A DNA stretch of 61,496 nucleotides, the filler included, from Dugesia japonica (taxonomy: Eukaryota): the NCBI GenBank assembly GCA_001938525.1. It is 6 parts of 6 records of this genome, joined end to end, with 100 filler letters (N's around TTAATTAATTAA, not from the genome) between each part and the next. Parts side by side here need not be neighbours in the genome. Positions count along the whole stretch, not along the records: positions 30,436 to 42,430 come from MQRL01641308.1; positions 42,531 to 52,684 come from MQRL01336511.1; 4 more parts are not named here. One strand, given 5' to 3'. The translations under genes were made by a program, and so were the position numbers. Position 1 is the stretch's first letter. Every line of letters begins with the position of its first letter. The notes beneath the pieces were generated by a model that was given only the letters and a program-made list of their open reading frames with translations, searched no databases and had not been told where the DNA came from. Positions 1 to 61,496 of this stretch are shown piece after piece.

Positions 1-212
1 TGACAATATGGAAAATATGACTGCAGAGATATAAATTATAATTTTGGAATTATAACGAAAGTGATTTTAGATGAGTTTAACTGCATAATCAACAAAAATG
101 ATAACAAATCAAATTAAATAAAATTAATTACTATTTATTAAATATAATTAATAATTAAATTACTACTACTTATAAATATTATTAAGTGCATTAAATTCAA
201 TTCAAGACTTAC

Positions 213-666
213 TTTTATTCCACTGACTCTACTTGAATTGGAATTATTAATCATTTCTTGGTGCCAGCTATTTTTAAATAATATCCAAACGATTATAAGA
301 CCAGAGTCATCAGCACTTGTCATTTTATCAAATTTTTCATTCCAAGTTATTTTCGTTAAATTACCTGATATTATTACAAATAACTCTCAACAACCCTTTT
401 ATTTACTTTTATGTTCTTCTAAAGTTTCATTCATTGTCAAATTTGTAGGTGCAGCTATACCCCTAGTATTTCCATCAACTTGAGGATCCAACTTTAGTAC
501 TTTTAATAGTCCATTAACTCCACCACATGCTATATAACCTTTATTAGTATTCCATGAAAGAGTTGTTAACTGAATATCATTAGGAATAGAAATCTATTTA
601 AAATTATAAGCAATCAAATAAATTAAATATAAAATAATAAACCTTCTTGCTTAAATAGACAAACAT
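213..666 (-). CDS. WDR35: WD-repeat protein 35 / IFT121, first three coding exons (666-643, 593-407, 364-213); gene continues beyond window start
   Basis: Spliced translation MFVYLSKK|[36 protein letters not shown]...[13 protein letters not shown]|[40 protein letters not shown] matches the WDR35 N-terminus as I recall it; GT-AG introns of 49 and 42 bp keep the frame. Confidence 0.93.
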
Positions 667-1368
667 TTATTAATTATTATTATTGTTTACTTATAGCAAA
701 AAATCTTTACTATTATTCTTCAAAAATTTTAAAAAATTACTAATATTTTAGAATTTAAATTAAGAATTGCGTATTAATTAAAAGGTAACTAAGAAGTAAG
801 TATTAAAACATATTAACTTGAACAAAAATTAATGAAAAATCGATAAAATATTTTTTTGGAAAAATTCAGGAATAATTTACAAAACTCAGAATTGTGATAA
901 ATATTGTAATAAAAAAGATATAAATACAATTTAAATTATTTTGATCATTAATTTATTCTAATTTTGAATTTTTTCAACACCATAGTTTATGTAATTCCTT
1001 TCATTATGATAAAATAATGAAATAAAAACTAAATATGTAAAAATCTAAAAATTTAATTATAATAACCCTATCATACATAAATAACAAAAGAAAATATGAA
1101 AGTTTTATCAATGCATTTAAGAACTTCAGGTAGCAAAGTATTTTCATCGTATATAGTTTATATATCAGAAAGTATAAAAAAAATTATTATTGCGAAAGTG
1201 CGCTATAAAAGTGATCGTAAAATTTACATAGTAGATAGATACTACAGCATTAAGCCCACCCTCCACCCCAGCCGAAAAATAAATGTTAACTTTCGGTGTT
1301 GAAATTTTGGTCAATAAATATAGATTCATACTGTAAAGCGGATGGCTTATGTTACAGTTTAGTTTGAC

Positions 1369-1657
1369 CAATAACTTTCTGTGTTTATTGGCTTATTGTA
1401 TCTATGGGCTTTCTGAATTCATTAGCTTATTGTGTTTAATAGTTTACCGTGCCCCTTAGATTTATACGTCTATAATTTTTCTGAGTTTATTAGCTTATTG
1501 CACCTATTAGTTTATTGTAGTTATTGGTTTACAGTATCAATTACCTTAATGTATCTGTAATCTTATTATGTCCACTAGTTTACTATGCTCATTAGTTTAT
1601 TATACTCATTGATTTAATGTGTTTATTGCCTTATTGAGTCCATTGGTCTACTGTGCA
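1369..1657. repeat. Degenerate tandem array of 17 units of 17 bp, consensus about YATTRGYTTAYTGTRYY
   Basis: Units such as tattggcttattgtatc, cattagcttattgtgtt, tattagcttattgcacc, tattggtttacagtatc, cattggtctactgtgca fall in exact 17-bp register without indels. Confidence 0.85.
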
Positions 1658-1809
1658 GAAACGATCGCTGAAATCCATAAAACAAATGTAGTAAAATATC
1701 CATAATTGACTCAAAAAATTGGTTAAACCTGTTACAACTGATGAACACAATGAAACAAAACAGCAAAATACATACAATGAACCATAGAAATTTGTTAAAC
1801 CAAATAAAT

Positions 1810-2157
1810 CTGATGAACAAAGTTCATTCATAAATTACTAAGTAATTATATTTAATGATGAACACATGATCATAGACGGCTAAGTGATCGTGTGTGTTGA
1901 TAGGTAAATGAACATTTACACATACAATGTGTGTACACTGGAGACTAATTTCCTATATTTTTGAGAAATATGGAATATTGTAAACACTTGAAAGAGATTC
2001 ATTTGACGGCAAAGTTAACATATAGGTTGATGAGTGCACGAAGTGATTTCATAAACAATTCATTAATACTTTTGGTTGATGAGCTCACAAAGTGTGCTCA
2101 TAGACGATTGAGTTAGCAGTCATATATTTGAATGAGAGCATGAAGTACGCTCATCGC
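1810..2157. repeat. Spaced imperfect hairpin repeats, ATGAG(n)CAC-RAA-GTG(n)CTCAT type
   Basis: Copies with ATGAG at 2030, 2079 and 2132 (period 49-53 bp) plus shorter ATGAAC-AAA-GTTCAT-like variants near 1814 and 1858. Confidence 0.65.
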
Positions 2158-2620
2158 CGATCAATGTAAACACACAAAGTACATCTCAGTGTAATGTGAA
2201 ATACTCACCGGGCGTAAATAGTTATTAAATTTTCATTTGAACAATGTTACTGTTCGTATTCTTCCCCAGAAATAAAAAAATAATAAAATCTCCACTGATT
2301 ACTTTAATTTAAAAATCTCAACTGGAAAATCGAATATTTTGATGAAGCTTTATGTTTTTTATGCTCCAAGTATATGATTGACGTGCAAGTACATCTGTCG
2401 ATTTTTGTAATAGTTAAGTGCTGGATATTTGATATTTGAATGCTTTAATAAAAATTTACTATGATTACATTGTTTGGTTTTGAGTTGATAGCTTATTTTT
2501 TTTAAATTATATTAGTTACACTGATTAAATATTTTTTAAATATTACATTAAAATTGTGTAATTATGATTTTATAATAAATATGGGTATTAAATGAAGTCA
2601 GATTTTGAAAGAAACGTAAC

Positions 2621-4960
2621 TGGCGACCATGCTAAAATTTCAATGTTGTAACACGCCAAAACAAAGAAAATTAATTTTAGAAGCCTAGCCTAAGAAACCT
2701 CGGGAGCTTATGAACTTTAATATAAGAAAATATAATAGAAAATTTGAATCAGAAGCTATAACATGGCTAAATGAAATCGGAGAATGGTTCATTTTAAATA
2801 ATTATTAAATTATAATTTAAGCTTAATGGAAATTTTCGAATTCTTGTTATCATAGGAAGCTGGAGTTTTATGAAATGATTTTAAGTGTAGTGGAATAAAG
2901 AAAGAAAATGCAACAAAAGTGGTTTGTAGATACTTTAAAATCTATCATGGAAATGATAATGAAGTTTCCAACAGTTAAACAAGAATCAGAAGAAAGATTT
3001 GCAACATTCAAGATACTTGTGAGAAATTAAGTTAATTGTGTATTGAATTCAGGATTAAGTAATGAGTAGATTGTAAATGATTTGCTGACAAAGCAGTTTA
3101 GGAATTAAAATTTGCGAGAGACTCTTACAGCAAGACCAGATATTAAAGTTACCGAAATAAGACCTCTGACAAAAAAATTTGAAAATGAAGAACATTTCCA
3201 ATGCGTTGTTGGAAAATAAGATATTTATGCAATACAGAGAAAAAGGTTATTCAAATGTGAAAAAGGAAACCTAAGTATCCATGAGAAATGAACTCAAAAC
3301 CAGCCGTCAAATAGTTTTAAAACCAATAATAATGTAAGACATGAAATACCATGAACAGGAATGTCAACATATTAGAGAAAATACAATGAGAGGACGTCAC
3401 AAACAGTGATTACAGAGAACAGAGTGCAGAGTTTAAGTAGAAAACATATAGTTTCAAAGAAACAGCTTGCAAGGTGCTAATTTAATAGATATAGAAAATT
3501 ACCAGAACGGCAAGAAGAAAATTAACAAGACTAACAATGTTATTGTTGTAGAAAACATTGACATATGCGTTATCAATGTTCATTACAAGACAAATGTTTG
3601 ATATCTTCAAAGAAACAAATAACAAAGGTCTAACTAATTTAATTTCAAAACTTGATGAAATATACATGTCGTCTTAGTTTGATATTTGACACACAAAACA
3701 ATTGGTTCATTAAATAAAAAAGTTTGGGGATACAATTGTTCAACATCCTAGGAGACAACAGGTGCATTTGTAAAAGAAGATTGACGAAATGATACAGGAT
3801 TTAATAAGTATTGGTGTAATTAGCAAATGTAAAAGCCTGTGGAATTCACCTTTAGTAATTTTTGAAAAAAAGATGGTTCGATAATGATGTGTGTCGATTA
3901 TCGACAACTGAATGTGATCACCAAACAGTTTCATTTTCGATTCCAGACATCTAGTTATAATTAGATTGCTTAGCAGGTGCTAAAATAATTTTTTTAATTG
4001 TTCTAGAACAAACTTATCACCAGGTAGAATTATCAGAAGGTTCAAAAGATGTTACGGCGTTTAGTACAAAAGAGGGTCAATTTCCATTCGGGTTAGCAAC
4101 GGCTACATTTCAAAAGTTGATGNATGAAATATTGNCAGGGGTAATTTTTAAAGGTGTCATCATATATCTAGATGATATATTAGTGCATTGAAAGACAGTC
4201 GAAGATCATAATTAAATTTGCTACATCTTTGTATGAAGCTATTTCAGGATGTGATAAAACTTCGATGTGGACAAATTTTGAAAACCTTAAAGACAAGTTA
4301 TACAATGCACATTTTTAGATTACTCAAGAGAAAATAGAATGTTTATCCTAGATACTGGTGCAAGTTTTAGAGCTATCGGTGCAGTGTTGAGCCAAAGAAC
4401 GGGAAATGGTGAAGAGGTAGTGATAGCATATGAATCCAGGCACCTCACTGCTCATGAAAAGAGCTACTGCGTTACAAGAAAAAAATTTTTAGAGTTACAT
4501 GAATACGTGGTACATTTCAAGCAATACCCATATGAAATGAGATTCTAAGCAAGAACATATCACAAAGCAATGGTATTTATAAAAAACACAGAAATTTGAT
4601 CAGCCTACAATTTCAGACGTGGATGGCAAACATAGGAGAATATGATTTTTAGTTGAGAAATATGCTCACAATGCTAAAAAGTCTATTTGGATCCCAAGCA
4701 AGAATTACCAAGAGTTAGAATCAAATTAGAATCATACAACAGAGCATAAAATCATAGAGAAAATTCAAAATGAACAGAAAGATTATACAATAAAACCAAG
4801 AAAAATTGAAATAATGCAAAACGAAGTACGAGTAGCAAGAAGATTACTCAGGGAAGTTATTTGAATAAACTTGATAGTGAGTTGAAAATCGAAGATAAAG
4901 TATTCGTTGTTGAAAGACAAAATAAATTAATTCATTAAGACAAGATAATTAATTCATACC
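2621..4960 (+). mobile_element. Decayed Ty3/gypsy LTR retrotransposon (gag, RT, RNase H fragments)
   Basis: PBS-like TGGCGACC at 2621; RT motifs SLWNSPLVI, CVDYRQLN, FPFGLA, IIYLDDILV; RNase H FILDTGAS..AIGAVLSQ..YCVTRK; many stops and frameshifts. Confidence 0.9.
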
Positions 4961-5659
4961 TGAAATTATGACTTTATCGGTTTCGCGGTCATCAATATCA
5001 AAGTAATAGCTTAATAATACGTTTTATGAGGATATTTTATACATATTATGGATAATTATTGAAATTGTATGTTGCATAATTAATATTTAATAATAACAAT
5101 AATGATAATGACGATTATTATTAATGATAGTATTAATTGTGATAATGATAATAATCACATCTGTAATGTTAATAATAACAGTAACAAGAAGGAATATATT
5201 AGCGATAATAATAATAAATGCCCAGCATATTGTTGATTCAACAATATCCTAATAATAAGAACAAAATATTATTAAACAATCTGGGAGACTGATCATAGGT
5301 ATACTTCTAGATCTGATTAAATACGTATAATTCGATAATGTATTTTTAAAATTATTAATTTGTGATATAAACTGCGGTAACGAAAATCTTTAACAATTTA
5401 CTAAAACATAGCAGTATTGTTAAAGAATATTATATTGAATGAATAATCAGTGACATTAATAAAAGAAGATGCAATGGACTAAAGAGGATATTTAAAAGAT
5501 AAAAATCGAACTAAAAGAATACGAACATGCAATCGATCTAAGGAATACGAGTCACCAGATCTATTCTAAATATCTAGATTGGAAACTTTAAATTAAATTC
5601 TTCGCGAGAGATAACTGACCTATGTTACCCCTAGACATAAATTTAAACTAACTAGATAG

Positions 5660-6738
5660 AACCCCAACATTATCAAATCATCGATTTCTGTGGTATTTCT
5701 ATTTTTATACTGCACATCAGTTACAGCTAAGTGTATGTCGTGTGAAAACTATAATTTTTTAATTGAAATTAATAATTGGTCAAGTGTTTTCATAACTGTA
5801 CCATTATCATTTCTAGATGCAAGTATGATCGCACTTAGATCCAATTTAATATATTTTAGAATATTAGAAACCAATTCTAATATTTTTTCAACATTAGATG
5901 AATTAATTATGCAAACTAAGCCCAGATTAAAATTTTTTGTATCATAATATACGTTGATATCTAAATATCTTTACTATTCTACTCATTTAAAGTTATAAAA
6001 CCAATTTCCTGTACTCTATTAATACGATTAATTTAAAGGTTTGCGCTTTAAATTGTTAAAAAATTTGTAAATAAGATTCATTACACATGATTTATTTTTA
6101 AGTAATGAATATACTCGTCATGGTATAGACTTACGTGTGATGGAGTTGTTTGTTGTGTTGTTAAAGCCTAGGATAATAGAAGTTTTAATAAAATTTATTC
6201 TAAGCTGCTTCTTTTTAGGAAGTTAAAAATGCTGCTTTGTTTGTGTGGACAGATAAGGTGAGAAATCAAGGTAAATTTTGTGAGCTGCATAAGGTTCATT
6301 ATGAAGATGATTCGTAGACAATCCTTTGCAGCTCAAAATTTTGTTTAAATAATCACAGCGTGCCTTGTCCACTGCAAATTTTTCAAAACTCTTCCAAACT
6401 TTAGACTTTCTTTTAATATCATTGTGTTCTGAAAAAAGAACGAACCTCATTTTATTTTCAATAATTGAAAAGTACAAAAGTTTTTTTGACACTTTTAAAT
6501 AACTATTAAATTAATTGTCAAAATATATACATTTTTATCATTGATAGTAAATTAACAAAAATTGAAATTAAGATAAAATTCAAATAACTGCTTACATTTA
6601 AGAAGTAAACATTCCAAATGAACATAAAAATACAAACTTAAAATATTAATCATATATTTTAAAATATGCGGTCTTCAAAGTTTCATTGTTCATTAAACCC
6701 GGTTTAATAAATTTGTAAACCGGTTTTTCGATGTCATG
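5660..6738 (-). mobile_element. Decayed hAT DNA transposon (BED finger plus catalytic-core fragment)
   Basis: Minus-strand SKVWKSFEK..ARC..KILSCKGLSTNHLH..H (BED-like); NLGLVCI..DNGTVMK..HDIHLAVTDV resembles the hAT core; AAACCGG subterminal motifs near 6696-6730. Confidence 0.7.
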
Positions 6739-7699
6739 AATTTTAATAAAACGGTCATGTAACTTAGTACATTAAGAAAATATAAACATGCATATGCACT
6801 GGATAATAAATAAATCCACTTACGTACATGGAGCATATATTATGAAGCAACACCGAACACTGAATATTTGATACTGAACACGTTCAATTTAAGAGTTATT
6901 CTTATTCTAGGTTGAAAAGTTGATTACCAAAACTGATCAGAAGAATAAACTGATTATTCAAGTTGTAAAAAACTCGGCTTTTTATATATTTTTCAGAATA
7001 TATTTTTATTGTCTATTTTTATCCAAAATTTAATAAAATTAAATATTTGAGTTTTTTTCCTTGTAGACTTAGGTAATGTTTATGTGTGCTTCATCACTAA
7101 CATGGATGAAGTAACATGAACTTACAAAGATTAACCAAAGTAGTTGATTATATTAGAAATGATTAGAAGGCTTTCAGAGATCTACGTGGGTGTATTTTGC
7201 TAGATTCACTCAATGAATTTGATTCTAAACAGTCTTTGTTTTATAAGAAAATGGCTCCATTTATAAAGGAATGTTCAATATAACAATGATTCAAGGTAGC
7301 ACTTTTCAATGTGCATATATGAATATGAATAGTATTTAAAATATTTTCAAATAATACAATTAAAAATAGATTAAGAATAATTTGAAATTAAAATGAAATT
7401 TTTTATGTATATTATTATTTGATAAAAAATTATTTTTTTCTTAATATATAAGAAAATTAAATACGTCGTTTTAATATTTCTCTTCATTTATTATAATAAT
7501 TAAAGCGTCGATGAATGTAAATTTATATTTTTTAAACTTAAAAAAAATGTTAAAATTTAAGCTGTAAAATTAAAATATTTTCTAATTTTAAGTACTAATA
7601 GTTCAAGTTATTTTCTTTATTAAATAATTACTTTATTTTTAGTAATTTTTAACTTTATGGATTTATGCTGTAAATTTAAAATCATTTTGTTACTTTAAA

Positions 7700-8778
7700 A
7701 TGGATAAACTGCGAAGAGTTATTATCCATAAATCGGAAACTGGGTATATGTTTTCTATTAAAGATTTAGGTTATTTTATTTTATTCTTTTAAAAATATAT
7801 TACTTATTAGTAATTATTAATTTAAAATGAAATTATTTAGGTTGTGTTTATTCTGAAGCTGCTCCAGTTAGTAAAGTAATTCCTAATGGACCAGCTGATT
7901 CCGCAGGTTTGCGACCAGGCGATGGTTTAGTTGCTATCAATTCCAATTTAGTTAAAGGGAAAACACGTGTAGATTTATATAACATAATTAAGTCGTGTCG
8001 AGGTGTGAGTCTTGAATTAACTGTAATAGAGAATTACTTTGCATCAAATAGTCCTAGTTTTCTTTCTAATAAAGTAAATTTTAAATTAAAATCAAAATTA
8101 GAATTTTTCTTGATAATGAATTAAATTAGCTAATTTCCGCAGAAGAAAGAAAGCGAGCAACTAATAACAGTACTCCATTATCTATAGAAGAAGATCCCAC
8201 AGAAGAGGAATTGTTTTCAGATTCACCTCATATTATAAAAAAGAAAGCCTATACGTATGATAAAGCTGATTTTAAAAAGTTCAACGATGAAGAAGAAGCA
8301 GAAGACAAAGAAAAAGTGTCGAAAACATACACAAGTGCTTCGGATTTGTGTTCAGAAATTAGTATCAGATAATATTGCAAATATCTAATTAAGTTTACGT
8401 TTTAAAATAGGCAAAGAAGAATACAATAACCATCAACCTGGGAATCTGCATAAATTTAGATCGAATCAGCCGAAAATCAATTATAAACCAGCAAAGAACA
8501 CCAATAGTTCCACATCGACTGCAAAATCCGATATGGAGATCGACATGGTTGGAAGTTGTATGTCTTCATCGACAGATAGCAACTGTCAGCTTGTCAATGC
8601 GAAAATGACTCGATATGATCGCAGCAAGCTCGTTTACCACTATGCATACAAACAAAACTCTAATAAGAAATCATTTCTCACTAACAACAACAGCAATAAC
8701 AACAACATTAATAAAATACTGATCGACTCGCAGCAGGTTCGTAACAACTCCTGTTCATTTGCCGTTCTAATATTGTGA
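7700..8778 (+). CDS. N-terminal PDZ-domain protein; exons 7700-7769, 7841-8073, 8130-8361, 8411-(~8736 donor or stop at 8778)
   Basis: Spliced MDKLRRVIIHKSETGYMFSIKDLG..VSKVIPNGPADSAGLRPGDGLVAIN..SLELTV is a PDZ signature; three short GT-AG introns keep the frame; probably truncated by scaffold end. Confidence 0.85.

Positions 8779-8844
<66 letters not shown>
8779..8844. repeat. (ATT)n microsatellite at scaffold end
   Basis: Pure ATT run directly before the N spacer. Confidence 0.95.
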
Positions 8845-8944
8845 NNNNNNNNNNNNNNNNNNNNNNNNNNNNNNNNNNNNNNNNNNNNTTAATTAATTAA
8901 NNNNNNNNNNNNNNNNNNNNNNNNNNNNNNNNNNNNNNNNNNNN
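8845..8944. other. Artificial scaffold-joining spacer 1
   Basis: 44 N + TTAATTAATTAA (stops in all six frames) + 44 N. Confidence 0.95.
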
Positions 8945-9003
8945 ACATTGATTTTTCATTTCTTCATAGAAATGAACAATGGCAGACTGTGAAACTCCCG
9001 TGT

Positions 9004-9297
9004 CTATCTACCCCTGGCCCATAAACGTATCCAATGAATACATGAATTAAAAGAAATTTTAAATTTTTGGGAAGAATGATTTTCTTCTGATTGAAAAGTA
9101 TTTCCTATAATTTGCACAATTCTTCTGTAAACCCCGCCATGAAACAGTGTCATTGTTTCTTTTTGTATTAGATTCTTTAAATAAATTTCCACAAGAAACA
9201 CATTTTCTGGTAGTAATAGGAGAGAATTTTCTCTTAAAAACCACATTGTTTCAGATGCAGTACCAACGATAATATATTTGATTGTATCAAAATCCAT
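9004..9297 (-). mobile_element. Merlin/IS1016-like transposase N-terminal fragment, frameshifted
   Basis: Two frames combine to CVSCG..DTVSWR..KNC..SIRRKSFF/..FKISF..WIRLWA, resembling the Cys-rich WRC/SIR.GSFF region of Merlin transposases. Confidence 0.6.
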
Positions 9298-11994
9298 AAA
9301 ATCTCAGATAAAAAACCATATTACAAAATAAAAAAACTATTTGAAAAAATTTTATTTTNTGATTTTGTGAACTTTTCAAAAATAAGAATGAACTGTGTGT
9401 GCATAATTATACATTAATCATGGATAATGTTGAATTTCATAAAATGGTTAATTTTGTGTCTGAAAATTAATTTGTTATGCTTTAAAAGCTTTAAGAAGAG
9501 AACATTTTTAAAATTTTAATTTTTAATTTTTTTATTTGTTAAAATAATATTTTTATTTGTTAAAATAGTTTTTTCAATTTAAAAACATGATAAATATAAT
9601 TGTTCAATTTAAAAACATGATGTAAAGAAGTTTGATATTTGGATTTCAGATCAAATTAAAATGAGATTGGATTTTTGTAATTGTTCTCTTTTTAAAAAAG
9701 TAATTTTCTATTTTAATTTTATGTAAATCAACTGTAGAATATTTCAGAACAATAGTGATTTTCTCAAATAATCCATCACGGATTGTATGATAACATAAAC
9801 AAATCATTTACAGAATAAAAAGTCAAAATTAAATAATAAACAAAACGTAAAAATATTGCGATAATAAAAGTTTTTTTCAATGATTTAAATTTTATTGTCA
9901 AAATTAAAAATTGATTAATTAGTTATATCATAATTATNNNNNNNNNNNNNNNNNNNNNNNNNNNNNNNNNNNNNNNNNNNNNNNNNNNNNNNNNNNNCGA
10001 TCCACTTTGTAAGAAAAATTTGTAATTTTATGCATTTCTATCCGAAGGTTCTGAATTAATTAACGCTTAACTATGGTAGTATTCTTCATAATGACAATGC
10101 TGTTTCTTTCCAAAAAGTCACTTTAAATCTCCAATAAATAAACTTCTCTCTGTCGACGCTCATACTAGGTTGGGTACACTCTATCTCGTCCGATCTTGGA
10201 ATGTTAATTAACACTAGGCCTCGTTAGTACTTATAACGTGAGCAGTGCCGACTAAGGCTGGCTGAGGTTTGTTTAGTAATAACCTTACGCATTTCCAGTG
10301 CAAAAAGTAGTCAACCATTTCTTATTAGATTTCTTGAGTGTTCGGCTGTTTCCGGTTAAGTCCCTTCAAATTCTCTTAGAATTCTCTGCCTTAGAAGAGT
10401 TTCATCATTATATCGTCAAAGAGACACTCAAAATCAGCTGGTAGACTCCGATTCCGGCTAGCTGATATCCATGTGACATCCGATCTACGGTGCTCATTCA
10501 ATGCGGTTTTCAGTCTGAAAATGGCTTTGTTTATTGTAGCGTATTAATACGGGTAGTTCCTCTATTCAATTAATTAAACTTTTACCAATAAAATTTGGTT
10601 TTTGCAAACAGTTTTAGCAATTTATTCGAAATCTTTAAGTATTAATTTTTTTATAGTTTTCCAAATGTTAACGTCAATTGTTATGTTAGTAATTGATTAA
10701 ATTATAAAAAAAATATATTTACTGACTACATCTTTCTATAAGAGCATATGTTGCAAACTGAATGAAATCAACTAATTTATTTGTCAATAATGGAAATAGG
10801 AGGCTAGATTTCTTGTAAATTCCCTACTAAAAAAATATTGTTGCCCTTTTTTTTAATAACGTCCCACTTTTAAAAATCCGTAAATAAATGCGACTGGTAG
10901 TGCTTTAAAACTTAGTAAAATAAGAGCATGGCGACACAAAAATTTTTAAATAAAACAATTTCAAACTATTATGAAGTTTCAAGCACAAAGAGAAAAAAGA
11001 TGAAGCAGACAAGCCTATGTGATTACGACAGAAATGAGTCCAATATTTGTGACTAAATTCAAGCTTAAAATTCTGGCAGCCTTTGATTTTTCAGAGGTTT
11101 ATTCTCATTGAAATTTGATATTGTNNNNNNNNNNNNNNNNNNNNNNNNNNNNNNNNNNNNNNNNNNNNNNNNNNNNNNNNNNNNNNNNNAACTTTAAAAA
11201 TATTTTTAATCATATTTAAATAATTATAATTATATGAACTAAAATAAAAATAAAATATAGTAAACTAAATATTAACAATTAAATAATAATCGATTTTATA
11301 AATATTTAAATTTGTTTAGAACACATGAAGAGAAAAGAATTTCCAATAATTACAGAAAACAGAAATTTTGGTTTTAACGAAAAAACCAGAGATTTAACAA
11401 AAAGATTTTTATGTTGAAAAGAATAAATATTTCGGTGTCTATTGGAATAATTTAAATCAAGTATGCACATTCGTGTTAGTGGAAAATTTTATTGATATAC
11501 TTGAAGTTATGATAGTCGATTATAGTAAATGAATTGCTTTTGCTTTTTAGTTCTGTTTTAAGAGTTATTTTAGTAATATTTCGAATTTTGTGTGTAACTT
11601 AATAAACAGCTATTTATACTAATAGTTTGTTGACAATATTTGAGTACTTATTTAAATAGCTTTATGTTCAACTTATAAAATAGTAATATTGTGGAAATTT
11701 AAATTTAGAAAAATATCATTCTTACTATACGGCCGTTGTAAAAAAATATTTTGCTATGCTGCAGTTAATAGCTAAAAGGTTGCGCGCCTCCTTTTTAAAT
11801 CATCAATTTGTTTTCTTGATGCTTAAATAAAAACATGTACGTTAGGAAAAAAAATTTATACATATGTATGAGTTTGTTCACAGTCTAGAATCTAGATATT
11901 ATTCAACAATGAGTGAAGGAACTTTATTCGAAAACTTAAAAAATATATATTTTTAAAAATATCATACTTCATAAATTGCCTACTGCTCTATTAT

Positions 11995-14769
11995 TTTGGA
12001 GAGGAGCCCGGAACTGGAACGTAGAGCATATGAGCACAAGGTTTGGCCCGGAGATGGAGCAGAAATTGGAGCACAATAATTTTAATTGCTCCACTACTCC
12101 AGCTTATTAAAAAATACATTATGTAATAGATTTACTACATGTGCTAAAGTAGATATATTAAACTAGTATATACATACATTGCGTACACTCATTTCATTGT
12201 TGGAGTTTATATCAATCCACGATATAGGATTTTACTGATTTCATCTCACAATTTGCAAGCTAAAGAAGAACCCTTAGATATTGACCAAAAGCTTGTGAAA
12301 CAAAATGTCCTTTGACGTTTCAATAAACTGCAATCGAGTGAAGAACTACAATTAGTAACAGTAGAATCAGATCAACAAGAAAATAACTGTGCCATTGCCA
12401 TGGGGATAAATTTTTCAAAAGATGATGATTTTGAGAAAGAGCTTAATAAACAGGAAAATTTAATAAATACACAATTCCAACGAAGAGTTTGTACAATTTT
12501 TTAATGAAGATTGTGAAGTCATGGAGGGTATGGGTAGGCTCAAAGTTAAGTCAGTTTTCGAGGCAATTTATAATTATCCGGAACGAATTCAAGATGCATG
12601 TCAAGTTGCTTCTAGTATGTCCACTACTCAAGCAAGTGTCGGGCGAGTATTTTCACCTCTAAAACTAATATTGAATGACTTAAGGCAATTGATGAAAGAA
12701 AACTTACTCTCAGCAGTTTTATTTCATACAATAAATAACTAAAATTCATATTGTTTGTATGTAATTAGTATATATTTGTAACAACTTGAAATAAAGTTTA
12801 TTCAGTTAATTTTTAGTAAAAAACTTTTTTTCTTTCAACATTTGCAGATTTGTAATTTTTATAAATTGTCCTTGGTGCATGGAGCAAAGCGGAGCAGGGG
12901 TGTAGTCAGTGGCGTAGCTATGACTCAATGAGATCGTCTAGTGTAGACTAAATCTGAATTTATTTAGTCGGCTGGATATAGAGTTCCAAATACTTTTCTT
13001 TAGAGAAAAAACTTAGAAGAACTAGTTACTAAATTAGAAAAAGACGTAAAATTTCCACTGAGAATAAATCAGTAGAAGATTGAACTGAAAAATCATACTA
13101 GAAGAATGGAATTCTTTACCGAGTACATTTGGTGCACAGCAAAATAATTAGCATCTGCACTATTAACTATGTTTGGATCATCATATGCGTGTAAGTAATT
13201 GTCTTCTTCTCTGAATTTTCTTAAATCTTCGCAAAGCAACCGATTTAGCAAAGAAATATATATCGTGTGTGTAATATTAAATAATACTCATTATGAACAT
13301 CGCATGAGAAAATTAGCATCTAATAAACAAACTTCCCATTAAATAAAATAATTTTGTCATTTTATTAACATTAGTATTAATATTTTACAAAATTATTTGG
13401 AAAATTACAAAATGAAAAAATATTATATTATATAATTATAATATTTTATATTATATATTGCCGAACATGTCATGTTTTACTGCCTAAATTTATTGTTTGC
13501 TTAAATATTTTAAATAAAAGTGCAATTTTTTAATTTGAAAATTTATAATTTTCCTTTTAATCCATTACGAAGTGGTAAGATGATTATACCTAATTATTAT
13601 AAATAATCTTTTTTTGTTTGTTAATTAGATCCCAAAATGAAAAGAACGAGAGATAGCGGTGCTGCTTTTAGAAAAAAGAGAAAGACAAATGAAGAAGAAA
13701 CAGAAAATAGTAAAAGAGCACTGGTTAGATATTACAATGGTGAACAAACAATTAATACTGCACATGAAGAAACTAATATTGCTGCACCTGAAATAAATCA
13801 TGCATCTTCATAAACTATAATTACTGCGCCAAGCTCAAGTTCTTTAATTACGAGCGATGAAGTGTCTGAATTTTTGACTTCTAACCTAAAAGACGCTGGT
13901 CTATAACCAAGCAAAATTAGTCATCACACAGGAATCTTATTCGTACATCAAGGTGCGTCTGTAATCCAACACTTAGATTTAAATTTCGGTGAAACCATTT
14001 GTAAAAGTCCATCAATTAAAGGAAGGAACAGAAAACTTAATCGTGATTGGTTTTTCCTAACCTTGCTAAATAGCGAAAGAATGTTACGGTCTTGGTTAAT
14101 ATACTCTCCTTACAAGAAAGCGCTCTTCTGCTTTTCCTGCAGAATATTTCTAGCTGAAAATTGTTCAAATTAAATGAATTTAATACTTAGTGGAAACTTA
14201 AAACTAGGCTGCTCGAACATGAATCCAGTGTGGCCCACGTTAAAAAATTCATGTAATGGAAAGTGCTGGAAATTAGAATTAGTTGCCGAGCTACTATTGA
14301 TAAAATATAAAAGAAAGCTATTGAAAACAATTAAAAATTATCAGTTGATGATTGAGAACACCTTTAATTGATGATTGTTAACCATCTTGGGTAGATGGTT
14401 ATATTATATTACTGCGCTTTTTTATTTTTATACCAATGTATACAAACAACTTTTGCATGTCTCTTTTATAAAGTATAATTTTAATTCATTTATTTTTAAT
14501 ATTTTATAATTTGTATTTTTTGTGTTTTTTATATTCTAATTATTATTTAAATTACAGCGCTTTTTCGTTTTTTTACCAATATAAGTATTTAAAAAATTTT
14601 ATATTAAATTAATTATAAGGAAAGTCAAATTTTGTCTTAATAAATGTATGAGGCGCGGCAATTTTAAGGATCACCCGAGCGGCACATACCCTGGTTACGT
14701 CACTGGGTGTAGTACCGGAGCTGAACTAAAGCAGGGCATTATAAAAAATTTGACTGCTCCAAAGACCTG
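11995..14769 (+). mobile_element. Internally deleted hAT element with GGAGC subterminal repeats; host of a nested insertion
   Basis: hAT C-terminal dimerisation-like TTQASVGRVFSPLKLILNDLR at 12521-12742; GGAGC repeats at both ends; right terminus GCTCCAAAGACCTG at 14769; left end degenerate. Confidence 0.75.
12907..14705 (+). mobile_element. Nested non-autonomous hAT (Tip100-like) with TIRs and perfect 8-bp TSD
   Basis: Left TIR CAGTGGCGTAGC, right GGTTACGTCACTG; GGTGTAGT at 12899-12906 and 14706-14713; TTF-type Zn finger RSWLIYS..LFCFSCRIF near 14087-14150. Confidence 0.9.
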
Positions 14770-15241
14770 AGAAAAACCAATATTTCGAAATTTTCTAATA
14801 TAAAAATATTTATTCATAATTAAAAAAACAAGTTGAAATCTATTAATTTAATTTTTATAAAAATGTGAAATTTTTCAACAACAAAAAAAACCAATAATAG
14901 AGATAAAAAATACTGACAAAATTATAAAGTTGTTTTGATTGATAAAATTTTTTAATCTAGAATTTCGATAAATACAAGATAATAAAACGTAAATATATAT
15001 ATTATACAGAATCGTCATTTTAATCGCGGTAAAGAACTTTGATAAGACTTTTGTCGACGATTATCAAAGCTATATGATCGATTGAAATTGTGTTTTTAGT
15101 TTTCGGTTTAATTTTATTAAAATCCTGAGTAAAAAAATGGAAAATCTACTTTTTACTTTGAAATTTGTATTTAATTAAATATTGATTTTCCATTAAAAAA
15201 AACTATCAATACTAATTCATTTGATATCCATTCGTTTAAAA

Positions 15242-15344
15242 CAGGGATTTCAAACTCAAAAGCTAACTTGGGCAAAACAAACCGGGTTTATTTTTAGGTG
15301 GGCCGCAAAAATGTTCGTTGAGGGCCACCTGTTTGACACCTTTG
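15242..15344. mobile_element. hAT/Charlie-type MITE
   Basis: TIRs CAGGGATTTCAAAC / GTTTGACACCTTTG, internal GGGCC motifs, 8-bp TSD GTTTAAAA / GTTTATAA. Confidence 0.8.
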
Positions 15345-16399
15345 GTTTATAAAATGCTGAGTCTGTTGACAAATATTAGTTTATACAATAGAAAATGTCC
15401 GATTTCATAATTCTTTTGAAAAAAAGAATAAACTNTTACATAAAATATGGTTTATTAATCAAAGCAATCACAATGACAAATTAACACATTTATACCAAGA
15501 AAATTCAAGCTTTTTAATTTCAGTTTTAAAAAAATCTTAATTTCTGGAACTGATAAAATCGAAAACGGTAGCTTTGATATTGCAAGGAAATATGATTAAA
15601 GAAATGATAATACGTCAGAGGATAAGGCAAAGGTTCAAGCTCAAGTTTACTCAGTTTTGGCACGGTTACTTTTAAAACATATGGTCAGGTATTAAACTTT
15701 CTTATTGATCAATGCAGGTTCTTAATATATAACTTCTGATACATTAGTGAAGGTTCTGCGCAGTATTTGTCTGTTGTGGTAGTTTCACTTGACTTAAGAA
15801 TGGAAAGATTTATCACACTAACCTTAGACCAGAAAATATTAATAAGATGCTTTTGTTTCCATTGATCACGAAAATTCAAGAAGAATAATGGTGAATTATT
15901 TGATAATAATGAAAAGATTTGAGACTCTAGCTAGATTGAAAAAACTTTCTGCGTTAAACATTTAAGAATGAGAATTCTATGGAATTCAAAATCTCACTTC
16001 CAAAATTCAAAGATATACATAACTTTATATCCTTCAATTAAAAAGGAAGATAAAAGATTTGCATTATATTTAGTTATCCATGCTAAATGAAACACTGCTA
16101 CTGAACGATCAATGATTGCAATTATTTTGGAGGACGACGAGATTCAGACAGAGCAAGCAATTACACCGTGAACTCTCTTGATATATCAATAATTGTATCG
16201 GTTAATGAACCATTAAAATGTCATAGTGTGATAGATAACAAAACTAAGCATAAAGTAAAAAGTAAAGATATTATGGTCATATCTACATCAAAAGGAAATA
16301 TAAAAAACGATGATGCGGCTCCAAAATCAAGGATAAATCTGAAGAAAGCTTAATTGGGAGAAAGCTATTCAATAAAATGACATTCTAGTTTATTGATAT

Positions 16400-17700
16400 T
16401 CAAAGTCATATTTTCAACAACAAAGTCTCAGTGATCCAAAATTTGGATTACAATAGCAAAGATGAACACATACACATTATTGAGGCATGTATTAATTTTG
16501 ATTTTTACCAAATCTTTAAATCATTTACAGTTATCTATGTTAACAATTATAGTTGAATGTTCTTTTTGCATTTAACTGTAAATACATGATCTTGGATCCA
16601 CTTTAAAACAGTATTCTAATCTAAGATTCGATAGAAATGTCCAAAAAAATATTTAAAATCGTGAAAAGGGACTAAAAAGGAAATTTATATGAATCAAGAG
16701 AATCAAATTCAACACGAAATACAAATGAATGGTAACGACTGTGGACCACTAACCTGTTGGTACAATGTTAAAATTCACAATGGTAAAATCTCGAGGGACA
16801 TCAACATCGAAGAGATACGTTCATGGGTCTTTGAAAATACTTCTCAAAACTTAACTAATGATGCTAGAAAAGATTACACATCTTCTACAAGAAAAATGGG
16901 CTCTGTCAATGCTGTATTGAATTTTAAAGACACACATTTAATGAAATGCGTGTACGAAATTGTTTCTTCCTCAAAACAGACAGTATTGAGCATTGACAAC
17001 TCAAGTTGGTTAGCTAAAGAATATGAAGACATTATCAAGAAGAATATTTCTTATAGATAATTTATTATCAAACAACTTGTTATATGCTTATTTATTCTGA
17101 ATGCTTTTTGTCTCTGACCAAAAAAGTAAAATATCCTACCTAATGGATACATAGAACAATTACTTAAATAAAATAGAATATAATGCCGGGCTCTCTATGA
17201 ATACAAACTTCAACTCTTTCTTCAGAAATAAAGATAATTTGTAAGCTATGTTTTCCACAAATCCGCCAATCCATGGTATTTCAAGCAATTCATATAATAA
17301 TCCATTAATAATTCGTAACTTGCAGAATTATTAAAAAACGTCATTAATCACGAATTAATCTTAAACTTGATAGGATTAAAAACAAATTGACTCCCCTTCT
17401 AGAAATTTCAAAAAAAATCGAAGAAATTAATCCTCTAACATACTCGGGCTTATGGGTATGAATAAGTTCTATTTTACTCTAATAGAGAATCTTTATGATG
17501 GCTGCTGTTCCTACTACATCTGTTTCAATTCCTGTGTTGGTCAAAGATGCTCTCTTTCAATGTTATTATTCAACATTGGTTTTAACCCAATCATCACAGA
17601 ATTTTCTCTTGTAAAGAATGCTGGTGCTTGTATAAGGTAAGTTGTGTACCTAGGTCGATGATATAACCCTGATCGCAACTGATAAAGTCTCAACTAAAGT
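16400..17700 (+). mobile_element. Decayed non-LTR retrotransposon with Ulp1-like (C48) protease upstream of RT (NeSL-like)
   Basis: QMNGNDCG motif in ORF 16689-17060; RT motifs LIENLY..VGQRCSLSMLLFNI..P and *VDDITLIA (YADD-like) at about 17650-17680. Confidence 0.75.
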
Positions 17701-17949
17701 TGTTCACAATCAAAATCTTGGAATTCTTTACTGCTTCTTCATCCAACAAGTAAGAAGAAACACTCTTCCAGTGAATCGTCATCTACACAATGAAAAGGAT
17801 AAAAAGAGATGACTTAAATTTAATTACGACATTGAATCAAAATATCACGTAATTCATACTATGTCATTAACAGACATAACATAATAATGAGCTATCTTTT
17901 TTACCTTTGAAGGATTCCAACTCAGATTGAAAACTAGAAAAATGCAATA

Positions 17950-18880
17950 AATTACAAACATAAAATTTGTGCGATATATGAAGACAGTCCAGTTTGCAAA
18001 TTCATATGTCAGAACCAGTTTCAAAATTTTTGTACTGATGATACAACGTGTTAATATTGTGAACACTCGGATTGACCATTGAGAATAGATGATGATCAAA
18101 TCAAAGGTTTGATTCAGAAAAATCCATATTACACAACATGTAAGATTGAAGTCGTTGCCAGTGTATCTCAGAAAGCTATTGTGAATCATTTACGTAACAT
18201 GTAATATGTGTCTCGTTACAATGTTTGGGTGCTACACCATTTGAGTGAAAGAAATTTAATCGATTGAATATCAATCTACAGTTCATTGCTCAACCGAAAT
18301 GAAGAAAATTCATTTCTCAAAAGAATTATTATGAGTGAGGAGAAATAAATTTTATTTGNAAATGTACAGCACAAAAGATCTTATTGAAAGTCTGTTGAAC
18401 GACCACAAATCACAATTGTGAAAAACATTCAATGAAAAAAGGTCGTGCTGTAAATTTGGCGGAACTGAAAAGAAATCGTACATTATGTGTTGATTTTACA
18501 AAACGAAACAATCGATTCCAGTAAATACAGCACCAAGTTAGATAAATCGAAGCGACCGGAATTGGGCAATAGATTAAGTGTAATATTTTAACAAGATAAC
18601 AGGAGATCTCATGTATCTTTTCGGATCCGAGCAAAGTTGTTGCAATCCAGCACTATCTCAATTTTCTTTATTCAGGTCTTTACAGAATTTGCTTCATGAA
18701 AAACATTTATTTCTTTAGAAGCTCCATAAAAACACCTGTAGTAGTTATTATCTCAAAAAAAATGAGAAATTCTGGAAGAACGAGATTTTCAAATTACCTT
18801 ACAAATGGAGAATTGTTGTTGAGTTGCATGGTGCAAATACTATTGAATAAAATGTATTTGTATAAAAATTGTCTTATTAC
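17950..18880 (+). mobile_element. Decayed mariner transposon
   Basis: IDDDQIKGLIQKNP..TT..VNHL..SRYNVWVLHHL (WVPHEL-like)..FLKRIIMSEEK (TGDEKW-like); multiple stops. Confidence 0.85.
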
Positions 18881-20226
18881 TCAATCCAAGTGATATTTTA
18901 CTAAAATTTTATGTTTATAGTATATATTGCAAATATATTAATTCTTTATTTTCTTCAATTTAATATTTTCATAATAATTATGACACTTAACTTATTTTAA
19001 TAATTAAAATTCAATTATTTTCTTTTCGATATTTTCATTATAAAACTTCATTTTTGCTTGTTTAGATTACGATTTTTACAACTTTGATATCCGGATAATT
19101 TTATTAAATATATTTATTTTCTAAATTGAAAGCATTTCATCAATTAATTATAAATTAAAAATGATTTAACCTAAAATAACTGAACAATCACACCACTTAA
19201 TGGTAAATTAGAAACATCCAACAAATTATTTCGAATCAATTCATTAGCATAAAATTCCTCAATATTTTTCTTCGATAATTAATTTTTAATTACCTTAAAA
19301 ATTTTAAGTAATTTATTTTAGTTGATTATTTTTTTTCAAGAAATACTAACAGGATTAATTGTAAATTTTTAAATTTTCTTGTTAATCCAATTCAAAATAA
19401 AAACATTAAAATGCGCAATTTTTAAAATTATTTCTGAAGTTTTATTTTTTTTCCTTTATTACAGTGATAGGCTAACTTTTTCAACATACCACTTTATTTT
19501 TTCGAAATTTAAAGCAGTACCAAAAACATTTATTTAAATTCTTTTTTAAAAAAATTTAGAAAAACAAAAATAAAATCTTATTATTATTTATGTAATATTG
19601 AAAATCAATGCGATATATGACCTTGGAGTTGTGAACAGATTTTTTAATCTTCAAAGTTTTTTCGCGACACTTCTTACTCACCACTTATTTATTAGATCAT
19701 AGATTCCAAAACTTATTTCGCCATTCCGCCTCTTTAGAAAAAAATATGATATACGCATTTATTTCTACCTACGTCCTAAAATTTTGTCTTTAGCGGTTAG
19801 TCTTTATATCCTTACATTATAAATGAAATTAAACGCACATAATCTACAATATTATTTAAAAAAATGAAATATGTACGAATATGTTTTAATTCTTCCTTCC
19901 TTCTTTATACTTTGACCGCTTCCTTATTTTTATTCAGCGCCTTCAATGCATCCGAGACTACTATAGATCCCCAGGGAGCGGTATCGCTCACTTTGTGAAA
20001 CACTGTATTATATGATAGATTGTGAACAATGTTTCTCTAATTTTTGAAGGGTTTGTGCACAACTTTCATTGACAGTGCAATTTTTAAAATTAATAAAAAT
20101 TTTATGCTTTATATACCTTATCGATAACCAAACAAAAAAAACTAACTTTTAATAATAAGAAATTCTACAAAACAATAGCAATTAATTTATTACATACAAC
20201 ATATAAATTATAAATATGATACATAA

Positions 20227-21480
20227 TTAAAATACAGTTTTCTTTCTCAATGTTTTTCTCTGAAAAAATATTATTAAGATAAATTGTTCCTCCGTCTTGA
20301 AGGTAGCTATAACCCGCCTCAGCATTTCCAAATGATCTAATAGTAAACGATTCCTAAATATAGTTTTCAAATTATTCATCAGGCTGAAACAATCTGCACT
20401 GGAAACCAAAAATGTTTCCCCAATATCTATCAATTTTGCCAACTTCGTAAATTTATCATTCTGAAATGCTAAAATCAGCATTTCAGAAAACCTGTTTATT
20501 AATTTGCCTTTGACTTTTTCCAAAACTAGGAATTTAAAGTCATTGAACTGTTGAATAACGACTTCTTGGATGTACTTCAAACAAAGTGAACGTAAATGTT
20601 TAACTCAAAATTCATAATCATAATATGTTGTTCTTATCAAGTCAAATTCAGCCCATTCTTGAATTTCATTTTCAAGGAGTCATTCCTCCAATTGCAAACA
20701 CAGTATATTAATAAATGCTAATATCGAATCTGCTTTCACTAAAACATTTTCAGAGGTTTTGTCATGGAGACCTTTAGCGTTTTCACTCCATTTAATTGTG
20801 CCGTCAAAATACTGCGTTCAAAATGTTTAAATTTTACTTTGTCCTAAATGATATGCTTTCAGTGATGTCAATCAGATAATGCATCATTCAGAACTTCCAA
20901 TTTTACGCAGAATTGCTGATTTTTGAGCTTTTTTTTTAACAATACATTGAAATAGGATCATTAATATCATTTCCACTCTTCTCTTTAAAATATTTAAATA
21001 AAATTTCATAATTGTAAATAATCGATTGAAGTGCAAAATGTTTAGATAACCTACGCACCTCTTTTAAAGGTTTACAAGCAATTTATTCGCATTCTGAAAT
21101 ATAAGCCAATTCATTGAATTGTACTTTTTTAGTGAAAGACCGACTAAATACTGTTTAGACTGTTCATGAAAATTTCTACTTCTTTCACTAAATTGATTCA
21201 GATTCCATGATTCAGAAATCCCTAAATCTTCACGACGGGCAGCAAAATGTTGCTTAATTAAATGCAGGACGTCTTTTTTCAACTGAACTGCAACACCGTT
21301 TAATTTGGCTAACATAACAGAAGTAAACATAACCATTTTATTGAGATCCAAATTATGTTTTTTTTGTAAAACCCTTTAATGACATAGACTATTGATGTAG
21401 CATTACAAGCATCTAATTTGATCATTCCACCAAAGGAAGTTTTATACTGAAATGAATTTGAAGGTCTATGTTTGAAATAA
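20227..21480 (-). mobile_element. Decayed hAT-family (ZNF862/KIAA1586-like) transposase
   Basis: LDLNKMVMFTS-VMLAKLNGVAVQLK..QHFAARREDL resembles SDGASVMLG..GV..HCVAHR.L; C-terminal SSADC..FSLMN.LKT..RNRL. Confidence 0.75.
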
Positions 21481-21505
21481 AGTATTAAATATTTATTAAC
21501 AGAAA

Positions 21506-21605
21506 NNNNNNNNNNNNNNNNNNNNNNNNNNNNNNNNNNNNNNNNNNNNTTAATTAATTAANNNNNNNNNNNNNNNNNNNNNNNNNNNNNNNNNNNNNNN
21601 NNNNN
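21506..21605. other. Artificial scaffold-joining spacer 2
   Basis: 44 N + TTAATTAATTAA + 44 N. Confidence 0.95.
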
Positions 21606-21684
21606 TATTATTATTATTATTATTATTATTATTGTTATTATAATAATAAATAATTAATAATAGCAATAACAATACACGTTTTAG

Positions 21685-22780
21685 AGTTGATTTCGATAGT
21701 GATTTGAAAAGTAAAGCTGCAATTGTTGAACGTGCAAAAATCATTGCAAAAGATTTTATGAATAATCCATCGTCAATGGATAACAAATATAAAAAATCGA
21801 ACCAGGAAGAATATGGATCTGTTCTGAAAACAGAAAAGCGTAAATCAAACTATAAATGGATTAATAAAAAACACAATGAATTAAAGCCTGCAAAATCTTT
21901 TGAAAAATCTTATCCAAATTCTGCCAATATTGATAAAACCCAAACGAAAATCAAGTTGAATTTTCTACAGGAATCACAATTAACATCAGAACAATTGGCT
22001 AATACATGCAAGAATAATGTCAATATAACTAATAACAACGATAATAGTAGTAAATCGCTGTCGGTGTCTGTGGATTGCGTCACCAATATGATGTTACAAA
22101 AACAAATCAATGGATTAAATCCGTCTGCGTTAGAGTTTACACCAAGTGTTGACAAGAAATGTAGTGAAAAACCAGATAAATATTCAACAGAAACAATGGA
22201 AAATAATTTGAAAATCCTCAACATGAATGGAGATGTTGCTAGTCAACAGCAGCATCAACCGATTTCCAATCCAGTCGTTCTCGATGACGGATTGATCAAT
22301 CAACCATTTAACTTTTCCTATTACGAGCCTCATTATCACCCTGCTGGAAAAATGACCGCTTCGAATGATTCGAATATGCTACAGAACATGTTCCAATATC
22401 CTACAATGCCTGTCGCTCGTCCGATTTCCCGAATCAATTACAATCCAACTCAAACCATTGTGCCACAATTTCAAGTTGTTCCACAACTAATTCGCTATAA
22501 TCAATCGCAAAATCTCCCAGTTAATTATTTCGTTTACAGTCCTGTCATGTTTAATGGAATGTATAATCCGATTCTTTCTAATCGAATATTCCCAATAGCT
22601 CCTACAGACATTCCAGCAGCTGGTGGTAATTTGACAACACAATTTGCTCATCCATTCAATCACAATACAAATAACCACATAATCTCTGTGCCCAATAGTC
22701 AACCGTATTTCACCGATTCTCTGAATAATAACAACAATAACAATAACAATAACAACAACAATAATTCTCATATCAGATAA
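21685..22780 (+). CDS. Terminal exon of a PAM2-motif protein, probably ataxin-2-like
   Basis: Acceptor ttttAG at 21683-21684; GLNPSALEFTPS fits the PAM2 consensus LNxxAxEFxP; ERAKIIAKDF resembles the end of an LsmAD domain; Q/P/N/Y-rich tail ending in poly-Asn. Confidence 0.65.
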
Positions 22781-25700
22781 CAATAACAAAAATCACTTTC
22801 TTTCTTTATGAATATTTGCAATTCGTCACTGAAGAATATCCTCTACATTATTCATTCATTATTCAAACTAAAATATGAGAAGATTATTTTTTACTAAAAA
22901 GCCCATTTCGAAAAAAAAAATTATTAAAAAAAAAACAAACAAAATTCAATAAAAATTCCACTGTTGTTTTTCTTTATGTTTATTTTTAGGCTTTCATATA
23001 CACGATTATTAGATATTGNNNNNNNNNNNNNNNNNNNNNNNNNNNNNNNNNNNNNATTACTTGGTATCATTTGCCTGTTAGTAGTTCTCTTCTAACTGCT
23101 GGCAGTTGTCGATTAATTGTTATTTATTTCTATTTCATCGCAAATATTATTAATAATTATAATTCTAATTTTAATGGTATTTGTGTATTTTATAATGGAA
23201 TCCGTTATTTATTAAATAATATTTGATCGATGATTCAGTGTGTGTTTATATTTAGCTTATCAAGTCCATGGTTTTATTACTACAGAAATCTTGTATATTA
23301 TTTTTATTGGGGGAAAAATAAAAATTTAATTCATAATTTCTCTGTAATTTAATTTTTACTTTTCCGTTAATCAACGCTTATTGAAAACTTATAAACAAAC
23401 TACTGAGAAAAGAAAAGAAAGACAAAGTTAACGGAAATTATTTAGTGTTTTGTTGTATTGCGCCTGCGTTTGTGTTGTTCGTGTGTGTGTGCGCGCGTGT
23501 GTGTTTATATTGTTTTTTTTGCTTTTAAAAAGATGTGCGAGATATTTACAGTGTTAGATTTATTAAAATTATTATTTGTGATAAATCGATTTTTTCTAGT
23601 TTTAGAAAAAAATAAAAAACTAAGTTTGACTGGATGTGCTTTATTGTTATATTTATATTGAAATTATTTTTTATTCGTAAATAGAGACAAATCGATGATA
23701 TAAATTGAATTATTTTTATTCAGAATTCAATTTGATTGGTAATTTGTTTGGTTTTTTTTTTGATTGTGCTGCAATAATTGTAGGGTTTTTGGATTTTTTT
23801 CGAAACTTGTTTTATATATGCACTTCTGATGTTGGCAGTTAGGTTTCAATAATTATGTTGAAGAATTTTTCTATTTTGTACATGATATTCGATAAATTGT
23901 ATTAATCGTTTATTAATATGACGAGTAATTTATAAATTGTATTTTCATTGAACTTTGATAAAATATAAAATTGAAAAAATGTTTTTCTTAATTTGTCAAT
24001 GAGCTCGTAAAGATTTGATTTTAACTATAAAAAAAATTTAAAGCCCATGTTTCGTGATAAAATAAAATGATCTTTTTATCTATGAAACTCCCGATATAGA
24101 TAAAATAAATTTTCAAGTATTGTTAATTATGATTTTCGTTTATTAGTTAGAATAATTTTAGTTAATGAATTAGAATTATAAAGTAAATTCCAATTTATGA
24201 ATTTTCTGTACGCATAAAAAATAGGAGATTCGAGTATTCTGTTTTTAATATACTGTAATGATTACGTTGATAAGTATGAAATTACGTTATTTCTGCGTCT
24301 GTTATTTGGAGTTTTTGACCTTTATATAAGGTCGAAAACATACTGTTGATTTAAAATTTGAAATATTAATCTAGGTCATTATCAATGTAAATATTTAATA
24401 TATGCGTGACATCAAGATCATGTTTGTTATAATATTAGTTATCAGAAAATTTTCTTTTTCGTAACGCATTGAATCATCAATTCATCTTATGTCTTTGGGT
24501 ATTAGTTTTTTTAATAAATTTCTTTATTTTCATTTTCTCGTATTGTAGTTAAATTTGTATATAAATTCTTAATATTTATTCATAAAATCAAATAGCTAGT
24601 AAAATGATGCTCTTCTCTATCTGGTATATATTTCGTTTTGTCGAGGTTAGCATCCATAGAATCCTATATCTGTTGAATTTGAGAATTAGAAGTAAATTTT
24701 CTTGAGGCCTTAAAATTTCTTTAGAAGTAGGTGTTTAGAGCTTATATTGTAGGTATGAATTAAACGTTCCGAAAAACATCATATATGTTCTCAAATACTT
24801 TAGGCACCATTTATTTAATTATAAAATATTTTCCAAACAAAAAGTTTCATTATATTTCTTTATTATATTAATTTAAATTTTTAATAATTATTTAATAATT
24901 TACCTGCTTATAATTTATTTAAAATGAATTAATTGTGTTTTAAAGTTTTGATTTTAATTAAATTAAAATAACTTTATTTAATTTAACAGAATTGTTATCA
25001 ATTTTCGTACGAATAACTAGAAATTTATTTATAATAAAATCAATACTTTTTGATTCTCGATCTAATTCAAAAGCTTGCTTTGAGTACTCCTTAATGTTGA
25101 GTGTTTGAAAATGGTTTAACCTTTCATTTCATGACTTTCTTTCTAAAAAAAGAAAAATATCATCGGAATATCATTGCATTAATTTTTAAAAATATTACTC
25201 TATTATGTATAAAAAATAAAAAATATGTCTCACAACTTACCTAGTTTTAAAGAATTATTTTTATTTGAATAAAAATATTTTTTTTCACTTGGTTCTATCG
25301 CAGCTAAATTGTCACCCACACTATGTGGAAACAAACTGTCAACTTGCAAACTAAAAACACTAATTGAATCAAATGCAGTGCCTCTAGTGGTAATTTTTTG
25401 TACTACATATAATAGGTAAAGTGTTTAACTATTCAACAACAGTATGAAAGAGTCAGATATTTAATTACGCATAGTATTTATTAGTGAGTATTTAGGCTTG
25501 TAGCAAATTTTCTACAAAATGAAATAAAGGATTAAATCATTTTAAATAGTTTACTCAACATTATCTTTACCGTAGACCGTTAGAAATAATAAATAAACGT
25601 CGACCAGTAAATTCAATTACAATAAACTATTATTTTAGAAAATTGTTATTATTTATTTCGATATACAAAATTTATTTATCATTATTTTATGACTTTTCTG

Positions 25701-25860
25701 TGAACCGGTGAAATATTTCTACGAACTAGCTCACACTCATTTGTAATTGTGAGAAATATAGCAAACTTGTTATTATTTTCTACAATTATTGATATTTTCT
25801 TGAAAATAATACAATATATTANNNNNAATTATAAATTGGCAATAATTCAAGTCGAAATTA

Positions 25861-27147
25861 TTGATGTTAGAAATGTTTCCGAAAATAGAAACTAACTCGT
25901 ATTTCAAACCCTTCAATGACGTTCATGATTACATTTATCAACATCAGAAAATATTTTCAAAGTATAATAAAAAAAAATTTAAATTGCCAAAATTAGTGAT
26001 AAATAATCGCAATGAAATTATCAATCAAAATATAAGTAATTCTGATGAAAATGAGAAAGAAACAAATGAAGACAATGATGAGATTGAAGAGAAAGTTGAA
26101 ATGGGTGGAAAAGAAAATTCAAGTAAGCTGTACATTAACAATGTGTTTAACAGGAAATTATATTTGTTGAATTTTAATCCGGTTAATGTTAGATTACAAG
26201 CAATTCATTTGGGTGATAGAATTTTTGAAGAGAATGAAAATGATAAATGTATACAATCGAGATCAAATACGTATTTTTCGAATAAATTTTTCCATAAAAA
26301 TACTAAATTAAATTTATTGAAGAAATTTTATTCCATTGATTCTGAAAATAGTCGTGTATCCATAATGGAAAATAAAAAACCTTTTATGAAAGCTCGCCAA
26401 AGAGCACCAGCACCGATCTCTAAGAAACGTCCTATAAGCCGGCCGAAATCCAATATTGGAACATCTGTAATTTACATAAAATATCAAGATTTAGATTTTC
26501 AGTTATACCCTGGAATTTTGGAGTTAAAACTTTCAAGGAGTAATTTACAAGATCAAAGTAAATTACTTGAAGAACTTAATATGGAATCTACAGATAGTAT
26601 GAAAAACAAAGCTAGATTTATCGTTAATCACAAAAAAGATATTTTACAATTCACATTCGAAATCGAAAATGTAAATTACAATATTGTAAAAGAAATGATT
26701 TCAAGAGGAATTCAAGTGACTGATAGAAATTACTATGTTAATACAATCAGCTCAGTTACAAATAAAATAACATATTTTTCAATTCCAGAAACAACATATG
26801 ATTTTGAAAATCAAACGAAAAAATTAATGGAAAAAAATACTCATCTTAAGTTAAATAAATTAGAACCAAGGTGGGTATTGGAAAGTAGAATAAAACGAAT
26901 TCAAGAATATAGGAAATGTCGTGTTGATGATCCATACAAAAATATATGGGAAATTAAATTGGGATCTCATTTTTGCTATGAAGACAATGGTACAGTTTAT
27001 AAAGCAAAAACCGGAACAATTAAATGTAAGATTGAAGATCAAATTTATGAAGACTGGGTACATAATCTTCTCAGAGTTTCTTATAAACAGCCAAGTAAAC
27101 AAAGCTTACCTGAAAACGTTGATGAAGGAAAAAATGTGAGTGCTTGA
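25861..27147 (+). CDS. Intronless orphan protein, about 428 aa
   Basis: 1.29-kb uninterrupted ORF in very AT-rich DNA; ATG at 25864; AATAAA about 28 nt after the stop; no family confidently recognised. Confidence 0.75.
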   Translation: MMLEMFPKIETNSYFKPFNDVHDYIYQHQKIFSKYNKKKFKLPKLVINNRNEIINQNISNSDENEKETNEDNDEIEEKVEMGGKENSSKLYINNVFNRKLYLLNFNPVNVRLQAIHLGDRIFEENENDKCIQSRSNTYFSNKFFHKNTKLNLLKKFYSIDSENSRVSIMENKKPFMKARQRAPAPISKKRPISRPKSNIGTSVIYIKYQDLDFQLYPGILELKLSRSNLQDQSKLLEELNMESTDSMKNKARFIVNHKKDILQFTFEIENVNYNIVKEMISRGIQVTDRNYYVNTISSVTNKITYFSIPETTYDFENQTKKLMEKNTHLKLNKLEPRWVLESRIKRIQEYRKCRVDDPYKNIWEIKLGSHFCYEDNGTVYKAKTGTIKCKIEDQIYEDWVHNLLRVSYKQPSKQSLPENVDEGKNVSA

Positions 27148-30100
27148 AATGTTTTCCATGCCATTAAACTTTACAATAAATGAATTTTTAACTCAATTNN
27201 NNNNNNNNNNNNTTTTTTTTCAGTTAAATTCTAACACTTCGGATGGGATTCCCGACTGGGATCTTGTTGTATATAGATTATGAAAAAAATAACTGCAAAG
27301 GATTTACTTTAAAGCAAAAAGCAATAGATAAAATAAATTGTTGATAATTTACTATTTCGGGTTGAAAAATGATAATGGCTCTTACAAAATACAAATATTT
27401 AAATATTTTATAAATAATTCAATAATCCTTGAGATTATGTTTGGAACAAATTGTTTTAGAAAATGAGTGAGAATGAGTAAGTGTTATCCGGAGTCGTTTT
27501 TAAATATTATTTAGGTCCCCAGCTAAAATTATTTGGTATAAAAACCTTTGGGTTCAAAATACAAGTAGCCATTAGTTTATGTCTCAGTTCCGTTCTTAAA
27601 GTAACCGGTGCAAATCGAATCGGAGTTAATTGAACNNNNNNNNNNNNNNNNNNNNNNNNNNNNNNNNNNNNNNNNNNNNNNNNNNNNNNNNNNNNNNNNN
27701 NNNNNNNNNNNNNNNNNNNNNNNNNTCAACAAAATGGGAGGGGTGAGCAGTAACAGTTGACTCAACAGTTAGTTCAATAATCCCCAGATATAACAGAGTT
27801 TTTCTCTATTTTTCTCTTTTCGGATTACTTTCATTTTGTTCCAAGATGACCGCATCTTTTAAGCAAAATGTTTAGTAAACCTAAACATAAGCATTTAGGT
27901 TAATATTTTGTAAGGAGGGATTATCAGTAATGAAATATTTGCAGCGTTTTTCAAAAATGTTTCGCTTAAATGCATTTTATTTTAGCTTGAAATTGTGGGC
28001 AATTTTTAATTAATGGAATTATGTACACGCGTTTTTTGTTTTAATTTTGTTGTTAATAATCCAAACTTTTAACGATAGACTTCTTCAGGGATTTACTTTT
28101 GGATTTATTCAAAATATTAGAGAAATTAGAAATAATTTTATAATTTATTTTAAGTAGGTGGATATGAGCAATCTTCCTATCTTCCATCTGACGTAGCTTA
28201 ATTTGATAAGGTAATTTCATATAGTTGAAGAGTTAATCGTATAGTTTCTTATGTAATCGACCAACCCCAACTATATAAAACATAAAAGGTTACAGCATAA
28301 TATATGACTACACCATGTTTACATAAGAGTTATACAATCATTCGAAGATTACACAAAAATGGTTATCATACCATATTTACATTTCCTGTTGTGTAAACAC
28401 TCGTTAAACTTCATTTCTAACAGAAAATCAGCGCTCTAGCCTATTTTGTTTAAATAAACCGAGTTTTAAATTAAAAGAAAATCATGAAAAGTTTTATATT
28501 AGTCTATAATTTTGCTGGAGATCATTTTTCAAAAATTTTTTATTTATTTGGAAAAATATTTTCTTAAATTTTTTTGTTAGAGGACTCATATAATAGAGAA
28601 TTTTACACTAATCATGAACATTATGGATAGAAATCGTTACGGAGCACTCGTATTCATCCCGATCAATATCAATGTTAATGTTTGATGTTCTCTCGAACAA
28701 TATTAATATTAGAATCTTCCCCCGAAATATTAATATTAGTATTAGATGGAAAACGTTTTATAGAAAATAAATAACTTCATTTAAAATTGAACTTTTTTGT
28801 GATATATTTCGGCGGATCAACATTCATCATCAGACAAAATGAAAAATACGAGATTATTCAGTTTGTAGTATTCAAACAAAGATTTATGCAATTATACTGA
28901 ATATTAGATGACCATATTAAAAATTGAAATTTATTGAAAAATGTTTAGCTCATAAAATTTTATCTAATTTAAACTTATATTGATATTTTAATATTTTAAA
29001 ACCTATATAACATCAAAAATTGAAAGATTTTCTTTTTGAAAATTTGTTGGAATAAAAGGTCCAGATATAAAATTAAAAAATATAAGGACAAAATGGAAGC
29101 TATTTAAACCCCCAAAAATTTAGAGTTCTTTTAAAAAAATTTTTTTTAGAATTATTAACTCACTTGCGATTTATTTGAAATAAAGAATTTTCTGTGAAGT
29201 GCAATCATTAGAGACAACTATTTTCTTGGTTTTAACAAAATAAGAGACTTGAGCAAAAACATTTTGATAGGAATTAAATGCGGATTTTAAAGCGATACAA
29301 CCAAATAACCTTACTACTTGTTTGAAAGGAAAGATATTCTACCCGTTGCAGATGTTGGACTAGAACGTAAGCACCCATAAATAAAGGCTGCGAGACTACC
29401 AGTGAAAATAATGACGAAAAGGACAAAAAATGAGCAGAGAATTAAGAAAAAGATTAGAGCTAATTATTATGGAAATTGAGAAATCGAAAATTAGGCGTAG
29501 AAGAACCTAATTTGGAGGTACGAGAATACATTTTGGATATAAAAGAAGAAAATGTTGAATTAGATAATAAAAATAATGTAAACAACTATAATAATATATT
29601 AAAGAAATCTCTACGACCCGATTTTCTTTATTATAATAACGCTAATTAGTGTTTGATATTATTGTTATTATTATTTAATAATCATCTGATCCAGTCATGA
29701 AAATCGTTCGATTTTGGTTTTTTTCCAAGTGCTGAATCATCAGAAATTCAGACAAGGAAAACAAATGTCAATCGCTTGACGACACGAATTTGGAAAATCC
29801 AAATTCGCAGCCAATCAAGTTGTGCAGACAACCGGAACATTAGTGGAGATATAGTTAACGAAAATTGTTGTACACATGTGGTGTGTAAATAGTTTTCATA
29901 TGCTCATCAGTAGACATTGGCCAATGAGATGGTAAAATTCAAAAATAGAGGCCAGCGATTGGTCGAGCAATAAGAGCTCTCCAATCTAATGATCTGACAG
30001 AAAAAATAAAATGTCCAAAAAAGAAAAATCATCATTTTTATGCAGTCATTATTTTAAATCATTAAGTTTAATCATTATTTTTCAAATTATTATTTTTGGA

Positions 30101-30335
30101 CTACTATTTGTCCATAATTATTTTCAACGTTTAAATTGGAAAAGAATCGTAATTATTATTACCAACAGAGAAATTTGAATAACGCGTGTTTAAAATTACC
30201 AAAATTACAATAAAAATTTTTATCATTAAATTTAGTCAAAAAAAATTAAAAAATGACTCAATTTATATTGAAATTGAAATTTATCAATCCTTTTTCTAAT
30301 AACAAATTTAGGTCCAAATTTTAATAAATTTATCT

Positions 30336-30435
30336 NNNNNNNNNNNNNNNNNNNNNNNNNNNNNNNNNNNNNNNNNNNNTTAATTAATTAANNNNNNNNN
30401 NNNNNNNNNNNNNNNNNNNNNNNNNNNNNNNNNNN
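30336..30435. other. Artificial scaffold-joining spacer 3
   Basis: 44 N + TTAATTAATTAA + 44 N. Confidence 0.95.
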
Positions 30436-30436
30436 T

Positions 30437-31945
30437 GAATCAATTTTGGGTGAACCATTACCAATAATTTTAGTCAACGAAAATGCTGAAGATATTTCGA
30501 AAAGAATAAAATTATCAATTAAAAATTTAAGGAGAATATTTCTCGATCCTCGTGTTATAAATAGTAAACTAATGATCGTTTCAATAGATGGATCTCAACG
30601 TACAGGAAAATCCTTCTTTATGAATATATGTATTCGATATTTACAAAAGCGCCGAGTTGAGTCACTTATTGCAAATCAAGATTCAATGTCTGGATTTGCA
30701 TGGCGAACACCATTGGATAATACTGGTTTTACAATTTATATATGGAGTGAACCATATATCATAGAGTCATCGGCAAAGACGAAAGTGGCAATATTACTAT
30801 TAGATTGTGATGGTTGTCTGAGTAACAAAATGCTTTATAAAGAAACATTTATTGTTTATGCTTTACTGCAAATTTTAAGTAGTTTACAGATTTATAACAT
30901 ATTCAGTGAAATCAATGAAAGCCATTTACAATGGCTTGCAATCAGATCCGAATTTTCGAATATATCGAAACATTTTACAGATCAAGAATATGATGTTCTC
31001 TCATGTAAACCATATCAAACAATTTGTATTTTAATTAGAGATTGGCCTTACCCATATGAATTTTTTTATGGTGCAGCTGGTGGTCAACAATATTTGAATC
31101 GATATCTTTCAGTTCAATTTAAGGGATTACCAGAGCAAAATATTTTATTACGTCAATTCTTAAATTCTCAGTACAACAATATTAATTGTTTCTTAATGCC
31201 TCATATACAAATGGAATCAAGTTCGAATAGTTTTGATGGTAGATGGGATGAATTATCAAATGAATTTCAAGAGCATGTTTTAGGATTTATGAAAACTGTA
31301 TTCTCCTCTCAAAATCTATGTGTAAAAGAGATTTGTGGTCAGTCAATTATTGGCAGAGATATGTTGAGTTATATTGAAAATTATTTTAATACAGTAATTT
31401 CTATAGATAATCCTATACCACATTCTGGATTTGATGCATGCGCTAAAAAGCATCATTATTATGTTTTTGATGAATGCTTAGAACATTATAATCAATTAAT
31501 GATATATCGTCATTTAAATAGTGAGTCTGCTGTTATTCTTTTAGCGTTTCATGATAAATGTAAAATATTAGCCATACAAAAATTTGATGATAACTCGAAA
31601 TTTGGTACGAAAAAGTATTCTGAACATTATCGTGCAAAATTAGAATCACAGATAGATGAAAATTTTATTCGATTCTTTGCTATGAATTCATCACACCCCC
31701 TTGCCATAACTCGATTATTATCCATTATTGTTTTAAGTATAATATTCCTCACAACAATCGGATTGATTAGTAGAATATGTCGCTTCACTAAAATGCAATG
31801 GGTGTCAATTTACGCAGAAAGATTTACATTCAATTCAGTTATTTTATTAACTGCATATTGTTTGATAACAATAAAGAAAATATATAGTCAGCTTAATATA
31901 AACTTAGAAATACAAACGTTACTACGAAATCAATTCTTGAGTTAA
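30437..31945 (+). CDS. Atlastin-like (GB1/RHD3-type) large GTPase, divergent, intronless over this span, 5' end missing
   Basis: P-loop GSQRTGKSFFMN, GFAWR..IWSEP, LLLDCDG, SSLQIYN, LIRDWPYPYE..YG..GG, CFLMPH, helical region, two C-terminal hydrophobic segments; frame is open from the scaffold start. Confidence 0.9.
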   Translation, partial: ESILGEPLPIILVNENAEDISKRIKLSIKNLRRIFLDPRVINSKLMIVSIDGSQRTGKSFFMNICIRYLQKRRVESLIANQDSMSGFAWRTPLDNTGFTIYIWSEPYIIESSAKTKVAILLLDCDGCLSNKMLYKETFIVYALLQILSSLQIYNIFSEINESHLQWLAIRSEFSNISKHFTDQEYDVLSCKPYQTICILIRDWPYPYEFFYGAAGGQQYLNRYLSVQFKGLPEQNILLRQFLNSQYNNINCFLMPHIQMESSSNSFDGRWDELSNEFQEHVLGFMKTVFSSQNLCVKEICGQSIIGRDMLSYIENYFNTVISIDNPIPHSGFDACAKKHHYYVFDECLEHYNQLMIYRHLNSESAVILLAFHDKCKILAIQKFDDNSKFGTKKYSEHYRAKLESQIDENFIRFFAMNSSHPLAITRLLSIIVLSIIFLTTIGLISRICRFTKMQWVSIYAERFTFNSVILLTAYCLITIKKIYSQLNINLEIQTLLRNQFLS

Positions 31946-32829
31946 ATAAATTTTTTTATTATTTTAATAATTTAATGATGGTTCTCTATTGTTAATTATA
32001 ATTTTATCGGCTATCCATATATTACGTACCCATCATGGGGGTCTTGACTAAATGCGTACGTATATTTATATATAGATTTTAAGTAGAACCCGTGAAAATC
32101 GAGTATTTATACAATAAAATTAAAAAATTCGGCTAAAATTAGAGCAAAATACGGTAATTAATTTTGTTAAGATTGAGTTTATTTTGTTTTTTTAATCAAT
32201 ATTGAGATCATTTCGATGAAATAGCAAGAAACATATGTTTGTTCAGATTTTACTTTAATATTCTTATTAAATAAATATTCATATTCTATTTGAATCAAAT
32301 ATTTTGNAACAATGCAATTGTTGATAAGGGTAGGTGTTAAAATCCCTATCTAAAATATATACATTTTAACTAATCTTACAAAAACATTATTTATTCAATT
32401 ATTTTTATGCAGTGTTAAAAGCAATAAACTTTGAATATTCTATTATATTNNNNNNNNNNNNNNNNNNNNNNNNNNNNNNNNNNNNNNNNNNNNNNNNNNT
32501 TAAATAAATTTGAATATGTGATATTAATTTTTAGTTGGCGAACGAGGCGTTTATTTTTCTATTTTTATTTTTCTATTAAAAAACTAAAAATAGAAAAAAA
32601 ATTAATATCTCAAACATGGTTGACGTATACAACCTAACTTGTACGTGCGTATGGGGGATCCGAAGAGGGGGGAGTATGAAAATATGACTTTCTTGAATAC
32701 GNAATATTTGCAACAAATAGATAGTAAATTATAGAAACTAGCTATTATTATTTATCATTAACAGAATTGAAAATGACAAATAAATTAACAAATGTTAAAA
32801 TATGAATTCATTTCTAAAAAAATTGCACC

Positions 32830-33230
32830 AAGTGATGATAAATTTCTGAACCAAAAGCTAAGCTTTTGTCACAACAATGAGAAGTTAATTAGGAGTTTGG
32901 TTATCAACACGGTCATTTTGACACGGAGATTCAGGGTTTAGAATAATTTCTCAGAGGTTCAGAGATTGAATGACATTTTCACCAGGTCTGGCAAAATTTA
33001 AATTAATTATATTTTTGTCCCTAAAAACAAATTAATTTAAAAATTAGAAAAACTTCCGAATCAATTCAAGGACACTATCAAATGTTTTGTTGCATTCATT
33101 GTCCCACCAAATAAAACAATATAAATATTCATCTGAAAGAATTCCGGAGTAGAATTGTTTTTTTCCGCTAGAACTTTTCTACATTACATGCAAAACGCTC
33201 CAGGTAAAATTTTCGGAAGATTTGGAAACA
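32830..33230 (+). mobile_element. Possible highly decayed Mutator-like transposase fragment
   Basis: Scattered HFHQVW and IKCFVAFIVPP words resemble MULE FH..Q..W and LAFVP motifs; heavily frameshifted. Confidence 0.3.
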
Positions 33231-33774
33231 ATAATTAGGATGAATAAATATATTTTACAAATAGACAAAATTAAAAATTTATCAATTTAGGATATCCATT
33301 TTAGTTATATTTAATGAAAGAAATCACACGTTTTAGTTTGAGAGAATGTGTTTTTATTACAAAACAAAATAAATCACCATTATGAATAATTCTTTTTAAA
33401 AATAAAATCCTTAATAGTTTTGTTTTCAATATTAATTTTGAAACACGTGAAACTGGACTTTTTAGAGTTGGGAATGAATATTTGTTTATATTGTACTAAG
33501 GAAAATACAAAATAAAACTATAAATTTTTATTCAAATATAAACTCAGTACTATTTACATAATATAGACTTCTAAGTTAATAGAAATACAAGAAAAAATGC
33601 TTCAACACAAGATTCAATAAATGTTCTCAAGTTGAAATAATACTAATTATACTGAAATTTTGAACAAATTTTGTAATAATCTAAAGATTAATTTACAATC
33701 ACAAATATCGGAAGAACAAAACCAAGGCACAAATAACGTAACTAAAATGAAAAAGGCTTTGTACCGATTATAAT

Positions 33775-36700
33775 TCAATATTTCCATTGAAGACCATTAT
33801 TCCACAATAATGCCGGATTAATTGTCTCGTGTCTGTTGGCAAGAAGAATATGATTAAATGGCTGATGTTGAAAATTGGTCTGATGATTCAGAGATGAACC
33901 TCCAGCTATTGCTGTATTTGAAGTATAAGACATTTGGGAATTGTTTGAAGAGAGCAATAAATTGCCACTCGTATCATATAATAACTGTGAAGGAAAGGAA
34001 AATGGTAATTGTGCGGAATTAGAAGAGTTGGTTAAAGGAAACATAGTAGTTAAATTCAATGTAACCGGAGATGATAAATTATTTAATGTACTATTATGAG
34101 GATTAAGAATATTATTAAAATATGGAGAGAGAATATTAAGATTATTATGCGTAAGAGATGTAGTATTTTGTGGTAATAATAATTGATTATAAATATTATT
34201 TTGCAAAAGACACTGATTCGAACCAAAAATATCCATTTCATCACTGAANATATTCTTTTTGGAATTATTTTTACTCGGAATTGGTTGCAATAAATTGTTA
34301 TTTTGTAAATAATTAGATTCAGTTTTATATTTTGTTTCTTTTAATAAAGGTTGATAGGTACTTTCAATTTTACCGGAACTTTGATGTAAAGAAGGATTTG
34401 TAGAATCATTATCATTACAAACAGATTTGTTTGTCTTAACATAATTGGTTTTGGAATTGTTTTGTGTATTTCTGTTAATACCTGTACTTGATATTGATTT
34501 AATGAAAGGCACAATTGGGTCAGGTGCTGATAATGGATATTTTAATGGATTCCACATTGAGTGAATCGGAATATAAAGGCATTGATTATTATAACAAGTA
34601 ATCACAGCTAGAAAATAGTAAATAAAAAATAAACTATACAAAGAAAAACATACGTGTAACTGATTGATTACAGGATTCTCGATCTGTAATTTGTTCCTAA
34701 AATAATAAAAATAAATTTAAGTTGAGCGTTTTGCTAAATCTGTTAAATTCGATTACTATTTGTTAAATTTAAATAAATTAATTTTGTTTAACATAAAACA
34801 GAAATTCATTTAAAAGTAATTTCATATAGCTATAGGTTTTCAGGTTCTGAATGTATGAAATTTACTAATAATTTGTGTAATACCATTTTGATTTAGTTAT
34901 CTTTTACTAAAGCGGAAAGTTGAAAATTGTTTTACCTAATATAAATACTAAAATTAAAATGAAGAAATATGATCTTTGTTTGAAGTACTATTTATTTAAA
35001 AAACATTACGCTGGTAATACAATTTTATGCATATAATCGAAAATATTATAAAATGAAATTCTTTTGTCATTATTTTAACATAATTTTATGTCAACATATT
35101 TTAACAGGTATTTTTCTTGCAAGAGAAATAAGAATATAATTAAACCATTGAATCTTTCTGCTGAAATATAGTAATATTAGTTTTGATATTGTTCTAAATG
35201 TCAATCAAAATATATTGAAAATTGTATATTAGAATAATTAACAAAATATAAGTGAACAAATAATAACAAGAAATAAATTTTAATTTTGTTCTAATGGATT
35301 ATAAATTTCTAATTTACTGAATCTTGGTAAAATTGAATAACAACCGATACTGATAGCTCATTAAATATTCAATGAGTATTGAAAGACTTTAAGTAAAAAA
35401 AATTCAATGTATGAGACTTGATGTTATGAACTTGATAATTACTAATCGTACTTTATTTTGGAACAAGATTAAAAATCATATCTGAAATTGGAAAATATAA
35501 AATGAAAATATGTCGATTTGAAGAAAAGATTATCTACAGAATTATATTGGTCTTGTAAATTAAGAAAATGTGAACATATTTCATTTAATTTACATTATAC
35601 TTCATTGGATTGCTTTGAGTGAAAATAAAATAAATTTGACAATTATAATTATAATTCCTAAACGATTATAAAAGAAATGATTTCATTTAGCATTTTGTCA
35701 TCTGATAGTACTTGAAAGTACCATCATATAAAAATATGTTTAATACTATAGCAGAGTATCTACATTCACTATAGGAACTTCTGAGTAATATGCGAGAATC
35801 GCATATAAAACATAACTTAACAAAAAATTTTAAAAAATAAAAAACAAAACAAATCGAAATAAATCCACTAAAATTAAAATAGTTTTTAAAAAAGTCGGGA
35901 ATTTTTTATTTTTACTTATGTCAGGCAACAAGGGGTTAATTGATATTATTTCAATACAACATTTGTAAAAAAATTTTAAAATTGAAACTGTTTTAAATTC
36001 AATAAATCACATCAAAATAGACAATCAAATAAAGGTTTGTTGTAATACAATAATATAAAAATATTTATGATAAATTGACAAACGTATCTCTGATTTGACA
36101 TATATAATTAAATCCAAATATATAATATAATATAATATAAAAATTTTAACTTTTTTTGTAAAAACAAAATCAAGTTATTATCAAACAATTGTCATCTGCA
36201 TTTTTACAAATAATATTCATACTAAATCTTATATTACATTCAAATTAAATTTTAATAATTAAATGTTTATAGTATTACCATTTCGAAAATAAAAAATTAT
36301 GAAAAAAAGTTTAGTTAAACATTGTTTATATTCATCTCTCCAATTATCTTTGTATTTAATTTTAATTTTTATATACTCTTGTTTATTTGAAAATGCAGTA
36401 TGTTTATGCTGATGATTCATTTGTGATTGATACGTTTGTATTTACATTTTCCCCAAATTGTTATCATAAAACTTTTTCTAATTCAAGTTATCCATTCGTA
36501 ACCAAAAGTTTACCAAGTAATTTTTGGTAACTAGCTTACTAATTTCAGATTACACATTCAAAGTTTTACTTGTTTTCTATATAATTTATTTTTATTTAAA
36601 GTTCATAGCACAACAGACAGAATTGTTCAAAATATTTCCAATCATCTATTTTATGTTTTCTCACCTTCTCATGAGCTTTTAATTAAAACTTTTTGAAATA

Positions 36701-37189
36701 GATTTTCGTAATTAATTGATTAATTAATTATTTGTTATTTTAAATTTAAATTTTCTAACATTTCTAACACAATGTAATAATTTTTTTAAATATTCTAAAC
36801 AGTATTTCATTTAACTTTTTAAACACGTGTTGCTTAACTCTAGATTAATGAAAATAAAAATGCATTGGTTTAGTTTCTTGTTTCAATTATTTAATGAATT
36901 GAAATTAATTTATTTTCGTACCATTTTTACAAAACAAATCGGCATTGTAATTCAATGTTTTGATTTTTGAGTTAAATTTAGAATTGTGTAGATTAACAAT
37001 ATTTCTGTTTTTCAAGAAAATGGTCATTACAACTACCGATTTCAATTTAATTTTTAGAATAATTGATTACATTTAATTTTAAATTAACATACTTTTGATG
37101 GATCCCCATTTATCAAAGATGAATCATCATTCGAAATTTTGCAAACCTTGCTATTTGACTCTGAAGAGCAACTGTTGCTATTTGACCGT
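33775..37189 (-). CDS. Unknown multi-exon gene, 3' exons 37189-37093, 34696-34654, 34607-33775; N/S/Q/L/P-rich
   Basis: Exons bounded by tttAG/GT join in frame (..LINGDPSK|EQITDRESCNQSVT|PVITCYNNQCLYIP..WNNGLQWKY*); additional exons may be missed. Confidence 0.65.
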
Positions 37190-38237
37190 CTAAAAATAAT
37201 CACGTTATCTTTGAAATTTTAATTTTGAATGTATTTAACAAATCATTTGAAAAAAATAAACTATTTTAATTAAATTTTCTATAGTTAATGGCAAATTTGT
37301 TTAATTGTAAATTTATTTCAACCTTTGGAGCCATATGATTCTTCAATACACAGAATACAATAAACAAAATTATTAATCAAGACATAATTGTTTGTTTATT
37401 TATTAATTAATATAATTAAATTGAACAATTATAAGATTAGTGTTTATAATAAATAACATTAACGATTGAACTTTAATTATAATTAAAAAAGTCATTTTAC
37501 AAACATTTATTATTACTAAATAAATTCACAATAAATATTAAAAAAAATTATACATGTATTTTTTCACTAATACAAACAAAAACTGCTACAAATAAATAAA
37601 TTNNNNNNNNNNNNNNNNNNNNNNNNNNNNNNNNNAAAATCGCTATCTTTTCATCATGAAACTGTTTATTTGTTCAATGTCGTCAATATTAAATAAATAC
37701 CAACCCCAGATTTCTTTAAAATTGCTCTAGAAAACAATTTTTACAAAATCAAAGCTGTTATCTAATCAAAATATCCGAAAATGAAATAACTAAGAATTAA
37801 ACGTCATTTGAGCTATTTTTTGCTCATTAATAGTTGCGTATTGAACATCAATTATATTATCTTAAGGCTTCTTTTTAAATTCAATTAATTAATTTTTAAT
37901 TTAGACATTACAGATACTTTATACTTGAATTTGAACGCTCCCCATATTAAAAATTCACATTCTAAAATAAACCTTGTATAAGTTAGGCTGACATTGTTTT
38001 AGTATTTTTATTGAACTGTGCCGTTTATGTAAAATTTTAATTCAAAACTCAAAATTAAATTATCAGAAAAAAAAACTATTTATCTAGTTAGCTTATATAC
38101 AGTTTTACAATTACATTTATTGCGAGAATAATTGTAGGACTTAACCATTGATCATATTTGAGATTTAATTAAATTAAAAGCTTCGATTAAAATATTGTTT
38201 TTCTTTTTTATATTTATTTTTATTAGTTCTTGATAGT

Positions 38238-38268
38238 ATTTCGAATTTTCGATTTTGTCTTCGTCAGG
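38238..38268 (-). ncRNA. Degenerate minimal hammerhead-ribozyme motif in a Penelope pseudo-LTR copy
   Basis: Minus strand CTGACGA-A-GAC-AAA-ATC-GAAA-AT-TC-GAAAT; stem II mismatch, and the 5' arm of stem I is replaced by MITE sequence. Confidence 0.55.
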
Positions 38269-38633
38269 GTGGTGTAAAAGAAGATATATAGTAATCATTA
38301 CTCTAGAAAATAGCTTTATTAAGTCACAATAAGAATTCATTATGATAAAACCATAAACTCAGTTATATACAGTCTCTGAGGTGCTCAAATTGTTGTCCTT
38401 CAGCATTGACTGCGTAACCATCTTAGCGTTCATTGTCATCCCATATTACTTAATTAACCACTTTCTTTTGTCAATATATAAATTACCAACCACGATTATC
38501 TAAAATAAATTAAAACTAAAATATTCCATTCAAAATAACTAACAAACTTGTGATATTTAAATAAACACCGATTTTATTAATGTAATATTTATTACAGTAA
38601 TGATTACTATATACCTACTTTTGCACCACCCTA
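38265..38633. mobile_element. Tc1/mariner-type MITE with ~37-bp TIRs
   Basis: CAGGGTGGTGTAAAAGAAGATATATAGTAATCATTAC mirrored by GTAATGATTACTATATACCTACTTTTGCACCACCCTA. Confidence 0.8.
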
Positions 38634-38640
38634 TATATAT

Positions 38641-39540
38641 TACAATTACAATTATTGTGAGAATAATTATCTATCGTTTTTCAGATTTTATTAAAATAAA
38701 AGCTGCGATCAAATTTTTATTTGTTTTTGATAGTATTGAGATAAATGAAGAAATGAGATTGATTTCTCTCAAGTTGCTAAAAAATAAATTGTTAAATAAC
38801 GACTACCCAAATAAATTATATCAAAATATTTATTTTGGAATACAAAATATAATAAAATCAACCAAAAACAAACACAGTTATTAAATTACCTTTTATTAAT
38901 GAGAAATGTAGCCAAATCATAAAAATTTAATTAAAAAAATCTATACTCAAGCACAATCGGAGAATTATATTCGAAACGCGAGAACCTTCAGGCATTCAAT
39001 TACAGAAACCACGACAAAACTTTTGTGGTCCCAAATGCATTTGTGATGGTAGAAATATATGCAATAAGAAAAATGTAACTTATAAAATAACATGCACCAT
39101 TTATAAAGAAACATGTATAGGTGAAACCGAACGATACGAGCAAGAATTAAGGAACAACTCAGACAAAAAGAAAGTGAAGTCTTCAAACACTTTCAATACA
39201 AACATAAAATTTCACTAGAACATCACATAACGTGGAAAACACTAGGAACCGACTACATTTCCACACATCACAGGAAAAAACATGAAGAATTACTAATTAT
39301 AAAGATAATTCTAAAATCAATGTAATTTATAATAATTAATTAATTAAAATAAAAAAAATTAAAATTAACCAATTAAAATTCAGTAAAATTAATTAATACA
39401 AAATAAATATTTCTATTGCAAAAATAAATCTTGAATAAATCCAAAAAGTTAATTCCTGATGAAGACAAAGTCGAAAATTCGAAATACTATCAAAAACAAA
39501 AAAAATTGATCGAAACTTTTATTTTAATGAAATATATATA
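38641..39540 (+). mobile_element. 5'-truncated Penelope-like retroelement: inverted pseudo-LTR, RT thumb, GIY-YIG endonuclease, 3' pseudo-LTR
   Basis: LLNNDYP and IKLPF thumb-like words; CGPKCIC..C.KKNVTYKITC..CIGETER..RIKEQ..SEVFKHF..H; 38641-38737 is an inverted copy of the sequence after 39484. Confidence 0.85.
39451..39485 (+). ncRNA. Minimal type I hammerhead ribozyme (Penelope pseudo-LTR)
   Basis: TTC-CTGATGA-A-GAC-AAA-GTC-GAAA-AT-TC^GAA: full core, 3-bp stem II, palindromic AATT in place of stem III, TTC/GAA stem I. Confidence 0.75.
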
Positions 39541-39745
39541 AATAAATATTTTTAAAAGTTTATATTTATACAAATTAAATAATACAGAATTTTCATTAAA
39601 AAAAACTTTGATAATTTGAAAATAACTGGAAGAAAATAAGAATAAAACATTAAAGTATAAATAATTTAATAATAATTTATTAAAATAATTTAATTAGAAA
39701 AAACATGAAAGAATTTACACAATATAAAAATTACGTTATAAATAA

Positions 39746-40004
39746 GGCGCTGCCCATTAATTATATCAACTAAATCGGAAAAGATTTGAATAAGTTTGAC
39801 AATTGTTGACAAAGTTTGGAGCCTGTGCAAGATAAATTGACGTCAACTATACTTTTAACAATAAATTTAATAAATCAAAAAAATTTGTTAAAATATTGTT
39901 TATTGTGAGGAGTAAACATTTGTTATTAGGGGTCACTGAAAGTTTGAAAATTTGTTGACAAAGATGGATGGGTTAAAAATTCCTTGAAAACTGTTGACAG
40001 TCCC
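39746..40004. mobile_element. PIF/Harbinger-like MITE
   Basis: Ends GGCGCTGCCCAT.. and ..GACAGTCCC flanked by TAA / TTA; internal GTTGAC/GTCAAC repeats. Confidence 0.5.
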
Positions 40005-42305
40005 TTATATGTCCAAGCGATAAGTCATTTGACTTCATTTGGCGCTTTCAACTTCGCTAAACGTATTAAAATACCCAAGCTATTTTTGACACACTAAGTA
40101 ACATTTAACCATTTCATAGTGCAAACTATTTATTTTAAAGGACAACTAAATTAACTGAAGTGATAATATTTTTCTTATGTGTAATATGTTTGTTCCAGGT
40201 TCAAATGTATATTTTTAAAATTGAGTAAATTAAATTATAAAGAAAGAATTTATTTTTCGTGCGATGTATTAGCTAAGTGCTAATTCCTTTCACTGTAAAT
40301 ATTATCTTAAAAAAATTAATTAATTTTAAACCTTTTAAAATATTCAAGTATCGTTAATATTTTTTAATAGTTCAAATAAAATAATTTAAATTACTCAAAC
40401 CAGAAGGAGAATTTAACACTTGAAAGACCAAATGTTGAGTGATATTTAGAATGATACATACTGGTTAATTTCGCTTCGATTATATTAATTACACGTTATG
40501 AATTGTGAGAATATTATATGGAGTGGTTTGGTTTTAAATTCAAAATTATAATTAAATTAATTTATTGACTAATTAAATTAATAACATAAAACCAAAACAT
40601 TTTACAGTAAAAATATTAAAATTTTCAATATACAATAAATCGAAAAATATAAATAAATTTTATTTTAAAAAATATTTTTATTTTTACGATATATTTTTTA
40701 AAAAAATTTTGAATGTTAAGATGTCGTCAAATTTAATAAATTTTAATAAATATATAATTTAACACCATGAACACCAATAAGGTTATACAATTCTATATTA
40801 CTTTTTTTAAAAAAATTAAACAATCAATTAAAAATTATAATAAAGCACCACAAATCTGCGATGGTATTAAATGTTTACAGAAGAAAATTCGCATTAATAA
40901 AAAGTTGAAACATAATGATTTAATTTTTAATATTTAACTCCAAACAAGAATAGTACAAGATATTAAATTAAGTATTTCGAAGACCGTTTTATTCGGAATA
41001 AGTATTAACAGTCTTCTAACTGTTTTCAAATCAAATTGTGAAATTTTATACTTTCCAATAATATAAAGTGAAATTATCACATCATGGATTACTCTTGTTA
41101 ATGTTTTCTTGCTTTTGTTACTATTTTATTCAAGGTTATAAAAAGGTATAAATATATAATTACAATATACTAATATACTAATATATATATATATATATAA
41201 TTTTCAATGGGAAAATAGAATCGCATACCCCTGTAATATTAACAGCGATTCTAGGGATCATCGTGCTAAATACAAAAATCGGAGGCTATTTTTATATGTT
41301 ACTCCTCGTGTATATAATTTTTAGAAATTAAATACGAAAGTTGTTTCTTTTAAATTAAAAAAATATATATTTGAATTATTAAAAAATTTAAGCGGGGTGT
41401 GAACAATTAAATATTTATTATCTATTTGAGTTACTTTAGATTTTTAAATACAAATTTTTCTTTGTGTTCATAGAGATCTATCAATTATCAACAATGAATA
41501 CTTATGATCGAATAACTGTAAAGATAATTTAAATAAAATAACCACATTAAAAATAACCCGTTTTATACAAAAACTCATTCATAGAAAGTTTAATTTCCTA
41601 CTTACTCTAGGCCTTTTAATATTATAAAATTAAAATAAAAACGTTTAATTAATTAAAGTTAACATTTGATATTTTGTCACTGAAATTAATAACCAGAAAT
41701 TAACAAGTCAATTTCAATGCAGTTCTAAACATTCAAATTCTTCTTTAAAAAAATATCAGTCTAATAATAATGAAACCTTAAAACGAAAAATTATATTACA
41801 AAAACACTGACGTATTAAAACGATTGCTGTAGAGTTAAATTAGATTTCAAAATGATTTTTTTCCTTGTTTTATTTGAATAGAATGAGTATAGTACATAGT
41901 ATAGTAAACTACTAAAAAATCAAATCTAAAATCTAGACTCTTATTAGAAAATATTATCAAATTTCAAAAAAATAGATTAATATATTTCATGTAACAAAAT
42001 CTTTTATATTAAATTATACTATACTTATTTTTGATTTGTGTCATGAACAAATACATTGTAAAATCATATGGATTAATTGGATTTTATTTCATTTTGTTAT
42101 TATAGAAATGAGCTAATTTCATTACTGTCTGAGGTTCTGAGCCAATTTTGTCAAAAAATAAAAAATGCTCTATACAGACGAATGAACATCTTGTAAAAAA
42201 TAATCATTAAATATCGTACAATAATTATTTATTTTGCGATCAACAAAGTAAATTTCCAAAGTAAAATTTCATATTTAATTGATTATTTTACAATTGNNNN
42301 NNNNN

Positions 42306-42420
42306 TGAGAATAATTGTTGGACATAACCATTGATCGTTTTTCAGAATTCATTTAAAATAAAAACTTCGATCAAAAACCAAAAAACAAAATTTGATCGAA
42401 GCTTTTATTTTAAATGAATT
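42306..42420. repeat. Inverted pair of Penelope pseudo-LTR fragments
   Basis: AATTCATTTAAAATAAAAACTTCGATCAAA ... TTTGATCGAAGCTTTTATTTTAAATGAATT; left part matches 38118-38195. Confidence 0.7.
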
Positions 42421-42430
42421 AATTGATTAT

Positions 42431-42530
42431 NNNNNNNNNNNNNNNNNNNNNNNNNNNNNNNNNNNNNNNNNNNNTTAATTAATTAANNNNNNNNNNNNNN
42501 NNNNNNNNNNNNNNNNNNNNNNNNNNNNNN
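42431..42530. other. Artificial scaffold-joining spacer 4
   Basis: 44 N + TTAATTAATTAA + 44 N. Confidence 0.95.
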
Positions 42531-42769
42531 ATTGTAATTATAAAATTATATATCAAAAACAACACAAAATTTAAAAGTGTTAAATATAATATAATATAAT
42601 AATTAAAAATTTCTAACATAAAAACTAATATAGAATAAAAAATTTTAAAAAGTTAATTTAAAAATAAAAATTAAAATTCATAATTAAATAAACCAATAAA
42701 ATTTCGATAAAATCTAAAGAATTGAGTAGCAAAGATCAATTGTATTGAATATCTCAAGAAGCCAACATG

Positions 42770-42801
42770 TTCCTGAAGAAGACTATTGTCGAAAATTTGA
42801 A
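42770..42801 (+). ncRNA. Minimal hammerhead-ribozyme motif in another pseudo-LTR copy
   Basis: TTC-CTGAAGA-A-GAC-TATT-GTC-GAAA-AT-TT^GAA, followed by the same TCGAAGCTTTT tail. Confidence 0.65.
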
Positions 42802-45800
42802 ATTCTTTACAAATAAATTTTATTTTGGTCGAAGCTTTTTCTTTATTTTAATGAAATTTTTAAAGCTATTCATTTAAAATTAATTAAATTTCCTTATCTA
42901 AAAACATAAATAATATTTTGATATATTTTTTATCATTCAAAAGTTTAAAAATGCTAGCAATTTTAAACAATTCCAAAAGTTTTGATTTTCCCACACTGCT
43001 TTAATGTATATAAATTTTTTGGTATAATTTGAATTTCTTTGGGGATTTTAATAAGTAACAAATTGATTATAACAAAATGATATCTTAACTTTTTATATGC
43101 CAAAACTTGTAAAATCTATTTTCCTCCTAATAATTCCAGGAACTGTTGGCAATTAAATAAAAAAGAAAAAATGTTTGTTAATTTAGACCTGAACAATGAA
43201 GTCCATTTAAAAATGTTATACATAGTAAACTTTCTCAAAAAACCATATAAAATGTAATATTCCAAAAGAAGGACAATGACAAGTAATGAGTTAACGATGT
43301 AATTATAAACATTATCGACTTAACCAAATGAAAAAATCACCAATCTTATTATAATTCTTGAAATAGAATATTATAAATTTTAAATATCTGATTTAAAATC
43401 TTAAAAACAGACGATCTTAATCCAAATGCAAAATAATAGATTTTTCAAATGCATATCAGCTTTTATATTCTAAAGATCTTATATATTTTACCATCGAGTA
43501 GGGGTTTAAAGTATCAATATCGGGTAATTCAGAATTCGATCATGTTAAATATGAAAGTATTTTCCGAATATTTCAAATTGAAATGGAAATTATTTTTTGT
43601 TGGGTTTTGGAAACTCATCGAATCATTAACACCAGAATTCAAATTCATTACAACGATTTATTAATATAAAAAACTATAACCAACAATATTTGTTAATCAA
43701 ACAAATTAAAATCCCTTGTTTTAATTGGTGATCTTTTTTATAAAATTAAAAATAAAAACATTTTATTTATTTACTTAATTTTCATTAAAAATTTACATCA
43801 AAATTTTCACTAACTTTTAAAATTTTATTTCAATAATTTTAATTTATCCTTAAACTAAGTATTTGTTTATTTAAATTTTTCATCAATAATTTAAATCTCT
43901 CTTTTAAACAAAAGATTTTAAAAATAAGATCACCAATCACACAAAAATTTAAACTTGCTTTTCACAACCGCTCACATTACTATTGCGACTTACTATTTAT
44001 TATTCTCATTATTATTTTATTCAATTATAATTACATTGTGTTAGTAAATTATAATTATACCAGTGTTGAATAAAATAATGAGAATAATAAATAATAGTAA
44101 GTCGAAATAGTAACAATAAAATAATTTGCATTTCAATTTGAAATATTCGGAAAATACTTTCAGATTTAAAATGATTAGAAAACTGTAAGTTGAATATTAT
44201 CAATTAGTAATAAATTATTTTATTATTTAATATTTGTAACATTTAATTGTGATAATTAATTTTACAATTGTCAGATTGAGGAATAAATAATGTCTGTTTT
44301 GTGATTTTCATAGGGAAGGAATCATTTNATGATACTAGTTCATGAGACAATTCTATCTTACTTTTTCATTTCCTATCAAATTATATAAAAAATTTTAAAT
44401 ATCGTTGCAATAAAATTTTCTTGTTTACCTACTGCCACGATTAAATTCAGTAAGCAGGAAATGCTGCAAATGCTCGTTTTTGTTTACTTGACTGACCGTT
44501 TCAAATATCAAAATTTAACAAAATTAAAATTGAATAATTAAAACAAATGCATGACCTTGTAGAGCGAAAAGTTCTCTTTCAAACCACATATAATACTTAG
44601 AAAAATATTTTTATTTATATCTGCCTTTTTAAATTAAAATAAACCGGACATTACTTATTCCCCATCCTAATATTACTAAAATAATTGTTGAATCTAACCA
44701 CTGACCTTATTTTTAAAGTTTGAATAAATTAGAAATTGTAGATCAAAAATATTTTCTTTAATTTCTTATTAAATACCCAACAAGTTATTGAACAAAAAAT
44801 TAAAGGAAATCTTTTTGATCTAGGCTTATAATTTATTGAAACTGTATGTGGTAGTTTATATGAAATTTTCAATTTTCGGTTTTTTTCAAAATGATTTTTT
44901 ATTCATTTAAATTATAAACAAAAATTTATGAGTTTGTATATATTTATTTGGATCCATTAAGTTTTTATCTTAATATTCTTATTACTGGTTAAGTTAAATA
45001 ATTAAATTGCAGAAAAACTGTTAATTTTTTATAAATATTCGATCGTGGTGTGATTTATAGCAATTGATTTACAAAAGTAAAATATCTTTATATATTGACA
45101 TTTAATATCTAATGCTGCTAGCTCATGTATATTAAAGGGAGGCATTTTGGTTCGTTGGCAATCAATAATTGCATGCATTAGTCTAGCATTTTATAATATC
45201 TGTACTTTTTAATTTATGGCCTTTCAGTTTAGTGCAGAATTTTAAAATTTCTTTTATTTGTTTTCTTATAATATTTATTATTTTTATTTTATTTTAAAAT
45301 TACTACAATTTATTTATTTTTTATTTTACAAAAATTTTCGAATAACCAATTTTTACATGACAGACTGTTAATCTTTGATGATAAATGAATTTTACGTCAT
45401 TTAGAAAATCACCTTTACTTTGTATTTCATATTTATTATCAGTTACTTTTCATGATTCTTGCTTTGTTTAAAAATTAAGGATTATAGATTTGTGGAAATA
45501 TTAGATTCAATTTATTAAGAAATTGTTGCATTAAATGTAATTAATTAATTGATAAATATTTTCGTATTAATATATATCCTCGCTTAATTATAGTAAATAT
45601 TACTTTCTATTTATAATAATAATATTTTAAAGTTGAAAGTTTTGTTTATATTAAATGATATAAATCGGATTTATTTCATCCGTATTAAATATTTATTTTA
45701 GTAAAATTAGAAAATTGGTTTGTATTTATTGATGGTATTCAGTATCCGTTGTTTAATATAGAATAAACACGAAATTTAATAGTTCAACTAAATATAAGAT

Positions 45801-46219
45801 ATTTTGTCAGAAATATCTAGATGACGATGATGCATCGTGAACCAGAAAACAAATATTGTGAAATAAATAGAAATCCTATCATTCGGTTGCTAAGCAACTA
45901 CAAGTCTGCATTGTTATTAATTCTAAATAAGTGACACACTTGCATGGCTGAAAATATTTTAACTTCGAAATACTTCGAATACGTGTTCTTCATGTCATGA
46001 TTTTGATATAGAATTACATTGTGATATTTTATAATTTATGTACCTTTTTATTGTGATGATTTTCAGTCGTTTCATTTTTTGGAATGTTTTTATAACTATT
46101 TTTTCAGATTGATGTTTTCAATAAAATTTTTAATTACATGCAAAAAGATTTATTTCATTGATAATATAACAAAATTATTAGTTGCTGTTTAATGATAGGA
46201 TTTAATTTTAACTATATAG

Positions 46220-49200
46220 AGTGCAACCGCTGAAATCACATTGATTAAAGGCAACAAAATTAAGATGGTGATTGATGAGAAATATGCTGACTCATGTAAT
46301 GAAGAAGTTTTATGGGTTGATTACAAAAATATAGTGAAAATTCTCAATCCAGGTTGTAGAATCTATGTAGATGATGGTCTAATAAGCCTTATTGTCCATG
46401 AAAAAGGTGAAATAATCATAAATTATTTTGTTTTAATTTCTTAATTGAAATACTTGTGTATAAAGCATTTAGAACAGTGATTCCCAACAGGGGGCAATTT
46501 GAAAATGAACTCATTTTAAAATTAAAGCTTTTTTATATCCTCAGTCGCTACTAGAGTTGTGTAAACCTCAAATATAATAACTTCTGCTTTCTTTTGTAGA
46601 GTAGCTTCAGAGATAGGCAACATAGTTAACTAAATTCGAACCCGACATAATATCTCTTTGTAGCAAGCATCAAGCCCAAGGTTCTCATTAAACCTAAATA
46701 CTAAAGAATTCACATTAATTATTATAAGCTTAAAAATTTTCATAAAATCATTAGTATTATGTCTAAAAATAAATTCCTAAGAATTTCTTTAAAACTTATC
46801 ATTCGAAATTCTTTAGTGAACATTTGAATTTTAGGATAGAAAGGATGTGGGACATTTGAATTTTATAGAGGCTTAGGTGGGACATGGATTAAAAAAGGTT
46901 GGGAAACACTGCTATTTAGAATCTATTTAAATCTTCATAATATGCTAATTTGTTTATTTTTTTTTACTTTAAAAGTATGAAATTGTACAATGTTTTGAAA
47001 TATTTTTTTCAGAAATTAAAGAATTCTGACATGACTTAAACTTGTTTTTGAAAAAAATCAGAAATGTATTATAAACACCGAAACACGTAATAGCAACACG
47101 TTTCAGCAGTACATCTGTCATCTCCAGAAAAACTGTTTTAAACTATAAATAGAGTATATATAGTAAAATTCCGCGTTGTGTAATTGATTATGTAACAGCC
47201 TCAATCAAATTCAAACATAAAGATATTCAATAATGATTTAGAAAAGCCCGTTTGAACATTAATTTTTGGATCATAAGATCTAATTATCAATGCATCGTGC
47301 ATGAATCTCTCATAATACTGTTTAAAGCTTCCGCAAAAAAAAATTTCTACAAAACATTTTTTTGTGCAGAAAATTTAGAGATTATTGGGAGGGAGTCGCT
47401 GTCTAATCCTCAATTAACAACATAATTAATAAGACTTCTTTAAGAACGCTATTACCATCTTTCGGGTTAATACGTGAACTCATTAATAGAACTACTACAG
47501 ACAAATTTTAATATGGGATTATCGTAACACGGCACACAATTTGTAGCGCTATAAACACCCCATCATCTTCTTAGATCCGCTCAATTCTTGTTTCAACGAG
47601 GTCCCGTCCTGATTTAACTTTGGATATCCCAATATTAGGATGTCCTGTTCGGTAAGTGGGTATGCCATCAACCGAAACAGAAGGGCACAGCACAGTATGA
47701 TGAATAGACCGCATATTGTAGCACTTCCCACGAAAGCTTATTTAAAAATTCATAAACTCTGCTTGCGACGTTCGGCTGGGCTTTCTCAAGCAGCAAAATG
47801 ACTTTGTGTTGTCTTATCTCATACTACAATTGTTTGTCACGCAATGCCTACCTCAGATGGATTATCTGGTCTAGGTTCAAGTCCCTGTTGACCAAGCTTT
47901 AAAAGCTCGTGACGCATAACAGAGTCTTTTTCCATTGGATGTTTCTCTCTGGAGTTCTTTTTGAATGCTGGCCATTCATTTTCCTGTATTTAGTATTTTC
48001 GAAAAAAATCCATTTTTTGTTACCCGTAACAATTTAATGCACGAAACCTTTCCTTTTTGTAGAGCAGGCAAAATGTCATCTGTGGCCTTGTATCTTTAAA
48101 TCTTTAAAAGTCTCTTAGGTTGAGTTCGTAAGACACCCACCTTCCTTGCTTGTAAACCTAACACATGGTTTTTAAACGTCGACTTATCGATGATCAACAA
48201 ACATTTAATTATTTGGCAAGACCATTTTGACCTTAGCACGGATCTTCATCCATCAATGCTTCCAGCTTTTGGTCTTCAAACCGTTTCCTTTGTACAGGAC
48301 GATCTTTATCTTCCACCGAAAAATCATCATTTTCCTCATTTTTCAGCAAAAGTATAAAAATGAAAATTAGAAAATTTAATTAATTTTTAAAATTTTCATA
48401 GGGCCAGATTTTTTGGATTGTGAAGTTGAAAATGGGGGTAAATTAGGATCTAAGAAAGGAGTAAATTTGCCAGGTGCGAAAGTTGATTTACCAGCTGTTT
48501 CAGATAAAGATATATCTGATCTGCACTTTGGTGTTGAACAAGGGGTATTAGATTCTTTGCATAATTATTTGCCTAATAAGATCTAGGTTGATATGGTTTT
48601 CGCTTCATTCATACGATGTGGTGCTGCTGTTGATGAAATTCGAAGCATTCTTGGTGAGAAAGGCAAACATATTTTGATTATTTCAAAAATAGAAAATCAT
48701 GAAGGTGTGAAACGGTACATATTACGTACTTTAAGAACATCCTCTACTATCTAAGTTTAGATTTGATGAAATATTGCAAGCATCCGATGGTATTATGGTT
48801 GCCAGAGGTGATTTGGGAATAGAAATACCCGCAGAAAAGGTATTCCTTGCACAGAAATTAATGATTGGCCGCTGTAATCGTCTTGGCAAACCGATTATTT
48901 GTGCCACTCAAATGTTGGAATCAATGATAACTAAACCCCGACCAACACGAGCTGAATCCAGTGATGTAGCAAATGCCATTTTGGATGGAGCCGATTGCGT
49001 AATGCTCTCAGGTTGAATATTACATACTTTATAGATTTTAATGAATTTTAATTAATTAATTTAATTTTAATTAATTATAACTGCTATTATAAAAAACTTA
49101 AATTTAAATTGAAGGATAAAATAAGTAAATTTGTTTTAATAATAATCTTTATTTATTTATCTTTATGATTTGAATTAACTTTTATATATAAACTCAGTGT

Positions 49201-52200
49201 TGATTTAAATAATCGAGTGCCACCGACTGTTTCTCCAAACATTTGCAATGTTTTATGTTAATAAATAATTCCCGAATTATTGAGTTGTGGAAAAAGTTCT
49301 GCAATATATTTTTCATTAAAATGAAAACACTAAATTAAGACATGCAAATATTATTTTAATCACATAAATAATGTGCATTTTGCTGAATAATCTTTGGCTA
49401 CCATTGTGATAATGTCAGTATTTCCTTCTCATAACAACTTTGTGGTTTTCCGGCGAAAAATATGTCCAAGCACTCTTTGAAGTCCTCCAAGGAATGAAAT
49501 CGTCGTGTATCCAAATGATTTTGAAGCTATCTGAACAGATGGTAGTCCGTAGAATCTATATCTGGCGATTAAAGATAGTGCTGCATTACTTCTCAATCGA
49601 AGTCTTTCAGTTTAGAGTTGGTCGCAAAATCAATATCTGAATTGGTGTTGTCATAATGAAATACCACAATCTCCCTGCTCGCCAATTCTGAACGTTTCTT
49701 CGGAACTACCTAATTCAGTTTTAATATAATTAAGACTCTAATAAAACACAGGATTTTGACGTATTGATAGTCTGACCACTTGGAAGCATCTCGTTAAATA
49801 TAATGCCCTTACAATTCCACCAAATGCATAGTTTCACCTTCTGTGGATGCATATCAGGTTTGGCAAGTGATAGCGACGATTCATTATGACTGTAGACGTC
49901 TAATGTTGTTGTAAACCACCCATTTCTCGTCCGCAGTATTATCCGCTTAAGAAATGGATCCAGTGAATTCCATTTTAGCAAAGAATTACATATCAAAGTG
50001 TTTCCTGATAAATCATGTGCGACCCATTTATCCAATTTTTTTTTGTAACCACCATAGTTTCCTTTACCGCTTTGCAACTGTTGAATGTTCAACTTCCATG
50101 CACTGTGCTATTGCTCGCGTTGTTATATGACGGTCTGATTTGATTTTGGACAAGATTTCGCCGTCATCAATGGTCACAGGGTGACTGGAGTAATAACTGT
50201 CTTTCAAACTGACATTTCCTAAACAGAAACGTATAAACCATCTTTTGCAGGTATCAAAGCTTATGGCTGAGTCACCATAAATTGCGCAGTTCACGCATCG
50301 CTTATGTGGCTCTTATTCGTTTACTGAATAAAAGCAATAACTCCGTAATGATTTCGGTTTTCTAAAAATAAGATTAATTTAAAGTTTTTTGTCATGCAAC
50401 TGTATTATCATAAAATTTTTTTATCTATATAATTTAAATAACTTGTGGTTGATAATTATGTCAAGTAAATTTGTATTTCAATTTATTATTTGATAATAGG
50501 GCAGACATCAAATCTCCGGCGACAAGTAGCTTCATTTATTATATCTCTGCCGTTTATAAGTTCTTTAAAAGAGTTATACTGAAATCCAACACTGAAATAA
50601 ATTGATCGCAGACAAAAAAGTTTTATCACACTTGATGCGTGCTTTTCAATATTTTCTATAAATAAAAATACATAAATGAATGAACACAGCAATTTAATTA
50701 AAAAACTTTGTTGAATCAAATTAAAATAAACTATAAACCGTGGCTACATAGAGAAAAAAAGTTTAATTTAGAAAATAGGTTAATTACTGGAGTGCGGCTT
50801 ATTAATGGAACGTAAAGATATAACCCAATTCTTTAACTGATTTTCCAATAAAGGCCATTTAGGTCGGTGATCACGTTTATTCGGTATTTCAGCTAAATTA
50901 TTTAGTTTTCTCCAACATCTAACCATCGATTAATTCCAAAATGAGAATATAATTTTAGAATCTTGATGAGTGCAGCTTATTAGAAGGATGCAACTTCTAG
51001 CGGAAAACAGTAAATAAAAAAAATAAAAACTATTCAGTCAAGGGATAATTTCTACATTTAAACAAAAAATATCTGAAAAGGTTTCTTTACAATATTATTA
51101 TTTTAATTGAATCAATTAATAATCCCAAGGATATTTATTAAATTAATCAGTGCAATAGATTTATCTATTTGAATTAATGACTCTAATATTCCTAAATCAA
51201 ATAACTGTTGGACAATATTTTTGCCAAATGTAAGAATGTGAAATACTTATTGAGATTCCGACAAATAATTCCTCGAAAAATTTATAGAAATAATTTAACT
51301 GAAAGTGTTGAATTGTTTCATTAGAATGCGCCGAGGAAATATGAATATAGTTGTCTCTTATCTACAATCAACTAAAAGTATAATATTATTTGTTAATAAA
51401 TAAAGAGCAAATATTCAAATGTCGTAACCTTACAAATTCAAGAAATAGTATTAAATTTAATGCTTAATGAGACTAATATAATTATATTTCCGAAAAACTT
51501 TGACTAGTAAAACATCCAAACTATTAAAGATTAATACGATATTCTAAAATATTTAAATAACTAAAACAATATTAGTTTAAAACCAGGAAACACTTACGAT
51601 AGTAACTTTGCTGCTATGAAATTGTGTTGTAATGACTTTGCAACTCATGTGTCGTGTTTGAAATTATTAAACATCAATAAAAATAAAAAAGTATCGTATT
51701 TTCATGCTGACAAGACACAAAAATTATGAGAAATCACTTGCTTTGTACTATTTAAGAGACTAGGTAATATATCGATTTCAGTTCACTGAAATATTGCCGG
51801 CAAAACATTTTATCTGTCAAATTCAATCAAAACTAATAACTCAAGAATTTTAAAATTTTGATTTCAATTTTCTGTAAATTTTCGTTAGCTTTGTTAACAA
51901 AAAAATAAATCAATGCTATCTCAAAGTTTTTCAACTTTTACTTTGTAAATCAATATTTATTTTACTGATCAATAAAGAGCAAATTAACATTTTTGGGAAA
52001 AAATGACTGTCTTCATTTCTACATGATTACGATTGTAATTTTAAAATTTATTATTGTGGGGAATTATTAAAAAATCGATAATTTTCATTTACTTTAAAAA
52101 AAGAATCCAAATATTGAAGTAAAAATTGTGAAAAATATTAACTAATAGAAATTGAATAAAATATTATTATGTTTAATTTTGTTTAATAAAATGTCTAAAA

Positions 52201-52652
52201 TTGATAGTTTTGATATTGAAATTAAATTGTCTTCGGACGATTTTACTATTATGTTGAAATATTTTATCGTTTATTGCTATCAATTTATGTATAAAATCAA
52301 TAATTCTCATGTAACGTTTTATTGTATGTAAATCATCAATTGGTAGAAATTAAATACCAACTTGCTAATACCAGTCAGCTATTTTGAAATAATGTTAACA
52401 AGTCAATTTTATTAACAATAGTACTTTTCCAGGTGAAACTGCTAAAGGTGATTATCCATTAGAGGCTGTACAAATAATGCACCATATTTGCCGCGAGGCT
52501 GAATCAGCTGTTTTTCAAGGAAAATTTTTTGAAGATCTCAAAGCGGAAATTGTTGGTTCAACCGATCAGACACACAGTACTGCCATTGCTGCAGTAGAAG
52601 CTGCTCAAAGATGTCGAGCTTCTGCTATTGTTGTTGTTACTACTACTGGAAG
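46220..52652 (+). CDS. PK: Pyruvate kinase, five internal exons: 46220-46406, 48402-48544, 48587-48714, 48761-49011, 52433-52652
   Basis: [87 protein letters not shown]; all junctions GT-AG and in frame; 5' and 3' exons not found on this scaffold. Confidence 0.97.
46475..46911 (+). mobile_element. hAT Charlie/Buster-type non-autonomous element in PK intron
   Basis: TIRs CAGTGATTCCCAAC / GTTGGGAAACACTG; ATTTAGAA on both flanks (right copy offset by 2 nt); HQAQGSH* transposase C-terminus. Confidence 0.8.
47490..48350 (-). mobile_element. Decayed mariner in PK intron
   Basis: Minus strand [33 protein letters not shown] (HDNARPHVA-like), [12 protein letters not shown]. Confidence 0.8.
49279..50350 (-). 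mobile_element. Decayed mariner in PK intron
   Basis: [66 protein letters not shown]; TIR-like ATTGAGTTGTGGAAAAAGTT at 49279. Confidence 0.9.
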
Positions 52653-52684
52653 GTAAATCTTTTATATATATATATATATATATA

Positions 52685-52784
52685 NNNNNNNNNNNNNNNN
52701 NNNNNNNNNNNNNNNNNNNNNNNNNNNNTTAATTAATTAANNNNNNNNNNNNNNNNNNNNNNNNNNNNNNNNNNNNNNNNNNNN
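52685..52784. other. Artificial scaffold-joining spacer 5
   Basis: 44 N + TTAATTAATTAA + 44 N. Confidence 0.95.
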
Positions 52785-53281
52785 AAATTAAACAATTCAA
52801 ATATCATTCTCACAACACGTTTAATAAAATCATAAATATCATTACTTATATAGGACAATCTTAAAAGAAAATCTTTAGCATATCGAAATTATTCAAAAAA
52901 TATTTATAAGGCAGTCAAAAGATTTGAACTAATAAAAATATTTATTCGACATATTCAAAAATTATAATAGTAATTATTTAATAAAATTTCACTTAAATTA
53001 AAAAATTCGAGTTACTGAAAAAATTTGAATTAGAGGTTGACTGTGTTTCATTATAAAATATAAAAGAAATTAATAATTGTAATACTTAATAATAAAATTA
53101 ATTCAATTATCAAAATATTACCATTGTTTACATTTCATTTCTTATAGTAGTTTGCCTTTCAAACTTTCAACAAAAACTAATGCATAAAATTTCAAACCAA
53201 TTAAATTTGAGATAGAGCTTTTTTTGAAATTTTAATTTCAAAAAAATAAAGAAAAACATTTTTTCCTAAATTGACATTGAA

Positions 53282-54244
53282 ATGTGTAAAACCATATTTC
53301 CAAAAGAAATCCAAACGGCTCTAAGTGTATTTTATAATGCAATAGCATCAGTTTCATTGATTTTTAATTTCACTTGTATTGTTGTAATTTTTGTAAAAAA
53401 GGTCCATTTTCATTCAATTATTTCCACGCATATTATTCGCAATCAGTTTATTTTCGATTTTTTCGTTGTTGTAAATTTATTGATTATTTTAAATGAAAAA
53501 TATGAAAACTTAAACATACCTTTATTGGATGAAATCACTTGTTATCTTTGGAACAGTCAATTTCCATATTGGGCAATGGTGTGTGTATCGATTAATAATC
53601 TTGTCGATAATTGTCTAGACAGATTGATTGCTGTTCGATGGGCTTCTTCGTATAGAGCAACGATGAAAACGAGATTGAAATTATACTACTGCTTTTTATT
53701 TACAATTCCATTATTTATCAGTTTTTCAGTAATAGTCGATACAAAATATGTTCGAGAAATCAATCAATGTATCGATCGAAATATTAATTCAACAGAAGCT
53801 TATTTAATTTTTCAACAATTTTATTCATCATTTTGGTTTTGTTTTACGTTTTTAATACCTTTTTGTATATCAACAATTAGTTTTATTTTGATTCATCATA
53901 GTATGGAGAAAACATCAAAATCCAATTTGGGATCATCTATGAGAAAATCGGAAATCCGTTATACTATTGTGACTTTTATTACTTTAATTATATTCATGTT
54001 GACATATGGAATGGAAAGTATTTTGTATTTTTTAAAGTCATTCGGAGTAGTTTGCTATGAGAAAAATGATTCATTACAACATTTGATAACAGTTCTTGGA
54101 TCGTTGTCCAGTATGGCAAATCCGGTAATTTTGAATTCTATGATAAAATGTTTAAGAAACCAATGGATAATGTTTTGGTGTAATCCGATTGGAAAACGAT
54201 ATTTCGCTAGTAAAATTGGACCGACAACGAGTACAACATTTTAA
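53282..54244 (+). CDS. Intronless rhodopsin-like (class A) orphan GPCR, paralogue 1 (320 aa)
   Basis: Seven hydrophobic segments; TM1 N, TM2 NQ..D, Cys at top of TM3, DRLIAV, ECL2 Cys, TM5 F.IP, TM7 NPVIL. Confidence 0.92.
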   Translation: MCKTIFPKEIQTALSVFYNAIASVSLIFNFTCIVVIFVKKVHFHSIISTHIIRNQFIFDFFVVVNLLIILNEKYENLNIPLLDEITCYLWNSQFPYWAMVCVSINNLVDNCLDRLIAVRWASSYRATMKTRLKLYYCFLFTIPLFISFSVIVDTKYVREINQCIDRNINSTEAYLIFQQFYSSFWFCFTFLIPFCISTISFILIHHSMEKTSKSNLGSSMRKSEIRYTIVTFITLIIFMLTYGMESILYFLKSFGVVCYEKNDSLQHLITVLGSLSSMANPVILNSMIKCLRNQWIMFWCNPIGKRYFASKIGPTTSTTF

Positions 54245-54931
54245 ACTAAACAATATATTTCTCAATGATTTTTTTTTAAAAAGCAGGTGTAATTTCCAAT
54301 TTAATTTTGAAATTTCAGTGATTTCATTTGATTTGAAAATAGTTGAAATTGAATTTGATAAATTGAATTATAATGCATATGGTTTGATATTACTTAGAAT
54401 TGAAAAAATAAAATTTTCATAATCAAAATGAATCTGTTAATTAATGTAATAATAAAATTATCTTTTTAAAACAATATTTTTAAATCTTAAAAATAACAGT
54501 TAGTTAACCTTCGCCTTACAGTGATAAAAAAAATTACTCGCGTTCCAATAAACGTTCCCGTTCACTGTGCAACATTCAGAAACAACCGATTTAAAATCGG
54601 TAAATAATATTTATAGACATTGCTTTAATTAGTTATAGCAAAAGCTAAAATGTGATAATTCTTTACAATAATCAAAAAATAATATTAATNNNNNNNNNNN
54701 NNNNNAAAGTTTAATTTAACTTTAAAATAATCAATATCGTTTTCATTATTTTGAAATGAATATCAATCAAGCTACGACTGAGTGAGATTGTTTGTATTCA
54801 GTCACACGCATCTAAGTACATACGTGTAAGAAGAGAGAGAATGAGAGAAGAGGACTAGTACGGGAATTACCCTGCACGTTTTATATACACTCCTCAAAAC
54901 GAATATGAGATGCATTGTGTGTGCGATAGTA

Positions 54932-55381
54932 CAGGGTGTTCCGTTGAAAACCGAACTTTATAAAAGTATTGTTTTACTAGATTAATTTAACGAATTTACT
55001 AATAATGAAATTTAAATTTTACATTTTAACTGAACTTTCATATTTNATAATATTTTTTGTTATATTTTTAAATTCATAACATATTTGTTCAACATGCCAC
55101 TAAATCTTAATCAGAATTTATCTAACAGAATGTTACTTCCCCGCTGGTCATTTAACAGAAGATAGAAGATAGTTATATTTATATGATGATTGTACACGTC
55201 AATTTTCGATACACTATCCAGAGTACGGCACACTTTCAAAATCAACCATCAATTTCTTAATCCGACGTTTCCGTGAAAATGGATCAGAAACGTCCAGTTT
55301 TTGTTAAACGTCTCAGGCCCGATGTTCTGGATGATATTTGTGACCGCGTAAAGCGTAGTCCAAGTAAATCTCTTAGGCGTC
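54932..55381 (+). mobile_element. Tc1/mariner-family left-end fragment
   Basis: TA followed by CAGGGTGT terminus; residual RRFRENGS and VKRSPSKSLRR helix-turn-helix words. Confidence 0.55.
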
Positions 55382-55608
55382 TATTTATATTATTAGGTTT
55401 CGACAGATTATTTGCAGATTATTATTTTCAGGTTTAATTTTCAATCCTTTTTTAAAATTTTTTATATTTTAAAATTCTGAATATGTAGTTAATTATGCAA
55501 TCTCTTGAATAAATTAAATTAATATGAAAAAATTCATAAAGACTAAGAAATACCTGTCTGAACATTATTTTTTGAATCAATCGATCTAATTATTAATGTC
55601 TCATACAC

Positions 55609-55610
<2 letters not shown>

Positions 55611-55644
<34 letters not shown>
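55611..55644. repeat. (CT)17 microsatellite
   Basis: Perfect CT run. Confidence 0.95.
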
Positions 55645-55647
<3 letters not shown>

Positions 55648-56572
55648 AAAAATTTTTAAAGTTTCAGCACAAAAATTATTTCATTTAATTTAATTCATTT
55701 TTCTGAATTAAAAAAAAATTTTAATTATCTCTTTTTATTATTATTTTATGTTTTTATAATTTTATTTTACGTGATTTGGTTTAATTCAATGTTATTAGAA
55801 CCTTTAACATTTACGCACTTAAACTTTTTATACTATTTCTTTTGATTTATAATTTTCTTTAGTACAGCTTGAGATTTTGAAATTTCTTAGCTGTGAAATA
55901 TTTTTTACAATAGTAATTTTTTAATTTTTAAAAAAATTCAAAAAATATATTATTTACAATTTTCCTGAAAGTCGTAAAAAATATAGTTTTGAATCAAATA
56001 ATAAAAATATTATGAAAGTATTAGAGTAAAAAGTTTTAATTAAACTACGCACACTTGAGGAAACTGCACCTTGAAAAAATTGTAAACCAACATCATTTTT
56101 AAGTAAAATAAACAGTATTTGTTAAAAAATATTACGTAACTCGTAGCTTAATTAGTAATTTTATTGAAAGTATATTGAATATCAAACTTTTTCAAGAAAT
56201 CTATCAAGAAACAATTTTAAATAATTACCGAACATTCACCAAAAAATGTTGTTATTAATACATTATTGAATTGAAAATAAAAATTTTTCAGACTTTTATA
56301 AAATTTTTACAAACCTAGATGAAGTTAAATGAAAAATCACAATTTAATTAAAATCAAAATTCAATTTTTGACCGATGATACCTAGTTTAAATAGAATTTT
56401 GACATACTCGGATAAATCATTTATGTTTCCAAACTCATCAAGCAATAATAATAAACGAAATTCTTCTAATGTTTCTTTGTTGAAATCTAATAACCAATTA
56501 AAATCAAGACTAGATTTTCAATAATTTCAAGTTCTGTTATTTATCAATAATTCGAATTTCATTTAAATCAAA

Positions 56573-57532
56573 ATGTGTCGAAGTAAAGTCATTTCAGAAA
56601 TCGTTGATGAATTAAATATATTTTATACAGTTTTCGCATCGATATTTCTCATTTACAATTTATCATGTATAATTGTAATATTTTCGAAAAAAGTTCGTCT
56701 TCATTCAAACATTGCTACTCATATGATTAGAAATCAGTTTATTTTTGATTTTTTCGTTGTTTTGAATCTGATTATAATTTTAAATGCAAATTTCGATAAG
56801 TTTTCTTATATTCCGATTTTAAGTGAAATTGTTTGTTATGTGTGGCAAAGTCAGTTTCCTTATTGGATGATGATTGTTGTATCGATCACTAATCTCATTA
56901 ATAGTTGTATCGATAGACTTTGTGCTGTTAAATGGGCGACTTCTTACAAATCATCAATGAAATTGAGATTCAAATTATATTATGCATTATTATTTACAGT
57001 TCCATTATTCGTTACATTTCCAATTATAATCGATACGAAATTTGTCAATAATGTCTGTATTGACCGGAATGCGAATGCAACAAAAATATTTTTAAATTTT
57101 CAAAGATTCTATTCAGTTTATTGGGTTTTTGCGACGTTTTTTATACCTTTAATTATTACTATTATCAATTTTGGTTTAATTTTACATGTGATGCATAAAG
57201 CAACAAAAAATGGCGGAGGAATAGCTATGAGAAAATCAGAAATTCGATACACAGTTGTTACATTTATAACGATAGTAATATTTATTTTTGCATTTGGCAT
57301 GGAAAGTATGTTATATTTGATGAAGTCTTACAATATTATTTGTTATGAAAAGAATGATCCATTACAACAAATCGTTGTGGTGTTAGCATCTGTGTCAAGT
57401 ATGATTAATCCGATTGTTTATAATTCAATGTTAAAATGTTTGCGAGCAAATTGGGTGATTTTCTGGTGTGTTTGTCTAAGTAAACGTTTATGTATTAATT
57501 CGGTAAATCCTCTAAGTAGTTCTACACCATAG
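56573..57532 (+). CDS. Intronless rhodopsin-like orphan GPCR, paralogue 2 (319 aa)
   Basis: Colinear with paralogue 1 (IRNQFIFDFFVV, SQFPYW, CIDRN, MRKSEIRYT, GMES, CYEKND); DRLCAV; NPIVY. Confidence 0.92.
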   Translation: MCRSKVISEIVDELNIFYTVFASIFLIYNLSCIIVIFSKKVRLHSNIATHMIRNQFIFDFFVVLNLIIILNANFDKFSYIPILSEIVCYVWQSQFPYWMMIVVSITNLINSCIDRLCAVKWATSYKSSMKLRFKLYYALLFTVPLFVTFPIIIDTKFVNNVCIDRNANATKIFLNFQRFYSVYWVFATFFIPLIITIINFGLILHVMHKATKNGGGIAMRKSEIRYTVVTFITIVIFIFAFGMESMLYLMKSYNIICYEKNDPLQQIVVVLASVSSMINPIVYNSMLKCLRANWVIFWCVCLSKRLCINSVNPLSSSTP

Positions 57533-57585
57533 ATTCACTTGTTTAATCATTATTATTATTATATGAAAAATCATACTCGGGTTTA

Positions 57586-60500
57586 TGTAACAATTAATAT
57601 TCAAATATATCACAGCTTTTCGTTTGATTTGTTTTCATGAACAACTATTTAAATCTCAGTGCTTTTTAAAGAAAAGCAATATGAAAATTAAAAACCTATT
57701 AATTCTAAAACTTAAATAAAATAATTTGAAACTCCAATTAAGAATTTTGAAACAGCAATTCTAACATGGCGACAACGTTATTGGCAAATTTCATAAAATC
57801 TACAGAATCGTATGAAATTGGAAACGACGTTAACCAGTTTATCAAGGATTTTGATAGATTTTTTGACCTCGCTATGATTGATGAAAATTATAAAGAAACC
57901 TTTATAAGAGATTTTCTGTCACCAGAAGCAACCAAAAATACGAAGAAGTGGAAAAAGTTAAAAATTTTAAAGAAAGATTATTAATAACGTTTCATAAACT
58001 ATCAACGCTTATTGATGATTATAAAGAAGTTCTGAGATATAACAAAGGAAGCAATTTGATAAATGATTCCTTTAAGAAACTATAGGAATTTGCAGGCAAT
58101 ATCCTAAACCATAAAATGGATAAAGAAACTTTACTAAAAGTCCTATTGTTCAATTCTCTCGATGACAAAGAAATGAAAATAGATATCAAGAAACAAGAAT
58201 TGCAGACGTCTGAAGAAATGAAAATGCATGGGAAAGTTATAGAGGAAATTAATGAAACCGATAAAAGTGTTGCAGCCACGACAAAAACGTATGCTTAGTT
58301 AGTAAAATCGCAGAATACTATAAATAGTAGAGCTAGATTCATNAGTGGAAAATATACACCCTTCAAACCAGAATATTGGAAGGATAATAGTGTCAAAACT
58401 CGTGAAAGTTCAAAAGGAAAAAGCTATATTCCAAGAAATGAATATATTAAGGGTAATAATTATAGTCAGCATAATGGAGAAATAAATTACATAAGTTTCA
58501 ATGAACTAAACCATAACCATGGATATTGAAATAGCAGATATGAATACAATAAAATAAACAGAAAGTTTTCAAATGTTGGGCTTATAGTGAAATAGGACAT
58601 CGCCGTCAAGACTGTCCAAATGTTAAGTGCTCATATTATAAAAAAAACAAGGACATTTTAAACATCAATGTGATGGATTAAAAGAAATATTTTCTAGATA
58701 AGTCGAAAGAATAAATGACGAATTTGTCGAAGATCAACAAACGGATGAATATGATGAGTACGAAGAGTCACACCCAAATGTCAAAGCTTTTGTACAAGAG
58801 GATGTAACAAAAGCACAATAAATTTAGGTCATCTTCCGAGTAAAATGTGTTTGAATGAGAATGAATGTGATTTTAGATTTGATATAAATTTATCTAAACA
58901 TGTAAAGGATATAAATAATGAATATTTTATTTTTGATAATTTTTTTAATATTAATAAAAATGATTTGAATAATCTCACAACCAATGAAAGTTTAAGTTTA
59001 ACAACAGCAATTAATAAGTATGAAAAAATTTGGACAATCATTACTAAGTTAGGCAATAGGTAGAAAACCGAGAGTTTACATGAATATAAACAATAGAAAT
59101 ATTAGATGCTTATTAGATAAGGGAGTTAAGATAAGTGTAACTGAACAAAGTGTCCTAAAAATGACAAATTAAGAATATTAAACAAAGCAAAATGAAAATA
59201 AATGTGCAAAAATAGAAGGTTTAGTAATGATAAACATAAAAATAGAAGAAATAAACGGAAAATAAAATATAGACTTTTATATTGTAAACGAAATATCACT
59301 CAAACTAATTGCTGGAATGAATTCTCTGGATGCGTTTGATATAGAGTTAAAGGCTAAAAATAAATTGGAAACTAAAAGTAACAATAGAAAGTAATTTTTA
59401 AATACTATTGATATTAAAGAAAACAAAACGAATTTGAAGATCCAACAATTGCGAAATTAGTGAATTCATAAAGTAAACATTTTGTGAAACCTAAATGGGA
59501 CGTTGGTAAAACTAATTTATTAAGACATGAAATCCATACTTTGGGCAAAACTATTTGCATTGAATTTTCAAGAAGACAAGCTACATATTTGATTGAAAAG
59601 ATTGATGAACAAATCAAAGAAATGGAATTATATAAAATTATTAAAGAATGTGGATCACCGTGGAATACATCATTGGCTTTTGTTAAGAAAAAGAATAAGA
59701 AAGACATACAAATATGTTTAGACTTTAGAACTCTTATTATTGGGGCAGAAAGACCAATATTTCTGGTATCTAACATGAATAAATTACTAAATTTACTAAA
59801 TGGCGCAAAATATTTCTCGATTATTGATCTTGGTAATGCGTATTATCAAATGAAGCTTGAAGATTATTCAAAATTGAAAACAGACTTCTCCACAAAAAAT
59901 AAACACTTTTGTTTTAACAGAATACCATTTGGTATTACAACAGCACCTGGAAAATTCCAAAAACTTATAAATAAAGTTCTTGGAGAATCGAATTGGATGA
60001 TGACATAATCATATTTTTGAAAACATTAGACAAACATTATCAGTCCATGGAAAAAGTATTCCAGAAGATAAAACAATCAAGTTTATAAATTAATCCATCA
60101 AAATGTCATTTTAAAAAAGATTGTGTCAAATGTTTTGGTTATATCATAAGTGAAAATGGGATAGAAAGTGATCCATAGAAAATAAAAACTATAAAAGAAT
60201 TTGAAAGACCTAATTGTTTAAAGAAATTACGTAGGTTTTTGGGTTTATCAAACCATTACAAAAATTTTATTCATGAATATACAAAATACGCAAAATCTTT
60301 GAAAAGTTTATCTGAAAGTAATCAAAAAATTTAATCCGGACTGAAGAATGCATTACAAGCTTTCAAAGTTTAAAAAGTAAATTAAGTTCAACTTCATTGC
60401 TGGTATATCCAGATTTTGAGAAAACTTTCATACTAGATACAGATTCTAGCTTTGAAAGAATTGGAGCTGTATTATCACACTAACAAGATGATGGTAAAGA

Positions 60501-61496
60501 AAGAGTTATCGCAAACGGATCAAGGGCAATGAGCAAGCATAAGTTGGTTTACTGCATAACTAGAAAGAAGTTATTAGTTATATGTTTCTTTACAAAAAAA
60601 TGCAAACATTACCTGTATGGAAAACGTTTTATTTTATGGATAGATCATAAAGCTATTACTTTTATGATTAAAACAAAAATCCACTTACACCTCAATTTCA
60701 AACGTAGATGAATTATTTAAGTAGCCTAGATAATGATATACAATACCGAAAAGAGAAAAACATAGAAATACTGATTCAATATCAAGAAGTGAATGTCCAT
60801 CATATGTGCAATGCCAAATGATTCATCCAGACCCAAAGTTTAGTAACTTAAAGACAAAAATGTTAGCTATGATGATTGATGAGAAAGAAAGCATTTGGCA
60901 AAATGATTGAATGGAAATTAAGGATATTATAAATGAAACAATCAAGACAATCGCTGAGACAAAATTTTAAATTGATGATGGTGTACAGACTAGTCTTGAT
61001 AAAATATGAATACTTGAGTGTAAGAGAAAAGAATTTGATTTAGACTATCACAAGAAATTATGATAAGAAATATTGCACAAAGTTGTGATAATTATCAGAA
61101 AAAGAAAGGTTTTTACAAGTAGAACTAAAGAAAATATAAAATCTCCAGATGAAACGCAGCCATTTGAATCAAATTTTATTGATTTGTTTGGACCACTCCA
61201 AAACAATATATAATAAAAAATATATACTTGGAAATAGAGTTAATCATAAAATCTATATTTAAAGCACAAAATGACGCTGTGACAAATATATATAGCATTT
61301 GAGGAATCGGTTATGTAATAATGTCTGACCACTAAATCCATACACACATTCAAACAGTCAATCACGCATTCACATATTATCACATACATTTGTCAATTTA
61401 CTTATATAAAAGTCAATATGAAAATATTATAATATTCTTAGTCATATCTCAAATTCCCCTCTTTTAAAGGGTTTTAATCATTCAATATTTTTTATT
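57586..61496 (+). mobile_element. Decayed Ty3/gypsy LTR retrotransposon (gag, protease, RT, RNase H, partial integrase)
   Basis: TGTAAC..CTAACA LTR-like segment 57586-57766 then PBS-like TGGCGACAACG; CLLDKG protease-like word; SPWNT, CLDFRTL, FSIIDLGNAYYQ, IPFGITTAPGKFQ, FILDTDSS, YLYGKRF..DHKA; possible 3' LTR from about 61314. Confidence 0.9.

Follow-up and report, generated by a model that had tools for sequence, protein, structure and literature searches.

We consider it probable that the hammerhead-like motifs in a 61,496-nucleotide stretch of Dugesia japonica DNA (the window) are minimal type I hammerhead ribozymes in the pseudo-LTR (pLTR) of a high-copy Penelope-like retrotransposon (PLE), present here as truncated or inverted copies that likely cut only as a dimer paired through the palindrome AAUU. 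We assigned them to pLTR fragments of such an element because one copy follows the end of an open reading frame (ORF) for reverse transcriptase (RT) and a GIY-YIG endonuclease, and because the tail of the motif runs into an ORF start. The motif is real but ordinary, one more family of the kind described in 2014.

Copies of the minimal hammerhead

The preliminary description had listed three copies of one core motif, and all three were recovered: copy A at 38267-38240 on the minus strand and copies B and C at 39456-39483 and 42773-42801 on the plus strand. This core pattern, composed post hoc, was found 3 times against 0.00 expected, and a general hammerhead core pattern was found 6 times against 0.78 expected. 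The published descriptor for minimal hammerheads (stem I of 3 to 7, CUGANGA plus an optional base, stem II of 3 to 7, a loop of 3 to 10, and GAAANNUH; Fig. S7 of PMC4209133) retained two of these six matches, B and C, whereas 200 shuffles averaged 0.01 matches each and never gave more than 1; copy A failed it. The list of three was also incomplete. Tail-only pieces lie at 38640-38737 (−), 42281-42375 (−), and 42377-42421 (+). A fourth, decayed copy (28039-28220, minus strand; 65% to B over 192 columns) retains 3′ UTR and, near 28088, a core lacking the GAAA box; its profile match was weak (E = 0.2). Rfam gave no hammerhead among its six matches at E values up to 10 in 37000-44000, the exact motif had no matches in metagenome contigs, and no RNA holder was listed among the indexed runs searched.

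Copy B (39453-39483, plus strand) is intact by descriptor match. It comprises a UUC/GAA stem I, CUGAUGA, an extra A, a GAC/GUC stem II with a 3-nt loop, GAAA, the palindrome AAUU, and C17; the predicted position of the cut, after C39480, is as first given. Copy C (42770-42801, plus strand) is also descriptor-positive and belongs to a diverged subfamily. It does lie on a different scaffold, separated by one of the five N44-TTAATTAATTAA-N44 spacers in the window, and its position 17 is U, not C. Both differences noted between B and C are there (U7 versus A7 and loop AAA versus UAUU), and the ribozyme is better kept than its flanks, matching at 27 of 32 positions between these copies versus 103 of 161 and 37 of 56 in the flanks.

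Copy A (38240-38267, minus strand) is damaged and 5′ truncated, as judged from the descriptor failure and its junction sequence. The stem II and stem I pairings that had been ascribed to every copy exist in B and C, but A reads GAC-AAA-AUC, with a C-A mismatch, and keeps one of three stem I pairs. The 5′ strand of its stem I is missing, and in its place stands the end of a MITE-like repeat, the two meeting at a common CCTG. This 367-bp element (38266-38632), with 47-bp terminal inverted repeats (87%), is a separate repeat family; its depth was a few hundred to about 1,000, versus 10^4 to 10^6 over most parts of the PLE. We take it to be mariner-like.

The extra A after A9 and the palindromic AAUU (the latter in A, B, and C) were both confirmed, and both are already published consensus features (PMC4209133). 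Five of five aligned sequences share the extra base that separates position 9 from 10.1, together with a G10.1-C11.1 pair. Two of the five are the related loci L001 and L003 (33% protein identity), where a hammerhead of the same design stands about 40 nt past the protein match: two 3-bp stems, the extra A, and ACGU as the palindrome, with no stem III. Five of eight pairs differ on both sides between related elements, a covariation that comes from two independent lineages, L001 and L003 having been chosen by a descriptor that demands pairing.

Folding predictions gave the monomer hammerhead 0.7%, versus 33% for a rival hairpin, and put the double-hammerhead dimer at +5.0 kcal/mol, versus −9.9 for an off-register duplex, in a model without core contacts. 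The ribozyme plus tail, or the tail alone, folded no better than shuffles in 8 of 8 cases (z from −0.58 to 1.78). As an alternative partner for stem II, the box downstream of the ribozyme was rejected, with a pairing probability of ≤0.002 in all four sequences.

The Penelope-like element and its fragments

That these are Penelope pLTRs, as first suggested, is upheld for B by its position after an RT/GIY-YIG remnant and for C by flank homology only. The remnant (38743-39339, plus strand), identified by tblastn with the protein P0001, is a 5′-truncated, decayed ORF end covering the end of the RT thumb, a Cys linker, and the GIY-YIG endonuclease, and it carries a stop codon, frameshifts, and small deletions. 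Identity to P0001 is about 80 to 82% overall (residues 681-773 at 80% and 773-830 at 74%). P0001 itself is an intact 843-aa protein from a single ORF, with an RT (RVT_1, E = 7e-07) and, at the C terminus, a GIY-YIG domain (E = 2.8e-04; score 21.6, slightly below the Pfam cutoff of 22.6). The two ORF fragments from the window, scanned alone, gave no family match. Searching with the protein alignment recovered no relative from viral contigs (0 of 11 stretches) or from prokaryote genomes (0 of 17). A scan for bacterial promoters found 12 against 16.5 expected and is uninformative for an animal.

Copy B lies 116 nt past the stop codon of the remnant (39337-39339). The AT-rich 3′ UTR between that codon and stem I (39340-39452, plus strand) forms the 5′ part of the pLTR and is homologous to the 150-nt 5′ flank of copy C, with a score reached in 0 of 300 shuffles. 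At the other side of the ribozyme, the tail of A (38098-38239, minus strand) consists of 5′ leader and the first ORF codons, residues 3-20 of P0001 matching 38151-38098 at 72%. Residues 2-20 match across the tails of A and of two ribozyme-less pieces, D and E. One unit runs from the ORF (RT, GIY-YIG) through a 3′ UTR of about 115 nt and the hammerhead to a leader that enters the next ORF start, the open frame beginning about 60 nt or more past the predicted cut. An AUG within the core of B was considered as the ORF start and rejected: it is not in A or C, and a stop follows after 16 codons.

The AT-rich tail with TCGAARCTTTT said to follow each copy was recovered as four exact matches to this box, all in 38176-42839; at one mismatch there were 13, versus 6.45 expected. 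The tail of B (39484-39533, plus strand), delimited by homology to C, has its RUCGAAR box at 39509-39515; that of C (42802-42856, plus strand), delimited by box search and comparison with B, reads GUCGAAG. The homology between B and C stops about 50 nt past the ribozyme, where a TA run begins in B, and both tails stop about 55 to 60 nt before those of A, D, and E. The RUCGAAR box lies 24 to 32 nt downstream of the ribozyme, is common to a family with only 33% protein identity, and may be a second functional part.

Piece D (38640-38737, minus strand), found by sequence comparison, is a tail that sits, inverted relative to B, at the 5′ end of B's insertion. Its sequence starts 2 nt past the predicted cut and terminates in a TA run. 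TA runs thus flank D through B on both sides and would mask any target-site duplication; D, the ORF end, and B are one dead, 5′-inverted insertion in a TA run. Piece E (42281-42421), found by inverted-repeat search, is a fold-back pair of tails without a ribozyme, with P0001 residues 2-20 at 42337-42281. Its 30-nt arms are 97% complementary across a 15-nt spacer, and its centre lies about 9 to 14 nt past the predicted cut. Copy C is of an older subfamily. All the copies here are likely inert, since none has a same-strand partner.

The claim of a dispersed, high-copy family was borne out: in two assembled runs, about 32,000 contigs per run fell on 38050-39700. Many family copies end at about 38103, where 243 and 209 contigs, as well as 275 RNA reads, had loose ends whose flanks were mixed.

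Proposed dimeric cleavage and competing readings

Dimer-only cleavage would be the likely behavior of this family. A transcript spanning a partial tandem would carry two hammerheads about 2.7 kb apart, and their AAUU segments would pair as a shared 4-bp stem III, a pairing that the element's protein probably helps. Cutting after C17 would then free a unit-length RNA, on which reverse transcription would start about 110 to 140 nt beyond the cut and so produce the common 3′ end of insertions. Because the arms of D and E begin 2 and about 9 nt past the predicted cut, they could also be read as a record of hammerhead cleavage in vivo, the RT having run off a ribozyme-made 5′ end before snapping back or changing template; we find this doubtful.

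In a different reading of the same element, its hammerhead would work as a single unit with help from the protein, or would be only a folded landmark or a passenger whose cutting transposition does not need. The hammerhead of the Anolis element cuts only with protein, its mutants had no effect on insertion in vitro, and no reads start or end at its site (PMC11167929); Naiad elements, which lack canonical hammerheads, still reach high copy. Here, RNA ends did not pile up at the predicted cleavage site in either of two RNA runs, a weak test with fragmented RNA-seq, and in the close relative L002 (43% identity) no hammerhead was detectable in 458 nt downstream. We nevertheless judge this reading unlikely, if deserving of some weight: the letters at 15.1-16.1 vary (AAUU, ACGU, AGCU) yet remain a palindrome, although the descriptor did not demand one, and neither a pure passenger nor a monomer would need it.

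The preliminary description had proposed that tandem copies release small RNAs, and a nonautonomous, retrozyme-like repeat would do so in linear or circular form. Such repeats reportedly derive from PLE pLTRs (bioRxiv 10.64898/2026.07.22.740005), and the ribozyme plus tail is far deeper in contigs than the preceding 3′ UTR, so that short solo copies may be common. Yet none of the nine tandem arrays in 37600-43500 holds the motif, A and B are oppositely oriented, C is on another scaffold, and head-to-tail joints numbered 0 of 15 among the joints listed (of 461). Together with the lack of an RNA-end pile-up, this leaves the proposal unsupported, and we regard a retrozyme as very improbable. Non-LTR retrozymes share the type I hammerhead and the PLE link but are noncoding, with canonical hammerheads in tandem units of 170 to 400 nt, whereas the copies here are solo, minimal, and ORF tied (PMC7229834). 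It is more improbable still that the host co-opted a copy for cutting or regulating one of its own transcripts. Family reads come from both strands, and 85% continue into unlike sequence, which may place fragments inside host transcripts; however, only 27 of 4,470 and 0 of 126 RNA reads were at least 99% alike to the stretch, 37600-43500 has no ORF of at least 90 aa except the PLE remnant, copy A is damaged, and copy B lacks a partner.

Relation to known Penelope-like hammerheads

The nearest known counterparts are the minimal hammerheads in pLTRs of metazoan PLEs (Cervera and de la Pena 2014, PMC4209133). Copies B and C share with them the core boxes, an additional nucleotide following A9, the G10.1-C11.1 pair, a palindrome at 15.1-16.1 in place of stem III, a short stem I, and the place after the endonuclease ORF, and copies in both are mostly solo and on opposite strands. 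Among the published examples, the UUC/GAA stem I recurs in that of Nematostella and the AAUU in that of Crassostrea. The longer-than-usual stem II of typical minimal hammerheads is absent: stem II is 3 bp here versus about 6 in the consensus, a length that the descriptor allows and the C. briggsae example has. Together, stem II and its loop take up 9 nt in B, versus 11 nt for the shortest of 56 examples in Fig. S3 of that paper, read by eye. At 31 nt, the ribozyme may be among the smallest known. The kinetics of minimal hammerhead dimers were reportedly studied by Lunse et al. in 2017. Only three points are mildly unusual: the very short stem II, the RUCGAAR box common to a distant family, and the two inverted junctions 3′ of the predicted cut.

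Like the Poseidon element PAc of Anolis (PMC11167929), this family has a hammerhead in a pLTR near the ORF start, insertions that end at fixed sites shortly inside the ORF, AT-rich targets, and a cut site at which RNA-seq shows no ends; the PAc ORF begins within stem II, whereas the frame here begins later. As in the Nematis clade (PMC8557442), the C-terminal GIY-YIG domain comes with CxxC and His residues. The linker of that clade is CX2-5CxxC, and a CX3CX2C linker resembling the Nematis rows of Fig. S2 occurs in relatives of P0001; in P0001 itself and those closest to it the linker is reduced to CX3CXC, and they carry DKT/DKS, so that P0001 is at most a possible member of the clade as described there. 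We suspected Hydra-clade membership from the DKT motif and a CxCX5C-like linker, features shared with that clade along with TA-run targets (PMC8557442). It was ruled out, since that clade has YRDD and MGxYD and a divergent RT4, lacks CCHH, and has hammerheads with a real stem III of 3 to 4 bp, whereas P0001 has YIDD and MGNNLSP and retains the Cys/His set, and stem III is absent here.

Earlier papers already describe cleavage as a dimer, 5′ copies in inverted orientation, palindromes at junctions, pLTRs extending over the ORF start, and RT initiation at internal sites (PMC4209133, PMC3846280, PMC8557442, PMC11167929), and the role of PLE hammerheads in transposition has been called unclear (PMC8557442, PMC11167929). 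The helices of this family are at the lower size limit of their kind. The family would gain in importance if junctions peaked at the cut site genome-wide, and, being abundant and including an intact member, it is well suited to a test of that role.

Hammerhead cores in the window

The preliminary description had proposed three hammerhead cores, and all three were found: A at 38240-38267 on the minus strand, B at 39453-39483 on the plus strand, and C at 42770-42801 on the plus strand, which a scaffold spacer separates from the rest, as had been claimed. An after-the-fact core pattern matched the window three times, against 0.00 expected, and a general hammerhead core pattern matched six times, against 0.78 expected. 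We then applied a descriptor coded from Fig. S7 of Cervera and de la Pena 2014 (PMC4209133), which retained two of the six general matches, B and C (mean of 0.01 over 200 shuffles). The idea that all three share an intact core therefore holds for B and C but not for A, which fails the descriptor, having GAC-AAA-AUC and a single stem I pair. Near 28088 there is a fourth core, now decayed. An Rfam search around the cores returned no hammerhead match.

The motif had rightly been identified as the minimal hammerhead of a Penelope pseudo-LTR (pLTR), since the remnant of an open reading frame (ORF) for a reverse transcriptase with GIY-YIG precedes B. It is a Penelope-like element (PLE) minimal hammerhead, a kind already known. 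Stem II and its loop together take up 9 nt in B, and the large variant set of Lunse et al. 2017 may contain helices as short as this. By comparison, the shortest such combination is 11 nt (by eye) among 56 published examples (PMC4209133) and 10 nt in File S2 of PMC8557442. PMC4209133 lists, as features of metazoan minimal hammerheads, an extra base following A9, a G10.1-C11.1 pair, and the palindrome.

The element and its insertion locus

A 95-aa frame 5' of B had one longer relative among 21 candidates, the intact 843-aa protein P0001, to which it is 82% identical. P0001 has RVT_1 (E 7e-07) and GIY-YIG (E 2.8e-04, slightly under the cut-off) domains and aligned to 38729-39336 of the window, where the coding sequence is spread over three frames and broken by a stop, frameshifts, and deletions. 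Its residues 1-20 are matched by the AT-rich tails of A, of D (an inverted tail piece at 38640-38737, minus strand), and of E (a fold-back pair of tails at 42281-42421), so the tail comprises the leader and the start of the next ORF; individually these matches are weak (E 0.002 to 1.5). The true start codon of P0001 is uncertain, because its relatives start near residue 13-21. In Adineta elements, likewise, the pLTR reaches into the ORF start, taking in the first 12-22 codons (PMC3846280). The summed parts of the element give a unit of 2,733 nt and the P0001 contig measures 2,764 nt, an agreement that may be coincidental. Of 7,996 scored candidates, 63 are relatives. Judged by motif only, the protein appears to be Nematis-like; placement in the Hydra clade was rejected after comparison with Hydra-clade sequences.

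A second PLE family has left a remnant at 47097-47320 (minus strand). Its C-terminus resembles the Perere_Smed row, a hint that the host, an AT-rich animal, may be a planarian; about 120 nt further on lies a dead hammerhead with C3 at 47127, altered in A6, in stem II, and at position 17. Elsewhere, on the plus strand, the window holds two intronless paralogous rhodopsin-family GPCR ORFs (53270-54244, with a 7tm_1 match and only three relatives, and 56567-57532), an intronless atlastin/guanylate-binding-protein ORF that is possibly a retrocopy (30437-31945; GBP E 3e-42), an LTR-element-type reverse-transcriptase fragment (59472-60008; RVT_1 E 5e-10), and a 433-aa open frame that matched no Pfam family at E below 0.1 (25846-27147).

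Read along the plus strand, the insertion locus opens with the tail and the damaged core A, both on the minus strand, followed by a moderately repeated 367-bp MITE-like element (38266-38632) that has 47-bp terminal inverted repeats, adjoins PLE pieces at both ends, and is presumably mariner-like. CCTG is common to A and the inverted-repeat end at their junction. Next come the inverted tail D, the truncated ORF end, the 3' UTR, ribozyme B, and a short tail. The stretch from D to B, bordered by TA runs on both sides, fits the pattern published for PLEs in which a copy truncated at the 5' end is preceded there by an inverted one (PMC8557442). None of the copies in the window has a same-strand partner. 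The anatomy and family of the element are established.

Conservation of the ribozyme and its downstream box

B and C are identical at 27 of 32 positions in the ribozyme, 103 of 161 in the 5' flank, and 37 of 56 in the tail; past the tail they are unrelated, with 163 of 300 shuffles scoring equally high. A relaxed descriptor matched 14 of 33 related metagenome loci, some probably by chance. Among the top three loci listed, two (L001 and L003) show this short hammerhead design 3' of the ORF, and no hammerhead was detected after the ORF of the third, the close relative L002 (43% identity), in the stretch searched, 1277-1735. When five sequences were aligned, both sides had changed in five of eight pairs and 92.5% of cells paired, in an alignment of two lineages only for which L001 and L003 had been selected by a descriptor demanding pairing, though not position, helix lengths, or the palindrome. 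Two other loci, L008 and L009, contain tandem repeats of ~160 nt with TTGATGATATGATTGAAATT at about 880-1630, upstream of a PLE hammerhead.

Two distant families share a RUCGAAR box 3' of the ribozyme: it lies at 39509-39515 and 42828-42834 in the window and 24 nt past the cut in L001 and L003. In B, L001, and L003 the core palindrome (AAUU or ACGU) is repeated ahead of the box. Six of 12 sequences have CGAAR 10-70 nt past the cut, against 0.6 expected from shuffles; leaving aside the three sequences that suggested it, the count is 3 of 9, against about 0.5 expected, at scattered distances. The pairing that would make this box an alternative stem II partner did not form in prediction.

Relative to the predicted cut (after 39480 in B), D begins 2 nt and E about 9 nt downstream, and A and an expressed inverted variant break about 23 nt upstream. 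The variant comes from six reads (RNA run X21, window position 38968) in which an inverted hammerhead with C11.1 changed is joined to the ORF; they represent an inverted insertion that is transcribed from another genomic site. Two of the four junctions thus agree weakly with a cut-site origin, in arms of only 100-170 nt. Among the papers listed and the texts cited, none dealt with the PLE family of the window, the downstream RUCGAAR box, or cut-site junctions.

Family copies, transcription, and predicted folding

Contigs of two assembled runs were compared with 38050-39700 at 80% likeness. The 31,976 and 31,813 contigs recovered, which are not copy numbers, show that the family is large and diverse. 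We examined the best 24 of 2,995 loose-end rows and the best 40 of 324 difference rows. Among those 24, loose ends with mixed flanks gather at 38103 (243 and 209 contigs), the common 3' end of insertions, as expected under internal reverse-transcription initiation (PMC11167929). A second cluster among the same 24 lies at 39443, 13 nt 5' of C3 (205 and 206 contigs). It could mark a truncation point or subfamily divergence; possibly it is a 5' edge shared by solo insertions of the ribozyme and tail.

From two RNA runs, 4,470 and 126 reads were obtained; they lie on both strands, and 27 and 0 of them had at least 99% likeness. Copies of the family are transcribed, and the window locus itself is probably little transcribed. 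Neither run showed read ends piling up, a weak test given their fragmented libraries.

According to PMC4209133, single minimal hammerheads did not cleave, and dimers and trimers cleaved weakly. The active shape made up 0.7% of the predicted monomer fold, compared with 33% for a hairpin in which the core is buried, and an off-register duplex was predicted at -9.9 kcal/mol, against +5.0 kcal/mol for the active dimer. Since prediction favors the hairpin and the off-register duplex, the activity of the naked RNA is likely to be low. The Anolis hammerhead requires the element's protein and is dispensable for insertion in vitro (PMC11167929). In the element described here, a partial-tandem transcript would carry two ribozymes pairing via AAUU, probably assisted by the element's protein, and a cut after C17 would free the unit RNA.
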